Shown here: in pieces, positions 1 through 64,000 of the stretch
How positions within the stretch are numbered: position 1 is the first letter of the stretch
How the letters are laid out: the number at the start of each line of letters is the position of its first letter
Source: Vicinamibacteraceae bacterium
GTDB lineage: Bacteria; Acidobacteriota; Vicinamibacteria; Marinacidobacterales; Marinacidobacteraceae
NCBI GenBank assembly: GCA_012271265.1
Contig: JAAXGQ010000015.1
Span: 6,153-70,152 of the forward strand
Direction of reading: 5' to 3'
DNA: 64,000 nt
Program-made: the position numbers and the translations under genes
Notes under the pieces: generated by a model
What the model was told of the DNA's origin: nothing
Seen by the model: the letters and a program-made list of their open reading frames with translations, nothing else
The model's database searches: none

Positions 1-325
1 CCGCGCCCGGCTCCCCGGCCACGAGCACCGCGGACCCCGGCACCACGCCGCCGCCGAGGACCCGGTCGAGTTCGGAGATGCCCGAGGGGCGGCGGGGAGC
101 GGCGGCGGTGTCCACTTCCTTCCACCGGAGCGGCGCGCTGGCGCGGGCGCCGGAGATGTCCCGGAAGCCGCGCCACGCCCCGCGGCCTCCGGGAGGGGGG
201 GCGGGAGCAGGCTTCACCTCCACCAGCGGGTCCCGGGACCGGCAGGACGGGCAATAGCCCATCCAGCGGGAAAAGTCCTGCCCGCACTCGGGGCACGCGA
301 AGCGGACGGCCCGGCGTTTCGGCAC
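1..325 (-). CDS. radA: DNA repair protein RadA/Sms, N-terminal part (gene runs off window start)
   Basis: Minus-strand translation gives VPKRRAVRFACPECGQDFSRWMGYCPSC (C4 zinc ribbon), then ...ISELDRVLGGGVVPGSAVLVAGEPGA, the RadA ATPase entry motif. Probable GTG start at 325, a few nt after the dnaB stop. A 7-G homopolymer at 195-201 made me briefly suspect a frameshift, but the frame is continuous when the run is counted correctly. Confidence 0.6.
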   Translation of the reverse strand, partial: MPKRRAVRFACPECGQDFSRWMGYCPSCRSRDPLVEVKPAPAPPPGGRGAWRGFRDISGARASAPLRWKEVDTAAAPRRPSGISELDRVLGGGVVPGSAVLVAGEPGA

Positions 326-329
326 CGGC

Positions 330-1751
330 TCAGAAACCGGGCGTCGGAGGAATGTCGGAGGCGTCGTAGCCGCCGTAGGCTTCGGTCTCCCGAACCGCGA
401 CCATCGTCTCGAACCGGGTGTAGGTGTCGAGCCACGCGAATTCGACGTGGCCGGTCGGTCCGTTCCGGTTCTTGGCCACGATCACCGTGCGGACCGGGGG
501 GCCGTCCTCTTCCGCTTCCTCGTCCCGCCGGCGACTCCTCCTCTTCATCCGCCCCCGGTGGATCAGGAGCACGATGTCGGCGTCCTGCTCGAGCGCGCCG
601 GACTCCCGGAGGTCGGCGAGCCGGGGGCGGGCGAGGTCGCGTTTCGCGGGAGACCGGTTGAGCTGGGAAAGCGCGAGCACCGGGACTTCCAGCTCCTTCG
701 CCATGAGCTTCAGCGAACGGCTGATCTCGGCGACTTCCAGGTTCCGGTTTTCGAAGCGGCGGCTGCCGGCGGAGCTGACCTGCATGAGCTGGAGGTAGTC
801 CACGACGATCAGGTCGAGGTTTTTCTCTTCGTCCCCCTCACGGCTGAGCTGCCGCGCCTTGGACCGCAGTTCGGTCGGGTTGACGTTTGAGTCGTCCACA
901 AACAGCTGCATCCCGGAGACCACCGGCAGCGCCGCGGCCAGCCGCTGCCGGTCCGCCCGGCTCAGCCTTCCCGGTCGGTCCAGTTCCTTCGAATCCACCC
1001 GCGCCTGGGAGCAGATGAGCCGGAGGGCGATCTGGCGCCTCGGCATTTCGAGGCTGAAGATCAGCACGCGCCGGCGGGCGAGCCCGGCGGCGAGGGCGAA
1101 CTGCAGCCCCAGGCTGGTCTTGCCGTCGCCGGGCCGTCCGCCGACCAGAACCAGATCGGTGTCCCGGAGGCCGCCCATGATCCGGTCGAGGTCGGGAAGG
1201 CCGGTGCTGATCCCGCGCATGGCCTTCCGCTCCCTCTGCGCCTCCTCGACGATGTGGGCGAGTTCCGTGGCCAGCGCCGCCGGTCGCGCCTCGAAGGTGT
1301 GCTCGGCGATGCTGGACAGGTTCTCGGACGCCGCAGTCAGCACCTCCCGAGGATCGTCGCGGAGCGACTCCGTCAGGAGGCGCCTCCCGACCTGGTGGAG
1401 CTGGCGGCTGATCGCGTGCCGACGCACCACCCTGGCGTAGTCGACGGCGTTCGAGGAACGGGCAACGCCGTCGAAGAGCTCGGTGACGTAGGTCAGCCCG
1501 CCCACCGAGGCGAGCTTGCCGGCCCGCCGGAGTTCGTCGCGGACGGTGAGCGGGTCGATGCGGCGCTCCCCGGTCTCGTCGTCGAGGGCGCAGAACGCCG
1601 CGAAGATCGCCTCGTGGCGGCGATCATGAAAGTCCGTGGGACCGAGGACCTCGCGGATTCCGTCCAGCTGGACCTGGTCGACCAGGACCGCGCCGAGGAC
1701 GGCGCGTTCCGCCGAGGGGTCGTGCGGCAGACGGCCCGGGTCGTCCGGCAT
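330..1751 (-). CDS. dnaB: replicative DNA helicase DnaB
   Basis: 473-aa ORF with the DnaB N-terminal domain (AERAVLGAVL..), Walker A GGRPGDGKTSLGLQFA and RecA-like C-terminal motifs (DLIVVDYLQLM, ALSQLNR). Confidence 0.92.
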   Translation of the reverse strand: MPDDPGRLPHDPSAERAVLGAVLVDQVQLDGIREVLGPTDFHDRRHEAIFAAFCALDDETGERRIDPLTVRDELRRAGKLASVGGLTYVTELFDGVARSSNAVDYARVVRRHAISRQLHQVGRRLLTESLRDDPREVLTAASENLSSIAEHTFEARPAALATELAHIVEEAQRERKAMRGISTGLPDLDRIMGGLRDTDLVLVGGRPGDGKTSLGLQFALAAGLARRRVLIFSLEMPRRQIALRLICSQARVDSKELDRPGRLSRADRQRLAAALPVVSGMQLFVDDSNVNPTELRSKARQLSREGDEEKNLDLIVVDYLQLMQVSSAGSRRFENRNLEVAEISRSLKLMAKELEVPVLALSQLNRSPAKRDLARPRLADLRESGALEQDADIVLLIHRGRMKRRSRRRDEEAEEDGPPVRTVIVAKNRNGPTGHVEFAWLDTYTRFETMVAVRETEAYGGYDASDIPPTPGF

Positions 1752-1861
1752 GAGTGCGCGCCGGGTCAGCGGGTCAGGCGCCGGAAGTCAGGCGCTCCGA
1801 AAGACACGCCAGCGCGGCCGGCCGGAGCGAGACTTCGGATCCGTGGGGGATCAGTGGGGGA

Positions 1862-2410
1862 TCAGTCGGGCGCGGGGGCGTCCGCCGCTTCGTCGGGCGG
1901 GGTGTCCGGAACCGGCTCCGGGTCCACGACCACGACTTCCGGCTCCGTGCCGAGCGAGGTGGCCACCGGATGGACGGCGACGCGCACCTGGATCTCGATT
2001 TCCGCGTGGAGCCGGATCGTGACCTCGAACTCGCCGAGGCTCTTGATCGGGGCCGGGAGGAGGATGCGGCCTCGCGGCAGCGTGAATCCCGCCGCCGCCA
2101 GTTCGCGGGCGATGTCCGTCACCGAGACCGATCCGTAGAGATCCTCGGTGCCGGTCTTGACCCGGCGATCGAAGGAGAGCTCCCAGCCGGAGAGCGTCCC
2201 GGCGAGGGCGGCGGCGGCTTCGCGCTCCTTCTGGCGGCGCACCGCCCACTCCTGCCGGGCGCTCGCCACCTCGCGGCGGTTCTCCTCGGTGACCGGGACG
2301 GCGATGCGCCGGGGCAGGAGGTAGTTCCGCGCGTATCCCGGCCGCACGTTGACTTCGTCGCCGGGTTCTCCGAGCGACCGGACCGGCTCTCGCAGCAAGA
2401 GGCGCATCAC
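1862..2410 (-). CDS. rplI: 50S ribosomal protein L9
   Basis: N-terminal GDEVNVRPGYARNYLLP motif typical of L9; sits in the conserved rpsF-rpsR-rplI operon. Confidence 0.9.
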   Translation of the reverse strand: MMRLLLREPVRSLGEPGDEVNVRPGYARNYLLPRRIAVPVTEENRREVASARQEWAVRRQKEREAAAALAGTLSGWELSFDRRVKTGTEDLYGSVSVTDIARELAAAGFTLPRGRILLPAPIKSLGEFEVTIRLHAEIEIQVRVAVHPVATSLGTEPEVVVVDPEPVPDTPPDEAADAPAPD

Positions 2411-2417
2411 GGTCCTC

Positions 2418-2657
2418 CTACCGGTAGGGAAGCAGCGCCATCTGGCGGGCGCGCTTCACCGCCCGGCGGATCTGGCGCTGGAGGCGGGCCGGGGCGCGGG
2501 AGATCCGCCGCGGGGAGATCCGGGCCCGATCCCCGATGAACTCCTTGAGGAAGTCCACGTCCTTCCAGTCGATCCGGTCAACGCCGTTGAGGTTGGGGTT
2601 CACGCGGCGGCGCCGGCGCATCCGGCGGCGCATCGGCCGCGGCCTGTCAGGTGTCAT
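2418..2657 (-). CDS. rpsR: 30S ribosomal protein S18
   Basis: IDWKDVDFLKEFIGDRARISPRRISRAPARLQRQIRRAVKRARQMALLPY matches the S18 consensus; the Arg-rich N-terminus may use an internal start. Confidence 0.85.
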   Translation of the reverse strand: MTPDRPRPMRRRMRRRRRVNPNLNGVDRIDWKDVDFLKEFIGDRARISPRRISRAPARLQRQIRRAVKRARQMALLPYR

Positions 2658-2675
2658 GCGTCTTTCCTCCCGTCC

Positions 2676-3113
2676 CTACCGGCGCGCGGGCTTCGCCGGT
2701 TTCGCGGACTTTCCGCCACCGTCGGCCGCTTCGGCCTGGCTGGCGGCCGCGGCAGCCGCAGCAGCAGCCTTCGCGGCGCGTTCCTCCCGCCGGCGGTTGT
2801 CCGCCGCCTGGTCCCGCTTCCGGGTCTCCTTGTCGGTCACCAGGATCATGAAGCGGAGCACGCCCTCCGCCAGGCGGACCCGGCTCTCGATGGCCCGGAT
2901 CGCCGACGGCGGCGCGTCGAAGTAGCACAGCATGTAGAGGCCTTCGGTGCGTCCGTTGATCGGATAGGCCAGCCGCCGCCGTTCCCACGGCTTCAGGCTG
3001 ACGATGCTTCCGCCCTGGGCCTTGACGATCGCCTCGACGCGCTCGACCACCGCCAGCGAGGCGTCGTCGTCGAGCGTGGGGTCGAGGATGAACATGAACT
3101 CGTAGACGTTCAT
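2676..3113 (-). CDS. rpsF: 30S ribosomal protein S6
   Basis: MNVYEFMFILDP...EGLYMLCYFDAPPSAIRAIE matches S6, with an Ala/Lys-rich C-terminal tail. Confidence 0.9.
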   Translation of the reverse strand: MNVYEFMFILDPTLDDDASLAVVERVEAIVKAQGGSIVSLKPWERRRLAYPINGRTEGLYMLCYFDAPPSAIRAIESRVRLAEGVLRFMILVTDKETRKRDQAADNRRREERAAKAAAAAAAAASQAEAADGGGKSAKPAKPARR

Positions 3114-3159
3114 GCGATGGTGACTCCTCTGTCGCCGCGAATCGCGGGCATCCGGCGCA

Positions 3160-3798
3160 TCAGGCCGGGGTCCGGTTGTACCGGTTCATGGCGGCGTCGA
3201 GTCCGTTCCCGATCGCCGCCTCGATGGCCAGGGCGGCGCGCTCCAGCAGGTCCGCGACATCGTCGGTTTCGCGCTTCCCGAAGGGCGCGAGAACGTAGTC
3301 GGCCGGGTCCTCCCCCGCCGGCGGGGCGCCGATCCCCAGCCGCATCCGGGGCACGTCGGTGGTTCCCAGCGCTCCGAACACCGAGGCGAGGCCGTTGTGG
3401 CCGCCGTCGCTGCCCCGGCGCCGGGTCCGGATCGCACCGAGCGGAAGGGCGTAGTCGTCGCACACCACGAGGGTGTCGGCGGGGCGCAGGCGGCCACCGG
3501 CCAGGAAGCGCCGGACGGCGTCGCCGCTCCGGTTCATGTACCCGGTGGGACGCAGCAGCGAGACCCGCCGGCCGGAGAACTCGGCGTCCACCAGGATGCC
3601 CCCGTCGAAGTGCCGCGGCGCGAACGGCCGTTCGGCGAGTACCGCGGTCACCGCCTCGTAACCGATGTTGTGACGGGTCCCGTCGTAGCGGGCCCCCGGG
3701 TTGCCCAGCCCGACGACGAGCCCGATGCCGCGTTCCGTCGGCGTCCGCCAGGGGAGGATGGACGGCAGCCGCCGCGAGGCTTTCCGCAACAAGGCCAC
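3160..3798 (-). CDS. pth: peptidyl-tRNA hydrolase
   Basis: GLVVGLGNPGARYDGTRHNIGYEAV and GGHNGLASV motifs. The listed ORF start (3903) overlaps rplY; an in-frame GTG at 3798 just downstream of the rplY stop (3812-3814) is more plausible, but the start is uncertain. Confidence 0.75.
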   Translation of the reverse strand: MALLRKASRRLPSILPWRTPTERGIGLVVGLGNPGARYDGTRHNIGYEAVTAVLAERPFAPRHFDGGILVDAEFSGRRVSLLRPTGYMNRSGDAVRRFLAGGRLRPADTLVVCDDYALPLGAIRTRRRGSDGGHNGLASVFGALGTTDVPRMRLGIGAPPAGEDPADYVLAPFGKRETDDVADLLERAALAIEAAIGNGLDAAMNRYNRTPA

Positions 3799-3811
3799 AT
3801 CCGCCGGAGGA

Positions 3812-4426
3812 TCAGTCGATGACGTCCTCTTCGAGCTCTTCCGCCCCTTCCTCCTCTTCATCGGCCTTGACCTTGGGGGCCGCAACGTGGGCCACCACGA
3901 CATCGGGATCGGAAGCCAGGGTCAGCCTCGGGGGGAGCTCCACCGCGGAGGCACGGACGGTGTCCCCGTAATCCAGAGCGCTGATCTCGATGGGGAGGTT
4001 CTCGGGGATGTCGTGGGGACGGCAGATCACCGCAAGGCTCCGGGTGATGAAGTCGAGGTGCCCGCCGCGACGGACGCCCCGGGCGCTGCCCACGAGCCTG
4101 ACCGGCACGCGCCATTCCGCTTCCCGCTCGGGGTCCACCCGCATCAGGTCGGCATGGAGAACCGCGTGATCCAGCGGATGCAGCTGGTAGTCGTGGATCA
4201 TCACCTGCTCGGAGGCCTCGCCGGCCACGTCCAGCGCGAAGATGGTGTTCACGCCCCGCGCCGAACGGACGATCTCGACGATGTGGCCCGGGGCGAGAGA
4301 AAGAGCCACGGGGCCCTTGCTGCCTCCATAGACGACCGCCGGGATTTTCCCGCTGGCGCGGAGACGGCGGTTCGGACCCTTTCCGAAGGCCGTGCGCGGG
4401 GTCGCAGGAACGCTTGGCTGAGTCAT
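3812..4426 (-). CDS. rplY: 50S ribosomal protein L25/general stress protein Ctc
   Basis: KIPAVVYGG...HIVEIVRSARGVNTIFALDVAGE...DFITRSLAVICRPHDIPE is the L25/Ctc fold, with an acidic C-terminal tail. Confidence 0.85.
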   Translation of the reverse strand: MTQPSVPATPRTAFGKGPNRRLRASGKIPAVVYGGSKGPVALSLAPGHIVEIVRSARGVNTIFALDVAGEASEQVMIHDYQLHPLDHAVLHADLMRVDPEREAEWRVPVRLVGSARGVRRGGHLDFITRSLAVICRPHDIPENLPIEISALDYGDTVRASAVELPPRLTLASDPDVVVAHVAAPKVKADEEEEGAEELEEDVID

Positions 4427-4572
4427 GACGGAATAGGCAGCGCGAACGCAGGCGAGGCGAGCTGGCGAGCAGCGATGGGAAGAAACGACGGACCGGAACC
4501 GGGGCGCCTCGGAACAGGGCGCGGCAGTCTAGCAGCAGACACGGGCCGGAACCGGGCTGGCGGCGCCGGGAC

Positions 4573-5529
4573 TCAGGCGAACAGCCGGCTCACCGACGTT
4601 TCGCCGTGCACGCTCTCGATCGCCGTCGCGAGCAGCTGCGCGAGGGACACCACGTGGATCTTGCCGGTGCGGAGGCCCTCGTCCCGAACCGGGATCGTGT
4701 CGCCCACGATGACCATCTCGATCGGCCCGCCGGCGATCCGCTCGGGCGCCGGCGGGGAGAGGACGGCGTGGGTGCAGACCGCGAGGACCCGGGTCGCCCC
4801 CGCGCTGCGGAGGGCTCCGGCAGCCCGCACCAGGGTTCCCGCCGAATCCACCATGTCGTCCACGAGGACCGCCGCCCGGTCCCGGACCTCGCCGACCACG
4901 TGGATGGTCTCGACCTCGCCGTCGATCCCGCGCCGCTTGTCCATCACCGCGATGCCGACTCCGAGCTTCTTCCCGTAGACCCGCGCCCGCTCCACGCCGC
5001 CGGCGTCGGGGGACACGATGATCGGGCGCTCGAGGCCGAGGCTGCGGATGCAGTCCAGCATCACCGGAGTGGCGTAGAGGTGGTCCACCGGGATGTTGAA
5101 GTACCCCTGAATCTGCCCGGCGTGGAGGTCCATGGAGATGACCCGGTCCACCCCGGCGACCGTGAGCAGATCCGCCACCAGCTTCGCCGAGATCGGGACC
5201 CGGGAGCGATCCTTGCGGTCCTGGCGCCCGTAGCCGTAGTACGGGATCACCGCGTTGATCCGCGCCGCCGAGGCCCGCTTCAGGGCGTCCACCAGCAGCA
5301 GGAGCTCCATCAGGTGCTCGTTGACCGGCGGGCAGGTGGACTGGACGACGAACACGTCGGCGCCGCGCACGTTGTCCAGAACCTGCACCCGGATTTCGCC
5401 GTCGCGGAAGCGGTCGAGGGTCACCGAACCCAGACCGACGCCGAGATGACGGGCGATTTCCAGCCCCAGGCTCGGGTTGGAGTTCCCCGCAAACACCTTG
5501 AGCTGGCCGGAGAATCCGGAGGCGGTCAT
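4573..5529 (-). CDS. prs: ribose-phosphate pyrophosphokinase
   Basis: LKVFAGNSNPSLGLEIARHLG, DRVISMDLHAGQIQGYF, VLVDDMVDSAGTL (PRPP-binding loop). The internal Met at 5529 fits the canonical N-terminus better than the ORF-track start at 5583. Confidence 0.9.
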   Translation of the reverse strand: MTASGFSGQLKVFAGNSNPSLGLEIARHLGVGLGSVTLDRFRDGEIRVQVLDNVRGADVFVVQSTCPPVNEHLMELLLLVDALKRASAARINAVIPYYGYGRQDRKDRSRVPISAKLVADLLTVAGVDRVISMDLHAGQIQGYFNIPVDHLYATPVMLDCIRSLGLERPIIVSPDAGGVERARVYGKKLGVGIAVMDKRRGIDGEVETIHVVGEVRDRAAVLVDDMVDSAGTLVRAAGALRSAGATRVLAVCTHAVLSPPAPERIAGGPIEMVIVGDTIPVRDEGLRTGKIHVVSLAQLLATAIESVHGETSVSRLFA

Positions 5530-5632
5530 GTGATCGCGGGAGGCGGACTTCCCCCGGGGGCGCAGGGGCGCGGCGTCCGTCATGCGGCCCTTCCGGGGGC
5601 GGGGCTGCGGAGGCGGCGGGACCTCCCCGGCG

Positions 5633-5704
5633 CTGGGGCGGAAGGATTCGAACCCTCGTAGACCGGAACCAAAACCCGGCGCCTAGCCACTCGGCCACGC
5701 CCCA
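5633..5704 (-). tRNA. tRNA-Gln (anticodon UUG)
   Basis: Reverse complement reads TGGGGCGTGGCCGAGTGGCTAGGCGCCGGGTTTTGGTTCCGGTCTACGAGGGTTCGAATCCTTCCGCCCCAG. It folds as a cloverleaf: 7-bp acceptor stem, anticodon stem CCGGG/TCCGG, loop TTTTGGT (anticodon TTG), T-loop TTCGAAT. Architecture is very close to E. coli tRNA-Gln. Confidence 0.8.
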
Positions 5705-5719
5705 TCGGCCTGGAGGAGA

Positions 5720-6679
5720 TCACCATGCGGCGGCCTCCAACCGGCGCCCCCGGACCACGGTCTGGTGTTCGGCGCGGGAAAGGAGCCGCGTGGGGTGCGC
5801 CGTCCACTCCGGGCCGGCGAGAGCCCGGGCGGCCCGTGCCGCGGCGGTCTCGTCGGGGAAGATCCCGTACGTCGCCGATCCGCTTCCCGACATGGCCGCT
5901 CCCAGAGCGCCGGCAGTCGAGAGGGCGCGGCGCATTCTCGCGATCGAGTCTCCCGGTCGGGCGTCCCCGGTCCGGCTTGCCTGGAACACCCCGGAACGCT
6001 CCAGGTCGTTGTCGAGCATCCCTTCCACCGGCGCCCCCGGCGAGCGGCGCATTGTACCGGGGGGAACGCTTCTCGCGGAGCGGCGGCGGAGCGACCGGGG
6101 GAGCTTCCGGTAGGCGTCCGCGGTCGGCACGGAGAAGGTCGGAAGGAGGAGGACCACCGCGAGGGGCGGCCCGTCCGGGAAGGGGAACAGCCGGTCGCCG
6201 CGTCCCGTGGCGAGGGCCTCTCCCCCGTAGAGGAAGAAGGGGATGTCCATGCCGATCCGCGCCGCCGCCCGATGGAGCGCCGGGCGCGGCTGGCCGCAGC
6301 CGAAGAGGCGGTTCAGCGCGAGGAGCGTCACCGCGGCGTCGGAACTTCCGCCCCCGAGCCCGCGGCCCGGCGGGATGCGCTTGGTGAGCCGGACGCGGAC
6401 CGCGGGCAGACGCGCGCCCGCCAGGTCCTCGAACGCGGCGACGGCCCGCAACACCAGGTTCGTCCCGTCGGCGGGGACGTCGCGCGCGGCGCACTCGACT
6501 TCGTGCTCCCGGTCCCCGGGTTCGAAGCGCAGGGTGTCGTAGAGCGCGACCGAGGCCAGCACCGTCCGGATCTGGTGGTAGCCGTCCGGGCGTCGGCCAA
6601 GGACCCGGAGGCCCAGGTTCACCTTGGCCGGGGCGCGCGCGACGAGCGGCCGTGAGAAGGGGCGAAGGCGGGGGGTCAA
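5720..6679 (-). CDS. ispE: 4-diphosphocytidyl-2-C-methyl-D-erythritol kinase
   Basis: APAKVNLGLRVLGRRPDGYH, PPGRGLGGGSSDAAVTL (GHMP kinase ATP loop). The prs/pth/ispE neighbourhood is a conserved one. Confidence 0.85.
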   Translation of the reverse strand: MTPRLRPFSRPLVARAPAKVNLGLRVLGRRPDGYHQIRTVLASVALYDTLRFEPGDREHEVECAARDVPADGTNLVLRAVAAFEDLAGARLPAVRVRLTKRIPPGRGLGGGSSDAAVTLLALNRLFGCGQPRPALHRAAARIGMDIPFFLYGGEALATGRGDRLFPFPDGPPLAVVLLLPTFSVPTADAYRKLPRSLRRRSARSVPPGTMRRSPGAPVEGMLDNDLERSGVFQASRTGDARPGDSIARMRRALSTAGALGAAMSGSGSATYGIFPDETAAARAARALAGPEWTAHPTRLLSRAEHQTVVRGRRLEAAAW

Positions 6680-7557
6680 CGGCGGAAGGTGAGGACGCTC
6701 GCCCCGAATTCGGCGGCAGTGAGCCGGCGGTAGCCGGAGGAGATCCGCACCGCAAAGGAGTCCGGGTGGAGGGCGGCGTTCACCTGGAGCTCCTCGACGG
6801 CGAGGCGCGCCTCGATCGTCTCGGCCGTGACCTCGACCAGCCTGGGAACCGTGCCGGCGCCGGACCGGGCCGGATTCGGGTAGCGGACCTCGTACTCTCC
6901 CTTCCTGGCGCGCGCGACCCCGGGCCGCCCGCCGTCATCGAGCCCCCACCAGATTCGCGCCCCTCCGGGGAGGACCATCGCCATCCCGTTCGGATCGGGG
7001 CGCACCGGGCCCTCGGGAATGGGGACGCCCGTTCCCACGACCACAGCGGCGATGTCGTCCATCGCCAGGGGGATCCCGAGCAGCTCTTCGGTGAAACGGG
7101 CGAGCGTCGTTCCTTCGGCGTAGACCCGGTTCGCCGCGCTGACCACCCGCACGGCTTCGCCGGAGCCGGATCCGGGATCTTCCGAAGGAGAGCGTCGGGC
7201 CACGAGGATCCATCGGGCCCCCCCGACCGGTCCATAGGCCTCGAGGCGCAGCCGCGCCGGGGATCTCCGCGAAATCGTCTGGTCTCCCTGATCGAAGACG
7301 ACCACGAGGCGGCCGGAGAAGCGGCCCCGACGCCCCTCGCCCCGGACGCCGAGGACGCCCTGGTAGCGCTGCACCCCGGCCGCGGCCGAGGCGAGCTCCG
7401 CCACCGCGCGAGTGGCGTCGGCCGGCGAGAGCGGGAAGAACGGGGGCGGAAGCGGAGACCTTGAGGCGCAGCCGACGAGGAGCGCGGCCAGCGCGGGCAG
7501 AAGGGCCCTACTCGCGCCCGTCCCCCGCTTCCTCGATCTTGCGGACGACCTCGTCAC
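6676..7557 (-). CDS. outer-membrane lipoprotein, LolB-like/DUF4292 family
   Basis: Signal peptide with lipobox LLVGC; its position next to ispE matches the common lolB-ispE synteny. No strong motifs otherwise. Confidence 0.55.
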   Translation of the reverse strand: MTRSSARSRKRGTGASRALLPALAALLVGCASRSPLPPPFFPLSPADATRAVAELASAAAGVQRYQGVLGVRGEGRRGRFSGRLVVVFDQGDQTISRRSPARLRLEAYGPVGGARWILVARRSPSEDPGSGSGEAVRVVSAANRVYAEGTTLARFTEELLGIPLAMDDIAAVVVGTGVPIPEGPVRPDPNGMAMVLPGGARIWWGLDDGGRPGVARARKGEYEVRYPNPARSGAGTVPRLVEVTAETIEARLAVEELQVNAALHPDSFAVRISSGYRRLTAAEFGASVLTFRR

Positions 7558-9535
7558 GGCTCAGCTCTCCGCCGTCGTCGTGCCGGAGGGCCAGCCTCCA
7601 GAAACGCAGGGCCTGCTCCAGCTCCGCCTGGGCCCGGTAGAGATCCCCGAGATGGTCCAGGACGACCGCGTTCTCCGGCATGCACCGGTAGGCGTGGAGC
7701 AGGTTCGGTTCCGCCTCCTCGACCTGGCCCCGGCGGAACTGCACCCACCCGAGGCTGTCGCGGTAGGAGCCGCTCCAGGGGTCCTCGTCGAGCGCCCGGC
7801 GGATCAGGCCTTCGGCCTCGGCGAGCCGATCGGTCCGCTCGGCGAGCATGTAGCCCAGATAGTTCAGGGCCAGGTGGTGGTTCGGATCGGCGTCAATCAC
7901 CTGCCGGAACGCCGCCTCGGCGTCCTCGAACCGGTCCTGCTGTTCCAGCACCGCTCCCAGCTGGAAGCGGAAGAGCAGGTCATCCGGGCGGGCCTCCAGC
8001 CACTCCCGGACGCTCTGCTCCGCGAGCGTGAAGTCGCCGGTCTCGATGTGGTGGCGGACGACGGCGTGGGCGACCCCCGGTTCCTCGGGGTGCTTCTCCT
8101 GGAGGCCGCGCAGAATCGCGAGCGCTTCCTCGGCCCGGTCGGCTGCCCGGAGAGCGGAAGCCCGGAGCGAAAGGAGGCCGGGGTCCCCCGGGCGCTCCCC
8201 GAGCAGCCCCTCGACCATGCGCAGCGCCTCGTCCGGCTCGCCGGCGGTGAGGCGGTTGCGGATCAGCGCCGCCCGGAAACGGGTCTCGTCGCCGGTTCCT
8301 TCCGCGAGGCGGGCGGCCTGTTCGAGGGCCTCCCGGGCGGCCGCGCCTTCGCCGAGGCTTTCCCGCGCCTCCGAGAGCCGGACGAGGGCTTCCCGGCGGC
8401 GGGCGGGTCCGTACGCGTCCCGGGGCATTCTCACCAGTTCCTCGAACGTGCGCGCCGCGCGGTCGAATTCGCAGCGGGTGCTGAACACCTGGCCCAGCAT
8501 GAGGCGCGCGGGCACGCCCCTCGGGTTGATCGCGACGAGGCGCTCGAGCAGGGGCTCGGCCTCATCCAGCTGCAGCTGCTGGGCCCGGATCAGCGCGAGG
8601 CCGAGAAGCGCGTCCTCATGGTCGGGGTCCGAAGCGAGGAGGCGCTCGAAGGCGGCGACGGCCTCGGGGAGCCGCCTGAGCCGCGCCAGCGCGTCCGCAA
8701 GCGAGAGCCGAAGCTCGAGATCCTCCGGATGGCTCTCCGCCGCCGCTTCGTAGAGCTCGGCCACCGTCTCGAGCGCTTCCTGGCGGGACACGCCGGGAAT
8801 CTCGCGGGCGAGCAACTGGTCGAGCCGCTGGCGGACCTCGATCTGGCGCGGCTCGATACGGAGCGACTGCACCAGGTACTGGAATGCCTGCTCCGTGTCG
8901 CCGGCCGCGAGGCGCAGGCGCGCCAGCGTCGCGAGGGCGTCGTAAGCGTCCGGCGAACGCCGGACCAGCTCGCGCAGGTGGTCCGCCGCTTCTTCTTCGC
9001 GGCGGGCGGCGATCAGGAGCCGGGCGAGCGCGTCGCGGCTGGCGACGTCGTCGGGATCGAGCCGGACCGTCTCCCCGAAGGCGTGGATCGCTCCCTCGGC
9101 GAGGGCCTCTTCGCCCTCGGACCGGGAGTACCGGAACGCAAGCACCTGCCCCAGCATCCGATGGGCGGGCGCATAACCCGGATCCCGGGCGACCGCTTCC
9201 CGAGCCCAGCGCTCGGCGCCCTCCGCGTTGCGCGAGGAGGCGTCGAGCCCGGCGAGCGCGACGAGCGGCGCCGCGGAGGCGGGATCGAGCTCGGCGGCGC
9301 GGCGGTAGGCGGCGCGGGCCGCGTCGAAATCGCGGTCGCGCGCGGCGCGGAGGCCGTCGGAGAACAGGAGGTAGGCCTCGGCGACCGCGTCGTGGGGGGC
9401 GGGGGTCGCCGCAGCGGCCCCGGCCGGGTCCTGGCCGGCGGCGGCGCCATGCACGGTCGGCGAAAGGGCCGCTGCGGCGAGCAGAAGCCCCCCGAGCCGG
9501 CGACGGGCGGCGAGAGCCGGGAAGCGGAGCGGCAT
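7508..9535 (-). CDS. TPR-repeat protein, secreted
   Basis: Signal peptide MPLRFPALAARRRLGGLLLAAAAL, then many Ala/Leu/Arg-rich 34-residue TPR-like repeats (AxxYxxAlxxdP patterns). Start set at the Met at 9535, directly adjacent to the purH stop. Confidence 0.7.
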   Translation of the reverse strand: MPLRFPALAARRRLGGLLLAAAALSPTVHGAAAGQDPAGAAAATPAPHDAVAEAYLLFSDGLRAARDRDFDAARAAYRRAAELDPASAAPLVALAGLDASSRNAEGAERWAREAVARDPGYAPAHRMLGQVLAFRYSRSEGEEALAEGAIHAFGETVRLDPDDVASRDALARLLIAARREEEAADHLRELVRRSPDAYDALATLARLRLAAGDTEQAFQYLVQSLRIEPRQIEVRQRLDQLLAREIPGVSRQEALETVAELYEAAAESHPEDLELRLSLADALARLRRLPEAVAAFERLLASDPDHEDALLGLALIRAQQLQLDEAEPLLERLVAINPRGVPARLMLGQVFSTRCEFDRAARTFEELVRMPRDAYGPARRREALVRLSEARESLGEGAAAREALEQAARLAEGTGDETRFRAALIRNRLTAGEPDEALRMVEGLLGERPGDPGLLSLRASALRAADRAEEALAILRGLQEKHPEEPGVAHAVVRHHIETGDFTLAEQSVREWLEARPDDLLFRFQLGAVLEQQDRFEDAEAAFRQVIDADPNHHLALNYLGYMLAERTDRLAEAEGLIRRALDEDPWSGSYRDSLGWVQFRRGQVEEAEPNLLHAYRCMPENAVVLDHLGDLYRAQAELEQALRFWRLALRHDDGGELSRDEVVRKIEEAGDGRE

Positions 9536-11145
9536 CAGTGGCGGAAGTGGCGGGCTCCGGTGAACACCATCGCCAGGTTCCGGGCGTCGGCAGCCGCCAC
9601 CACCTCGGCGTCGCGCACCGAACCACCTGGCTGGATCACCGCGGCGATCCCGGCGTCGGCGAGCGCCTCGAGGCCGTCGGCGAAGGGGAAGAAGGCGTCG
9701 GAGGCGGCGACCGCGCCCTCGAGCGGGACCTGGGCCTTTTCGACCGCGAGCCGGCAGGAATCGAGCCGGCTCATCTGCCCGGCGCCCACGCCGAGAAGAG
9801 CGGAGCCCCGGGCTGCGACGATGGCGTTCGACTTGACGTGCTTCGCGACCCGCCAGGCGAAGCGGAGTCCCTCCCACTCCTCGGCGGTCGGCTGGCGACG
9901 TGTGGGAATCCCGCGCCCGGCCTGGTCCTCGAAGAGGTCGCGGTCCTGGAGGAGAAGGCCGCCGGTCACCTGGGCGAGACGGGGACCGCCGCCCCGGTAG
10001 GCGGATCCGTCGGGGATCTCGAGCAGACGGAGGTTCTTCTTGCGGCGCAGCCGACGGAGCGCCTTCGGTGTGAAGCCGGGCGCGGCGATGATTTCCAGGA
10101 ACACCGCGGCCAGCGACTTCGCCGCCGGAAGGTCCACCTCCCCGTTCAGCGCCACAACTCCGCCGAAGGCCGAGACCGGATCCGTGGCGCGGGCCGCCCT
10201 CCAGGCGTCCCGCGCGGTCGCCGCGATCGCGGCGCCGGCGGGATTCGAGTGCTTGATGACCACGGCCGCGACTCCGTCGGATGCGGCGTCCAGCCCTTCG
10301 AGATCGGCGGCCAGGCGGAGGGCGGCGTCCACGTCGAGGAGGTTGTTGTAGGAAAGCGCCTTGCCGTGGAGCTGGCGGGCTTCGGGAATGCCGCCGGTTT
10401 CGTGCGCGGAGCTGTAGAGCGCAGCCGCCTGGCGGGGGTTTTCTCCGTAGCGGAGCTCGGCGAGCCGGTCGAACTCGAGCCTCAGCGTGCTCGGGAAGGC
10501 GTCAGTCGAAGCGGCGGGGGATTCCCCGCTGATCCACCCCGAGATCGCCTGCTCGTAGGCGGCGGTGCGGGCAAACGCCCGCCCGGCGAGTTGGCGCCGC
10601 AGCCGGCGCGCGGCATCGGGATTCGCCTCGTCGAGCGCGCGGAGAGCGGCAGGGTAGTCGCCGGGGTCGGTGGCGACGACGACGCCGGGCCAGTTCTTGG
10701 CCGCCGCCCGAACGAGGCACGGGCCGCCGATGTCCACCTCTTCGAGCAGGTCGGACTCGGCGGCCCCTTCGGCCAGCGCCGCCTCGAAGGGGTAGAAGTT
10801 GACGGCGACCACGTCGATCGGCCGGATGCCCTGCGTGTCCAGGGCGGCGAGGTCTTCCGGATGGCCGCGACGGGCGAGGATGCCGCCGTGGATCGCCGGA
10901 TGCAGGGTCTTGACCCGTCCGTCGAGCATTTCGGGGTGACCGGTCACCTCGGAGACGCCGAGCACCGGAATCCCGGCGCTCCGCAGCGCGCGGGCGGTGC
11001 CGCCGCTGGCCACGATCTCGAAGCCGCGCCCGGTGAGCTCCCGGGCGAATTCGGCCACGCCGTCCTTGGAGCTCGTGCTGATGAGGGCCCGCCTCCGGAT
11101 CTCGCCCTCGTTACCCGCGTGGGGAGCCGCCACCGGAGTCGTCAT
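9535..11145 (-). CDS. purH: bifunctional AICAR transformylase/IMP cyclohydrolase
   Basis: MGS-like N-terminus RRALISTSSKDGVAEFARELTGRGFEIVASGGTA and C-terminal AICARFT motifs (IKHSNPAG, GGIAAVIQPGGSVRD). Confidence 0.92.
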   Translation of the reverse strand: MTTPVAAPHAGNEGEIRRRALISTSSKDGVAEFARELTGRGFEIVASGGTARALRSAGIPVLGVSEVTGHPEMLDGRVKTLHPAIHGGILARRGHPEDLAALDTQGIRPIDVVAVNFYPFEAALAEGAAESDLLEEVDIGGPCLVRAAAKNWPGVVVATDPGDYPAALRALDEANPDAARRLRRQLAGRAFARTAAYEQAISGWISGESPAASTDAFPSTLRLEFDRLAELRYGENPRQAAALYSSAHETGGIPEARQLHGKALSYNNLLDVDAALRLAADLEGLDAASDGVAAVVIKHSNPAGAAIAATARDAWRAARATDPVSAFGGVVALNGEVDLPAAKSLAAVFLEIIAAPGFTPKALRRLRRKKNLRLLEIPDGSAYRGGGPRLAQVTGGLLLQDRDLFEDQAGRGIPTRRQPTAEEWEGLRFAWRVAKHVKSNAIVAARGSALLGVGAGQMSRLDSCRLAVEKAQVPLEGAVAASDAFFPFADGLEALADAGIAAVIQPGGSVRDAEVVAAADARNLAMVFTGARHFRH

Positions 11146-11312
11146 GCGCCGCAGAACCGGCGGATCCTAGCAGCCTGTAGACGAGGTGACGCGGCATTCG
11201 AGCGGCGATCCATACGTGGCTGAACCAGGCCGCAAAGCGGCCTTCTGCGTTGCGCTCGCTCGGAATACGCCAGGTATTCCTCCCTCACGCGCCTTGTCAG
11301 CCACACGCCTCA

Positions 11313-11360
11313 CCACTCTCGGTGCTCACGCCACCTCGTCCACAGGCGGCTCGCAGCCTG
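11313..11360. repeat. about 48-bp direct repeat flanking the 54-bp tandem array (left copy)
   Basis: ccactctcggtgctcacgccacctcgtccacaggcggctcgcagcctg recurs with 2 mismatches at 11883-11930. Confidence 0.8.
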
Positions 11361-11389
11361 CAGACGAGGTGGGATGGAGGCCGATCTTC

Positions 11390-11855
11390 CGGCTCCGACG
11401 GTGCGGCGCAGGCCGGCGAGGACGCCGGCGCTCCATGGGGCCAGCGCTCCGACGGTGCGCCGCAGGCCGGCGAGGACGCCGGCGCTCCATGGGGCCAGTG
11501 CTCCGACGGTGCGCCGCAGGCCGGCGAGGACGCCGGCGCTCCATGGGGCCAGCGCTCCGACGGTGCGCCGCAGGCCGGCGAGGACGCCGGCGCTCCATGG
11601 GGCCAGTGCTCCGAAGGTGCGGCGCAGGCCGGCGAGGACGCCGGCGCTCCATGGGGCCAGTGCTCCGACGGTGTGGCGCAGGCCGGCGAGGACGCCGGCG
11701 CTCCATGGGGCCAGTGCTCCGACGGTGCGCCGCAGGCCGGCGAGGACGCCGGCGCTCCATGGGGCCAGTGCTCCGACGGTGCGGCGCAGGCCGGCGAGGA
11801 CGCCGGCGCTCCATGGGACCGGCGCTCCATGGGGCCGGCGCTCCATGGGGCGCCA
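11390..11855. repeat. tandem array of about 8 copies of a 54-bp unit belonging to the GC-rich palindromic repeat family
   Basis: Unit ccgacggtgcgccgcaggccggcgaggacgccggcgctccatggggccag[c/t]gct, repeated head-to-tail. Each unit contains the hairpin GCCGGCG-AGGA-CGCCGGC. Because the unit is 18 codons, all six frames hold spurious repeat-protein ORFs. Confidence 0.9.
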
Positions 11856-11882
11856 CCCCCCCACCTGGAGAACCGGGCCGCG

Positions 11883-11930
11883 CCACTCTCGGTGCTCACG
11901 CCACCTCATCCACAGGCGGCTCGCAGTCTG
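11883..11930. repeat. about 48-bp direct repeat flanking the 54-bp tandem array (right copy)
   Basis: cgccactctcggtgctcacgccacctcatccacaggcggctcgcagtctg, 38 bp upstream of the selA ATG. Confidence 0.8.
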
Positions 11931-11967
11931 ACCAGCGACCGATGGAAGGGCGGGGGGATGGAGCCGG

Positions 11968-13443
11968 ATGGTCGCGCGTGGCTATTCTTCGGCGGCTTTG
12001 GCGGGACGGGAGAGCAGCGCGGTGGAGCAGAGGGAGGCGCTCGGGAAGTTGCCGGCGGTGGGGGTGCTGATCGAGAGGGCGCCCTTCCGGGAGATGGCGG
12101 ACGAACACGGCCGGGGGCTGGTGGTGGAGGCGCTGCGCTCCGGGCTTCGAGAGCTGCGGCGGGCGATCCTCAATGGCGTGGCGCCGGCCCGGTGGACCGA
12201 CAATCCCGTCCGGCGGCTGGAAGCGGCGGTCGGGGAGCGCCTTCGGAGTCTCGGCGGGCCTCGGCTCAGGCGGGTGGTGAACGCCACCGGGATCATCGTG
12301 CACACGAATCTCGGGCGGGCCCCGCTCTCCGACGCCGCCCTCGTGGCCGTGGTCACAGCGGCCAGCGGCTACTCCAACCTCGAGTTCGACCTGGAGGCCG
12401 GCGCCCGAGGCAGCCGCCAGAGCCACGTCGAAACGCTGCTCGGGCAGATGTTCCCGGGCCGGTCCGCGCTGGTGGTGAACAACGCCGCGGGCGCGGTGCT
12501 GCTCGCCCTCGACGCCCTGGCGGCGGGACGGGAGGTCGTGGTCTCCCGGGGCGAGCTGGTCGAGATCGGGGGTTCCTTCCGCATCCCGGACATCCTGGAG
12601 AAGAGCGGCGCCCGACTCGTCGAGGTGGGGACCACGAACCGCACCCGGACCGCCGACTACCGCCGGGCGGTGACCCGGAACGGGGCCGACGTGGGGGCGC
12701 TCCTGCGGGTGCACCAGTCGAACTTCCGGATCGTCGGCTTCACCGAGGCCGCCCCGACGCGCGAACTCGTAGCTCTCGGGAGCGAATTCGGCATCCCGGT
12801 CATCGAGGACTTTGGCAGCGGGAACCTCCTGCCGTTGGCCGACTTCGGGGTCACCGGCGCGAACGCGGAGCCAACCCTCGCCGACCGGGTCGCGACGGGG
12901 ACGGACCTCCTCGTCTTCTCGGGAGACAAGCTGCTCGGCGGGCCGCAGGCCGGGATCCTGATCGGAACCGGGGAGGCCATCGCCCGGTGCCGGAACAACC
13001 CGCTGGCGCGGGCGCTCCGGGCCGACCGGATGCGGATCGCCGGCCTCCAGGCCACCCTCCGGAGCCACGTGCGCGGACGCGCCGCCCGGGATATTCCGGT
13101 GTGGCGGGCCATCGCCCGGCCGCTCGAAGAGGTCACCGAGGCTGCGACAGCCCTCCGGGAGCGGCTGGAGGAACGACGCGCTGCGGGGTGGACCCTGGAA
13201 ACGGTGGCGGCCACCTCGCGGGTCGGGGGCGGGGCGGCGCCCGGCGCCCGGCTGCCCACCCGCTGTCTGACGCTCTCCCATCCGGATCACCCGCCGACGG
13301 CGCTCCGGGCCCGACTGCTCCGGGGTGATCCGCCGGTGGCGGGGCGCATCGCCGAGGACCGCGTTCTCTTCGACCTGCGCACCGTTCCGCCGCACGAAAC
13401 AGCCGAGCTGGAGGCGGCGCTGGCGGGCCTGCTGGAATCCTGA
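11968..13443 (+). CDS. selA: L-seryl-tRNA(Sec) selenium transferase
   Basis: Full-length SelA-like PLP fold: N-terminal LPAVGVLIER, NATGIIVHTNLGRAPLS, and the Lys-containing region FSGDKLLGGPQAGIL. ATG at 11968. Confidence 0.8.
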   Translation: MVARGYSSAALAGRESSAVEQREALGKLPAVGVLIERAPFREMADEHGRGLVVEALRSGLRELRRAILNGVAPARWTDNPVRRLEAAVGERLRSLGGPRLRRVVNATGIIVHTNLGRAPLSDAALVAVVTAASGYSNLEFDLEAGARGSRQSHVETLLGQMFPGRSALVVNNAAGAVLLALDALAAGREVVVSRGELVEIGGSFRIPDILEKSGARLVEVGTTNRTRTADYRRAVTRNGADVGALLRVHQSNFRIVGFTEAAPTRELVALGSEFGIPVIEDFGSGNLLPLADFGVTGANAEPTLADRVATGTDLLVFSGDKLLGGPQAGILIGTGEAIARCRNNPLARALRADRMRIAGLQATLRSHVRGRAARDIPVWRAIARPLEEVTEAATALRERLEERRAAGWTLETVAATSRVGGGAAPGARLPTRCLTLSHPDHPPTALRARLLRGDPPVAGRIAEDRVLFDLRTVPPHETAELEAALAGLLES

Positions 13444-13534
13444 CCGGACGGTACCCTTCCCGCTCCCATGGCTCCTTCGCGCGACCCCGGGCCGCCTTCG
13501 CCGGCGCCTCTCCACGCCGAGGCGGGCGGCGCAG

Positions 13535-13598
13535 TGCAGACGCTGCGGCGCAGGCCGGCGAGGACGCCGGCGCTCCATGGGACCGGCGCTCCAACCGT
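13535..13598. repeat. solo copy of the GC-rich palindromic repeat (TIR-type core)
   Basis: ctgcggcgcaggccggcgaggacgccggcgctccatgggaccggcgctcc is the same core as the 54-bp array. Confidence 0.8.
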
Positions 13599-13800
13599 CA
13601 CCGCGCTCCTCGTGAACGGGGAGCCGCGCCCGCTGCCCGAGCCGCCTTCGGTGGCCGGCGCCCTCGCGGCGCTCGGGCTCACAACCCGACCGGTGGCCGT
13701 GGAAGTCAACGGCCAACTGATCCGGCGCCCGGACCATGCCGGCGCCCGCCTCGAGCCGGGCGACCGGGTCGAGATCGTTTCCTTCGTGGGAGGGGGATGA
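13597..13800 (+). CDS. thiS: sulfur-carrier protein ThiS
   Basis: C-terminal 66 aa (ALLVNGEPRPL...GDRVEIVSFVGGG) is a ThiS beta-grasp ending in GG. Its TGA overlaps the thiG ATG. The ORF-track N-terminus (from 13468) runs through the repeat copy and is probably not real; the true start is likely the in-frame GTG around 13612. Confidence 0.55.
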   Translation, partial: VTALLVNGEPRPLPEPPSVAGALAALGLTTRPVAVEVNGQLIRRPDHAGARLEPGDRVEIVSFVGGG

Positions 13801-14586
13801 ATGAGGAACCCCGCCCGGGACGCGCCGCTCGAACTGGGAGGGCGCTCCTTCCGGTCCCGGCTGATCCTGGGCACCGGGAAGTACGCGTCGTTCGAGCTGA
13901 TGCGCGACTGCCACGCCGCCTCGGGCTGCGAGATCGTCACCGTCGCCGTGCGCCGGGTGGACCTGAGCGCGAAGGAGACCCTGATCGACTACATCCCCCG
14001 CGACCGGCTCCTTCTGCTGCCGAACACCGCCGACTGCTACACGGCGGCGGCGGCGGTCCGGACCGCCCGCCTCGGCCGCGAGGCGGGGCTCTCGGACTGG
14101 GTGAAGCTGGAGGTGATCGGCGACCGCCGCACCCTCTACCCGGACACCGGCGAGCTGCTCCAGGCGACCCGGGAGCTGGTCGCCGAGGGGTTCCACGTCC
14201 TCCCCTACACGAGCGATGACGTGGTGGTGGCGAAGAAGCTCGAAGACGCCGGGGCCGCAGCGGTCATGCCGCTCGGAGCACCGATCGGCTCGGGCCTCGG
14301 GATTCAGAACCGCAACAACATCGCCCTGATCCGGGAGGCGGTGAGCGTTCCGGTCATTGTGGACGCGGGGGTCGGCACGGCTTCCGACGCGGCGGTGGCG
14401 ATGGAGCTGGGCGCGGACGGGGTGCTGATGAACACCGCGGTGGCGGAAGCGAAGGATCCGAGGCGGATGGCGCGGGCGATGCGGCTCGCGGTGGAGGGCG
14501 GCCGGCTGGCCTGGCTCGCGGGGCGCATGCCCCGCCGCCGCTACGCGAGCGCCTCGAGCCCGCCGGCGGACGCGCCGCTCGCCTGA
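13801..14586 (+). CDS. thiG: thiazole synthase
   Basis: [67 protein letters not shown] are the ThiG TIM-barrel motifs. Confidence 0.9.
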
Positions 14587-14604
14587 GCAGCCTGCTGAAG
14601 CGGG

Positions 14605-15351
14605 GTGGCGAAGAAGAAGAGGCGAAGGAGGGCCGCCGTGGCGGTCATGGATCCCGAGGCGCGGCGGGCGGAGAACCTGCTCAAACGGCGCGCGCGGCGG
14701 ATTGCGAAACGCCTCTCCGAGATGTATCCGGCCGCCGAGTGCGCGTTGACCCACAAGAGCGCGCTGCAACTCCTGGTGGCGACGATTCTCTCCGCCCAGT
14801 GTACCGATCGCCGGGTCAACATGGTGACTCCGGCGCTCTTCGCCCGCTACCCGGACGCGGCCGCCTTCGCCGCCGCCGACCCGGAAGAGCTGCAGCAGCT
14901 CATTCACTCCACCGGCTTCTTCCGGAACAAGACCCGCTCGATTCTCGGCGCCTGCCAGCGGATCGAAGACGAGTACGGCGGCAAAGTGCCGGACAATATG
15001 GAGGATCTGCTGACCCTCCCGGGGGTCGCCCGAAAGACCGCCAACGTGGTGCTCGGGACCTGGTTCGGAAAGAACGAAGGCGTCGTGGTGGACACCCACG
15101 TCTTCCGGATCACCTACCGGCTGGGGCTGACGCCGAAGAAAAACCCCGCCTTCACCGAGCGGCGGCTCATGGCGCTCCTGCCTCGGCCGGGCTGGACCGA
15201 CTTCAGCCACCGGGTCATCCTGCACGGGCGAGCCCTCTGCCCGGCGCGCAATCCGGCCTGCCGCTCCTGCGCGCTGGAGCGGATGTGCCGGAAGAACGGG
15301 GTGGAACCGGCTGCGCCGCCCGGGCGCCGCGCCCTGCAGCGAACGTCATGA
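14605..15351 (+). CDS. nth: endonuclease III (DNA glycosylase/AP lyase)
   Basis: HhH-GPD motif LLTLPGVARKTANVVL and the C-terminal 4Fe-4S cluster CPARNPACRSCALERMC. Confidence 0.88.
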   Translation: MAKKKRRRRAAVAVMDPEARRAENLLKRRARRIAKRLSEMYPAAECALTHKSALQLLVATILSAQCTDRRVNMVTPALFARYPDAAAFAAADPEELQQLIHSTGFFRNKTRSILGACQRIEDEYGGKVPDNMEDLLTLPGVARKTANVVLGTWFGKNEGVVVDTHVFRITYRLGLTPKKNPAFTERRLMALLPRPGWTDFSHRVILHGRALCPARNPACRSCALERMCRKNGVEPAAPPGRRALQRTS

Positions 15352-16388
15352 AGATCGGGCTGGAGATCGGGTACCTGACGCCGGGGTCGGGAGATCCGGT
15401 GGCGCTCGCGCGGGAGGCGGAGGCGGCCGGGTTCGATTCGGTGTGGGTCTCCGAGGCCTGGGGGTCGGATGCGGTCAGCGTGCTGGCGTGGATCGGGGCG
15501 CGCACCCGGCGGATCGGGCTGGGCACGGCGATCCTCCCGATCGGGTCGCGGACCCCGGCGCTTCTCGCGCAGACCGCCGCGACCCTCGACCTGCTCAGCG
15601 GCGGTCGGTTCCGGCTCGGGCTCGGCGTGTCCGGACCGCAGGTGATGGAGGGGTGGCACGGCGTCCCGTTCGCCCGGCCGGTCACGCGGCTTCGGGAAAC
15701 CGTCGCCGTGGTCCGCCGGATTCTCCGCCGGGCGGCCCCGCTCACGTTCTCCGGCGAGACGCTGCAGCTGCCGATGCCGGCGGGAACCGGGCTCGGCAAG
15801 CCGCTTCGGATCATGCTCCACCCGAGGCGGGCGGAGATCCCGATCTGGCTGGCGACGATCGGGCCCCAGGCCACGGAGCTCACGGCCGAGGTGGCGGACG
15901 GCTGGCTGCCCTTCCTCTATTCCCCGGAGCAGGCCGCCGCGGTGTGGGGGCCGGCGCTGGCCGCCGGCGCCGCGCGGCGGACCCGCCCCGATCCGCTGGA
16001 GATCGCCCCGATGGTGGACACGGCGCTCGGGGAGGACCTGCCCCGGCTGCGCGACCGGCTGCGTCCGGGGATCGCGCTCTACGTGGGCGGGATGGGCGCC
16101 CGCCGGAAGAACTTCTACAACGACCTGGTGAACCGCTACGGCTACCCCGACGCCGCCCGGGAGATCCAGGACTTCTACCTCGCGGGAAAGAAGCAGGACG
16201 CTGCCGCGGCGACGCCGGATGCGCTGGTGGACGAGCTGGCGCTGGTGGGGCCGGCGGCGCGGATCGCCGAGCGGGCCGCCGCCTACCGGGAGGCGGGGGT
16301 GACGACCCTCATCGTGGCCGCGCCAGTGAACGAGGAGGGTGGAGCCGTTCCCGGAGGCCTCGACGCGCTTCGCCGCGCCTGCGGCTGA
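15348..16388 (+). CDS. LLM-class (luciferase-like) F420/flavin-dependent oxidoreductase
   Basis: MKIGLEIGY...AGFDSVWVSEAWG...RFRLGLGVSGPQVMEGWHG is the TIM-barrel LLM family; start ATG at 15348. The overlapping 549-aa ORF in another frame is spurious. Confidence 0.75.
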   Translation: MKIGLEIGYLTPGSGDPVALAREAEAAGFDSVWVSEAWGSDAVSVLAWIGARTRRIGLGTAILPIGSRTPALLAQTAATLDLLSGGRFRLGLGVSGPQVMEGWHGVPFARPVTRLRETVAVVRRILRRAAPLTFSGETLQLPMPAGTGLGKPLRIMLHPRRAEIPIWLATIGPQATELTAEVADGWLPFLYSPEQAAAVWGPALAAGAARRTRPDPLEIAPMVDTALGEDLPRLRDRLRPGIALYVGGMGARRKNFYNDLVNRYGYPDAAREIQDFYLAGKKQDAAAATPDALVDELALVGPAARIAERAAAYREAGVTTLIVAAPVNEEGGAVPGGLDALRRACG

Positions 16389-16430
16389 GCTGGGGATCGC
16401 GCCCGTTCCCGGCGGGGCCGGGTGGGGCGG

Positions 16431-17252
16431 TCAGGGGAGTTCGGGGGGAAGGTCGAGGCGGCCTTCGTAGACGCGGGTCACGGGGCCTTCCATCCGGGGG
16501 CGGTCGGCGCCCAGATCCATGAGGATCCTGTCGCCGCTCTCCATGCGGACGGGAACGACGGGGGGCCAGCCGAAGTGGCGGCGGGCGACGGTTGCCGCCG
16601 CGGTAGCGCCGGTGCCGCAGGCCAGGCTCTCTTCCTCCACGCCACGCTCGAAGGTGCGAAGGTGGATCTCGCCCCGGTCCGCATCGAACGCGATGAAGTT
16701 GGCGTTCGCTCCGGCGGGAAAGGCCCGATGGCGGCGGATGGCGCTCCCTCGGCCGGCCACATCCACGGAGCGGACATCGGGCACCACTTCGATCGCGTGC
16801 GGCACGCCGACGCGGAGGGCGAACAGATCGGCGGGGCCGCCGGGAAGGTCCGCCACCGAGAGCCTTTCGGTGGGACCGGGCCGGACCATCGCGACCCGGA
16901 CGACCGCGCTCCCGCCGGATCGGAGGAGCGGCTCCACGATCCGGGCGCGGATCACCCCCGCAGGGGTGGTGAAGGCCTGCCTGCGCCCGGCAGCGCCGAT
17001 CTCCTCGGCGAAGACCGCAGCGCAGCGGGTCCCGTTCCCGCAGAGCTCGCCCTCACTCCCATCCGAGTTGAAGTACCGCATGGCGTAGTCGGCGTCCGAG
17101 CCGCGCGGCGGCGGTTCCACCAGAATCAGCCCGTCAGCGCCGACGCCCAGCCGGCGGCGGCAGACGCGCCGGGCGAGCGCCCCTTTTTCGGGTTCGGCGA
17201 AGACCGCGATGCGGTGGTCGATCACGACGAAGTCGTTCCCGGCGCCGGACAT
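16431..17252 (-). CDS. dapF: diaminopimelate epimerase
   Basis: MSGAGNDFVVIDHR, FNSDGSEGELCGNGTRC and ESLACGTGATAAA carry both catalytic Cys motifs. ATG at 17252; an alternative GTG at 17295 exists. Confidence 0.85.
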   Translation of the reverse strand: MSGAGNDFVVIDHRIAVFAEPEKGALARRVCRRRLGVGADGLILVEPPPRGSDADYAMRYFNSDGSEGELCGNGTRCAAVFAEEIGAAGRRQAFTTPAGVIRARIVEPLLRSGGSAVVRVAMVRPGPTERLSVADLPGGPADLFALRVGVPHAIEVVPDVRSVDVAGRGSAIRRHRAFPAGANANFIAFDADRGEIHLRTFERGVEEESLACGTGATAAATVARRHFGWPPVVPVRMESGDRILMDLGADRPRMEGPVTRVYEGRLDLPPELP

Positions 17253-17290
17253 CTTGACGAAGGGCACCGCCCGTCCGACTGTTTCCGCGT

Positions 17291-19570
17291 TCACCGGGCC
17301 ACCCTGACGACGGTGGCGACCGCCCCATCCGGCTGCCTCGGGATCACGGTCCCGATGCGGACGGCCGCCACCTGCCGCCGGTCGAGGCGGGCGCGGAAAT
17401 CGTCGGCCGCCGCATCCGGGACGCCGACCAGCAGGCCCCCGGCGGTTTGCGGGTCGAACAGCAGCTCGAAGCGCGGGTCGTCGGAAGCGCCGGGCTCGAC
17501 GCGGACGGCCCGGACGATCCGCCGGTTCTGCTCGTGCGCCGTGCTGCGAAGCCCGTCCGCGAGGAGCGCCTCGGCCCCGGGCAGGGCGGGCAGCGCCCTG
17601 ACATCGACCTCGGCGGAAACCCGGCTCGCCCGGAGCATCTCCGCGAGGTGAGTGAGGAGGCCGAAGCCCGTTACGTCCGTCGCCGCGCCGAGCCCCGCCG
17701 CCACCGCCGCCCGGGCCGCCGTCCGGTTCGGCCGCACCATCTGCCGGGTGGCCGCCAGGAGCCATTTTCCCCGCCCCCGCCCCAGCATGACGCCCCGCAG
17801 CACCACGCCGGTTCCCAGCCGCTTCGTCAGCCAGAGTCCGTCGCCGGGAGCGAGCCGGTCCACGGTCAGCAACCGCTCACCCAGCGGATGGCCCTCGACG
17901 CTGAATCCGACGGTCAGCTCGGGGCCGACCGTGGTGTGGCCGCCGAGGAGGGCCACTCCGAGCTCGTCAAGGAGCGAGCGGGCGCCGGCGAGGACCTGGT
18001 AGAGCGTCTCCTCCCGCTCCTCGGGCCCCTGCTCTTCCGGCAGGTTGACGAGCGCCATCGCGAAGCGGGGCGCGGCGCCGGTCGCGTACAGGTCGGAAAG
18101 AGCGTTCGCGGCAGCGACCTTGCCCACAAGCCAGTGGTCACCGCTGAAGGCCCGGAACCAGTCCACGCTCGACACCACGACATCGCCGGAGGGAGTCGCG
18201 AAGGCCGCGGCGTCGTCGGCGTGGGCGAGGCCGAGGCGGACCGCTGCTTCCTGTTCCGGGGGCCCGGAGCCGCGCTCCGCCGCGAGCCGCCCGAGCGCCC
18301 GGTCGAGCGTGGTCTGGCCGGCCTTCGCCGCGCAGCCGCCGCAAAGCATGGACTCCATCCCGCTGCTGTCCATCCGCAGGAACTCCGTGGCGGTGGCCCC
18401 GTCCTCGTCGAGCACCTGAAACTTCCGCATGAACTTCCGGTCGATCCGGTCCTTGAGCCGCATCATGGCGCGGCCGCCGAAGGAGGTTCCCCACTTGGCG
18501 CCGAGCGCCGTCCCGTCCCCCAGGTTCAGCAGCGTCAGGAAATCGGACTGCGGCCGGTAGCGCAGGAGGGGTCGGCCGGCGACGATGCGGCGGAGGTTCC
18601 GATCGAGGAACGGCCCCTGGCGGACGGCGTAGACGCCGGCCTTCGGCGTCTCCGGGTAGTCGCGGAGGGTGGCGCAGTCCCCCACCGCGAAGACGCGGTC
18701 GCTGCCCACTGTCTGGAGCGTGGGGCGGGTGAGCACGAAGCCCCGGTCGTCGAGGGGGAGCCCCGCATCGTGGAACACATCCAGGCTTCCGGCGCCGACG
18801 GCCCAGATCAGGGCATCCGCCGGCTCCCGCTCGCCGCTTGCGAGCAGGACGGCGTCGGCCTCGGCTTCGGCAACCATCTCGCCGGTGCGGATGCGGATGC
18901 CGCGCTCCGCCGCCTGGCTGCGGGCCCGCCGGGCGAGCGACGGGGGGAAGCCGGTCAGGATCTCGGGCAGGGCCTGGATCAGGGTGACCCGCAATTCCGG
19001 TCCCTGCCGCCCGGCGCGACGGGCCTCGCCGAGGAGCCGTTCCCGCACGGTGAAGGCGAGTTCAACCCCCCCGGCGCCGCCGCCGGCGATGACGATGACG
19101 AACGGGCGGGCGGGCGGGTGGGCGAGGAACCGGCGGGAGAGGCCGGCGATGCGGCGCACCAGGACGCCGATCGGGCGGGTCGCCAGCGCGTGCTGGCGGA
19201 CGCCGGGCAGCTGGAGGCCGGCAACGGTGCTCCCGATGTCGAACGAGGCGAAGTCGTAGGCGATCGGCGCCCGATCCTCGAGGAGGATGCGCCGCTTCTC
19301 CGGATTCACACCCACCGCGGGGGCGAGCACCACCTCGATCCCGGCCCGCCGTGCGAGCGGAACCACGTCGATCTCCAGCTCGGACCGGCGGTATTGGCCG
19401 GCGACGAAACCGGGAACCATCCCCGAATACACGGCAACCGGGACATCGAGGACCACCGTGAGCCGCGCCTCCGGCCACGGGCGCATCATTACCCGGCGCA
19501 GGACCTGGACGTGGGAGTGCCCGCCCCCGACGAGGACGATCCGGGGCTTCGGGGCAGCGGCGGGGAGCAT
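17291..19570 (-). CDS. selD: bifunctional FAD-dependent NADH dehydrogenase-like oxidoreductase / selenide, water dikinase (SelD fusion)
   Basis: N-terminal Rossmann fold RIVLVGGGHSHVQVL plus a second FAD/NAD motif (pyridine-nucleotide-disulfide oxidoreductase). C-terminal PurM-like SelD has the Gly-rich catalytic loop MLCGGCAAKAG, with Cys rather than Sec. Start at the Met at 19570. Confidence 0.8.
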   Translation of the reverse strand: MLPAAAPKPRIVLVGGGHSHVQVLRRVMMRPWPEARLTVVLDVPVAVYSGMVPGFVAGQYRRSELEIDVVPLARRAGIEVVLAPAVGVNPEKRRILLEDRAPIAYDFASFDIGSTVAGLQLPGVRQHALATRPIGVLVRRIAGLSRRFLAHPPARPFVIVIAGGGAGGVELAFTVRERLLGEARRAGRQGPELRVTLIQALPEILTGFPPSLARRARSQAAERGIRIRTGEMVAEAEADAVLLASGEREPADALIWAVGAGSLDVFHDAGLPLDDRGFVLTRPTLQTVGSDRVFAVGDCATLRDYPETPKAGVYAVRQGPFLDRNLRRIVAGRPLLRYRPQSDFLTLLNLGDGTALGAKWGTSFGGRAMMRLKDRIDRKFMRKFQVLDEDGATATEFLRMDSSGMESMLCGGCAAKAGQTTLDRALGRLAAERGSGPPEQEAAVRLGLAHADDAAAFATPSGDVVVSSVDWFRAFSGDHWLVGKVAAANALSDLYATGAAPRFAMALVNLPEEQGPEEREETLYQVLAGARSLLDELGVALLGGHTTVGPELTVGFSVEGHPLGERLLTVDRLAPGDGLWLTKRLGTGVVLRGVMLGRGRGKWLLAATRQMVRPNRTAARAAVAAGLGAATDVTGFGLLTHLAEMLRASRVSAEVDVRALPALPGAEALLADGLRSTAHEQNRRIVRAVRVEPGASDDPRFELLFDPQTAGGLLVGVPDAAADDFRARLDRRQVAAVRIGTVIPRQPDGAVATVVRVAR

Positions 19571-19674
19571 CGGGGGGGGCGGGAGCGGGCAGCGTAACCG
19601 CGCCGGCGGCCCGTTCGGCCTCCCCGCCCATAGAATCGCGGATCCGGCGTTCACCGGCGCCGGAGGAGACGACC

Positions 19675-21300
19675 ATGCCCGACCCACAGAACCACTTCCA
19701 AGCGCGCTCCCGCCTCACCCTGGGGCTGGCCGGCGGCGCCCTCCTCGCCCTCCTCGCGGCCTGCGCTCCCGCCGGCGAGGACGAGATGATGGAGCAACCC
19801 TGCACCGACGAGATGGACCTGAACGAGTGCCTCGTCTTCCGATCGGCGCAGTACGAGCTCGACACCGAGCGCGACGACCCGCCGCGCGGCCACCTCGATC
19901 CCGACGTGTTCATCGAGCACGAGGCGGCCGGATTCGCCAAGGTTCTCTGCTCGGCGGTGTTCCTGACCGGCCTCGACTTCGAAGCCGCCCAGGAGCAGAT
20001 CGGCGGCTTCACCGCCCGCTACCAGTATCGGGACCGGCTGCCCGGACGCGAGGTGGAAATGGACGAGCAGATGGTCCGGATCACGACGGACACCGGGGTG
20101 ACCCGGACGGCGGTCCTCCACGGCGACCAGGGCTGCGTGGCCCTGCCGATCGGTGAGGGCGCCCCGTTCTACGAGACGGTTCCCGTCACCTCGACGGTGA
20201 ACGTGGACGATCCCTGGCCGGCCGGCGATGTGCTTCCCGACGAGCCGCTGCCGGACGACGTGGACGCCGGGAAGCTCGAAGCGGCGGTGGACGCGGCGTT
20301 CGCCGAGGAAGCCATGACCCTTGCCTTTGTGGTGCTTCACCGGGGCCGGCTCGTGGCCGAGCGCTACCGCGAGGAAGACGGCATCACGAAGGACACGCCG
20401 CTCGAGAGCTGGTCCATGAACAAGAGCCTCTCGGCGACGCTGCTGGGGGTCCTCATCACCCAGGGCGACTACACCCTCGACCAGCCCGCCCCGATCGATG
20501 CCTGGCACGAGGACCCCGACGACGTGCGGGGCACGATCCGCATTCAGGACATCCTGCAGATGTCGAGCGGGCTGCGCTGCGTGAACGCCGGCGATCCGGA
20601 GTACGACGAGGCCACGATGGGGTACCCGGACCACCTCTACCTCTACACCAGCACCATCGATTCCCACGAATGGGCCACCCGGCGGCCGCCCCAGTGGGCG
20701 CCGAACACCGTCGGCCGCTACCGCAATTGCGACCCGATCCTCACGAACCACATCGTGCGGCTCGGCGTCGAGGCGCGGGGCGAGAACTACCACCAGTTCC
20801 CGCAGACGCACCTCTTCGACAGGATCGGCGCGTCCCGGTTCGTGGCGGAGGCCGATCCCCACGGCAACTTCCTCCTGAACGGCTACGGCTTCGGCAGCGG
20901 CCGCGCCTGGGCCCGGCTGGGGCAGCTCTACCTCGACGGGGGCGTCGGACTGAACGGGGAGCGGGTGCTCTCCGAAGAGTTCGTGGAGTTCGCGACCTCC
21001 GTGGCTCCCTCCTGGGAGGCCGACGGCCGGCCGATCTACGGCGGACTCATCTGGATCAACAACCCGGTTCGGGGCGGCGAGAAGCGGTTCCCGTCGCTGC
21101 CGAACAGCACCTACAGCTTCGCCGGAGCCGGCGGCCAGAGCACGATCATCGTGCCCGAGCACGAAATGGTGATCGCCCGGCTCGGGCTGTACCAGGGTTC
21201 GTTCGACGGCCATGCGAACCGGGCGCTCCAGGACGCGCTCGCGCTGCTCGTCGAGGCGATTCCCCACGTTTCCGAAGCGGAAGCAGGAGCTGACAACTGA
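19675..21300 (+). CDS. beta-lactamase-family serine hydrolase lipoprotein
   Basis: Lipoprotein signal LLAACAP and an SxxK active-site motif (SMNKS); overall class A/C beta-lactamase-related hydrolase architecture. Confidence 0.65.
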   Translation: MPDPQNHFQARSRLTLGLAGGALLALLAACAPAGEDEMMEQPCTDEMDLNECLVFRSAQYELDTERDDPPRGHLDPDVFIEHEAAGFAKVLCSAVFLTGLDFEAAQEQIGGFTARYQYRDRLPGREVEMDEQMVRITTDTGVTRTAVLHGDQGCVALPIGEGAPFYETVPVTSTVNVDDPWPAGDVLPDEPLPDDVDAGKLEAAVDAAFAEEAMTLAFVVLHRGRLVAERYREEDGITKDTPLESWSMNKSLSATLLGVLITQGDYTLDQPAPIDAWHEDPDDVRGTIRIQDILQMSSGLRCVNAGDPEYDEATMGYPDHLYLYTSTIDSHEWATRRPPQWAPNTVGRYRNCDPILTNHIVRLGVEARGENYHQFPQTHLFDRIGASRFVAEADPHGNFLLNGYGFGSGRAWARLGQLYLDGGVGLNGERVLSEEFVEFATSVAPSWEADGRPIYGGLIWINNPVRGGEKRFPSLPNSTYSFAGAGGQSTIIVPEHEMVIARLGLYQGSFDGHANRALQDALALLVEAIPHVSEAEAGADN

Positions 21301-22427
21301 TGTACAGAGCGGCAGCGGCGTTTTCCTTTCTGCTGGCGGCGGCGGCGGCGGCGCCCGCCCAGTCGGGGTTCGCCATGGGGCCGCTGCCGCTCGAAACGCT
21401 CACCCTGCCCCCGGGCTTCGAGATTTCGGTCTGGGGGCGCATTCCCGGAGCGCGGTCCCTGACCCGGGGCGACGACGGCACCATCTTCGTGGGCACCCGG
21501 GGCGCCTCGAGCAGCGTCTACGCCATCGCCGACCGGGACGGCGACCACGAGGCGGACGAGGTCCACACGCTCGTCGAGGGCCTCTTCATGCCGAACGGGG
21601 TCGCGTTTCGCGACGGCAGCCTTTATGTGGCGGAGGTGAACCGGATCCTCCGGTTCGACGACATCGAGGCGCGCCTCGCCGATCCGGGGGAGCCGGTGCT
21701 GGTCACCGACGAGCTTCCCGACATGCGGCACCACGGCTGGAAGTTCATCGACTTCGGCCCCGACGGAATGCTCTACGTGCCGGTGGGGGCGCCCTGCAAC
21801 CGCTGCGACTCGAAGAATCCGCTCTTCGCCTCGATCGCCCGGATGCAGCCCGACGGGTCGGACATCGAGGTGGCCGCGGCCGGGGTCCGCATGTCCGTCG
21901 GGTTCGACTGGCACCCGGAGACCGGGCAGATGTGGTTCACCGACAACAACCCCGACTGGCTCGGCGACGACAACCCGCCGGGCGAGATGAACATCCTCAC
22001 CGAGATCGGCCAGCACTTCGGCTATCCCTACTGCCACGGCGGGGATCGGCCGGACCCGTGGTTCGAGCGTGAGCGTTCCTGCGACGAGTTCGAGCCGCCG
22101 ACGCAGCAGCTCGGGCCGCACGTGGCCGCGATCGGGATGGCCTTCTACCGGGGGGACCAGTTCCCCGAGGAGTTCCGCGGCCAGGCGATCGTCGCCGAGC
22201 ACGGCTCCTGGAACCGGACCGAGCGGATCGGCTACCGGCTCACGCTGGTGCGGACCAAAGGCGGCGTCGCCGCCGGCTACGAGGACTTCGTCACCGGCTG
22301 GATCGGGAAGCCCGACGAGAGCCCCTGGGGCCGACCCGTGGATGTCCTCGAACTCCCCGCCGGCGACATCCTCGTGAGCGACGACCGCGCCGACGCCATC
22401 TACCGGATCTGGCATCCGGGAGGCTGA
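21300..22427 (+). CDS. PQQ-dependent sugar dehydrogenase (soluble aldose/sorbosone dehydrogenase family, beta-propeller)
   Basis: Signal peptide; GMLYVPVGAPCNRCD, WFTDNNPDWLGDD and HFGYPYCHG are hallmarks of the YliI/sGDH family. Confidence 0.8.
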   Translation: MYRAAAAFSFLLAAAAAAPAQSGFAMGPLPLETLTLPPGFEISVWGRIPGARSLTRGDDGTIFVGTRGASSSVYAIADRDGDHEADEVHTLVEGLFMPNGVAFRDGSLYVAEVNRILRFDDIEARLADPGEPVLVTDELPDMRHHGWKFIDFGPDGMLYVPVGAPCNRCDSKNPLFASIARMQPDGSDIEVAAAGVRMSVGFDWHPETGQMWFTDNNPDWLGDDNPPGEMNILTEIGQHFGYPYCHGGDRPDPWFERERSCDEFEPPTQQLGPHVAAIGMAFYRGDQFPEEFRGQAIVAEHGSWNRTERIGYRLTLVRTKGGVAAGYEDFVTGWIGKPDESPWGRPVDVLELPAGDILVSDDRADAIYRIWHPGG

Positions 22428-24376
22428 TGTTCCGTCCGTTTGCGGCGCTCCTGGCGCTGGCAGTCACCGGGGGGGCCTCCGCCGGCGGACAGCGCGTGGC
22501 GGGGGAGTGGCCGCATTACGCGGCGGATCTGGCTTCCACGCGGTACTCGCCGCTGGACCAGATCGACCGGCAGAACGTTCACGAGCTGGAGATCGTCTGG
22601 CGGTGGACCTCGCAGAACTACGGCCCCCGGCCGGACTTCAACCTGCGGACCACGCCGATCATGCTGGACAGGACGCTCTATGTGACCGCCGGCGCCCGAC
22701 GGGCAGCCGCCGCGATCGACGCGGCGACCGGGGAGACGCTGTGGACCTACCGCCTCGATGAGGGAAAGCGGGGCGAGTCGGCGCCTCGGGCGACCTCGGG
22801 GCGGGGGCTCGCGTTCTGGAGCGACGGAGAGTCGGCCCGGCTGTTCCTCGTGACCCCGGCCTACCGCCTCGTGGCCCTCGACGCCGCGAGCGGCAGGCCC
22901 ATCCCCGGCTTCGGGCTCGACGGCATGGTGGACCTCCGCCGCAACCTCGGCCGGGAAGTGAACCTGGAGACTGCCCGCATCGGAGCCGGGGCGCCTCCGA
23001 CGGTCGTCGGGGATGTCGTCGTGCTCGGGGCGGCGCTGGTCAGCGGCAGCGCGCCGCCGTCGCCGGAGAACGCGCCCTCGCCGGTCCGAGGTTACGACGC
23101 GCGGACGGGCGAGCTGCTTTGGACATTCCACACGATCCCCCGCGAGGGCGAATTCGGGAACGACACCTGGGAAAGCGACGCGTGGCGCACCACCGGCAAC
23201 ACCGGCGTCTGGGCGTGGATGAGCGCCGATCCGGAGCTCGGGCTGGTCTACCTGCCGACCGAAGCGCCGACCGGCGACTACTACGGCGGCCACCGCCCGG
23301 GGGACAACCTCTTCAGCCAGAGCGTGGTGGCGCTCGACGTGAGCACCGGAGAGCGCGTCTGGCACTTCCAGACGGTCCACCACCCCATCTGGGACTACGA
23401 CCTCCCCACCGCTCCGGTGCTGCTCGACCTCGTGGTGGACGCTCGGGAGATCCCTGCGCTCGCCCAGGTAACGAAGCAGGGCTTCACCTTCGTGTTCGAT
23501 CGCCGCACCGGCGAGCCCGTCTGGCCCATCGAGGAGCGCCCGGTGGCGGCGAGCGACGTGCCCGGCGAGAAGACCTCCCCGACGCAGCCGTTTCCGACGA
23601 AGCCCCCGCCGTTCCAGCGGCAGGGGGTGAGCGAAGACGACCTCCTCGATCTGACCCCCGATCTCCACGCCGAGGCGCGCGCCATCGCGAACTTCTACAC
23701 CCTGGGTCCGCTCTTCACCCCGCCGACGCTCATGGTGGAGCGCGGGAACCGGGGCACGCTCACCGTGCCGGGGGCGCTCGGCGGCGCGAACTGGCCGAGC
23801 GTGGCCGCCGATCCGGAGACCGGAGTCGTCTATGTCTCCTCCGGCCTCGACATGAACGTGCTCGGGCTCGAGAACGACCCCGAGCGCTCCACGATGGACT
23901 TCATCCAGGGGCGGGCCCGGGAGCTGCGTCTGCCGGAGGGGGGCGGACCGCAGGGGCTGCCGCTTCTGAAGCCGCCGTGGGGGCTCATCACCGCGCTCGA
24001 TCTGAACCGGGGCGAGATCCTCTGGCAGATCCCGAACAGCGACACGCCGGAGTGGGTGCGGGAGCACCCTGCCCTCGCCGGCGTCGAGCTCGGACGCACC
24101 GGCCAGCGCGACCGGGGCGGGCTGCTGGTGACCAGGACGCTGCTCTTCGCCGGGGAGGGGAGCGGAATGTTCGCCGCCTACGGCAGCGGCGGACCGATGT
24201 TCCGCGCCCACGACAAGGCGACCGGCGAGATCCTGTGGGAGACCGAGCTCCCCGCGAACCAGTCGGGGACACCGATGAGCTACCTGGTGGACGGCCGCCA
24301 GTTCATCGTGGTCGCGGTCGGCGCCCCGAACCACCCCGGCGAGTTCGTCGCGATGGCGCTGCCGGACGAACGATGA
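22427..24376 (+). CDS. PQQ-dependent quinoprotein dehydrogenase (8-bladed propeller)
   Basis: Signal peptide and repeated W-x-F/Y-D tryptophan-docking motifs (LWTYRLD, LLWTFHT, RVWHFQT, EILWQIP, EILWETELP). Paralog of 46340-48262. Confidence 0.82.
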   Translation: MFRPFAALLALAVTGGASAGGQRVAGEWPHYAADLASTRYSPLDQIDRQNVHELEIVWRWTSQNYGPRPDFNLRTTPIMLDRTLYVTAGARRAAAAIDAATGETLWTYRLDEGKRGESAPRATSGRGLAFWSDGESARLFLVTPAYRLVALDAASGRPIPGFGLDGMVDLRRNLGREVNLETARIGAGAPPTVVGDVVVLGAALVSGSAPPSPENAPSPVRGYDARTGELLWTFHTIPREGEFGNDTWESDAWRTTGNTGVWAWMSADPELGLVYLPTEAPTGDYYGGHRPGDNLFSQSVVALDVSTGERVWHFQTVHHPIWDYDLPTAPVLLDLVVDAREIPALAQVTKQGFTFVFDRRTGEPVWPIEERPVAASDVPGEKTSPTQPFPTKPPPFQRQGVSEDDLLDLTPDLHAEARAIANFYTLGPLFTPPTLMVERGNRGTLTVPGALGGANWPSVAADPETGVVYVSSGLDMNVLGLENDPERSTMDFIQGRARELRLPEGGGPQGLPLLKPPWGLITALDLNRGEILWQIPNSDTPEWVREHPALAGVELGRTGQRDRGGLLVTRTLLFAGEGSGMFAAYGSGGPMFRAHDKATGEILWETELPANQSGTPMSYLVDGRQFIVVAVGAPNHPGEFVAMALPDER

Positions 24377-24401
24377 CACTCCCGGATTCGAAGGTGATGC
24401 A

Positions 24402-24806
24402 ATGAAGAGTTTTCTGTCCGGCCACCGTGAAACCGCCTACGCGCTCCTGCGGATCGTCGCCGGGTTCGGCTTCCTCTGCCACGGGGTCGTGGCGGTGGGA
24501 TTCCTGCTCGGCGACGGCACGCCCTACTCCCCGGCGTGGCTCTACAACACCGCCGGCATCGTGGAGCTCGTGACCGGGGCGCTGATTCTGGTCGGCTACC
24601 AGGTCCGGATCGCCGCCTTCCTCGCCTCGGGGCAGATGGCGGTGGCCTACTTCTACCGCCACCAGCCGGAGGGCCTGCTCCCGATCGCCAACGACGGCGA
24701 ACTGGCGATGGTCTATTGCTTCGTCTTCCTCCTGCTCGCCACCGGCGGCGCCGGCAAATGGAGCATCGAGTCCTGCTGCCCGCCGAAGGGAGCGAAAGCG
24801 GCATGA
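24402..24806 (+). CDS. DoxX-family membrane protein
   Basis: 134 aa with 4 predicted TM helices; YALLRIVAGFGFLCHG is a DoxX-like N-terminus. Confidence 0.7.
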   Translation: MKSFLSGHRETAYALLRIVAGFGFLCHGVVAVGFLLGDGTPYSPAWLYNTAGIVELVTGALILVGYQVRIAAFLASGQMAVAYFYRHQPEGLLPIANDGELAMVYCFVFLLLATGGAGKWSIESCCPPKGAKAA

Positions 24807-25381
24807 ACCTGACGCGAGAGGAAGCCTGGGCGCACCTCACCGACTGGTGCGAAACGGAATCGCTGCGCAAACACGCGCGGGCGGTGGAGGTGGTCATGCG
24901 CGCCGCCGCCGCCCGTTACGGAGGTCCCGATGCCGACCCGGAGGTCTGGGGGATCGCCGGGATGCTCCACGACGCCGACTACGAGAAATGGCCGGAGGAA
25001 CACCCGAACCGGATCGTGGCCTGGCTGCGGGAGCGCGGTGAAGAGGAGCTCGCCCACGCCATCTCCGGCCACTACACGAAGTGGGGCGTCGAGCTGAAGT
25101 CGCCCCTGGACCGGGCTCTGCTCGCCTGCGACGAGCTCACCGGCTTCATCTGCGCCTGCTGCCTGGTCCGGCCCGACGGGGTGTCGACGCTCAAGGCGAA
25201 GAGCGTGAAGAAGAAGCTGAAGTCCCGGGGATTCGCCGCCAAGGTGGAGCGGCACGAATGCCGGGTGGGCGCGGAACTGCTCGAAGTGGAACTCGGCGAG
25301 CACATCACCTTCATCATCGGCGCCCTCCGTCCCCACGCCGATGAGCTCGGCATCACCGGCCGAAGACTTCCCCCTTCCTGA
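24803..25381 (+). CDS. HD-domain phosphohydrolase
   Basis: HARAVEVVMRAAA...AGMLHDADYEK gives the H...HD motif of HD-superfamily hydrolases; ATG at 24803 overlaps the DoxX stop. Its last about 130 bp are duplicated downstream at 27672-27808. Confidence 0.75.
   Translation: MNLTREEAWAHLTDWCETESLRKHARAVEVVMRAAAARYGGPDADPEVWGIAGMLHDADYEKWPEEHPNRIVAWLRERGEEELAHAISGHYTKWGVELKSPLDRALLACDELTGFICACCLVRPDGVSTLKAKSVKKKLKSRGFAAKVERHECRVGAELLEVELGEHITFIIGALRPHADELGITGRRLPPS
25222..25358. repeat. direct repeat A: intact 3' end of the HD gene, duplicated downstream of the inserted cassette
   Basis: attcgccgccaaggtggagcggcacgaatgccgggtgggcgcggaactgc...gagcacatcaccttcatcatcggcgccctcc...ctcggcatcacc is about 88% identical to 27672-27808. 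Confidence 0.85.
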
Positions 25382-26567
25382 CGCCGTGGACGCGGCCCGC
25401 CTCCGGGAACTCCTCGCCAGGAGGGAATCCGACCGGGTGGAATTCACGACTTCGTCGCCCGGGAGGACCGACAAGTTCGCGCAGGCAGCCTGCGCGTTCG
25501 CGAACGACCTGCCGGCGCACGGACGACCGGGGTTCATTGTGTTTGGCGTCCATGACACCGGGTCGCCGGCCGGGTGGACGGTCTCCGACCGGCTTCTGAA
25601 GCGGTTGGCCGGGCTGCGGTCCAATGTGAGCCTGGGACCGATCCCGTCTCTGGTGGTGCACAAGGTCGCTCTTGCCGAGGGTGACGTGGCCGTGGTCGAG
25701 GTTCAGCCCGCCGACTTTCCTCCGGTGCGCTACCGGGGACGCGTGTGGGTGCGGGTGGGGCCGACCCGGCGCGTGGCGACCAGGCAGGAAGAGCAGATTC
25801 TGACGGAAAGGCGCGCCTTCGGCCTGGCCACGTTCGACCTGCGGCCCGCCGCCGGCTCGTCCATCCACGACCTGGCGGAGGACCTGTTCCGGATCGGCTA
25901 TCTGCCGCACGCGGTGTCCCCCGATGTGCTCCTCGAGAACGACCGGGGCGTCAGGGAACAGCTCGCCTCCCTTCGGTTCTTCGACCTCCGGCACGGATGT
26001 CCGACCTATGCGGCGCTCCTGCTGTTCGCCCGGGATCCGTTGCGCTGGATCCCCGGCGCATGGATCCAGTTCGTGCAGTGGGCGGGAACGTCGCTGGCAA
26101 GCGAACCCATCCGCAGCCGTACGGTCGCCGGCGACCTGCTGACCGTTCTGCGCGAGGTGGATCTGCTCGCGTCCCTTCCCACCGACGCCCGGCCGGTCCC
26201 GGAGACGACGCTTCGGGAACGACACGAGCGGCGCTATCCGAAAGCCGCGATTCGGGAACTCCTGCTGAACGCCGTCATGCACCGGCTCTACGAATCGACC
26301 GCGCCCGTTCGCTTCAACTGGTTCACGGACCGCCTCGAGATCCAGAATCCGGGCGGCCTCTACGGGATCGCGCCGGCGGACTTTCCCCATCGGACAAGCT
26401 ATCGGAATCCGGTCATCGCCGAGGCGATGGCGACCCTTGGATACGTGAACCGGTTCGGACGTGGAGTCCTGGCGGCTCAGGCAGCGTTGCGGGCCAACAG
26501 GAATCCGGACGCGGAGTTCCAGTTCGATCCGGCGCACGTCCTGGTGACGATGCGGGCGCGGCCATGA
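25341..26567 (+). CDS. Schlafen/AlbA_2 DNA-binding domain + HATPase_c_4 (RecG-C-terminal-like) protein, often annotated as putative transcriptional regulator/ATP-binding protein
   Basis: N-terminal AlbA_2 signature ESDRVEFTTS...AACAFANDLPAHGRPGFIVFGVHDTG. C-terminal HATPase_c_4 signature IRELLLNAVMHRLYES...RLEIQNPGGLYGI...YRNPVIAEAMATLGYVNRFGRGV. Sits inside the DR-flanked insertion; the start may be slightly downstream of 25341, since that start overlaps the HD gene. Confidence 0.7.
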   Translation: MSSASPAEDFPLPDAVDAARLRELLARRESDRVEFTTSSPGRTDKFAQAACAFANDLPAHGRPGFIVFGVHDTGSPAGWTVSDRLLKRLAGLRSNVSLGPIPSLVVHKVALAEGDVAVVEVQPADFPPVRYRGRVWVRVGPTRRVATRQEEQILTERRAFGLATFDLRPAAGSSIHDLAEDLFRIGYLPHAVSPDVLLENDRGVREQLASLRFFDLRHGCPTYAALLLFARDPLRWIPGAWIQFVQWAGTSLASEPIRSRTVAGDLLTVLREVDLLASLPTDARPVPETTLRERHERRYPKAAIRELLLNAVMHRLYESTAPVRFNWFTDRLEIQNPGGLYGIAPADFPHRTSYRNPVIAEAMATLGYVNRFGRGVLAAQAALRANRNPDAEFQFDPAHVLVTMRARP

Positions 26568-27562
26568 AGACGATCGCGTTCTTCAACAACAAGGGCGGCG
26601 TGGGGAAGACCACGATTGCGTATCACCTCGCGTGGATGTACGCCGACACGGGCCTGAGCGTCGTCGCCGCCGACCTCGACCCTCAGGCCAATTTGACGGC
26701 CATGTTCCTGGACGACAGCAGGTTGGAAGAGGTCTGGCCGGACGATGCCGACCATCCCTTGAGCATTCTCGGCGCCGTGGAGCCGATCCTGCGCGGCATA
26801 GGCGACATCAACCCCGCGCACGGAGAACGCGTTGAGGACCACCTGACGGTGGTGGTCGGAGACCTGGGCCTTTCTCGGTTCGAGGCCCGGCTTGCCACTT
26901 CGTGGCCCGAGTGCATGAACCGGGACGAGGCCGCCTTTCGCGCCCAGTCGGCGTTCTACCGCATCCTTTCGGGCGTAGCGGCGCGTCGGCATGCTGATGT
27001 CGTGTTGATGGATGTCGGCCCGAATCTCGGCGCCATCAATCGCGCTGCCTTGCTCGCAGCGGACTTCGTGGTCTTCCCCCTTGGTCCCGATCTGTTTTCC
27101 CTCCAGGGGCTAAGGAACCTCGGGCCGACGCTCAGCGAATGGCGAGCGGGCTGGCAGGACCGTCTGGACCGCCGCCCGACGGGGCCGGACCTTGCTCTGC
27201 CGGACGGGGGCCCGCATCCCGCCGGCTACGTGGTGATGCAGCATGCGGTCCGGGCGAACCGGCCGGTGCACGCCTGCGAACAGTGGATTCGGCGAATTCC
27301 AGGCGTCTACCGAGTGGAAATCTGCGGCGACGCCGCACCCGCTCCCGCGTCAGGTGCGGACGATCCCTACTGTCTCGGGACACTGAAGCACTACCGGAGC
27401 CTGATTCCGATGGCGCAGGAGGCGCGCAAGCCGGTGTTCGCTCTGAGGGCGGCGGACGGCGCGCTGGGCGGCCATTACTACGCGGTCATGGACTGCCGCG
27501 AAGACTTCGAGAGGCTGGCGCGTTCGATCGCGGACAGTTGCGGCATCGCGGTCCCGGAGTAG
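26564..27562 (+). CDS. ParA/MinD-family (AAA_31/CbiA-like) ATPase with extended C-terminal domain
   Basis: Deviant Walker A FFNNKGGVGKTTIAYHLA and Walker B VLMDVGP. Its ATG overlaps the upstream stop (ATGA), indicating translational coupling. No parB and no centromere-like repeats are nearby. Confidence 0.75.
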   Translation: MKTIAFFNNKGGVGKTTIAYHLAWMYADTGLSVVAADLDPQANLTAMFLDDSRLEEVWPDDADHPLSILGAVEPILRGIGDINPAHGERVEDHLTVVVGDLGLSRFEARLATSWPECMNRDEAAFRAQSAFYRILSGVAARRHADVVLMDVGPNLGAINRAALLAADFVVFPLGPDLFSLQGLRNLGPTLSEWRAGWQDRLDRRPTGPDLALPDGGPHPAGYVVMQHAVRANRPVHACEQWIRRIPGVYRVEICGDAAPAPASGADDPYCLGTLKHYRSLIPMAQEARKPVFALRAADGALGGHYYAVMDCREDFERLARSIADSCGIAVPE

Positions 27563-27671
27563 CCCTGCGGGGCTCGGGGCCTTCCCGCAAGCCGCTGGCA
27601 CGTGTGCGCTTGAGCAGCTGCCGCGACAAACCCGCAGCCGTCGCTCGCGGGGGAGGAAGGACGTAGCTGGA

Positions 27672-27808
27672 GTCCAGGGCGTTCGCCGCCAGAGTGGAGC
27701 GGCACGAATGCCGGGTGGGCGCGGAACTGCCCGGAGCGGAACTCGGCGAGCACATCACCTTCATCATCGGCGCCCTCCTTCCCCAGGGCCGAGGAACTCG
27801 GCATCACC
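27672..27808. repeat. direct repeat B: diverged displaced copy of the HD-gene 3' end (right boundary of the insertion)
   Basis: gttcgccgccagagtggagcggcacgaatgccgggtgggcgcggaactgcccggagcggaactcggcgagcacatcaccttcatcatcggcgccctcc...ctcggcatcacc; it would encode VERHECRVGAEL...EHITFIIGAL, like the HD C-terminus. Confidence 0.85.
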
Positions 27809-27899
27809 TGCCGCCGCCTCCACCGCTGAGCCCCGCGACGCTCGGCACATCCGGGCCGAGGCAGCCGTGCTCTCCCCGGCGAGCTGCGCGAGCTGGTCG

Positions 27900-27957
27900 T
27901 CTGCCCTGTCTGGAGATATATTCCAGATATCTGTAGAAGGGAGAACGCAATGCCGCT
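27900..27957 (+). promoter_or_regulatory. AT-rich promoter/operator region upstream of mazE, with inverted repeat AGATAT-N7-ATATCT
   Basis: ctggagatatattccagatatctgtagaagggagaacgcaATG. GC drops sharply here against the 70% background. The palindrome spans 27914-27932 and a GGGAG RBS lies 8 nt before the ATG. Confidence 0.5.
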
Positions 27958-28189
27958 GACGACGCAGGTGGTTCGCTGGGGAGCGAGCCTCGCAGTACGG
28001 ATCCCGAAGCCAGTCGCCGAACACTGGGGCGTTCGGGAAGGCGTCGTCGTGGACCTCGTGCCCGGTCGCAACCAGGTGATCCTGCGCAAGAAACGTTACG
28101 AATTGAAGGCGCTGGTCGCGGGCATCACGCCGACAAACCGCCATGGGGAAACCGACTGGGGCGATGCGAAGGGCGCCGAGGCGTGGTGA
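27958..28189 (+). CDS. mazE: AbrB/MazE-family (SpoVT/AbrB fold) antitoxin
   Basis: VRWGASLAVRIPKPVAEHWGVREGVVVDLV is a swapped-hairpin AbrB/MazE fold. A toxin gene lies directly downstream and overlaps it. Confidence 0.75.
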
Positions 28190-28524
28190 CCGACCTCCAT
28201 ATGCCCGACCGGGGCGACCTGGTGTGGCTCAACTTCACCCCCCACGCGGGACATGAACAGGCGGGCCATCGTCCGGCACTGGTGGTGAGCCCGAAGGAAT
28301 ACAACTCGAAGTCCAGCCTTGCCCTCTTGTGCCCTGTCACATCCGCGACCCGGGGCTATCCCTTCGAGGTGGCACTGCCCACGAGTGGACCCATCAGCGG
28401 TGTGGTGCTCGCCGATCAGATCCGCAGCCTGGATTGGCGGGCGCGGGGTCTTCGGTTCGCCGCCAAGGCCCCGCCGCGAGTCGTTGCAGAGGTGCTCGGC
28501 AAGGTGTCTACGCTGGTGGGCTGA
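28183..28524 (+). CDS. mazF: MazF/PemK-family endoribonuclease toxin
   Basis: PDRGDLVWLNFTPHAGHEQAGHRPALVVS...LLCPVTS matches the MazF/Kid consensus. The ATG at 28201 is the likely true start. Confidence 0.8.
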   Translation: MVTDLHMPDRGDLVWLNFTPHAGHEQAGHRPALVVSPKEYNSKSSLALLCPVTSATRGYPFEVALPTSGPISGVVLADQIRSLDWRARGLRFAAKAPPRVVAEVLGKVSTLVG

Positions 28525-28542
28525 ACGGAATCACTCGCCACC

Positions 28543-29265
28543 ATGCGGCGCGTCTGGCGGGCCGCAGGGCTCGACAGGAAACTCCGGGACCACCTGGCGG
28601 TACTGATCCAGCGGACCGCCGGCATCCGCGGGATCCGGTTGCGCACCGAGCTGTTCGACCGCGTGCAGATCCACCGCAACAACCAGATCTACCGGTTTCT
28701 TCTGCGGGTGTGCCGGCTGGTTCATGAAGAGGCCATCCCCGAAGCGGATGGGGACGATTTCGACTTCCCCGACTACGACCTCGGCGACGCCGAGACCGGC
28801 GTACTCTTCGAGACCGCGGTCCGCAACGTCCTCCGGATCGAAGCCCCCGACCTCCGCGTTCCGCCCGGCAACACGCAGATTCACTGGCGAGACGCGACGG
28901 CCCCCGAAGGACCCGGCCTCCCGCTGATGTACGCCGACATCGCGGTCCGCCGCAAAGGACCGGATCCGGTCCTCGTCGAAATCAAGTGCGTGAGGGAACC
29001 GTTCACGCAGGGGAAGCTCCGCTCGGGCCACCTGCACCAGGTGTTCGCCTACCTGAAGAACTACCCGGGCGGCGGTCCGCCGATTCCCGGCTGGCTCCTC
29101 TACGCCACCGTCGGCGACAGCTTCCGCTACTCCGGCGCCCTCGACGGACACCCGCTGCACGTTCGGTCGCTCGACCTCGCGAGACCCTGGCCAGGAGTCG
29201 CTGCCGGCCTCCGTCGGTTCGCGAAGGAATTGAGACGCCCACCGGATGGCGCCGGCGCCGCCTGA
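28543..29265 (+). CDS. PD-(D/E)xK nuclease, McrC-like (orphan, possibly N-terminally truncated)
   Basis: VLFETAVRNVL resembles the McrC LFExFV element, and YADIAV...VLVEIKCV is a D...E-x-K catalytic triad arrangement. At 240 aa it is shorter than canonical McrC, and no McrB-like GTPase is adjacent. Confidence 0.45.
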   Translation: MRRVWRAAGLDRKLRDHLAVLIQRTAGIRGIRLRTELFDRVQIHRNNQIYRFLLRVCRLVHEEAIPEADGDDFDFPDYDLGDAETGVLFETAVRNVLRIEAPDLRVPPGNTQIHWRDATAPEGPGLPLMYADIAVRRKGPDPVLVEIKCVREPFTQGKLRSGHLHQVFAYLKNYPGGGPPIPGWLLYATVGDSFRYSGALDGHPLHVRSLDLARPWPGVAAGLRRFAKELRRPPDGAGAA

Positions 29266-29362
29266 CCGGCTGGCTGGTGAAGCGAGGCGCGGCGCGCGAC
29301 GACGTGGGATGGCCTTCACCAGGTAGCCCGTTGGGCTTCCTGCGGCGCGCACGAGGACGCAT

Positions 29363-29500
29363 GTCCAGATCCGGAACGTTCCCGTCGAGCTGCACCGTCG
29401 CCTGAAGGCGCGGGCTGCGATGGAGGGGCTGTCCGGTTCCGTCTTCGTCCGTCGGTTGATCGAAAGCGTCGGTCAACCGCCCCAACCAGGCAGAGATGGG
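29363..29500 (+). pseudogene. degraded ribbon-helix-helix antitoxin (VapB/FitA-like, COG4423 type)
   Basis: Frame translation VQIRNVPVELHRRLKARAAMEGLSGSVFVRRLIE is a textbook RHH antitoxin N-terminus. There is no in-frame start codon upstream (a stop lies at 29324-29326), and no cognate VapC-like toxin follows. Confidence 0.4.
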
Positions 29501-29559
29501 GATCATCGACGCCCTCGCCGCCCCGCCTCCGGTGGAGAGGGGAGGTTCTGCGGCGGAGG

Positions 29560-29618
29560 TCCATGACCGCCTGCGGCGGTGGCCGGTGAGGACACCGGCG
29601 CTCCAGGCGGGCAGGGCG
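29560..29618. repeat. solo copy of the GC-rich palindromic repeat
   Basis: ggccggtgaggacaccggcgctccaggcgggcagggcgg is the TIR-R-type variant seen in the 39.1-40.3 kb array. Confidence 0.7.
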
Positions 29619-29640
29619 GGTGGCGATGGGCGGGTGGGGA

Positions 29641-32343
29641 TCAGAAAGAGGGGGCGAAGAGGACGGCGTTCAGAAAGAGCCGGGTGAGGCCGTCCCAGAA
29701 GAGGCGGAAGTTCGGGTCGTCGAGAAAAAGGACCACCCGGCCGGCGCCGACGCGCTCCGTCACGACGTAGGGCGTGCCGGCGAGGCGTTCGAGGGAGTCG
29801 GGGAAGGCAAAGCCGCTGCCGAGGAGCGCGGCGGGATCGTCGGGGAAGCGGGCCCCGGCGGCGACCATCGGGTCCGGCTCGAAGGCGAGGCTCGACCAGA
29901 CCATGACCGGGAACGGTTCCGGGTAGCCGAAGCTGAGGAAGCTCTCGGGATTCGGCAGGACCCGGAGGATGGCGCCGGGGATCACCTCCGCGGCCAGGTC
30001 GGACGGAGCCGCGTCGGACGGGGGATCGTCGGGGCGGCCGCCGTCGGTCATGAACGACGACTTCGCCGCGACGCCGGGCTGGAGCCGCGAACGGGTCCAC
30101 TCCACGTTTTCCCCCGCGAGCCAGGCCGAGGCGCCGCGCATCGCGACGAGGGTTCCCCCGCCCCGAACCCAGGCGCCGAGGTGGTCGAGGATCGACGCGG
30201 CGGCTGGATCGCTGGCGGGGTCGGGGAAGCCTCCGTCGGGCAGAACAAGCACCCGGTAGCGGCGCAGGTCCGTCGCGGCGAGTCGACCCCACGGGAGCGC
30301 GGTGAACGGCAACCGGACGCGCCGCTCGAAGAGATGCCAGGCGTGGCCGTAGGCGGAGGGACGGATGGGGCCGTCCATGACCATCGCGACCGCGCCGGTG
30401 CGCACCGGGACGAAGCGGTCGGAGCCGAGGTGGGGTCCGGCGGCGGTCAACGGGTCGTCCACGCCGGTGATCCGGGCCCCCGAAGCGGCGAGGTCGGCGA
30501 GTCCGGATCGCAGGCTGCCGGGGTCCGGGGCTTCCCCGGCCAGGACGAGCAGCGAGCCTCGGTCGTAGTCGCGCCCGTCCTTTTCGAAGGACGCGGTGGC
30601 GGCGCGGAACGGAACCTCGTTGTTCCGCAGCCAGACGGCCGCCCGGGCGGCGTGATCCGAATCGCCCCGGACCAGGAAGGCGAACGCGGCGTCCGGCCGC
30701 TCGAAGGCGCCGGAGGTGGGTGACGGCTCGGCGACCGGATCGGTCGGAAACGGGAGGAGGTCCGACGCACTCTCCGGAGGCAGGCCGGCGGCGTCCGCGA
30801 CGACCCACGCGGGGAGGCGGTACGTCAGCGGGACCGACCACGCGGTGATGTCGTAGAAGGCGTCGGCGGTGGTCCAGATGTCCGGGTGGGCGAAGCCCGG
30901 GTCGCGGCGACGCTCCCGATGCTCGTCCACCTGGTCCAGGAACGCCTCGCTGAACCGGGCGTCCTCTTCGAGGAACACCTGCGCCAGCCGCCCCTCGGGC
31001 TGGTCGCGGGCAACGACCAGGCTGCCCGCCGGCAGGCGGACCTCGCCGGCCGGGCCCCGGGCCGGGAACATGGGCCGGGCGCCGGCCAGCACCGCTTCCG
31101 CGGTGGTCCGGCGGACCTCCACCCCGGCACGCAGCAGGAGGCCCCGCACGGCATCGAGCCGGGCCGGGTCGGCGTCGCCGGAAACCACCCACCCGGCCGG
31201 CTCTCCGGCGCCGTCGAGCACGTCGCGGCGGTAGGCGAGGTAGTCGTTGAGGCGCCGCTCCCGGCGCTCCGCGGTGAAGGCGAGGAGGCTGCGGTCGGCG
31301 ACCAGGTGCTGCTCGATCCCGTCGCGCAGCGTGTATTCGCCGCCGCCGGGCTTTTCGATGCGCAGCCCGCGCCAGCCGCCGCCGGTCGTCTCCAGGGTGA
31401 AGCCGATGGACCCGGTGAAGTTCGGCAGGGTGTCCCAGTAGCCGGGATCGAACTGGCCGAACTCCCAGGCGCTGTAGGGGTACCCGGCAGCGGCGAAATC
31501 GCGCGCCATCCGGGCGCCGAATTCCCGGAGCCAGCCGCGCTGGTTTGCGGTCAGGACAGCGTGCAGCGGCTCCACCATCCACGGGCCGATGTAGGAGTCC
31601 GTCTCGCCGTGGTGATCCACGAAGACCATGGGGCGGGTTTCGAGGTAGAGCCGGAGGAGCGCCCGGTTTTCCGGCTGGGTGCTCCAGACGGAATCCCGGT
31701 TCAGGTTGATCTGGTAGTGGTTGTTGTTCGTCGAAAGGCCCCAGGGGGCGCGGTGCTCGGCGGCGTTCGGGTCGGGGTCGCCGTCCGGCCAGCGGGCGGT
31801 GGCCTTGAACCAGGCAGCGAACCGTTCGTGGCTGTCCGGGTTCGACGCGGGGACGATGTAGACCACGGTGTCGTCCAGAAGGCTGTCGTAGCGTCCGTCG
31901 AGGAGCTCCCACGCCATCCAGAGCGCCGCCTCGAAGGCCGCGGACTCGTTGCCGTCATTGCCGTAGTTCAGGAACACGCCGGCAGGCGTGCGGGCGATGA
32001 TGGCCTCCGCTTCCTCGTCGCCGAGGTCCCGGGGGTCGGCGAGGCGCCGGGTGTCGGCCTGGATCTCGTTCAGCCTTGCCAGGTTGCCCGGGGTGCTGAT
32101 CGTCAGCAGGATCAGCTCACGATGCTCGAGGCTTTCGCCGAAGGTCGAGATCCTCAGGCGCCCCGAGTGCCGGATCGCGTCGAGGTAGCGGTAGAGCCCG
32201 TCGTAGGTGGTCAGCGACGCGCCCATCGGAAACCCGAGCACGTCTTCGGGCGACGGGATCGCCGCATCGTCCTGGGCCTCTACCGAGGGGATGTTCGCGA
32301 GTCCCAGCACGAGGAGCGAACGAATCAGGCCACGGGAAATCAT
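29641..32343 (-). CDS. M14-family zinc carboxypeptidase with large C-terminal extension, secreted
   Basis: Signal peptide MISRGLIRSLLVLGLANIPSVEA; M14 zinc-ligand region LILLTISTPGN...IVPASNPDSHE...FVDHHGE (HxxE...H). Start at the Met at 32343; the upstream extension in the ORF track runs through a repeat copy. Confidence 0.8.
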   Translation of the reverse strand: MISRGLIRSLLVLGLANIPSVEAQDDAAIPSPEDVLGFPMGASLTTYDGLYRYLDAIRHSGRLRISTFGESLEHRELILLTISTPGNLARLNEIQADTRRLADPRDLGDEEAEAIIARTPAGVFLNYGNDGNESAAFEAALWMAWELLDGRYDSLLDDTVVYIVPASNPDSHERFAAWFKATARWPDGDPDPNAAEHRAPWGLSTNNNHYQINLNRDSVWSTQPENRALLRLYLETRPMVFVDHHGETDSYIGPWMVEPLHAVLTANQRGWLREFGARMARDFAAAGYPYSAWEFGQFDPGYWDTLPNFTGSIGFTLETTGGGWRGLRIEKPGGGEYTLRDGIEQHLVADRSLLAFTAERRERRLNDYLAYRRDVLDGAGEPAGWVVSGDADPARLDAVRGLLLRAGVEVRRTTAEAVLAGARPMFPARGPAGEVRLPAGSLVVARDQPEGRLAQVFLEEDARFSEAFLDQVDEHRERRRDPGFAHPDIWTTADAFYDITAWSVPLTYRLPAWVVADAAGLPPESASDLLPFPTDPVAEPSPTSGAFERPDAAFAFLVRGDSDHAARAAVWLRNNEVPFRAATASFEKDGRDYDRGSLLVLAGEAPDPGSLRSGLADLAASGARITGVDDPLTAAGPHLGSDRFVPVRTGAVAMVMDGPIRPSAYGHAWHLFERRVRLPFTALPWGRLAATDLRRYRVLVLPDGGFPDPASDPAAASILDHLGAWVRGGGTLVAMRGASAWLAGENVEWTRSRLQPGVAAKSSFMTDGGRPDDPPSDAAPSDLAAEVIPGAILRVLPNPESFLSFGYPEPFPVMVWSSLAFEPDPMVAAGARFPDDPAALLGSGFAFPDSLERLAGTPYVVTERVGAGRVVLFLDDPNFRLFWDGLTRLFLNAVLFAPSF

Positions 32344-32397
32344 GCGGGCGGGCCTCCGCTGCAAGGAACGAGTAAAGAGCGGCACGACCCGCGCGGA

Positions 32398-32468
32398 ACC
32401 CCCGCGCCCACCTGGAGCGCCGGCGTCCTCGCCGGCCTGCGCCGCACCGTCCGAGGACGCCGGCGCTC
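32398..32468. repeat. minimal palindromic repeat element (both inverted termini with a short spacer)
   Basis: ggagcgccggcgtcctcgccggcctgcgccgcaccgtccgaggacgccggcgctcc has the two TIR cores in inverted orientation separated by about 12 bp. Confidence 0.8.
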
Positions 32469-32844
32469 CATAGGGCGTCGCGATGGCTGGCGGGATGCGC
32501 CTCCCGCCAGCTCGATTGCGCCAATATTCGGATTGACATGAATGAAACGTGACTTGTTGGTGACAATACGACGACTTTCCGGCCGACTCCATGTTCCGTG
32601 GCTTGCGTCCCAGGTTCACGGTTGCCCCGAGACGATCCCGACCGTTCTAATGGCGTTGACGGATGCGATGTGAACCAGATGGCTCTCGTGAGCTGCTCGC
32701 TCTTTGTGGATTCTGCTTGGCAGTCCCCGGTCACCCGACCTCCGGATGGACGGTGACGGCGAACCATCGGAACGCGCCGTCGCGCGTTCCGGACGACTTC
32801 TCAACCCCACGATCGTTCTCTCAGCAAGGAGGGTAGTTCGTACC

Positions 32845-35700
32845 ATGCAGCCAGCACGACAACGACTTCGCATGGCGCCGCTCGCCGCGCTTCTTTCTGC
32901 CGGAGCCCTGGTCGCTCTACCCGGCGCGGCCGCGGCCCAGGTCGTTGGTGGAAACATCGCGGGCACGGTGGCGGATGGACAGGGGGGAGCGCTTCCCGGA
33001 GCCACCGTCACGGTCCTGAACACCGGGACCGGATTCGCGCAGGTGCTCACGACCGGCTCCTCCGGCTCCTTCCGCGCGGTGGCGCTCCAACCGGGGCTCT
33101 ACGAGGTCACGGCAGAACTCTCCGGATTCGCCACCCAGCGACAGGAGATCGAGCTGCTCATGGGCTACGAGGTCGAGACCGAGTTCGTTCTCGATCTCGC
33201 CGGGGTCGAAGAGACCGTGACCATCACGGCGGAGGCGCCGCTGGTCGAGCTCACGAAGGCGCAGCCGTCTTCGGTGGTGACGAACGAACAGGTGGAGGAT
33301 CTTCCGGTGCTGAACCGGAATTTCCTGGCCCTTGCGACGATCATGCCGGGCGCCACCCCGCACTACCAGAAATTCGCGGCGGTGAAGTTCGGAGGAGCGG
33401 CCGACCAGCGGAACGCCTATTCGACCCTGATCGACGGTGGCGACATCGACGACGCCATCTGGGGGAACCCCTCGATCAACATCGCGCAGGATGCGGTGCA
33501 GGAGTTCAAGGTCTATCGAAACCAGTTCGATGCGCAGTACGGCGCCGCCCTCACCGCGGTGGTGACGACGCTGACCAAGTCGGGGACGAACGACCTGAGC
33601 GGCACCGGCTACGTCTTCGCCCGCGACGAGCGGTTCAGCTCGAAGAACGAGTTTGCCGACGAGAAGCCTCCCTTTGACGAGCGGCGCCTTGGCGCCACGC
33701 TGGGCGGCCCGGTCGTGCGTGACCGGACCCACTTCTTCGGCAGCGTGGAGTACCACAGCGTGGCGAACAGCCGGATCATTTCCCTCCCGCCCAGCAATCC
33801 GTTCTCGGCGCGCGAGAACGGCGTGTTCGAGGCCGGAACGACGAAGCAACTCGCTCTCGCGAAGCTTGATCACCGCTTCAACGCCGACAACGCTCTCTTC
33901 ATCCGGTATTCGCTCGACAACTACAACGGCGAGCGGACGAACACGCCAACCTCGGCGACCCAGTTCGTGGACGATCACACCCGGGCCCACAGCGTGGTCG
34001 TGGAGGACAACTGGATTCTGTCGGCGGACACCGTGAACACCGTCCGCTTCCACTACCTGAATCACAACGTCGAAACGACGCCCCACAGCTTCGATCCGGG
34101 CATCAACCGCCCGTCGGTGACCACCGGACAGAACTTCACGCTTCCGCAGTTCTTCCCCCGGGAGCGTTTCTCGTTCTACGAGACCTTGTACATCAACAAG
34201 GCGAACCACAACATCAAGATCGGCGGCGACTTCACCACCGCAACCCATGAGTTCGAGGCGCACTTCAACGAGAGCGGGCAGTGGCACTTCGATACCGACG
34301 CTCCGTTCGACCCGAACGATCCGGCAACCCATCCCTACGCCTTCGTCAAGCAGACGCCGGGCTTCTACGAATACAACTCGAACCAGATCGGCCTCTATCT
34401 GCAGGATGACTGGCAGGCGGCGGACAACGTGCAGATGAACCTCGGTCTTCGTTACGACCTCGACACGAACATCCGCCTCAATGACACCTACGACGAAATC
34501 CGGGCCAACCCGGCGTACAGCGGGATCGACAATTTCGTCAGCGCGAACCGGGGCACCGACGCCAACAACATCCAGCCGAGGGTGGGGCTCACCTGGGACG
34601 TCGGCGGGCGGGGAACGTTCGTCGTACGCGGCGGGGTCGGACAGTACGTGACCCGGAACCGTCCCTGGTTCCAGCTCACCACGCAGGACCGGCTGGTCGG
34701 GACCGCGGTTCGGATCGGCGATCCGGCGCTGCTCGCCAACTACCCGGATCAGAACGCGACGCTCGGCGGCAAGAGCCTCGAGGAATTCGTGTTGGGCGGC
34801 GCCCGGTCGGTGTTCCTCATTGACGACGACTACCAGCTTCCCCAGTCCCTCACGGCGACGGTCGGCTTCGGATGGCAGATGAACCCGCAGACGTCGCTCG
34901 ACGTGGACCTCGTCCACAGTTACGCGGACAAGCAGCTCGGGGCCCTCGACTACAACCTGCCGGCGGCCGGGCGCATCAGCGCCGACAACCCGCGCCCGAT
35001 CAGCGGATTCAGCGAGGTGAAGGTCATGACGAACTTCACCGAGACCTGGTACAACGCCGTGGAGGTCCAGCTTCGACGGCGCGTGCGCGGCGGCGACAGC
35101 CTCCAGGCGTCCTACACGCTGTCGCGGAGCTACCGCAACGGGGTGGGCCACTATCAGTGGTATCCCGGAACCATGCGGGACTTCATGAGCGGAGCCCGCA
35201 ACGAAGAGGGCTACAGCGACCTCGACAACCGCCACAACCTCACCCTCGCGGGGTCCACGATCCTTCCCTGGGACATCCAGGTGAGCGGCATCTTCCGCAT
35301 CCTGAGCGGACAGCCGGTGCGCGCCGAAGCGGGCTTCGACATCGATGGCGACAACCAGCGCCAGCACGACAAGCCGCCCGGGCTCGAACACACTGTGGGC
35401 CGGAGCAACGTGAATGAGGCGCTCGGGATCATCAACGATCTCAGAGCGACCCGCGGCCTCAGTCCCATCGACGGTTCGCTGCTCGACCTCGATACCTTCG
35501 TCACCCTGGACTTCCGGCTCACGAAGATCTTCCCGTTCGGCGCGGCCCAGCAACTCGAGCTCTTCCTCGAGGGCTACAACCTGACGAACCACGTGAACTA
35601 CTACGGGTCGAACCGGAACATCATTTCCGGTTCGTTCATGGTGCGCCGTCGCGCGCGCGACGCCCGGCAGTTCCAGGGAGGAATCCGGTACCGGTTCTAG
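32845..35700 (+). CDS. TonB-dependent receptor with N-terminal carboxypeptidase-regulatory-like domain
   Basis: Signal peptide; CarbopepD_reg-like stretch GTVADGQGGALPGATVTVLNTGTG...SFRAVALQPGLYEV; plug-domain motifs; C-terminal beta-barrel ending in aromatic RYRF. Strong RBS AAGGAGGG before the ATG at 32845. Confidence 0.85.
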   Translation: MQPARQRLRMAPLAALLSAGALVALPGAAAAQVVGGNIAGTVADGQGGALPGATVTVLNTGTGFAQVLTTGSSGSFRAVALQPGLYEVTAELSGFATQRQEIELLMGYEVETEFVLDLAGVEETVTITAEAPLVELTKAQPSSVVTNEQVEDLPVLNRNFLALATIMPGATPHYQKFAAVKFGGAADQRNAYSTLIDGGDIDDAIWGNPSINIAQDAVQEFKVYRNQFDAQYGAALTAVVTTLTKSGTNDLSGTGYVFARDERFSSKNEFADEKPPFDERRLGATLGGPVVRDRTHFFGSVEYHSVANSRIISLPPSNPFSARENGVFEAGTTKQLALAKLDHRFNADNALFIRYSLDNYNGERTNTPTSATQFVDDHTRAHSVVVEDNWILSADTVNTVRFHYLNHNVETTPHSFDPGINRPSVTTGQNFTLPQFFPRERFSFYETLYINKANHNIKIGGDFTTATHEFEAHFNESGQWHFDTDAPFDPNDPATHPYAFVKQTPGFYEYNSNQIGLYLQDDWQAADNVQMNLGLRYDLDTNIRLNDTYDEIRANPAYSGIDNFVSANRGTDANNIQPRVGLTWDVGGRGTFVVRGGVGQYVTRNRPWFQLTTQDRLVGTAVRIGDPALLANYPDQNATLGGKSLEEFVLGGARSVFLIDDDYQLPQSLTATVGFGWQMNPQTSLDVDLVHSYADKQLGALDYNLPAAGRISADNPRPISGFSEVKVMTNFTETWYNAVEVQLRRRVRGGDSLQASYTLSRSYRNGVGHYQWYPGTMRDFMSGARNEEGYSDLDNRHNLTLAGSTILPWDIQVSGIFRILSGQPVRAEAGFDIDGDNQRQHDKPPGLEHTVGRSNVNEALGIINDLRATRGLSPIDGSLLDLDTFVTLDFRLTKIFPFGAAQQLELFLEGYNLTNHVNYYGSNRNIISGSFMVRRRARDARQFQGGIRYRF

Positions 35701-35819
35701 ACCGCCGGTCGACCGATGGCGGGGCTCGCCGCCGCCCGCCCGCGCGGCGGCGGCCCGATTCCCAAGCCGCCGACCGTCCGCGTCCGGTTCGCGGGTCGGC
35801 GGCGGGAAGGAGAGGTGAC

Positions 35820-37193
35820 GTGAGTCAAAGAACTTGGGGGCTTTCGTTCCCGATCCCGGGCGCGGCGGCGCTCGCGCTCGTCCTCGCCGCGGCCGGAGCG
35901 GCGGCGCAGAACCGGCTCGCCCTCGTCGGCGGGATGCTGCTCGACGGCTACGAAGTCCCACCGCTCCATCACGCGGCGGTGCTCATCGAGGGCGACCGCA
36001 TCGTCCGGGTGGGACGGGCGGCGGAAGTCGAGATCCCCGCCGACTACGAGGTGGTGGATACCAGCGGCCGGACGATGTTGCCGGGACTGATCGATCTCCA
36101 CGCCCATCTGGTGATCCTGGGACACGGGTCCTACGGCGAGTGGTTCCCGTGGATGGAGGAGCGCGGCCGGGAAGAGACGATCGACGAGGTGATGGCCATC
36201 TCGGCGAAGCAGTTGCTGATGGCCGGGGTGACCACCGCGATGGACCTCGGCGGACCGCTCCGCGGCAGCCTGAACGTCCGCGACCGGGTCAACGCGGGGG
36301 AGATTCCGGGGCCGAGGCTGTGGATGAGCGGGCCGTGGCTCGCGCGCCGGGTCGGAGTCTTTCCGGAGGATTACCAGATCGAGGTCACCAGCCCCGCGGG
36401 GGCGGCTGCGTCCGCGGACGAGCTCGCCCGCGCCGGCGTGGACGTGATCAAGGCCCACTCGGGGTTGATCCTCGAGGACTACCGGGCCATCGTCGAAGTA
36501 GCCCACCGGCATGGCCTCAAGGTCCATGCCCACGTCTACGCGCCGGAGGACGTCCGGAACGCGTTCGAGGGCGGCGTGGACGTCCTGACCCACGCCGGCT
36601 CGGCGGGGACTCCGCCCTACCCGCCGGAGCTACTCCGCGACATCGTCGTCCGCGGAGTCCCGGTGGTGATCACCGGAGCCCACCGGGTGTGGGTCTTTCC
36701 CGCGACCGTGGCGTTCCCCGAACGGCTCCAGGACCCGAGGCTGAACGCGGACTTTCCCCCGGACATGTACGCCGAGGTCCAGCGCTCCCTCGAGAACTTC
36801 CACACGCTGCGGTACTTCCGCACCACCCCGCGTCAGATGTTCTTCGGGGATGCCTCGCTCGGCCAGTTCATCGACGCCGGAGCGGTCATGGGGATGGGCA
36901 CCGACTCGGGGACGCCGATGAACTTCCACACCGAAGCGATGTGGAGGGAGATCAAGTCCCACGTGGATCTCGGGATGTCTCCCCAGCGAGCCATCTCCGC
37001 GAGCACCCGGATCAACGCGCGGATCCTCGGCGTCGCCTCGGACCTGGGCACCATCGAGGCCGGCAAGCTCGCCGACATCATCGTGGTCCGCGGGGATCCG
37101 CTCTTCAACATCATGGCGCTCGCCGATGTGGAGACCGTCGTCAAGGGCGGGAGAGTCTTCAAGGGTGGCTCGGCCTCGGCCGTGAGGCCCTGA
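35820..37193 (+). CDS. amidohydrolase-family metallo-hydrolase, secreted (paralog 1)
   Basis: Signal peptide; metal-binding LIDLHAHL (HxH), VHAHVYAPED, and the terminal D in GMGTDSG. 60-65% identical at protein level to 37649-38974. Confidence 0.8.
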   Translation: MSQRTWGLSFPIPGAAALALVLAAAGAAAQNRLALVGGMLLDGYEVPPLHHAAVLIEGDRIVRVGRAAEVEIPADYEVVDTSGRTMLPGLIDLHAHLVILGHGSYGEWFPWMEERGREETIDEVMAISAKQLLMAGVTTAMDLGGPLRGSLNVRDRVNAGEIPGPRLWMSGPWLARRVGVFPEDYQIEVTSPAGAAASADELARAGVDVIKAHSGLILEDYRAIVEVAHRHGLKVHAHVYAPEDVRNAFEGGVDVLTHAGSAGTPPYPPELLRDIVVRGVPVVITGAHRVWVFPATVAFPERLQDPRLNADFPPDMYAEVQRSLENFHTLRYFRTTPRQMFFGDASLGQFIDAGAVMGMGTDSGTPMNFHTEAMWREIKSHVDLGMSPQRAISASTRINARILGVASDLGTIEAGKLADIIVVRGDPLFNIMALADVETVVKGGRVFKGGSASAVRP

Positions 37194-37232
37194 GTCCCCA
37201 GGATCCGACGCAGAGCGCGGAGGCCACAACTC

Positions 37233-37571
37233 ATGACGCGACGCCTGGTGGTCCGCTGGGCCCTTTCCCTGCTGGCGCTCGCGCCTTTTGCGCGCGTCCG
37301 GCTCTTCGCCCAGGCCCGGAGTCTTGATGAGGGGGACCGCGCAACCCTCCGCGCCCTGGCGAGAGTGGCGCTGCCGAGTCCACTCGGCGACGACGGCGCA
37401 AGGCGTGTCCTGGGAGTGTTCGGCAGGCTCGCCGGTGACGGCGCCATCCTGGACACCCAATCGTTGACGTTCTCTGCGCTCACGCTGCGTTCGGCGGAAG
37501 AGACCGGGCATGATCTCGGTTGGACGCCGGCGGCGACGGAACTCCCCCTTCCCGGATCGGAGGCGCCGTGA
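37233..37571 (+). CDS. hypothetical small secreted protein
   Basis: 112-aa ORF with a signal-peptide-like N-terminus in the 450-bp gap between the amidohydrolase paralogs; no recognisable motifs, so coding status is uncertain. Confidence 0.3.
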   Translation: MTRRLVVRWALSLLALAPFARVRLFAQARSLDEGDRATLRALARVALPSPLGDDGARRVLGVFGRLAGDGAILDTQSLTFSALTLRSAEETGHDLGWTPAATELPLPGSEAP

Positions 37572-37648
37572 ACCCGGTGGGGGACGCCGCCCGGTCCGCC
37601 CGCCCGCCGAAAGCGGCAGTGGATTCCTGCACTCGGGAGGTAAGCCTC

Positions 37649-38974
37649 ATGGGGCTCCGTGGAACGAAATCCACGCTGGTGGTGCTCGGGCTGGCGCTCG
37701 CGGCGCCCGCGGGCGCGCAGCAGCGACTCGCCCTGGTGGGCGGGATGCTGCTCGACGGGTACGAGGTTCCCCCTGTGCACCACGCCGCGGTCGTGATCGA
37801 GGGCGCCCGGATCGTCGCCGTCGGCCGGGCCGCCGAGATCGAGATTCCGGACGACGCGGAAGTGATCGATACGAGCGGGCGGGTCATGCTGCCGGGCCTG
37901 ATCGACCTCCACGCCCACTTGGCCATCCTCGGACACGGCTCCTACGGCCGCTGGTTTCCCTGGCTCGAGGAGGAGGGCATCTCCATCGAAGAGGTCATGG
38001 AAATCTCGGCGAAGCAGCTTCTTCTCGCCGGCGTGACCACCGCCGTGGATCTGGCGGCCCCGCTCGAGGCCAGCATCTCGCTGCGGGACCGGATCGCGCG
38101 CGGAGAAATCCCCGGCGCCCGGATGCTGATGAGCGGTCCCTGGATCACCAGCGCGGTCCGGTTCTGGCCGCCGGAGTTTCAGATCGGTGTGTCGTCTCCC
38201 GAGGAAGCGTCCGAGGCGGTGGAGCGTCTCGCCGCTGCGGGCGTGGACGTGATCAAGGCGTGGGCCGGCCTCACCCGAGAGGACTACCAGGCAATCGCGG
38301 ACACCGCGCACGAACACGGCCTGCGGGTACACGCTCATGTCTACGGGCCGGAGGAGGTCAGGAACGCGCTCGAGACTGGTATCGACGTGCTGACCCACGC
38401 CGGATCGGCCGGCACGCCCCCCTATGAGCCGGAGCTGGTCCGCGACATCGTGGTCGCCGGCCGGCCGGTCGTGATCACCGGCGCCCACCGCGTCTGGGTG
38501 TTCCCGGCGACGGTGCAGTTCCCCGAGCGCCTCCAGGATCCGAGGCTCCGCCAGGACCTGCCGGCGGTGATGTACGAGGAGTTCCAGCGCAGCTTCGAGA
38601 ACTTCCACACCCTCGGCTACTTCCAGACCACGCCCCGGCAGATGTTCTTCGGCGACGCCTCCCTCGGCCAGTTCATCGACGCCGGGGCGGTCATGGGGAT
38701 GGGCACCGATTCGGGGACGCCGCTGAACTTCCACACCGAGGCGCTCTGGCGCGAGATCAAGGCCCATGTGGACCTCGGGATGGCGCCGCTGGACGCCATC
38801 GCCGCAGCGACCCGCATCAACGCCCGGATTCTGGGCATGGGCGACGAGCTGGGAACGATCGAGGTCGGCAAGCTCGCGGACATCATCGTGATCGACGGCG
38901 ATCCTCGGTTCGACATCATGGCCCTCGACGACCCCGTGCTGGTCGTCAAGGATGGCCGCCCGTACCGGCGCTGA
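37649..38974 (+). CDS. amidohydrolase-family metallo-hydrolase, secreted (paralog 2)
   Basis: Signal peptide MGLRGTKSTLVVLGLALAAPAGAQ; the same HxH / HAHVYGPEE / GMGTDSG motifs as paralog 1. Confidence 0.8.
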   Translation: MGLRGTKSTLVVLGLALAAPAGAQQRLALVGGMLLDGYEVPPVHHAAVVIEGARIVAVGRAAEIEIPDDAEVIDTSGRVMLPGLIDLHAHLAILGHGSYGRWFPWLEEEGISIEEVMEISAKQLLLAGVTTAVDLAAPLEASISLRDRIARGEIPGARMLMSGPWITSAVRFWPPEFQIGVSSPEEASEAVERLAAAGVDVIKAWAGLTREDYQAIADTAHEHGLRVHAHVYGPEEVRNALETGIDVLTHAGSAGTPPYEPELVRDIVVAGRPVVITGAHRVWVFPATVQFPERLQDPRLRQDLPAVMYEEFQRSFENFHTLGYFQTTPRQMFFGDASLGQFIDAGAVMGMGTDSGTPLNFHTEALWREIKAHVDLGMAPLDAIAAATRINARILGMGDELGTIEVGKLADIIVIDGDPRFDIMALDDPVLVVKDGRPYRR

Positions 38975-38994
38975 CCGGCGAGGGAGCAAGAACG

Positions 38995-39070
38995 ATGAGG
39001 CTCGTGAGAACCGCGTTCGGCGTTGCGGCGGCGACGCTGCCGTTGCCCGTTTCCGCCACGCACGGGTTCA
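38995..39070 (+). pseudogene. 5' remnant of a PQQ-dehydrogenase gene, truncated by the repeat array
   Basis: ATGaggctcgtgagaaccgcgttcggcgttgcggcggcgacgctg encodes MRLVRTAFGVAAATL. This equals the first 15 codons of the intact PQQ-DH at 46340 (MKLVRTAFGVAVATL), then the sequence runs into the repeat array. Confidence 0.7.
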
Positions 39071-39144
39071 GCGGATTGCTGCGGAGCGAGTGAGGTGGCG
39101 CCGGTTTTCTGGACAGGTCGTCAAGGTGGATTCCACGAACTGGT

Positions 39145-40262
39145 GGAGCGCCGGCTCCATGGAGCGCCGGCGTCCTCGCCGGCCTGCGCCTTGCCTGCGA
39201 CGATCCACAGTCCGGGCGGACGGACGCTCCATGGAGCGCCGGCGTCCTCGCCGGCCTGCGCGCAACTTCCGTCCCCGCGGCAGTCTCGCGTCCACAGCGC
39301 CGCCGTGCCGACTCATCCGTGGGCCGGTGAGGACACCGGCGCTCCAGGCGGGCCGGTGAGGACGCCGGCGCTCCAGAACTGACCCCCCTGACGTATCCAC
39401 CCCCTGAACTATCCGCCCCCTGAACTATCGAGCGCCGGCTCCATGGAGCGCCGGCGTCCTCGCCGGCCTGCGCGCAAACTCCGTCCCCGCGGCAGTCTCG
39501 CGCCTGTAGCGCCGCCGTGCCGACTCATCCGTGGGCCGGTGAGGACACCGGCGCTCCAGGACGGAGAGGACGCCGGCGCTCCAGAACTGACCCCCCTGAC
39601 GTATCCACCCCCTGACCTATCCGCCCCCTGAACTGTCGAGCGCCGGCTCCATGGAGCGCCGGCGTCCTCGCCGGCCTGCGCGCAACTTCCGTCCCTGCGG
39701 CAGTCTCGCACCTGCAGCGCCGCCGTGCCGACTCATCCGTGGGCCGGTGAGGACACCGGCGCTCCAGGCGGGCCAGTGAGGACGCCGGCGCTCCAGAACT
39801 GACCCCCCTGACGTATCCACCCCCTGAACTATCCGCCCCCTGAACTATCGAGCGCCGGCTCCATGGAGCGCCGGCGTCCTCGCCGGCCTGCGCGCAACTT
39901 CCGTCCCTGCGGCAGTCTCGCGCCTGTAGCGCCGCCGTGCCGACTCATCCGTGGGCCGGTGAGGACACCGGCGCTCCAGGCGGGCCGGTGAGGACGCCGG
40001 CGCTCCAGAACTGACCCCCCTGACCTATCCGCCCCCTGAACTAGCGTGCGCCGGCTCCATGGAGCGCCGGCGTCCTCGCCGGCCTGCGCGCAACTTCCGT
40101 CCCTGCGGCAGTCTCGCGCCTGCAGCGCCGCCGTGCCGACGGACCCGTGGGCCGAGAGGCCCACGGACCATTGCCCGCCTGCGGCGGGGGCCGGTGAGGA
40201 CACCGGCGCTCCAGGCGGGCCGGTGAGGATGCCGGCGCTCCAGAACTGACCCCCCTGACGTA
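39145..40262. repeat. five tandem about 210-bp units of a MITE-like element with 24-bp terminal inverted repeats
   Basis: Period about 210 bp, with unit starts near 39145, 39427, 39636, 39847 and 40044. Each unit is bounded by GGAGCGCCGGCGTCCTCGCCGGCC and GGCCGGTGAGGACGCCGGCGCTCC, which are imperfect reverse complements of each other. The interior carries C-rich short repeats (cccccctga). Units are more than 90% identical and there are no unique spacers. Confidence 0.9.
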
Positions 40263-40301
40263 TCGGCGCCCGCGCCGTCATCCCATCGGCGCCCTCTGCC
40301 G

Positions 40302-42395
40302 TCATCTGATCGGCGTCCGTTCCCGGGAGCCGCTTCCGAGCTGTCTCAGACGCTCCCGAACATCGTCCTGATCCGGCAGGAGTTCGAGGGAACGCTCCAG
40401 GTACCCGATCGCCCTCCGGACGTTCCCCAGCTCGGCCTCACAGGAAGCGAGCAGGTTGAGGACCTGCGGTTCGGCGCCGCGGAGGCGGACCGCCTGCTCG
40501 AGAAACCGAACCGCCCGGGCGGCCTGCCCCACTCGCTGGTAGGCCTCGCCGAGGACCACGACGGCATCGTAGCTCTCCGAGTTGTCCCGATACGCCGGCT
40601 CGAGAAGGGCGATGGCGGCGGAGGCATCGCCGCCCTCGAGGTGGAGGCGGGCGAGCGGCGCCCGGGCCGCCGCGAGGTCGGGCCGCCGCTCCAGCGCCCG
40701 CCCGAAGAGCTCCATCGCCCGCCGCCGATCGCCCTTCCCCTCGTACTGACTGCCGAGGACGGCGAGCACGGAGGCCGGGTCCGCGAAATCGGTCGCGCCG
40801 TACATCGCCCACGGACGGGCCACGGCCCCGCGCGGACTCACGTCGAAGTCGGAGACCTGGCTCGAGGCGGCCTCGCCCGACGCATTGACGAGCTCGATCC
40901 GAAGCCGGTAACGACCACCCACGGATACCGGCAGCTCCGTCATCTCCAGGACCGGACGGGTCCGGTACTTCGCAAGCGGGATCGTTTCGGACGCGAGCGG
41001 CGCCGCGTCGTCGCCGGCGGAAAGGACCCGGAAGCGGAGTTCGCCACCCTCGGAGGCGCCGCGGACGGGAACGTGGACGCGCAGCGGCTCTCCGATGGCG
41101 TAAACCCGCTTCGCATTGGGATGCAGGACGAGGCCGGAAACGACGTAGCTGCGATTCCCGCGCCTCGGCGCCGGCCCGGCCGGTTCTTCGGCGTTGTAGA
41201 GCAGCACCGGCTCCCCCAGAAACGGCTCGCCGTCCGGCAATTCGGGGACCCGCAAGCCGCCGTCGAACGACGTGTAGTCGCTGCGGGCCCGATTCTTGAA
41301 CACGATGCGCAACCGGTAGTCGCCCGGGACCAGCGGAAACAGGCTCCGGTAGGCGAAGGGGAGGCGCCCGACCCGCCGGAGCTCCGAGGGTCCGAGCTGC
41401 AGATACTCGATTCTGGACAGGGTATGAACGACCTCCCCGCCCGGCGAACTGACCTCGGCGTACACCTCGAAAGCCGTGTAGAAGCGGTTCTCCTCCTGCA
41501 TCAGGGTGAGATGCTGCGGGTCGATCTCGATGCTGAAATGAACCAGGCTTCCTCCCGCGGGGCCGGGGAGAACGTGCGCCGACACCGAACTCGGCATGAA
41601 GTTGAACAGGTACTCCGCCTCCACCATGCCGCGCGCACTCCTGGCGGCGTCTATGTAGCTCGTGTCCATGCGGCGCCAGGGCGACTCGTGGATGGTCGCG
41701 AGCACCTGGCCCGAGTCCAGGGCCCCGGCCTCGACCCCGGTCGAGAGCGAATACCCGCCCTGATCGGCCCGCATGGACATCGCGGCGTTGGCCAGCTCCG
41801 GAGAAATCTCCTGCAGGCGGACATAGGCCTCGGAGACGTCGTCGGCCAGAACGCCCATCCCCGGGATCAGGCTTTGCGGCCGATCGATGAAGTGGTTGTA
41901 GAGGCGCAACGCCCCGACGCCTCCGGGCTGAAAGAAGAGCAGGTAGAGAGGCGGCAGTCCGACGCGCGGATCGCCGTCATAGAACCACACCTCGGCGGGA
42001 TAGATGCCGCCGACGTTCCGGAAACCGGACCGGTCGCGGGGCTCCCCCAGCGTGATGTACATGCGTCCCCGATCGGTCTTCCAGCCGGGTATCGCCGCCT
42101 CGCCGCCGAGCCGGTGATTCGCATAGGCGATCCGGCGGTCATGCTCTTCGCGGAACTCGTTGATTTCGGTGAGGGGATCCGGGTCGCGGCGCCGCCAGAA
42201 GGCGGCGACGAAAGCGTCGCGTTCTTCCATGGTCCCGAGCTCGAGGAAGAAGTCCTTTTCGCGCTCGCTGATGATGTAGACGACTTCTTCAACAAGCCAT
42301 TTCCGGAATCTTTCCGGCAGCCGCTCGATGCGTTCGTCGGCAGCGGCCGCACCGGGCCCGAGGACGAGCGCGGCAAGGGAAAGGAAGCGAAGCAT
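40302..42395 (-). CDS. GWxTD-domain protein with C-terminal TPR repeats, secreted
   Basis: Signal peptide; IPGWKTDRGRMYITLGEP is the GWxTD signature (TIGR04514-like); C-terminal TPR region. Paralog of 48273-50369. Confidence 0.8.
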   Translation of the reverse strand: MLRFLSLAALVLGPGAAAADERIERLPERFRKWLVEEVVYIISEREKDFFLELGTMEERDAFVAAFWRRRDPDPLTEINEFREEHDRRIAYANHRLGGEAAIPGWKTDRGRMYITLGEPRDRSGFRNVGGIYPAEVWFYDGDPRVGLPPLYLLFFQPGGVGALRLYNHFIDRPQSLIPGMGVLADDVSEAYVRLQEISPELANAAMSMRADQGGYSLSTGVEAGALDSGQVLATIHESPWRRMDTSYIDAARSARGMVEAEYLFNFMPSSVSAHVLPGPAGGSLVHFSIEIDPQHLTLMQEENRFYTAFEVYAEVSSPGGEVVHTLSRIEYLQLGPSELRRVGRLPFAYRSLFPLVPGDYRLRIVFKNRARSDYTSFDGGLRVPELPDGEPFLGEPVLLYNAEEPAGPAPRRGNRSYVVSGLVLHPNAKRVYAIGEPLRVHVPVRGASEGGELRFRVLSAGDDAAPLASETIPLAKYRTRPVLEMTELPVSVGGRYRLRIELVNASGEAASSQVSDFDVSPRGAVARPWAMYGATDFADPASVLAVLGSQYEGKGDRRRAMELFGRALERRPDLAAARAPLARLHLEGGDASAAIALLEPAYRDNSESYDAVVVLGEAYQRVGQAARAVRFLEQAVRLRGAEPQVLNLLASCEAELGNVRRAIGYLERSLELLPDQDDVRERLRQLGSGSRERTPIR

Positions 42396-42827
42396 GGAAG
42401 TTCCGGGACTTATCTGACCACCGCCCCCCTCGGGAAGTCAACTCCCACGGCCCCGAAACTCACGCGCGCGGGCGGAACCGTTCCGTCGGGTTGGATCGCG
42501 GATACGGGGATTTGGATCAGGGGCCGCCCGCTTGCCGAAACGGAGCCCGTCGTACGGTATATCCTGTGATTTTTGAATGAGATACGGTGCATCGCGGGCA
42601 GACCGTCCGGGGCACCGGATTTGCATAGTGCAATGCACGCTGCAGTCGGGTTCGTTCCTTTGCGGGCCTTTGCGGGCCCGCGCAGCGGACCGCCTCTCGG
42701 ACCTACTCAGGAGGTGCCTATCGAGACCATGGCGCCGAGTCGTTGACGGGAGGGACGGCCCGGCCGCCGGCCCCTCCCCGGACGCCTCGCCCATTCAGCA
42801 ACACAACAGGAAGGGAGGACTGGCCCC

Positions 42828-45797
42828 ATGCCGAGTTTCATTCTTCGGACCCTCGCTGCGAGCACGATCCTGCTCGTCGCGGCCGCCCCGGCCCTGGCCC
42901 AGGGACAGGGGACGCTGACCGGGAGAATCACCGATCCCGAAGGATTGGCCCTCCCCGGGGTCGTCGTAACCGCCGAGAGCGATTCCATGCTGGGAACGCG
43001 CTCGGCGGTTTCCGACGGGGAAGGCGGCTACCGCCTAACCTCCCTCCCGCCCGGCATGTACACGCTGCTGGCGGAACTCTCGGGTTTCGCCCCGCTCCGG
43101 CGCGAAAACATCCAGGTCCGCACCGGCTCGAACTTCCGGGTCGACCTGCAGATGGCTCTCGGAAACGTCGAAGAGACCGTCACGGTCACGGCGGAGAGCC
43201 CCATGATCGAGATGAAGAAGCCGGGCCAGGTGATCACGATCGACGGAGACTTCCAGCGTGACGTCCCCGTCCAGGCGAGAAAGAACTGGACCGACTTCGT
43301 CGAACTCACTCCCGGGGTGAACGCCCGCAACTGGGACGACGGGAGCGGCCGGATGACGTTCTTCGGACATGGAACCGAGCACTTCCACCACGTGATGCAG
43401 CTCGAGGGACAGATCGCGAGCGCCTACGACGACAGTCAGTTGCCCTACATCCAGTTGACCACCGAAGCGATCGCCGACGCCGAGATCAAGACGGTGGGAG
43501 CGTCCGCCGCCGACCCGATGGGCAACGGCCTCATCATCAACATCATCACGAAGAGCGGCGGCAACGAGTTCGACGGCTCGGTCGGGATCGGCTACCAGCC
43601 CATCGACTGGAACAGCGACAACACCGGGGGCAAGGTCAGCTACAGCGACGACGTCGAGCGTTTCTTCAACCAGGACGAGCTTCCCTCGGCGGCGGGAACC
43701 CCGACGCTCCAGGAGGTGCAGCAGTTCGATTACGCCGTCGGCGGGCCCCTCGCCCGGGACAGGGCATGGTTCTTCCATACCGGCCGGCTGGCGCGGAACT
43801 CCGCCGAGATCAGCCGTACCGGGCGCGAGGTGGAGATTCTCGAATCGTTCGCGCCGGGGGTGGACCTCTTCCCGAACGTGTTCGAAGGTTTCTGGCCTTA
43901 CACGAAGGTCACGGCGCAGCTCGGGGCAAACCACAATTTCTCCGGCTATCACCAGTTCGACGTCGCCCACCTTTCGAGCGCCCGCGAGTACCACACCGTC
44001 AATTACAACTTCAACAAGACCGGCGGCCACCTGCTCGGCGGCAAGGTGACCTCGGTCTGGGGCCCGACGCTGACCTCCGACATCACCGTATCCATCAACG
44101 ACAAGCGCTCCGAGACCTCCATTGACACGATCAACGATCTGGGACTTTCGGGACCGCAGATGACGATCCACGAGGAAGCGCTCCCCTCGGCTGGAGTGCT
44201 CGTGGGCAGCGGCCGGATCCTGGAGATCGGAAACCGGACGACCTACGGCGAGGATCCCTCCTCCATGCTGGTCATCCGGACGGATTTCACGCTCTACCGG
44301 GGCAGTCACGAAATCCAGACCGGAATCTTCGCGGCGCCCCGCAACCGCCGGACGAGTTACACGCAGTACCTGAACGGGGGCCACAATCAGGAAAACCACT
44401 ACCTGGTGGACCCGAACGATCCCGGCGGCGGACACCTGCCCTTCCACCGGCGCATCTATGACACCACGGAAATCAAGAGCCGGGAGGCGCGGGACCGGAA
44501 CATCGCCTTCTACCTCCAGGACGCCTGGAGCATCACCGACCGCCTGAACATCACTGCCGGCCTCCGCGTGGACTTCGTGAACCGTTATGACGCGATCAAC
44601 GGAATCACCCGGATGAACAGCACCGAGCTGGGGCCGCGGGTGGGCTTCTCCTGGTCCGTGACCGAGGACGCCCGGAACGTGGTGCGCGCCAGTTTCTCCC
44701 GGGTGCACGAGCAGGTGAACGGCCGCGATGCGGTGACGAGCTTCGGCTCCTCGGCCCGCGTCGGGTGGCGTGACGAGTACGACGTGGACTTCGACGGTGT
44801 CTTCGAGACCGTGGTGGCGACGCCGCCGCGGGCCGGAGAAATCGCGAACTACGAGTTCGACCCGACCCTGCGCCAGCCGCGCACCGACGAGTTCGTGGCC
44901 GGCTACCGCCGTCAGTTCGAGGGCGAGCTGGCGCTCGATGTGGCCTACATCTACCGGAACATCAGCGACGGCTACGCCACCGTCGACGTCAACGGCATCT
45001 ATCCCAGCGGACCCTACATGCCCTTCGGGGGATACGGGCTCATTGATCCCAACCGGGGTCAGCTCAACCAGTTGACGAACAACACCTGGATGGACCTCGT
45101 CTATCACGCCCTGGAGGTCGTGGTCGCGAAGCGGATGTCCAACAACTGGCAGTTCATGGGGAGCTTCAGCCGGCAGTTTCACCATCAGGCCGGCACCTGG
45201 AACCCGACGGATCGCGCCGGATTCATTCAGCCGGACGCCTTCGAGAACACGAAGTGCATCTGGATGCCGCGCGGCCTGCGCGACGACAACAGCTACCAGC
45301 TCGGCTCGAACTCCACCTATTGCCCCACCTGGCGGGATTACTCGCTCCGCCTGGGCGCCACCTACCAGGCGCCCTTTGACGTCCTGCTGACGGGTTCCTA
45401 CACCCACCAGGCGGGTCCCTGGTCGGGCGCTATCTTCACCCGGATCGACGAGCCCGACCCGACGTTCGGGCCCGCGAGGGTGACGCTCGCGAACGGCAGC
45501 ACCCAGCCGAACCCGCTGGCGGACCGGACCCGCTTCATGTTCGACACGAGGGACATCGGCCAGGTCAAGCTCGGAGACACCAGGCGTTTCTCGGTCAAGG
45601 TGGCGAAGATCTTCGACATCATGGGACCGAATCAGAACATCGAGCTCTCGCTCCAGGTCTTCAACCTCCTGAACCTGGGAGACTTCCAGCAGTACACCTA
45701 CAACGGGGCGAACGCGGTGTTCAATCCGAACTTCCTGCAGCCCCGGAACCGGCAGTCCGGACGCGGTCTCCAGTTCAACGCCATGTTCCGCTTCTAG
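42828..45797 (+). CDS. TonB-dependent receptor with carboxypeptidase-regulatory-like N-terminal domain (paralog 2)
   Basis: Signal peptide and GTLTGRITDPEGLALPGVVVTAES...YRLTSLPPGMYTL (CarbopepD_reg-like); the beta-barrel ends in FRF. Confidence 0.85.
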   Translation: MPSFILRTLAASTILLVAAAPALAQGQGTLTGRITDPEGLALPGVVVTAESDSMLGTRSAVSDGEGGYRLTSLPPGMYTLLAELSGFAPLRRENIQVRTGSNFRVDLQMALGNVEETVTVTAESPMIEMKKPGQVITIDGDFQRDVPVQARKNWTDFVELTPGVNARNWDDGSGRMTFFGHGTEHFHHVMQLEGQIASAYDDSQLPYIQLTTEAIADAEIKTVGASAADPMGNGLIINIITKSGGNEFDGSVGIGYQPIDWNSDNTGGKVSYSDDVERFFNQDELPSAAGTPTLQEVQQFDYAVGGPLARDRAWFFHTGRLARNSAEISRTGREVEILESFAPGVDLFPNVFEGFWPYTKVTAQLGANHNFSGYHQFDVAHLSSAREYHTVNYNFNKTGGHLLGGKVTSVWGPTLTSDITVSINDKRSETSIDTINDLGLSGPQMTIHEEALPSAGVLVGSGRILEIGNRTTYGEDPSSMLVIRTDFTLYRGSHEIQTGIFAAPRNRRTSYTQYLNGGHNQENHYLVDPNDPGGGHLPFHRRIYDTTEIKSREARDRNIAFYLQDAWSITDRLNITAGLRVDFVNRYDAINGITRMNSTELGPRVGFSWSVTEDARNVVRASFSRVHEQVNGRDAVTSFGSSARVGWRDEYDVDFDGVFETVVATPPRAGEIANYEFDPTLRQPRTDEFVAGYRRQFEGELALDVAYIYRNISDGYATVDVNGIYPSGPYMPFGGYGLIDPNRGQLNQLTNNTWMDLVYHALEVVVAKRMSNNWQFMGSFSRQFHHQAGTWNPTDRAGFIQPDAFENTKCIWMPRGLRDDNSYQLGSNSTYCPTWRDYSLRLGATYQAPFDVLLTGSYTHQAGPWSGAIFTRIDEPDPTFGPARVTLANGSTQPNPLADRTRFMFDTRDIGQVKLGDTRRFSVKVAKIFDIMGPNQNIELSLQVFNLLNLGDFQQYTYNGANAVFNPNFLQPRNRQSGRGLQFNAMFRF

Positions 45798-45831
45798 ATC
45801 GCCAGGTCGCGAACGATCCCGTGTGAACGCG

Positions 45832-45876
45832 AAGGCCCGTGCGCCGTCAGCCGGCGGCGCGCGGGTCCCTTTTTTG
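45832..45876 (+). terminator. rho-independent terminator after the TonB-dependent receptor
   Basis: GC-rich imperfect hairpin gcccgtgcgccgtcagccggcggcgcgcgggtccc followed by TTTTTT, 35 nt after the stop codon. Confidence 0.6.
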
Positions 45877-46149
45877 AGGCGAATTCCATGCCTGGTGGCG
45901 CAACAGGTCCGGATCGCCTGCGGCGTCCGCGTTTCCGCGAACTGACAGGATGTGTTCGGCGATGGCCGCAGGATGGAAAGCACGTCGTACTGGGTGCTTC
46001 TGCTCGTGCTGCCGGCTGTGTTGGAACTGAATCCCGAACTCATCGTGGAAAGAAGATGCAGGGCGCGTATCGTGGGACTCACCATCAGCATCACGTTTCC
46101 CTGATTGCCAGCGTGCTGTGGTGGGTGCGGGCGGGATAGCGGCTCGGAC

Positions 46150-46320
46150 GGCGGCGAGCGGGCGATCTCCGGCGCCCGGAGCGGGCTTCCTGGGCGGGCG
46201 CCGTCGAGGCGGGCGGGCTCGCGGACATAATCGTCATCTCCGGCGATACCCGGCTCGACATCATGGCCCTCGACGACCCCGTGCTGGTGGTCAAGGACGG
46301 CCGGCCGTACCGGCGCTGAC
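46150..46320 (+). pseudogene. 3' remnant of an amidohydrolase gene (segmental duplication fragment)
   Basis: Translates to ...AVEAGGLADIIVISGDTRLDIMALDDPVLVVKDGRPYRR*, matching the C-terminus of 37649-38974 (..IEVGKLADIIVIDGDPRFDIMALDDPVLVVKDGRPYRR*); upstream sequence is degenerate. Confidence 0.75.
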
Positions 46321-46339
46321 GAGTGAGGGAGGGAGAACC

Positions 46340-48262
46340 ATGAAGCTCGTGAGAACCGCGTTCGGGGTCGCGGTGGCGACGCTGCTGCTTTCCGTCTCCG
46401 ACGCCCACGCCCAGCGGGCCGACTGGGAAACCCACGGCGGCGATCCGGGGGGGATGAAGTACTCGTGGCTCGACGAGATCAACCGGGACAACGTGGACCG
46501 GCTCGAAGTCGCGTGGACCTGGGAGACCGGGGAGGAACCCCTCTCCATGGCCAGCTCTCCCATCCGGGGCGAACAGGTCGCGCCCGGGAAGTTTCAGGGG
46601 ACTCCGGTCGTCCTGGACGGGGTCATGTACGTCAGCACCTCCTACAGCCGCGTGGCTGCGCTCGACGCGGCCACCGGAGAGGAGCTCTGGGCCTACGACC
46701 CCCGCGCCTACGAGTGGGGGAATCTCCCGCGCGGCTGCCGTTTCTGCCACCGAGGCGTCGCCGTGTGGACCGACGGCGAGGAGCGGCGCGTCTTCATCAA
46801 CAGCCGCTGGATGCTGGTCGCGCTCGATGCGCTGACCGGGGAACCGATCGCGTCGTTCGGCAGCGGCGGGGTCGCGGACCTCACCGAAAACCTCATGTGG
46901 GAGACGAACCGGCTCCTGTACACGAACACCTCACCGCCGGTGGTCTACAAGGACCTCGTCATCGTCGGCAGCGGTGTTCCCGACAACCGGATCTTCCGGA
47001 GGAACCCGCCGGGCGACGTACAGGCGTTCCACGCCCGCACCGGGGAGTTCGTCTGGAGCTTCCACACGATTCCCCAAGAGGGGGAATACGGCAACGACAC
47101 CTGGGAGGACGGCTCGGCGTCCTACACGGGATCGGCCAACGTCTGGGCGCCCTTCACCGTGGACGCCGAGCGCGGACTCGTCTATCTGCCGGTCAGCACG
47201 CCGAACAACGACTACTACGGCGGCCATCGAAAGGGGGACAACCTCTTCGCGGAGTCCATCGTCTGTCTCGACGCCAACACCGGCAGGCGGGTCTGGCACT
47301 TCCAGACCGTGCGTCACGGCATCTGGGACTACGACCTTCCGGCGCCGCCCAACCTGATCACCATCGAGGTGGACGGCAGGACGATCGACGCGGTGGCGGT
47401 CGTGGGGAAAACCGGATTCGTCTACGTCTTCGACCGGGTCACCGGCGAGCCGGTGTGGCCGATCGAGGACCGCCCGGTTCCGGCCAGCGACGTGCCCGGC
47501 GAGCGCGCCGCGACGACCCAGCCCTACCCCACGAAGCCGCCGCCGTTCGGCCGGCAGGGGTTCACCACGGACGATCTGATGGACTTCACCCCCCAACTGA
47601 AGGCGAGGGCGCTCGAGGTCGTCAAGGACTATCGCCTGGGCGCCATGTTCACCCCGCCCTCGCTGGAAGGGACGGTCATCCTGCCGGGAATCTGGGGCGC
47701 CGGGAACTGGGGCGGAGCGGCGTTCGATCCGGGTACCGGGACGCTCTACGTCAAGGCGACCAACTGGCCCTCGGTGTTCCGGGTGGCGCCGCCCGATTCG
47801 CCTCTGGTGGAGGCCGACTACCGGGGCTCCGGCTTCGGCGCCCGGCTGGAACTCGTCCGTGGCGTCCCGGTGCACAAGCCCCCCTACGCCACCCTCACCG
47901 CCCTCGACCTGAACGCCGGCGAGCTGCTCTGGCAGATCACCCTCGGCGATTCGCCCCAGATCCGCAATCACCCGTTGCTGAGGAACCTGGATCTTCCGCA
48001 GCTCGGGGTGGCGCCGCCGCAGCACGGACAGTCCGCGGCGCTCGTGACCGAAGGGGGACTCCTCTTCATCAGCGCCGCGAGCGACCATCTCTACATCTTC
48101 GACAAGGCGGACGGCGCGTTGCTCCGGGAGATCCCGCTGGGCGGCGGCGGGTTCGGCAACCCGGTCACCTACCTCGCCGGTGGACGCCAACTGGTGTCGA
48201 TCGCGACATCGCAGTCGGACGGATCCGAAGCGAAGATCCTCACCTTCCAGTTGCCCCGGTAG
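46340..48262 (+). CDS. PQQ-dependent quinoprotein dehydrogenase (paralog 2)
   Basis: Signal peptide MKLVRTAFGVAVATLLLSVSDAHA and the same tryptophan-docking repeats (ELWAYDP, FVWSFHT, RVWHFQT, ELLWQIT); about 60% identical to 22427-24376. Confidence 0.85.
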   Translation: MKLVRTAFGVAVATLLLSVSDAHAQRADWETHGGDPGGMKYSWLDEINRDNVDRLEVAWTWETGEEPLSMASSPIRGEQVAPGKFQGTPVVLDGVMYVSTSYSRVAALDAATGEELWAYDPRAYEWGNLPRGCRFCHRGVAVWTDGEERRVFINSRWMLVALDALTGEPIASFGSGGVADLTENLMWETNRLLYTNTSPPVVYKDLVIVGSGVPDNRIFRRNPPGDVQAFHARTGEFVWSFHTIPQEGEYGNDTWEDGSASYTGSANVWAPFTVDAERGLVYLPVSTPNNDYYGGHRKGDNLFAESIVCLDANTGRRVWHFQTVRHGIWDYDLPAPPNLITIEVDGRTIDAVAVVGKTGFVYVFDRVTGEPVWPIEDRPVPASDVPGERAATTQPYPTKPPPFGRQGFTTDDLMDFTPQLKARALEVVKDYRLGAMFTPPSLEGTVILPGIWGAGNWGGAAFDPGTGTLYVKATNWPSVFRVAPPDSPLVEADYRGSGFGARLELVRGVPVHKPPYATLTALDLNAGELLWQITLGDSPQIRNHPLLRNLDLPQLGVAPPQHGQSAALVTEGGLLFISAASDHLYIFDKADGALLREIPLGGGGFGNPVTYLAGGRQLVSIATSQSDGSEAKILTFQLPR

Positions 48263-48272
48263 GGAGCCCGTC

Positions 48273-50369
48273 GTGAGCGCCTCGAGGGCACGCCGCGCCG
48301 GAGTCCGTGTCCTGGCGGGTTCGATTCTGGCCGCAGGGCTCGCGGCGCCGCTCGCGGCCCAGACCGAGGAGGAACGGCTCGCGCGTCTGACCCCCGAGCA
48401 CCGGGCGTGGGTGGAAGAGGAAGTCGTCTACATCATGACCGACGCGGAGCGGGAGTTCTTCCTGACGCTGGAGACCCTCGATGAGCGGCAGCGCTTCATC
48501 GAAGCGTTCTGGCGGAAGCGGGACCCGGATCCGGCGAGTCCGGCAAACGAGGCCGAAGAAGAACACTACCGGCGTCTCGCGTTTGCGAACCTCTCGCTGG
48601 CGGACGACACCACCCGCCCCGGCTGGATGACGGATCGGGGCCGCATGTTCATCCTCCTGGGCGAGCCCCGGGAACGGCAGCGCTTCGACGGACTCAACGA
48701 GATCGTTTCGACCGAGCTCTGGTTCTACCAGAGCGAGGCCGGGGTGGGGCTGCCGTCGTTCTTCTACCTGGTCTTCTTCCGGCCGCGCGACATCGGCGAA
48801 TACCGGCTCTATCATCCGGCGCTGGACGGTCCGAGAAGCCTGTTGCGAGGCCGCTACGCCTCGCTGGACACCACCGACCCGGCGCAGATCGTCGTGACGC
48901 TGGGGGACATCTCCCCCGAACTCAGCCGCGCGTCCCTGTCCCTGGATCCCAGCGATCCGGGTGACCTCATCAGCGGCCGGGCGTCGCTCGGGACCGACAT
49001 CCTGCTGGACCGTATCTGGGAGGCGCCGCGGCGGCGCATTCGCACCGACTATCTCGATGCCGCCCGCCGGTATGGCGACCGGGTCAGCGCGGACTACTCC
49101 TTCAACTTCGTGCCGAATCGAAGTGTCTTTCGGGTGCTGCTCGCCCCGGACGCCAGCGCGCTCGTCCACTACTCGGTCGAACTCGACCCGCAGGACATGG
49201 CGCTTCAGGGCGACGAGGCGCAGGCCCGGTTCTACACGATCATGGACCTGAGCGTGGAGGCGCGCGATCGGGCGGGCCGCCTTGTCCACGCCGAGGATCG
49301 CGAACTCGTCGTGGATCTCTCCGCCGCGCAGATGGAAGCGGCGCAGGCCTCACCGTTTGCTTTTCAGGGCAGCTTCCCCCTCATCCCGGGAGACTTTGAT
49401 GCGAGCGTGGTCCTCCGGAACCGAGTGATGAGACGGTTCACCGTCGCTGAAGCCACGGTTTCCGTCCCGGAACCGGACCGAGGCGCCCCGGTCATGAGCG
49501 ATCCGGTGCTCGCCTTCGCGGTGCAGCTCCAGGAAGACCAGGTGACTGCGTTCGCGGGTGGAGGTCGTCGTTTCCGGCCCGCCGCCGATCATCTCTTCTC
49601 GCTCGGGGACCCCCTCACCGCCGGGGTGCAGGTCACGGGCGCGGCAAGCGGCTGGACGGTCCGGCTCACGCTGGGCGCGGGTGAGACGACGCTGCGCGAA
49701 CGCGTCCTCCCCGCTGCCGATTTCGGGAACGGCGGGGGCTACGCGGAGTTCGACCTCGCGGGTCTGGGAACCGGGACGCACTGGTTTCGCGCCGAACTCC
49801 ACGACCCCCAGGGGACGGTGGCGATGGTTCGCGACAGTGCGTTCCAGCTCATCCCGAGGACGGCGCCGCGCGCGGGCTACGTCCACCGAAGCGGCGCGGA
49901 TGCCGCGACGGCGGGCATGCTCGCCTGGACGCGAGGAAATCAGTTTCTCGCTCTGGGCCGGCTCGAAGCGGCGCGCGCGGAGCTCAAGCGGGCGGTCGCG
50001 GCCCATCCCGAGCTGGCCGAGGCGCGCTGGAGGCTTGCCGGCGTGTACCTGAGAACGGAGGATGCGGACCGGGCGCTGGAACTCCTGACCCCCCTGGAAG
50101 CCGAACACGGAGACCAGTACGAAGTGGTCGCCGGAATGGGGTTTGCCCACTACTTCAGGCAACAGTTCGAGGACGCCGCGCGCTATCTCGAGCGGGCCGT
50201 GGCGCTTCGGCCGCCAGGGACCGTGCTGTTGAACGCGCTGGGCGAAGCCCATGAACAGTCCGGCGACCTCGAACGGGCCGGCGCCGCCTTCCAGCGTTCC
50301 CTGGCGCTGGAACCGAATCAGCCGGTCATCGTAGAGCGCCTGGCCGATCTAAAGGCTAGACAGCCGTAG
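48273..50369 (+). CDS. GWxTD-domain protein with C-terminal TPR repeats (paralog 2)
   Basis: RPGWMTDRGRMFILLGEP GWxTD motif. GTG start at 48273, 11 nt after the PQQ-DH stop. Confidence 0.8.
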   Translation: MSASRARRAGVRVLAGSILAAGLAAPLAAQTEEERLARLTPEHRAWVEEEVVYIMTDAEREFFLTLETLDERQRFIEAFWRKRDPDPASPANEAEEEHYRRLAFANLSLADDTTRPGWMTDRGRMFILLGEPRERQRFDGLNEIVSTELWFYQSEAGVGLPSFFYLVFFRPRDIGEYRLYHPALDGPRSLLRGRYASLDTTDPAQIVVTLGDISPELSRASLSLDPSDPGDLISGRASLGTDILLDRIWEAPRRRIRTDYLDAARRYGDRVSADYSFNFVPNRSVFRVLLAPDASALVHYSVELDPQDMALQGDEAQARFYTIMDLSVEARDRAGRLVHAEDRELVVDLSAAQMEAAQASPFAFQGSFPLIPGDFDASVVLRNRVMRRFTVAEATVSVPEPDRGAPVMSDPVLAFAVQLQEDQVTAFAGGGRRFRPAADHLFSLGDPLTAGVQVTGAASGWTVRLTLGAGETTLRERVLPAADFGNGGGYAEFDLAGLGTGTHWFRAELHDPQGTVAMVRDSAFQLIPRTAPRAGYVHRSGADAATAGMLAWTRGNQFLALGRLEAARAELKRAVAAHPELAEARWRLAGVYLRTEDADRALELLTPLEAEHGDQYEVVAGMGFAHYFRQQFEDAARYLERAVALRPPGTVLLNALGEAHEQSGDLERAGAAFQRSLALEPNQPVIVERLADLKARQP

Positions 50370-50376
50370 CGAGCCT

Positions 50377-52092
50377 TCAGCGCTCGCGGTTGAGCCGGGC
50401 GAGCGCCTCCGAGGCCGGTGCGAATCCGGGCTCGACGCGCAGGCTTGCTTCGAAAGCGGTCCGCGCGGCCGTCCGATCGCCGCTGGCCGCGAGGAAGACC
50501 CCCAGGCGGTAGTGCGCCTCCGCATCTCCTGGCCGCGCGGCCACGACCCGCGTCTGGACCTCGATCGCGGCGCCGTGTTCTCGCGCAAGATGGCGAGTGT
50601 GGGCGAGCTCGGCAAGCAGGTCGGCGTTTTCGGGGAATCGGATCCGCGCCGCTTCGAGGCTCTCCAAGGCCTCGGCCAGATCCCCGGTTTCCCGCAGCAG
50701 CAATCCCAGCGTGTAGCGGGCCGTCCCGAGCAGATCGGCATGGCCAGCCGCCTCGGCAAGCGCGATGGCGAGCCGTTCCTGCTCCAGGGCTGCTGCGGGG
50801 TCACCGAGCCGGAAGAGGGCCACCGACAGGAGGTGGCGCGCCTCTCCCGACTCCGGCGCCAGGACGGTGGCTTTCCGGAGGTGGGAAAGGGCATCCTCGA
50901 GCTCGCCGGCCTCGCCCAGCAGGACGCCGAGACGAAGATGGGCCCGCCCCCGCGACGGGTCGCGCGCCAGGGCGTCCCGGAACGCCGCCGCGGCAGCGGC
51001 CGGGTGGCCGCGCGCCTCCAGCGCGGCGCCGAGGGCGATGTGGACGTCAGCCTGCCCCGGATCGAGCCGGGCCGCTGCTTCGAGGTGCAGCACCGCTCCG
51101 TCGAGGTCTCCGAGGCGGCCGAGCAGGACCCCCAGATTCGCTCGCGCCGTGGCGAGATCCGGTTCCAGCGCCACGGCGCGCTGGTAGTGAAGCCGGGCGT
51201 CCTCCGGGTGGCCCGCCTGTTCGAGCGCGGCGCCGAGGGCGTTGTGGGCGTCGGCGGATCCGGGGTCGGTGTCCACGGCCTCCCTCAGGGCCCGGACCGC
51301 CGCTTCGTAACGGCCCTGGTCCAGGAGTTCCGTCCCCGCCGCGAGGGCCGCGCGGGAACCCCGTCCGCGCCGGGCGAGGATCTCCGGCGGCGCCTCGATC
51401 GCAGGTCGACGCGCCGGGCCGCGACGCGACGCGGCGAGGTGTTGCCGGGCCCGCTCGCTGTCTCCCAGGCGCTCGAATGCGAGGGCGGCGGTGTAATGCA
51501 GATTCGGGTCGTCCGGGCGCGCCGCAAGGGCCTTTTCCACGAACACCACGGCTTCCGCGTGGGCGCCGCGGCGGAGGGCGAGGGTCGCCATGCCCCGAAG
51601 CGCCGGGGCGTTGTCTCCGTCCCGTCCCAGAGCCGCCTGGAAATGACGCCGGGACTCGTCAAGCCGCCCCCGGCGCAGCTCGAGTTCCGCGAGAGTGGCG
51701 CGCGCCGCGACGGATCGCGCGTCGGCTTCGACGGCCCGTCGCGCCTTCGCCAGTGCCTGCGTTTCATCTCCCGCCTCGGCCGCGCGGTGCGCGTCGAGCC
51801 GATACCAGCGGGCGTCGTCGGGAGCAAGAGCCTGGGCATTGCGGTAGGAGGTCGCGGCCGCCTCCAGGAAGCCGTGGGCGTGGAGCAGCATGGCGAGCCG
51901 ACCGTGCGCCTCGGGGTCCTGAGGGCGCGCGCGGAGCGCCTCGCGGGCGGACGCGAGCTGGGTCCGGGCCGATGGCTCGATCGATGCGAGCCGTTCCTCG
52001 GCAACGGCGGGGCCGATTGCCTCGGGGGGTCCCTCCGCACAATCGAGGCCGCCAAGGCAGGCCGCAACCGCCAGCAGAGTTCTTGCCGTCAT
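50377..52092 (-). CDS. TPR-repeat lipoprotein
   Basis: Lipoprotein signal LLAVAACLGGLDC, then about 14 consecutive TPR-like 34-mers (Ala-rich, AxxxxxALxxxP patterns). Confidence 0.7.
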   Translation of the reverse strand: MTARTLLAVAACLGGLDCAEGPPEAIGPAVAEERLASIEPSARTQLASAREALRARPQDPEAHGRLAMLLHAHGFLEAAATSYRNAQALAPDDARWYRLDAHRAAEAGDETQALAKARRAVEADARSVAARATLAELELRRGRLDESRRHFQAALGRDGDNAPALRGMATLALRRGAHAEAVVFVEKALAARPDDPNLHYTAALAFERLGDSERARQHLAASRRGPARRPAIEAPPEILARRGRGSRAALAAGTELLDQGRYEAAVRALREAVDTDPGSADAHNALGAALEQAGHPEDARLHYQRAVALEPDLATARANLGVLLGRLGDLDGAVLHLEAAARLDPGQADVHIALGAALEARGHPAAAAAAFRDALARDPSRGRAHLRLGVLLGEAGELEDALSHLRKATVLAPESGEARHLLSVALFRLGDPAAALEQERLAIALAEAAGHADLLGTARYTLGLLLRETGDLAEALESLEAARIRFPENADLLAELAHTRHLAREHGAAIEVQTRVVAARPGDAEAHYRLGVFLAASGDRTAARTAFEASLRVEPGFAPASEALARLNRER

Positions 52093-52099
52093 CGCGCCT

Positions 52100-53800
52100 T
52101 CACCGGCCGGACCCGGCGCCCTCGACGAGTTCGTTCTCCCGATTCACGACCAGGTCCTGGAAGAACTCCGTGGCGGCGTCCGGCCAGATGACCTCCACTC
52201 CGGAGACCTCGGTGTCGGCATCGAGCCCGAAGTGGAGGCGGGGATCGCTCGCGCTGGCGTAGCTGCCGTCGCTCCCCACGACCTTCTCCACCCGTTCTCC
52301 CCCCTGCCGGACCAGGGTGACCCGGGCGCCGAACGCGCGCGGCTCCCCCTGGCTGCGTTGCAGCTTGATCGAGATCCAGTGGCGGCGCGCCCCGACCTGG
52401 TTCAGGAGCAGCCGGGTCGGTCCCTCGTTGTTGGAGACCAGCACGTCCACATCGCCGTCGCCGTCCACATCGCCGAAGGCGGCGCCACGGCTTACTTCGA
52501 CGAGTGCCGCCGTCGGGCCGGAAATCATCGGGACCGCCTCGAAGCGGCTCCCGTCCCCACGGAAGAGCTGGTTGGGCTCGGCGTAGCGAGAGACGCCGGT
52601 CCGCTCCGGCGGTCCAAGCGCCACGGCGCCGTTCGCCACGAACAGATCCGGGAACCCGTCGTTGTCGAAATCGAGCCACTGCACGCCGAACGCGGTCGCG
52701 GCGAGGCTCGGATACCCCAGTCCCCGAGGGAAGGTCGCGTCCTCGAACCAACCGCCTCCCTGATTTTCATAGAGCGTGTTGGTCTCCTCGCGAAGGTGGG
52801 TGACGAAGATGTCGGGATCGCCATCCCGGTCGAAATCGTCCACCGCGATCCCCATCCCGGCCTCGGCGGCCCCGTCGCCGTTGAGCGCGACGCCGGCGAA
52901 CAGCGCCACGTCTTCGAAGCCGCCGTTCCCCCGGTTCCGCCAAAGCTGATTCTCGTTTCCGTCGTTCGCCACGTAGATGTCGAGCCAGCCGTCGCCATCG
53001 AAGTCCACGGCCGCGACGCCGAGTCCGCTTCCGTAGGCCCGATCGATGCCCGCGGCGCCGGTGACGTCGACGAAAGTCCCATCGCCCCGGTTGCGGTAGA
53101 GGATGTCCACCTGCGGGTCGAAATTGTCAGGGTGGCAATAGTCCCGCTCCCCGGTGGGGCGGCAGACCGGATTCTCGCTGACCCGAAACTCCACGTAGTT
53201 GGCGACAAAGAGATCGAGATGGCCGTCGCGGTCGAAATCGAAAAAGGCCGCGCTGGTCCCCCAGCGGTCGTCATCCACGCCGGCGGCGCTTCCGACTTCG
53301 CTGAAGGAGCCGTCGCCGTCGTTCCGGTAGAGGGCGTTCGGGCCGAAGTTCGTCACGAAGAGGTCGAGGAAGCCGTCGTTGTTGTAGTCGCCGGTGGCGA
53401 CGCCCATGCCGTATCCCCGGTGGCCGACGCCGGCGCTGGCGGTCACGTCCGCGAAGATCGGCGGCCTCCCGGCCGCGCCCGGGAGCAGGGCGTTCCGGTA
53501 CAGGCGATTCTCCGCTGTTGCCCCGGATTCGAGGGAGCCGCTCTGCACCAGATAGATGTCCAGGTCCCCGTCGTTGTCGTAGTCCACGAGGGCGCCCCCA
53601 CTTCCCATGATCTCGGGCAGGCGGAACTCTCCGGCGGCGCCGCTCCGGTGCATGAAATCGAGTCCCGCTTCGGCGGACACATCGCGAAAGACGGAAGCGC
53701 CGCCGGCGTCCGACGAAGGTCCTTCCGCCTGTCGTCCCGGATCGTCCCCGCATGCGGCCATCGCCAGCCATCCGAGAAAGACGGGACGAAGCGCCGACAC
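52100..53800 (-). CDS. CRTAC1-family protein (FG-GAP/VCBS repeats + ASPIC/UnbV domain), lipoprotein
   Basis: Repeated DxDxDGxxD calcium-binding FG-GAP motifs (DYDNDGDLDIYL, DYNNDGFLDLFV, DFDRDGHLDLFV, DFDGDGWLDIYV, DFDRDGDPDIFV, DFDNDGFPDLFV, DVDGDGDVDVLV) plus a C-terminal UnbV/ASPIC domain. Confidence 0.78.
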   Translation of the reverse strand: MSALRPVFLGWLAMAACGDDPGRQAEGPSSDAGGASVFRDVSAEAGLDFMHRSGAAGEFRLPEIMGSGGALVDYDNDGDLDIYLVQSGSLESGATAENRLYRNALLPGAAGRPPIFADVTASAGVGHRGYGMGVATGDYNNDGFLDLFVTNFGPNALYRNDGDGSFSEVGSAAGVDDDRWGTSAAFFDFDRDGHLDLFVANYVEFRVSENPVCRPTGERDYCHPDNFDPQVDILYRNRGDGTFVDVTGAAGIDRAYGSGLGVAAVDFDGDGWLDIYVANDGNENQLWRNRGNGGFEDVALFAGVALNGDGAAEAGMGIAVDDFDRDGDPDIFVTHLREETNTLYENQGGGWFEDATFPRGLGYPSLAATAFGVQWLDFDNDGFPDLFVANGAVALGPPERTGVSRYAEPNQLFRGDGSRFEAVPMISGPTAALVEVSRGAAFGDVDGDGDVDVLVSNNEGPTRLLLNQVGARRHWISIKLQRSQGEPRAFGARVTLVRQGGERVEKVVGSDGSYASASDPRLHFGLDADTEVSGVEVIWPDAATEFFQDLVVNRENELVEGAGSGR

Positions 53801-53850
53801 GGGAGGAACGTCCGGCCGGACTCCCAGGTCGCTCCGCCTACGGTTGACGA

Positions 53851-54063
53851 ATGCGGTTCAGGAAGAGATGGAACCGGATATCTGCCAAAGCACCATGCCG
53901 CCGACGCACGCGGGGGCGGCGACGTCGCCCCCGGGGCCGACGAAGCGCCGGGCGCAGGCGATCGTGGAGACACCGACGATGCCGCCTTCCGGCAGCTCGC
54001 GGTCGGGCGGCTCCTGCACCTCCGCCGGCGCCCCGAACGCCAGAAGACAGGCCAGCGGCAGCT
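53851..54063 (-). CDS. hypothetical small Cys-containing protein (71 aa)
   Basis: Intergenic ORF MQELPLACLLAFGAPAEV... with hydrophobic N-terminus, 4 Cys and very high GC3, consistent with coding; no homolog recognised. Confidence 0.3.
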
Positions 54064-54256
54064 CCTGCATCGTCCGTCCTCCCCTTCGCGAAAGGGAGCG
54101 TACACGCCGCCGGCGCGGGCGGCAGGCGGGTTCCTCGGGGCGGCGGCGACCGCCACTTCCGGCGGGGACGGAAAGCCCATATAGTTGCGAACCCGTCACG
54201 GTCCGGTGACAGATCCGTTTCCTCGACGAATCCACAAACCAAAGGGAGCACAAGCA

Positions 54257-55621
54257 ATGCGCGCAGGTGTCTGGCTCAATCGCAGGGCATTCCTGAGAGG
54301 GGCCGGGACGGCCGCTCTCGCTGGCGCGGCGACCTCGGGAGCGTCGCTGTGGACTCCGGGCCGCGCCGCGGCGTCGCCGAGGCAGGACGGCTCGGGCGTG
54401 TTCGATTTCGACACGCCCTACGACCGGATAGGCACCGACTGCTCGAAGTGGGACACGATCATCGAGCGCCACGGCGCCGAGAACATCCAGGTGGCGATGG
54501 GCGTCGCGGACATGGATTTCCGCTGCGCCCCGGCCATCACCGAGGCCCTGGCGGAGCGCGTCCGCCACGAGAACTGGGGCTACCTCAAGATGCCGGAGGA
54601 CTTCTTCCCGGCGATCGTTGACTGGAACAGGAAGCGGCACGGCCTGGAAATCAATCCGGACCTGATGGCGCTCTCCGACGGTGTCCACCCGGCCCTCATC
54701 GCAGCGCTCAAGGCGTTCGCGCGGCCGGGCAGCAAGGTGCTTCTGACCACCTCGACCTACAGCGGCTTCTACATGGACCTGCGCGAGTCCCACACGCTCG
54801 CCGAGGAGAGCCCGCTGATCATCGAGAACGGGGTGCACCGGCTGGACTTCGACGACCTGGAGTCCCGGATCTCGCAGGAGACCGACGCCCTGATCCTCTG
54901 CAACCCGCAGAACCCCACGGGGAACTGCTGGTCGCCGGAAGACCTGATGCGGCTCGGCCAGCTCTGCCTCGAACGGCGGGTCGTGGTGCTCGCCGACGAG
55001 ATCCACTGCGACTTCGTGACGAAGGGCAACAAGTACACGCCGTTCGCCACCCTGCCGGACCAGGCGGTCGTGGACAACAGCGTCACGTTCCAGTCGGGCA
55101 GCAAGACCTTCAGCCTGGCGGCGATGAAGGTGGCCTGGTTCCATTCGACGAATCCGGAGTACTTCGCGAAGGTCCAGGCCCAGCACATGGCGCAGACGAA
55201 CACCCTCGGGGTCGTCGCCCACCACGCCGCGCTTCGAGGCGGCGGGGAGTGGCTGGATCAGCTCCTGGCCTATCTCGACGGCAACCACGATTTCGTCGAG
55301 CAGTACCTGCGGGAGCGGATCCCCGCGATCCAGTACACCAAGGCTCAGGGCACCTACCTGGCGTGGTTGAACGTCAGCCAGATCGGCGAGGCGATCGGCG
55401 CGGCGGAGAAGGCCGCGACGGCCAGCGAAACCGAGGAGGACGAGGTGACGCCGGAGGACATCGTGGTCCGCTGGCTGGTCGAAAACGCCGGCGTCTACAC
55501 CAACCCGGGTTCCAACTACGGGCCGGGTGGCGAGGGCTGGGTGCGCATGAACCTGGGGACCTCGCGACGGCTCATCCAGCTCGCGCTCGACAACATCGCC
55601 GAGGCGGTGGCGGACCTCTAG
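54257..55621 (+). CDS. PatB/MalY-family PLP-dependent C-S lyase (cystathionine beta-lyase-like) with Tat signal
   Basis: Twin-arginine signal MRAGVWLNRRAFLRGAGTAALAGAA; aminotransferase class I/II fold with the Lys region VTFQSGSKTFSLAAMKVAW. Confidence 0.8.
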   Translation: MRAGVWLNRRAFLRGAGTAALAGAATSGASLWTPGRAAASPRQDGSGVFDFDTPYDRIGTDCSKWDTIIERHGAENIQVAMGVADMDFRCAPAITEALAERVRHENWGYLKMPEDFFPAIVDWNRKRHGLEINPDLMALSDGVHPALIAALKAFARPGSKVLLTTSTYSGFYMDLRESHTLAEESPLIIENGVHRLDFDDLESRISQETDALILCNPQNPTGNCWSPEDLMRLGQLCLERRVVVLADEIHCDFVTKGNKYTPFATLPDQAVVDNSVTFQSGSKTFSLAAMKVAWFHSTNPEYFAKVQAQHMAQTNTLGVVAHHAALRGGGEWLDQLLAYLDGNHDFVEQYLRERIPAIQYTKAQGTYLAWLNVSQIGEAIGAAEKAATASETEEDEVTPEDIVVRWLVENAGVYTNPGSNYGPGGEGWVRMNLGTSRRLIQLALDNIAEAVADL

Positions 55622-55658
55622 GCGCTGGCCGGGTGCGCGAGTTGAGGTCGCGAGGCTG

Positions 55659-55934
55659 ATGCGCCGTCGGGACTTCGCGGCGCTGGCGGCCTCGGGCGCG
55701 GCCGCCGCACTCTGGCAGCAGGCCTGTCGGGAGGTGGAGGACACGGGATCCCTCTCGGCGGCCACGGTGGGCACCCTCCTCGATCACCAGGGACCTCGCG
55801 GGATCTACGAGGATCCGGCGGAACTCGAGCGGCTGCGGCGGGCCGTCGAGAACATGGTCGGAGTGCAGCGGACGCTTCGGGACTTTCCCCTGGACCCCGA
55901 CGAGCCGCCGGCGACGATCTTCCCGAGGGGCTGA
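55659..55934 (+). CDS. small twin-arginine-signal protein (91 aa), putative Tat-partner subunit for the downstream amidase
   Basis: MRRRDFAALAASGAAAALW carries an RRxF Tat motif. Its stop lies 4 nt before the amidase start, and the amidase itself has no signal peptide. Confidence 0.5.
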   Translation: MRRRDFAALAASGAAAALWQQACREVEDTGSLSAATVGTLLDHQGPRGIYEDPAELERLRRAVENMVGVQRTLRDFPLDPDEPPATIFPRG

Positions 55935-55937
55935 GCC

Positions 55938-57407
55938 TTGGAAGAATCCGACCTGTTCCGGACGGTCGCGGAACTGGCGGCGGGGCTGCGCGACGGGTCC
56001 TTCCGTTCCGTCGAGCTGACCGAGGCGTATCTCGATCGGGCGGAGGAACTCGATGTCCCTCCCTTCGATCTGCCGAGCGAGCCCCGCGAAGACCACGGCG
56101 GCAAGCTGGCCACGATGGTCACGATCGCGCGCGACCACGCTCTCGAAGCAGCGGAGCGCGCCGACCGTGAGCTTGCCGCCGGGCAGGCGCGAAGCCTCCT
56201 CCACGGAATCCCCTACGGAGTCAAGGACCTGCTCGACACCCGGGACATCCGCACGACGTGGGGATCCGGCATCTTCCGGGACCGTATACCAGACCGAAAC
56301 GCCGCGGTCGTGGATCGGCTCGAAGAGGCCGGCGCCGTGATGATGGCCAAGAACTCTCTCGGGGAGTTCGCCGGCGGCAACACCAGCTCGGCGCTGAACC
56401 CCTGGAAGCTGGACCGGACCAGCTTCGGGTCGTCGAGCGGGACCGTCTCCGCGGCGGTCGCCGGCCTCATCGGGTTCGGGATCGGGACGGAGACCGGCGG
56501 CTCCATCGTCTTTCCCGCGTCCGCGGTCGGAGCGTCCGGACTCCGGCCGACCTTTGGGCGGGTGAGCCGGTTCGGGTGCATGGCGCTTTCCTGGAGCCTC
56601 GACAAGATCGGGCCGGTGGGGCGCTCCGCCGAGGACTGCGGGCACGTGCTCGAGATCATCGCCGGGAGGGATCCCCGAGACACCTCGACCGCCGACCGGC
56701 CCTTTGTCTTCCGGGCCGATCCCGGAGCGATGCGGGGCCGGCGGCTGGGAGTGCACCGGGCCGAGTTCCTGCTGTCGCAGTCGGAGACGACCCGCCGGGT
56801 GTTCCAGGAGGCGCTGGATGCCTTCGCCGCGATGGGCGTGGAGATCGAGGACATCGAGCTGCCGCGCTTTCCGACCGGAGCGCTCTTCACCACGATCGTC
56901 ACCGTCGAGAGCGGCACGAACTTCCGCTCGCTGTTCGACGACGGACGCGCAGCGGAGATGTTCTCGTTCAACGAGGACCGGCGGGCCGGCTGGATGGCGG
57001 GCCGGATGCTGCCGGCGGCGGACTACCTCACCGCCCAGCGGATCCGCAACCAGCTCGTCCGGGAGGCTGACGAGATCCTCTCCCGCTACGACGCGGTGAT
57101 CGCCCCAACCTGGCCAAACGGGGCGGCGCTCCGGGTGGTGCGGGACGGGTGGCCGATCCCGGCGCGCGACGAGTGGGAGCCGCCGGACGAGGTGAGCGGG
57201 GCGACGCCGCGGCTCAACTACATCGCGAACCTGGTCGGGCACCCCGGCCTCGCTATCCCGTGCGGGTTCGACGAGGACGGGCTCCCGCTTTCTCTCCAGA
57301 TCGTCGGCTCCCCGATGGATGACCAGGCAGTGCTGGACTTCGGCATGGCGTTCCAGCGCGAAACCGACTGGCACCGGCGCCGCCCCTCGTTCCCGTGGCG
57401 GGAATGA
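55938..57407 (+). CDS. amidase-signature (AS) family amidase
   Basis: GIPYGVKDLLDTRDIRTTWGS and the Gly/Ser-rich AS motif GGSSSGTVSAAVAGLIGFGIGTETGGSI with the Ser-cisSer-Lys catalytic arrangement. TTG start at 55938. Confidence 0.85.
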   Translation: MEESDLFRTVAELAAGLRDGSFRSVELTEAYLDRAEELDVPPFDLPSEPREDHGGKLATMVTIARDHALEAAERADRELAAGQARSLLHGIPYGVKDLLDTRDIRTTWGSGIFRDRIPDRNAAVVDRLEEAGAVMMAKNSLGEFAGGNTSSALNPWKLDRTSFGSSSGTVSAAVAGLIGFGIGTETGGSIVFPASAVGASGLRPTFGRVSRFGCMALSWSLDKIGPVGRSAEDCGHVLEIIAGRDPRDTSTADRPFVFRADPGAMRGRRLGVHRAEFLLSQSETTRRVFQEALDAFAAMGVEIEDIELPRFPTGALFTTIVTVESGTNFRSLFDDGRAAEMFSFNEDRRAGWMAGRMLPAADYLTAQRIRNQLVREADEILSRYDAVIAPTWPNGAALRVVRDGWPIPARDEWEPPDEVSGATPRLNYIANLVGHPGLAIPCGFDEDGLPLSLQIVGSPMDDQAVLDFGMAFQRETDWHRRRPSFPWRE

Positions 57408-57916
57408 AGAGCGCGGCCCCATCCGGGACGCGGCGGCTCGCGACGGCGGCGGTGCTCGGCTGTTACACGCTGCTGCTGGGCCTCATCGCCCTCAACAACA
57501 TCACCGATCCGGGGACCAACTGGCCCTTCGTCCAGCACGTGCTGGCGATGGACACCACCTTCGAGAGTCCACGGCTGACGTGGCGGGCGATCACGAACCC
57601 GATGCTGCAGGGGCTGGCCTACGCGGCGATCATCGCGACGCAGGCGGTCGCCGCCGGCCTGTGCGCGGTGGGGTTCGTCCGTCTCCTGCGACGGCGCGCG
57701 AGGCCCGGCGGCGAGTTCGAACGCGCCAAACGCGCGGCGATCCTGGGCGTCACGCTGTCGCTCGTCCTCTGGCTGGGGGGTTTCCTGGCCATCGGGGCCG
57801 AGTGGTTCGCGATGTGGCAATCGGAACGCTGGAACAGCTCCGAACCGGCGACCCGCTATCTGATCGCCGGCGGGATCGCCCTGCTGCTCCTCTTCCAGCG
57901 CGACGACCGCGCCTGA
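57404..57916 (+). CDS. DUF2165-like small integral membrane protein
   Basis: About 170 aa with 4 TM helices; its ATG overlaps the amidase stop (ATGA). Confidence 0.55.
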   Translation: MKSAAPSGTRRLATAAVLGCYTLLLGLIALNNITDPGTNWPFVQHVLAMDTTFESPRLTWRAITNPMLQGLAYAAIIATQAVAAGLCAVGFVRLLRRRARPGGEFERAKRAAILGVTLSLVLWLGGFLAIGAEWFAMWQSERWNSSEPATRYLIAGGIALLLLFQRDDRA

Positions 57917-57989
57917 GGCGCGGCCGGCTGCCGGTTGCACTCGTGCCGGATCAGGTCATAGGCTCCGGCGCGATCAGGAAGAGAGTCCC

Positions 57990-59315
57990 ATGACCGGACC
58001 GAAGGACGGGTTCACCCGGCGCGAGCTGTTGGCCGGCGCGGCCGGGTTTTCGCTGGCCTGCGCGGCTCGCTCGGCGAGCGAGCCCGAGTTCGACCTGCTG
58101 CTCCAGGGCGGCCACCTGATCGATCCCCGAAACGGGTTGAGCGCGGTCCGCGACGTGGCCGTGCACGAAGGCAGAGTGGCCGCGGTCGGGGAGGTCATCG
58201 ACCCCGGCCGGGCCTTCAAGGTCGTGAACTGCGAGGGGCTCCACGTCACGCCGGGGTTGTTCGACATGCACGTCCATGTGTTCGCGGGGACCAACGAACC
58301 GGGATCGCTGGTCGGCGACAGCAGCCTCTATCCGGACGGCCACACCTTCCACTCGGGCGTCACAACCGTTCTCGACGCCGGGTGCGCTGGCTGGCGGGAC
58401 TTCGAGGTCTTCCGGGAGACCGTCATCAGCCGCGCCCGGACGCGCGTGCTGGCGCTCCTCAACATCGTCGGCCGCGGGATGCGGGGCGGAGAGATCGAGC
58501 AGAACCGGAGCGACATGGAGGCCGCGCCGACCGCGGCTCTCGCGCGCGATCACGCCGATGTCATCGTCGGAATCAAGACCGCTCACTACGCGGCCCCGGA
58601 CTGGTTTGCGGTGGACGAATCGCTTCGGGCCGGAGACGCGGCGGGGCTTCCCCTGATGGTGGACTTCGGGGACGATCACCCGGAGCGCCCGCTCGAAGCC
58701 CTGCTCGGTGAGAAGCTCCGTCGGGGAGACATCTACACCCACTGTTACGCGGGGAACCGACGCGAGCTGCTCGCGGATGGCACGCCGAACCCGGGCCTCT
58801 TCGCCGGCCGCGAACGAGGCGTGCTCTTCGATGTGGGGCACGGCGGCCGCAGCTTCCGGTGGAGCGTGGCGGCGCGCTGTCTCGAAGCCGGTCTCCCGCC
58901 GGACGCGATTTCGACGGACCTCCACATCGGGTCGATGAACTCCGGCATGCACGATCAGATCACGACCATGAGCAAGTTCCTGGCGCTCGGGGAGACCCTG
59001 GAAGATGTGATCGCGCAATCCACCTGGAAGCCGGCCCTCGCTGTCGGACGCGAAGACATCGGACACCTGTCGGTCGGCGCGACAGCGGACATCGCGGTGC
59101 TCCAGAAAGAGACCGGCAACTTCGGTTACGTGGACAGCTTCGGCGCGCGCCAGGCCGGATCCGAACGACTGGCGGCGGAAATGACGTTCAAGGACGGCCG
59201 GCTCGAGTGGGACCGAAACGGGCGAGCCCGTGGGGACTGGCGCGAGCTCCCGCACGATTACGGAGAGCAGGGCGACGCGCGCTGGGACGGCATCCTCTAC
59301 CGCCAACGTTCGTAA
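57990..59315 (+). CDS. amidohydrolase-superfamily metallo-hydrolase (dihydroorotase/deacetylase-like) with Tat signal
   Basis: Tat motif TRRELLAGAAGFSLACA; GLFDMHVHVF (HxH) and further His/Asp ligands (DFGDDH, FDVGHGG). Confidence 0.78.
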   Translation: MTGPKDGFTRRELLAGAAGFSLACAARSASEPEFDLLLQGGHLIDPRNGLSAVRDVAVHEGRVAAVGEVIDPGRAFKVVNCEGLHVTPGLFDMHVHVFAGTNEPGSLVGDSSLYPDGHTFHSGVTTVLDAGCAGWRDFEVFRETVISRARTRVLALLNIVGRGMRGGEIEQNRSDMEAAPTAALARDHADVIVGIKTAHYAAPDWFAVDESLRAGDAAGLPLMVDFGDDHPERPLEALLGEKLRRGDIYTHCYAGNRRELLADGTPNPGLFAGRERGVLFDVGHGGRSFRWSVAARCLEAGLPPDAISTDLHIGSMNSGMHDQITTMSKFLALGETLEDVIAQSTWKPALAVGREDIGHLSVGATADIAVLQKETGNFGYVDSFGARQAGSERLAAEMTFKDGRLEWDRNGRARGDWRELPHDYGEQGDARWDGILYRQRS

Positions 59316-59331
59316 AGGGGAGGACGGAAAC

Positions 59332-60531
59332 ATGCCTGTGAAGATGACCCGGCGGCGCGTGCTGCAAGGCGGCGCCTCCGCCGCGGTGCTTGGAGCCGCG
59401 GCCTGCGGATCCGGGTCCGGGCCCGACGCCCCCGCAGCGCCGGAGGAGGTCTACCGGCGGCTGGGAATCGAGCCGGTGATCAACGGCATCGGCACGGTGA
59501 CAGTCCTGGGCGGGTCCATCATGCCGCCCGAAGTCACCGACGCCATGGTCGGGGCGTCCCGCAGCTTCGTGCCGCTTCCCGAGCTCCAGGAACGGGCGGG
59601 CGACCACATTGCCCGGCTGATCGGGGCGCCGGCCGCCATGATCTCGGCCGGGGCCGCCTCCGCGATGACCTGCGGGACTGCGGCGGCGATCGCCGGCGAC
59701 GACGACGGGAGGCTGCGGATGCTTCCGAACACCACGGGGATGAAGAACGAAGTGATCCAGCAGCGGGCCCACCTCACCGGCTACCAGGCCCAGATGGAAC
59801 TCGTTGGGGCGAAGATCGTCTGGGTGGAGACCCGCGGGGAACTGGAAGCGGCGATCAACGAGCGGACGGCCATGATGTTCTTTCTGAACTTCGCCGACCC
59901 TCGGGGCGAGATCGGCCGCGCCGAGTGGATCGAGGTGGCGCGGGCGCACGGCGTGCCCACCATGAACGACGCCGCCGCCGACATCCCGCCTCCGGAGCGT
60001 CTCCGCACCTACGTCGAAGAGGGGTTCGACATGGTCGCCTTCTCGGGTGGCAAGGGCCTCCGCGGCCCGCAGGCAACGGGACTCCTGCTCGGACGCCCCG
60101 ATCTGATCCAGGCTGCGCGCAGGGCGATCAGCCCGTTCGGCGGTATCGGCCGCGGCATGAAGGTGGGCAAGGAGGAGATCGTCGGCCTGGTGGCGGCGGT
60201 CGAGCGCTACGTCTCCCTCGACCACGACGCGGAGCGGCGCGAACTGGACGCTCGCGCCGCGTTGATTTCGGGGGTCCTGGGGAGCGTGAGCGGCGTCTCC
60301 CTCGAGACCCACGTGCCGGAGATCGCCAACCACGTCCCCCACGTGGTGGTGAGCTGGAGCGAGGGCGATCTGGGCGTGACGTCGGAAGAGGCGGTCGCCC
60401 GACTTCTGGAAGGGGATCCGCCGATCGCGGTCTCCCGTTCGGGAGAAGGACAGCTCCGCATCTCGACGTGGATGCTCCGTTCCGGCGAGGACGCGGTGGT
60501 CGCCGAGCGGGTCAAGGCCCTGCTCGGATAA
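59332..60531 (+). CDS. SelA-like / DgaE-family PLP-dependent enzyme with Tat/lipoprotein signal
   Basis: MTRRRVLQGGASAAVLGAAACGS combines a Tat motif and a lipobox. GIEPVINGIGTVTVLGGSIMPPEV and VAFSGGKGLRGPQATGLL (PLP Lys) are typical of the SelA-like DgaE (glucosaminate-6-P ammonia-lyase) family. Confidence 0.72.
   Translation: MPVKMTRRRVLQGGASAAVLGAAACGSGSGPDAPAAPEEVYRRLGIEPVINGIGTVTVLGGSIMPPEVTDAMVGASRSFVPLPELQERAGDHIARLIGAPAAMISAGAASAMTCGTAAAIAGDDDGRLRMLPNTTGMKNEVIQQRAHLTGYQAQMELVGAKIVWVETRGELEAAINERTAMMFFLNFADPRGEIGRAEWIEVARAHGVPTMNDAAADIPPPERLRTYVEEGFDMVAFSGGKGLRGPQATGLLLGRPDLIQAARRAISPFGGIGRGMKVGKEEIVGLVAAVERYVSLDHDAERRELDARAALISGVLGSVSGVSLETHVPEIANHVPHVVVSWSEGDLGVTSEEAVARLLEGDPPIAVSRSGEGQLRISTWMLRSGEDAVVAERVKALLG
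60431..60531. repeat. direct repeat A': intact 3' end of the SelA-like gene, duplicated after the second insertion
   Basis: tctcccgttcgggagaaggacagctccgcatctcgacgtggatgc...gagcgggtcaaggccctgctcggataa is about 85% identical to 61991-62090. Confidence 0.8.
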
Positions 60532-60694
60532 GGACGGAGCGCCGGTCCCGTCGAGCCGACCCTTCGAGGTCCGGCGTGTTCCTTGATGTGGACCGGCGGC
60601 TTGCGGTGGGCGCCACCCTCGGCCGGCCGGGCTGAAGACGGGCGCTCCTGCGGACGCTCCCGACGTTGGGAACGCCACCGAGTGCACGGAATGT

Positions 60695-60719
60695 CGTCAT
60701 TTTACGGCGTAAAATGACG
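60695..60719. promoter_or_regulatory. 25-bp perfect palindrome CGTCATTTTACG-G-CGTAAAATGACG immediately upstream of the AAA+/DUF4143 gene
   Basis: Read directly from sequence. It is AT-rich relative to background and lies 2-17 nt before the candidate starts (GTG 60722 / ATG 60737). Confidence 0.6.
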
Positions 60720-60721
60720 GG

Positions 60722-61885
60722 GTGCTCTACAAAAGGATGACGCGTGTTCCGCGCCAGAGTTTCTTCCTGTTCGGGGTTCGCGGCGTAGGCAAGAGCACCT
60801 GGGCCCGGAAGATGCTGCCCGATGCGCAGCACTTCGACCTCCTCGACGAGCGGTTGTTTCACGACCTCCTGGCGGACCTCGGACTGTTCGCCCGGCTCGC
60901 GCGCGCCTCGCCGCCGCAGCGGTGGATCGTGGTGGACGAGGTGCAGCGGCTGCCCCCGCTCCTGAACGAGGTCCACCGGCTCATCGCGGAGGGCCGGCGG
61001 GTCGCGCTTCTCGGATCGAGCGCCCGAAAGCTGCGGGCCGCCGGGGTGAACCTGCTCGCCGGGAGGGCGCTCTGGAAGCAGATGTTCCCCCTTCTCCCGG
61101 AGGAGCTGGCGGGGGACTTCCGGGTGGAGGAAGTCCTTCGGCACGGCTCGATCCCGGTCGTGTGGACGGCCGACGACCGGGCGGAGACGCTGGAAAGCTA
61201 CGTGCGGCTCTACCTGCGGGAAGAGATCCGGGCGGAATCGAGCCTCCGGAACCTCCCCGCCTTCGCGCGCTTCCTGCCGGTGGCGGCGGTGAGGCATGGC
61301 CAGAAGGTGAACGTCGCGGGGCTCTCCCGGGATGCGGGAGTCGCCCGGACCACGGTCTCGGGTTATCTCGAGGTGCTCGAAGACACGCTCGTGGCCTGGC
61401 GCCTCCCGGCCTTCGAGGCGAAGCTGCGGGTCCGGGAACGCCGCAAGCCCAAGCTCTACTGGGTGGACCCCGGTCTGGTGCGGGCGGCCCGCCGCCGGCT
61501 CGGTCCGGTGGGGAGCGAGGAACGGGGCCCACTCTTCGAGGGCTGGGTGCTCGGTCTGCTGCGGGCGTGCCGGGAGCGGGAGCGCCTCTACGACGACCTC
61601 CGCTACTGGGCCGCCGCCGGCTCCCGCATCGAAGTGGACGCGGTGCTGCTCCGCGGCAGCGAGCGCCTCGCCATCGAGGTCAAGGCCGCGCGGCGGTTCC
61701 ACTCTTCGCAGGTCCGCGGCCTCCAGGCGATTTCCGAACTGCCGGGGCTGGTGCGGCGGGTGCTCGTGTACATGGGAGACCACCGTTTCCGGACGCCCGG
61801 AGGCATCGAGGTCTGGCCGGTCCGCGACTTCACCGGCGCGCTGGAAACGAACACCCTCTGGCCCTCTTCCGGCCGCGGCGGGTGA
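60722..61885 (+). CDS. AAA+ ATPase with DUF4143 C-terminal domain
   Basis: Walker A FGVRGVGKST, Walker B WIVVDEVQRL, and a C-terminal DUF4143-like region (restriction-endonuclease-like fold in this family). Confidence 0.75.
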   Translation: MLYKRMTRVPRQSFFLFGVRGVGKSTWARKMLPDAQHFDLLDERLFHDLLADLGLFARLARASPPQRWIVVDEVQRLPPLLNEVHRLIAEGRRVALLGSSARKLRAAGVNLLAGRALWKQMFPLLPEELAGDFRVEEVLRHGSIPVVWTADDRAETLESYVRLYLREEIRAESSLRNLPAFARFLPVAAVRHGQKVNVAGLSRDAGVARTTVSGYLEVLEDTLVAWRLPAFEAKLRVRERRKPKLYWVDPGLVRAARRRLGPVGSEERGPLFEGWVLGLLRACRERERLYDDLRYWAAAGSRIEVDAVLLRGSERLAIEVKAARRFHSSQVRGLQAISELPGLVRRVLVYMGDHRFRTPGGIEVWPVRDFTGALETNTLWPSSGRGG

Positions 61886-61990
61886 CCCCCGGCTGAGGGA
61901 CGAGGATCGCGGTCCCTTTGGGGCCCTCAGTCCCCCTCCCGCCGGGCTTCGTCGAGCCCACACTCGCAGCCAGGAAAGCGAGGAGAGCAG

Positions 61991-62090
61991 TCTCCCGTTC
62001 GGGAGAAGGGCCGCTCCGCATCTCGACCTGGATGCCGCTCCCGGTGAGGACGGCGTGGTGGCGGAGCGGGTGCAGTCGCTCTTCGTCTGA
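61991..62090. repeat. direct repeat B': displaced copy of the SelA-like gene 3' end (right boundary of the second insertion)
   Basis: tctcccgttcgggagaagggccgctccgcatctcgacctggatgc...gagcgggtgcagtcgctcttcgtctga, encoding ..RISTWMP..VAERVQSLFV*. Confidence 0.8.
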
Positions 62091-62125
62091 GCCCAGGCGC
62101 GCGGAGAGGGCGTCGCCGGACTGCT

Positions 62126-62518
62126 CTATCCATTCGACGCCTCGTTCAGGGCGCCACCCACCTGCCCCAACAGCGACTCGATGGCGGCGAGCGGCTCGGC
62201 GCGACGTACAGGACCGTCGTCAGGGTTCACACCTTCATAGCGGAACGTCACCGCGTACGGAGTGTAGGCGGCGAGCTGTCGGAAGGAGTCCACGTCCACA
62301 CCACGGGTCGTGAGCAGGTCGAGCAGCGCCGCGATGTCGTGGGTGAGCGGATAGGTCTCGCCCAGAACGGCGATCCACGCCTTCAGCCCCTTCTCCGCAG
62401 CCTGTTGCACGTGGAACCCGAACACTTCATCCGACCCCCGATCGCCCATCAGCCGCAGCGCCTCGAGATCCCGTCCTGCAGCTTCGAGCAGCATGCGGGC
62501 ACACTTAGGGTCGCTCAT
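62126..62518 (-). CDS. HEPN-domain protein (toxin component of a HEPN-MNT module)
   Basis: 130 aa; helical HEPN fold with an R-x4-6-H-like region (RYEGVNP...) and a HEPN-like N-terminus; its start overlaps the MNT stop. Confidence 0.65.
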   Translation of the reverse strand: MSDPKCARMLLEAAGRDLEALRLMGDRGSDEVFGFHVQQAAEKGLKAWIAVLGETYPLTHDIAALLDLLTTRGVDVDSFRQLAAYTPYAVTFRYEGVNPDDGPVRRAEPLAAIESLLGQVGGALNEASNG

Positions 62519-62861
62519 AGAGCACCCTTCCCTCCCTCAGAGCGCGAGCGAGCACATGATTCAGGGAGTCCCGCCAGTACTCCACATCCTCCTGCGAGTA
62601 GACCAGCAAGTCGGCAGGCACACGAAAACCGCTCAGGAGCCCGTAGAGGCGCGCCATCTCACGCCGGCGGCTCCGTCCCGGTCCGAAGGGTTCGGCCTCG
62701 ATCACGATCAGATCCACGTCCGAATGGTCGTGATGGTCGCCGCGCCCCCGCGATCCGAACAGAATCACCTGCTCGGGGTCCACTTCGTCGACGATGGTCC
62801 GCACCATGCGGTCCAGCAGGTCTTCGGTAATCGCCGTGACGAGGTGGAAAGCCTGCTTCAT
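62505..62861 (-). CDS. minimal nucleotidyltransferase (MNT) domain protein
   Basis: GSRGRGDHHDHSDVDL is the G[SG]x9-13DhD polymerase-beta-type NTase motif; likely Met start at 62861. Confidence 0.7.
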   Translation of the reverse strand: MKQAFHLVTAITEDLLDRMVRTIVDEVDPEQVILFGSRGRGDHHDHSDVDLIVIEAEPFGPGRSRRREMARLYGLLSGFRVPADLLVYSQEDVEYWRDSLNHVLARALREGRVLYERP

Positions 62862-62966
62862 CCCGATGGACCGTCGGTTCCCGTCACCCTCACCGTAGGA
62901 CAACGCGAGGACAGCGAGTCGGGGAGGCGGTGCGGCTGCACCCGGTCGCCATGCCCCACGTGGTGG

Positions 62967-64000
62967 TCAGGAGCCGCCCGAGGTCCGCTGGATGAACCCG
63001 CCGACGTCCTCCCGCCACTGCGGCAGCAGCGATTCCTCGACGTACATCATGTGGCCGGCGGCGAAGTCGGCCCGTTCGATGTTGGACCGGAGCTCCGGCG
63101 GGAGGCCCATCTGCTCCACGGACCACATCGCGGCGAAGTAGGGGGTGGCGAGGTCGTAGATCCCGTTGACCAGCAGGACCTTCAGGTCGGGGTTCCGCTT
63201 CATGGCCTGCGCGAGGTCGGGCGCCACGTTGGGCGTCCCGCCGCCCCGGGCGAAGAAACCTCCGCCGCCCAGCCGGCCCCAGTTCCAGTTCCGGGTGGCG
63301 CCGCTGGGCACGTACTCCCGGTCACCGTCGTAGCCGAGTTCACCGCGCAGGTAGCTGTTGAACGCCGAGGTGTAGGCCGAGCTGATCGCGGTGGACTGGG
63401 GGTCATGCGAAGGACGGCCGCCCAGCACGTCGCCCGCGGGTCCGGTGAAGCGGGCGTCGAGCCGTCCCACGATGCGTCCCTCGTCGCGGAGCAGCTCGGC
63501 CTCGAAGGCAGGAGCGGTCACGCGGAGGTTCGACTTGTCGATGAAGTCCCTGCCGAGGCCGGTGTAGAGGTGCATCTGGTCGATCACCCGGGCGCGCTTC
63601 TCCGGATCGAGGGTGGTGCCGGCGAGGAGCGCCGTCGCGTACTCGTTCAGCGACCACGCCTCCACTTCGGCCATGAAGGCGTCCAGGTCGTCGGGAGACC
63701 CGCCGGGGAGGCGGTCCAGGTAGCGCGCGGTGATGGCGTAGGACGGAAGGTTGACGATGTAGGGGATGTCGTCACCGGGCGCGAACTGGATGGTGTTGAA
63801 CTGGAGGACCACCGAGACGAGCACGATGCCGTTCAGGTCGATGTTGGCGCGCTGCAGATGTCGGGCGAGGACCGCGGAGCGGGTCGTCCCGTAGCTTTCG
63901 CCGAGCAGATACCGCGGCGAGTTCCAGCGGTCGTACTCGCTCAGAAAGCGCCGGACGAATTGCGCGAGCGAACGGGCGTCCTCGTCGATGCCCCAGTAGT
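62967..64000 (-). CDS. S10-family serine carboxypeptidase (C-terminal part; gene continues past window end)
   Basis: Translation upstream of the listed Met continues in frame to the window edge and contains GESYG (S10 catalytic-Ser motif), then later D and H regions (..DLATPY.., ..AGHMMY). Confidence 0.72.
   Translation of the reverse strand, partial: YWGIDEDARSLAQFVRRFLSEYDRWNSPRYLLGESYGTTRSAVLARHLQRANIDLNGIVLVSVVLQFNTIQFAPGDDIPYIVNLPSYAITARYLDRLPGGSPDDLDAFMAEVEAWSLNEYATALLAGTTLDPEKRARVIDQMHLYTGLGRDFIDKSNLRVTAPAFEAELLRDEGRIVGRLDARFTGPAGDVLGGRPSHDPQSTAISSAYTSAFNSYLRGELGYDGDREYVPSGATRNWNWGRLGGGGFFARGGGTPNVAPDLAQAMKRNPDLKVLLVNGIYDLATPYFAAMWSVEQMGLPPELRSNIERADFAAGHMMYVEESLLPQWREDVGGFIQRTSGGS

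Follow-up and report, generated by a model that had tools for sequence, protein, structure and literature searches.

The gap between a SelA-like gene and the convergent peptidase S10 gene is a cargo hotspot of this Vicinamibacteria lineage. In the 64,000-nucleotide stretch of DNA analyzed here (the window), the hotspot has received an insertion that carries a single AAA+/DUF4143 ATPase gene, with a dead copy of the SelA-like 3′ end lying between this gene and a HEPN-MNT pair. The ATPase gene is preceded by a perfect 25-bp palindrome, which keeps its position just before the start codon at other loci of the ATPase subfamily. The cassette may have been added by homology-anchored recombination that displaced the old SelA-like 3′ end, a reading that we hold with about even confidence. 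The features of the locus are as follows.

59332-60531 (+): SelA-like PLP enzyme, left core gene of the hotspot, with intact 3′ end (Pfam SelA, 28.6 bits)
60427-60531 (+): proximal repeat copy, the functional 3′ end of the SelA-like gene
60532-60694 (+): spacer between the SelA-like gene and the palindrome, 163 nt, no homologue in any locus compared
60695-60719 (strand not applicable): palindrome CGTCATTTTACG-G-CGTAAAATGACG, 25 bp (12+1+12), perfect arms
60722-61885 (+): AAA_14 + DUF4143 ATPase-nuclease, PADLOC candidate PDC-S01, 387 aa, GTG start
61886-61986 (+): spacer after the ATPase gene, 101 nt, no homologue elsewhere
61987-62090 (+): distal repeat copy, frameshifted SelA-like 3′ end with TGA stop
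62126-62518 (-): HEPN-domain protein, toxin-type partner, 130 aa (Pfam HEPN, 4e-15)
62505-62861 (-): MNT-type nucleotidyltransferase, antitoxin-type partner, PADLOC PDC-S09, 118 aa (Pfam Polbeta/NTP_transf_2)
62967-64000 (-): peptidase S10 (serine carboxypeptidase), right core gene, convergent with the SelA-like gene (Pfam annotation on assembly L094)

Results

Duplication of the SelA-like 3′ end

The SelA-like gene has its final ~105 bp (60427-60531) duplicated at 61987-62090, and the ATPase gene is the sole gene between the two copies. The copies share ~85% identity (92% over the opening 49 nt), and their best local alignment spans 86 nt (84.9%, one gap). Alignment of the upstream against the downstream flank gives an E-value of 4e-23, and the repeat score lies at z = 17 versus dinucleotide shuffles. 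Relative to the proximal copy the distal copy carries a 1-nt deletion that breaks the reading frame, and despite the frameshift it still closes with ...VVAERVQSLFV*, a TGA occupying the aligned stop position. It is a dead copy of the SelA-like 3′ end, followed by 35 nt that lead up to the HEPN stop codon. The earlier note, made from the letters alone, had described this repeat at about 85% identity, the perfect palindrome in front of a lone AAA+/DUF4143 ATPase and a HEPN/MNT pair downstream on the opposite strand. All of these descriptions hold, with Pfam matches for the ATPase and for both minus-strand genes.

Both repeat copies contain the sub-clade-specific GTCTCCCGTTCGGGAGAAGG and are 80-87% identical to the corresponding region of relatives L001-L004 and 65-66% identical to that of L010, while the end of the distal copy (TTCGTCTGAgc) matches L003/L005. 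Judged by these resemblances, both copies probably derive from the host's own lineage. Native-like intergenic bases (GAGCCGACC, 60552-60560) are found 3′ of the proximal copy, and an extra stretch of ~24 nt before them provides a TAA stop. The 163-nt spacer opens with the 14-nt core GGAGCGCCGGTCCC (60536-60549) of a repeat dispersed in the genome; its short collinear matches to the peptidase 3′ end and to native intergenic sequence are not significant (z ~2). The 101-nt spacer has no significant fold and does not resemble the 3′ end of the peptidase gene. An assembly artefact was rejected, as the structure recurs in independent assemblies: the region is whole in L094 (99.8% identity), and the junction between HEPN and the remnant is also found in L157 and L158.

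Variable cargo between two conserved genes

The SelA-like protein has a Tat/lipoprotein-type signal and only a weak match to SelA, the genuine selA being located at 11932-13443. Orthologues of the SelA-like protein share 77-92% aa identity and those of peptidase S10, whose gene extends beyond the window end, 84-96%; the order amidase, amidohydrolase, SelA-like gene and convergent peptidase S10 is conserved. In four related Vicinamibacteria (L001, L002, L005 and L006) the site is empty, with 10-27 nt separating the stop codon of the SelA-like gene from that of peptidase S10, which bears out the claim of an insertion made in the earlier note. HEPN also occupies this hotspot in L007, L160, L159 and L161; in L007, L160 and L161 it comes as HEPN-MNT with no ATPase. 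The ATPase is the sole cargo of L010, without flanking repeat, L008 has different cargo, and small repeat elements are present in L003, L004 and L160. The empty sites and varied cargo in relatives thus mark the gap between the two convergent core genes as a cargo hotspot.

A scenario without insertion, in which the ATPase gene is ancestral and the SelA-like 3′ region underwent local tandem duplication, draws on L010. There the ATPase occupies the same position with 77% aa identity and the SelA-like proteins of the two genomes are 76-79% identical, a similar divergence that is compatible with old vertical inheritance. Such a duplication, with no empty site in relatives, had been allowed for beforehand as an outcome against insertion. 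It is very improbable and largely refuted by the clean empty site in the four closer relatives. Under vertical inheritance the gene would have to be lost precisely and independently three times or more, tandem duplication puts no foreign sequence between the copies, and the ATPase subfamily is found in unrelated contexts in other phyla.

The HEPN-MNT pair resembles known toxin-antitoxin pairs of this type, in which MNT lies upstream of and overlaps HEPN (here by 14 nt, 62505-62518), and with both Pfam domains recognizable it appears in no way unusual. The MNT start is taken as ATG 62861 following the gene call on L094, the listed ORF beginning at TTG 62903. In L007 the SelA-like and HEPN stop codons are separated by 3 nt. 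On a TARA contig (L159) a 38-nt SelA-like 3′ remnant with its stop codon adjoins HEPN behind a different gene, suggesting repeated displacement at the hotspot with variable joints.

The ATPase and its palindrome

The ATPase matches Pfam DUF4143 (7.9e-28) and AAA_14 (1.2e-14) together with six PADLOC PDC-S01 models (best 4.7e-47). Across 37 homologues the Walker A residues G18, G21, G23, K24 and S25 and the PD-(D/E)XK nuclease residues E304, D306, E319 and K321 are invariant, and the Walker B residues D72 and E73 are at least 90% conserved. Structure matches of the N-terminal domain point to the AAA+ fold of DnaA, RFC and McrB, whereas nuclease-type matches are weak and confined to full-length alignments; the C-terminal domain is modeled with a pLDDT of 85-93. 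DUF4143 has been assigned to the PD-(D/E)XK nuclease superfamily (PMC3424549). We regard the ATPase as a candidate anti-phage gene; one PDC-S01 representative, assayed in E. coli B versus T4, T5 and T7, was outside the four protective candidates (bioRxiv 10.1101/2024.09.26.614923). Members of the subfamily are 52-77% identical across phyla and lie in unrelated gene contexts, the closest relative sharing 77% identity.

The palindrome occurs once in the 64-kb window, where shuffles give an expectation of 0 copies. Uniqueness without a conserved partner had been named beforehand as an outcome against a functional role, yet the palindrome is conserved 2-9 nt 5′ of the ATPase start codon at ~50 independent loci from several phyla. 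It stands before the start codon in each of 5 ATPase loci found through protein similarity alone. A pattern scan of metagenomes returned 60 palindrome loci, with an ATPase homologue starting directly after the palindrome in 48 and a degraded or cut ATPase copy following it in 3 more; decayed copies of the subfamily still carry it. Its right arm contains a -10-like TAAAAT (60710-60715), with the GTG start 6 nt further (6-11 nt across loci), and the ATPase transcript is probably leaderless. A consensus scan detected no strict sigma-70 consensus, and there was no Rfam match. The hexamer is the one feature on which the promoter reading depends.

The palindrome had been proposed as either a recombination site or an operator. 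The first half of this proposal was rejected, as the palindrome always lies 2-9 nt before the subfamily start codon and carries the -10-like hexamer. It is located inside the insert, away from the junctions, so that the operator/promoter reading remains: the palindrome is a conserved 5′ element of the ATPase subfamily and would belong to its promoter/operator region. An integron cassette was likewise rejected, with the palindrome at the 5′ end over a -10-like box and no integrase, as was a transposon or insertion sequence, since transposase domain and terminal inverted repeats are both absent and the repeat measures 105 bp instead of 2-15 bp.

The same signature at other genes

A second insertion with the same signature, claimed from the start, is present in the window, where the 3′ end of an HD-domain gene (25215-25362) is duplicated at 27665-27813 (149 nt, 89.9%). 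The repeats enclose AlbA_2/ParA-like cargo, and the second of them has a 1-nt insertion. In other genomes the signature is found at other genes (L107/L116, L111 and L014), in L014 at the ggt 3′ end around a 342-aa unknown protein with vapBC adjacent. Significant flanking repeats (73, 85 and 105 bp) occur at 4 of 33 distinct ATPase loci, representing three independent events, and were absent from the other 29 tested, L010 included. In 1.3 Mb of sequence they look ~30-fold more frequent at the ATPase cassette than at other genes, a rough count subject to bias from the choice of loci. On the outer side the repeat boundary coincides with the stop codon in L107/L116 and L014, lies at it in the HD case and ~10 nt beyond it in the SelA-like gene.

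These loci bear on two further ideas of the earlier note. A decayed integrative element is not what the repeat-bounded segments resemble, each of the three independent cases holding one intact ATPase cassette without debris. One site-specific mechanism shared by all insertions is contradicted by the 29 repeat-less loci, by a repeat length that ranges from 73 to 206 bp and by a cassette orientation that varies with respect to the duplicated gene.

Integration in trans of a minimal CIME-like element, by a tyrosine or serine recombinase from another part of the genome, would make the repeats attL and attR, with an att site that mimics the target gene 3′ end. The insert is indeed bounded by direct repeats, with the SelA-like gene restored with its own stop codon, and the outer boundary lies at or a few nt from the stop codon in the L107/L116, L014, HD and SelA-like cases; a classical tRNA-bounded island (L044) documents elements of this kind in related bacteria. 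We nevertheless consider this route unlikely. As had been observed at the outset, no integrase or transposase is encoded in either insert, and Pfam scans of 47 window ORFs (nearly all of the large ones) recovered no recombinase. Three targets within 64 kb would demand three specificities, both repeat copies look sub-clade-native and neither looks like a foreign mimic, and the orientation of the cassette is not constant. The att boundaries would also differ among independent insertions at the SelA-like gene, as the ATPase of L010 sits at the identical site without repeat and the L159 remnant measures 38 nt, not 105 nt. A trans-acting recombinase is possible, though not the most economical explanation.

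Alternatively, the ATPase cassette could possess a dedicated, undescribed mobility route creating long (70-110 bp) target duplications, with its own AAA+/PD-(D/E)XK protein as the possible target-cutting enzyme and the palindrome perhaps doubling as recognition site. In L107/L116 the repeats bound promoter and gene exactly, leaving 1 nt beyond the stop codon and ~20 nt ahead of the palindrome, and the copies were nearly identical when formed. The three independent repeat-flanked events in 33 contexts, the spread of the subfamily across phyla, the palindrome kept by decayed copies and the single test found of a PDC-S01 representative, without phage protection (bioRxiv 10.1101/2024.09.26.614923), also fit a mobile cassette. 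We judge this distinctly improbable, since 29 of 33 loci have no repeat and the signature also surrounds unrelated cargo (HD/AlbA-ParA and L014), hence is not ATPase-specific. No terminal repeats mark the element ends, the palindrome is at one end only, and in this window spacers of 100-160 nt on both sides depart from a tight-cassette geometry. We know of no transposition chemistry with just an AAA+ ATPase and a PD-(D/E)XK nuclease.

Discussion

Homology-anchored recombination at the hotspot would order the events as follows. The HEPN-MNT pair would probably be the older resident, directly against the SelA-like stop codon as in L007, and the ATPase cassette would have arrived later, on the SelA side. 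Ahead of its probably leaderless AAA+/PD-(D/E)XK gene the minimal cassette would carry the promoter/operator palindrome, and behind it a short tail. Recombination would be anchored by homology within the SelA-like gene, while the other end would be closed by illegitimate joining, or a small circle would enter via a single Campbell-type crossover. The working SelA-like gene would retain a complete 3′ end, and the old ~105 bp with its stop codon would be shifted downstream, attached to HEPN-MNT, to decay there (1-nt deletion, ~15-20% substitutions). Transcription may start at or just before the start codon, directed by the TAAAAT in the right arm, and a dimeric DNA-binding protein on the palindrome, possibly the ATPase's own DNA-binding region, may switch it off.

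As expected of homology-facilitated illegitimate recombination (HFIR) and C-terminal displacement, a conserved anchor gene lies beside the position of variable cargo in relatives. The copy of the 3′ end is found between what would be the newer and the older cargo, abutting HEPN, with parallels in L014 and L107. At the inner repeat boundary only GC(R) is shared, and microhomology at the joint is at most 2-3 nt, too short to be informative. No donor allele was near enough to reveal the crossover, the best ATPase relative being 77% identical and the L010 allele of this locus too distant to serve as donor.

Further observations weigh against homology-anchored recombination. Att sites that restore gene ends show the stop-codon boundary pattern too, a true target duplication explains the near-identical L107/L116 copies equally well, and the ~30-fold repeat excess at ATPase cassettes could indicate a cassette-specific process. 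The locus is a real yet fairly ordinary instance of small accessory-gene swapping among bacteria.

CIMEs of the ICESt1/ICESt3 family are recombinase-less derivatives of integrative elements at gene 3′ ends. The present locus shares with them direct repeats of a target 3′ end, a restored gene, tandem cargo with att remnants and the absence of an integrase from the cargo; it differs in the lack of any integrase among the ORFs scanned, in a repeat length and orientation that are not constant, and in L010, where this cargo occupies the site with no repeats around it. Defence hotspots flanked by core genes are a feature of the E. coli and Pseudomonas aeruginosa pan-genomes. They have in common with this locus a fixed intergenic position, small defence or toxin-antitoxin cargo or none, and no mobility genes, whereas the present hotspot, with 0-2.4 kb of cargo, is very small, is bordered by convergent stop codons in an uncultured Acidobacteriota lineage and has a remnant marking the border of two cargo units.

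The ATPase agrees with PDC-S01 (COG1373; AAA_14 + DUF4143) in domains, length class and conserved motifs, nearly all invariant, and like PDC-S01 genes it stands alone, these often lying near toxin-antitoxin or defence-type genes (PMC3424549, PMC12988326). It would differ in the 25-bp palindrome conserved over the core promoter, of which we found no mention in the literature searched. Finally, C-terminal displacement via homology-facilitated illegitimate recombination is a proposal made for Rhs, CDI and type VI secretion effector-immunity arrays (PMC5361080). In the present case the displaced piece is no variable toxin domain but the terminal 105 bp of an ordinary metabolic gene, and the cargo is an unrelated defence-type gene, not an alternative C-terminus of the anchor. 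The likeness lies in the conserved homology anchor, in new cargo that would bring a fresh 3′ end with no recombinase, and in the old 3′ end and older cargo, which would have moved outward to persist as orphans.

Organization of the SelA-like locus

The end of the SelA-like gene is present twice, on either side of an ATPase gene. The earlier note described the region accurately, and the 3'-end repeat, palindrome, ATPase and HEPN-MNT pair were all found again:

59332-60531, plus strand: SelA-like gene
60427-60531: proximal repeat copy, the last ~105 bp of the SelA-like gene
60695-60719: palindrome CGTCATTTTACG-G-CGTAAAATGACG, perfect arms
60722-61885: ATPase ORF, 387 aa, GTG start 2 bases past the palindrome; Pfam AAA_14 and DUF4143; PADLOC candidate PDC-S01 (4.7e-47)
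61987-62090: distal repeat copy
62126-62518, minus strand: HEPN
62505-62861, minus strand: MNT, overlapping HEPN by 14 nt
beyond MNT, running off the window: peptidase S10 gene, convergent with the SelA-like gene

The repeat copies are 92% identical over their first 49 nt, and the best local alignment of the upstream against the downstream flank (one gap) gives 84.9% identity over 86 nt (E 4e-23; z = 17 against dinucleotide shuffles). The distal copy is 1 base short, which breaks the reading frame, while its C-terminus still reads ...VVAERVQSLFV* with TGA at the aligned stop position. The palindrome occurs once in the window, where no copy is expected by chance. The same arrangement is found in independent assemblies, across the whole region in one (L094; L-numbers denote loci fetched from other genomes and metagenome contigs) and across the HEPN-remnant junction in two (L157, L158), so it is not an assembly artefact.

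The SelA-like gene encodes a PLP enzyme with a Tat/lipoprotein-type signal that is weakly related to, and different from, the genuine SelA selenocysteine synthase of the window (11932-13443; 432 bits), which is accompanied at 17291-19714 by a pyridine-nucleotide oxidoreductase fused to an AIR-synthase-type (SelD-like) domain. A dispersed, REP-like GC-rich repeat family (core GGAGCGCCGG(C/T)...) occurs at 11284-11931, 13539-13598, 29567-29626, 32396-32442, 39143-40271 and 60536-60549; it includes a 54-bp tandem array immediately 5' of the genuine selA gene, arrays with a period of about 210 bp at 39.1-40.3 kb and, at 60536-60549, a 14-nt core copy directly past the SelA-like stop codon. A 15-nt motif (CGTCGAGCC(G/C)AC(C/A)CT) lies 18 nt after the proximal stop (60549-60563) and 23 nt before the distal repeat (61950-61964); it is like the stop region of the distal copy (TTCGTCTGAGCC) minus a T and is not significant (E about 0.7).

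Alleles of the insertion site

Orthologous loci were obtained from a scan of one genome per species and lie in metagenome-assembled genomes of Acidobacteriota, class Vicinamibacteria. The order amidase-amidohydrolase-SelA-like, facing a convergent peptidase S10 gene, is conserved and the content between the convergent stop codons is variable.

Content between the SelA-like and peptidase S10 stop codons in related loci
L001, L002: nothing; gap of 10 nt
L005, L006: nothing; gap of 27 nt
L003: about 85 nt
L004: about 250-bp non-coding segment with long inverted repeats, MITE-like (7200-7460)
L007: HEPN-MNT only; 3 nt from SelA-like stop to HEPN stop
L160, L161: HEPN-MNT without ATPase; SelA side missing in L161
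L160 (5421-6014): non-coding, between HEPN and SelA-like; ~230-bp unit in two tandem copies
L010: ATPase only (77% aa), no repeat
L008: other cargo, about 2 kb, partly degraded

Given these empty, HEPN-MNT-only, ATPase-only and other-cargo alleles, the site is a small cargo hotspot and not the target of a single element. The earlier note had proposed a search for empty sites in related genomes, and four are empty; a purely local duplication without insertion, which these alleles contradict, is accordingly highly improbable.

Origin of the repeat and order of events

Both repeat copies share GTCTCCCGTTCGGGAGAAGG with L003, match L001-L004 at 80-87% identity and L010 at 65-66% and, by sequence, are from the window's own sub-clade. 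The distal copy ends in TTCGTCTGAgc, as in L003 and L005, and adjoins HEPN in the same way as the intact SelA-like end in L007. The end of the proximal copy is unusual, ...LLG-TAA being followed by about 24 extra nt and then by native intergenic sequence (GAGCCGACC) as in L001, so that the repeat reaches slightly past the stop codon. HEPN-MNT occupies the SelA-like site in several lineages with a divergence that parallels that of the flanking genes, for which reason we read it as the older resident; the ATPase cassette would then have arrived later, and the distal copy would be what was once the end of the gene, now displaced. The closest non-identical relative of this HEPN-MNT (84% aa) is on a TARA ocean contig (L159), where the last 38 nt and stop of a SelA-like gene lie against HEPN behind a different gene (1104-1286). 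Before this remnant comes the 3' portion of a glutamate-synthase-like (FMN) gene, and the frame of that gene continues into the remnant; this suggests that the hotspot has seen a separate, independent displacement.

A peptidase 3' remnant was sought at 61886-61990 and beside HEPN (62088-62300), where local alignments were no better than shuffles, and a reading of the upstream spacer (60532-60694) as decayed native intergenic sequence plus peptidase 3' end was dropped, since its three short collinear matches reach a z of only about 2. Neither of the two spacers that border the cassette has a homologue among the fetched loci, so the donor was not traced. That dead gene ends recur in these genomes where one cargo unit meets the next may be a new, modest observation: such ends allow the order of acquisition to be read at small hotspots and suggest how genomes without visible mobile-element genes still accumulate defence and toxin-antitoxin genes.

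A conserved palindrome upstream of the ATPase gene

ATPase homologues that were detected purely by protein similarity sit in unrelated contexts (ggt / TonB-dependent receptor beside a PIN gene; amidase / BNR-sortilin gene; beside HicB; beside PemK and AAA_21/UvrD genes). The palindrome lies immediately 5' of the start codon in the window and at four such homologues. Its left arm is variable, with paired changes on both arms that preserve the symmetry (e.g. CGTCAG...CTGACG in L083), and three more distant homologues carry a related palindrome (CGTCAnTTTnCGG-CTATTATTGAC). A first scan of metagenome contigs, with peptide patterns drawn from the one ATPase protein, yielded no relatives; the scan succeeded with the palindrome pattern CGTCANTTTNCGNCGTAAANTGACG, which returned 60 loci. 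An ATPase homologue begins within a few nt of the palindrome in 48 of these (52-69% identical over the aligned stretch), the copy is frameshifted, internally deleted or contig-truncated in 3, the palindrome is kept beside a stub or no gene in about 6, and the remainder are at contig ends. Decayed cassettes with an intact palindrome occur on contigs L113, L142, L145, L133, L112, L143 and L124, where the gene has an internal deletion or a frameshift, has shrunk to a dozen codons or is missing; such copies show that the gene is frequently lost after insertion.

TAAAnT is present in every right arm, 6-11 nt upstream of ATG or GTG, with no Shine-Dalgarno sequence between it and the start codon, and no terminator was found in the region. 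Since a strict sigma-70 scan found no full promoter at the palindrome and Rfam gave no match to known RNA families there, the control function is one that we infer from sequence: TAAAnT would be the -10 element driving a leaderless or near-leaderless messenger, overlapped by a putative dimer-binding operator. The palindrome had also been suggested as a recombination site, and here the earlier interpretation, right in calling the feature an insertion, was not borne out: the palindrome lies inside the insert, at one gene end only, and is kept at loci without flanking repeats, and so is not a recombination site. As a conserved palindromic control region of this ATPase subfamily it may be new in a modest way, and its position over the putative core promoter of PDC-S01 genes is a concrete handle on the binder, the switch-on conditions and the possibly leaderless messenger.

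Flanking repeats at other loci

The flanks of the ATPase gene were compared in 33 distinct loci by local alignment against dinucleotide shuffles. Significant repeats are present in 4 of these, representing three independent events (the window, L107/L116 and L111); a weak repeat in L010 was not significant (z = 1.2). In L107/L116 an 85-bp repeat of the malate dehydrogenase 3' end begins exactly at the stop codon, with its remnant towards the promoter, and the ATPase gene is convergent with mdh, their stop codons 1 nt apart. Identity between the copies is 83.5% and 96.5% in the respective genomes, and a derived base common to both remnants places the event before the split of the two. The L111 repeat (73 bp) runs across the ends of two convergent genes.

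The same signature occurs in the window behind an HD-domain gene:

25215-25381: HD-gene 3' end, proximal copy
25386-27562: cargo, AlbA_2/HATPase_c_4 gene and ParA-like ATPase gene
27665-27829: HD-gene 3' end, distal copy

The real start of the AlbA_2/HATPase_c_4 gene is probably GTG 25386, 4 nt past the HD stop. The distal copy is a frameshifted former end which, without the extra base, reads ...AEELGITCRRLHR*, close to ...AEELGITGRRLHS* of the homologues. In one relative (L096) the HD-AlbA junction is the same, but the cargo is degraded and the distal remnant is missing; another (L095) has different cargo, making the HD site a second hotspot. A MazF toxin gene lies nearby (28183-28524). In a Bryobacterales MAG (L014) a 140-bp, 98% identical repeat of the ggt (gamma-glutamyltranspeptidase) 3' end (2572-2711 and 4121-4260), its start lying inside a stop codon that is TAA in one copy and TAG in the second, flanks 1.4 kb of cargo with a 342-aa unknown gene, the remnant lying directly upstream of a vapBC pair.

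A third diverged direct repeat of the window (38859-39064 and 46204-46409; 206 nt, 84%) covers an amidohydrolase 3' end, intergenic sequence and the first ~95 nt of a PQQ dehydrogenase gene. Its left copy has the intact 3' end and a truncated 5' stub, its right copy the 3' remnant and the intact gene. The intervening 7.1 kb contain repeat arrays along with two genes, one GWxTD/TPR and one TonB-receptor-like; as both genes have paralogues nearby, the structure may go back to an old segmental duplication and not to an insertion. Repeat pairs were excluded as paralogous signal peptides (L048, L053), dispersed repeats (L138) or a tRNA-bounded island (L044). The last, in a related acidobacterial genome, is a classical island with an 82-bp, 95% identical boundary repeat (4027-4108 and 8359-8440), by appearance the 3' part of a putative tRNA gene; att-type repeats are thus also present in this phylum.

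Mechanism of insertion

Recombination anchored by homology at a hotspot is in our view the best explanation, and one with about an even chance of being correct. The cassette would enter by recombination anchored on the conserved neighbouring gene, the second joint being illegitimate, or as a small circle entering by a single crossover, which corresponds to the C-terminal displacement model. This reading is favored by the same observations that count against any single site-specific system: repeats differ in length, the cassette is found in both orientations, the signature also surrounds unrelated cargo, a single 64-kb window holds several different targets, the ATPase is also seen at the SelA-like site with no repeat (L010), and a Pfam scan detected no integrase or transposase domain, and no recombinase, in the inserts or in 47 window ORFs (nearly all the large ones). 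The earlier note's remark that neither insert retains such a gene thus holds, and its proposal of one mechanism for both insertions stands in the shared signature at the HD gene and falters on the differing lengths, orientations and targets.

A recombinase acting in trans would account for outer repeat boundaries that, in L107/L116, L014 and the HD case, lie on the stop codon or at it (the SelA-like repeat extends about 10 nt beyond the stop); L107/L116 copies that were nearly identical at birth and an apparent enrichment of repeats around the ATPase cassette (a rough count, biased by locus choice) also leave room for it, and with the contrary observations we regard such a system as unlikely. 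Those boundaries, the near-identity at birth and the apparent enrichment would also allow an undescribed process making long target duplications, to which we give little credence. In a broader form, the ATPase cassette, and perhaps small accessory cassettes generally here, would enter by a regular recombinase-free or unknown process that duplicates a 70-200 bp target, usually a gene end; we hold this to be rather improbable, but if true it would leave a trail of dead gene ends recording the order of cargo acquisition. In a stronger version PDC-S01 may be a selfish mobile gene, its palindrome serving both expression and movement. Repeats that were true target duplications would point to an undescribed insertion route. 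Homology-anchored recombination remains our preferred reading.

The ATPase and comparison with known systems

By its sequence-level features the ATPase is a member of PDC-S01 / COG1373. Among 37 homologues the Walker A residues G18..G23-K24-S25 and the PD-(D/E)XK residues E304, D306, E319 and K321 are invariant and Walker B D72-E73 is conserved in at least 90%, and DUF4143 has been placed in the PD-(D/E)XK superfamily (PMC3424549). A search of solved structures by sequence gave no match. The AlphaFold model is moderate (pLDDT 62.7), confident for the two terminal domains only and poor in the middle third, so fold matches were used solely to confirm the AAA+ domain (DnaA, RFC, McrB); the nuclease-type proteins VC1899 and Cdn1 match only as weak full-length alignments. 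Plasmid and phage collections hold only distant family members (at most 36% identity), so no vehicle was identified.

Core-gene-flanked defence hotspots are known in other bacteria, and the SelA-like/peptidase S10 site behaves alike. The HEPN-MNT pair is an ordinary module of its kind. The ATPase shares all sequence-level features of PDC-S01, which is very abundant and is described as an ATPase fused to a PD-(D/E)XK domain and as ranking fourth among defence candidates across prokaryotes (PMC12988326). Its defence role is a candidate one; in the single test found, a representative was outside the candidates protecting E. coli against T4, T5 or T7 (bioRxiv 10.1101/2024.09.26.614923). The repeat resembles the att scars of integrative elements, although the integrase class fails here on two tested features (no recombinase found, no fixed boundaries), and it resembles the orphans of C-terminal displacement, as proposed for Rhs and type VI secretion effector-immunity arrays (PMC5361080).
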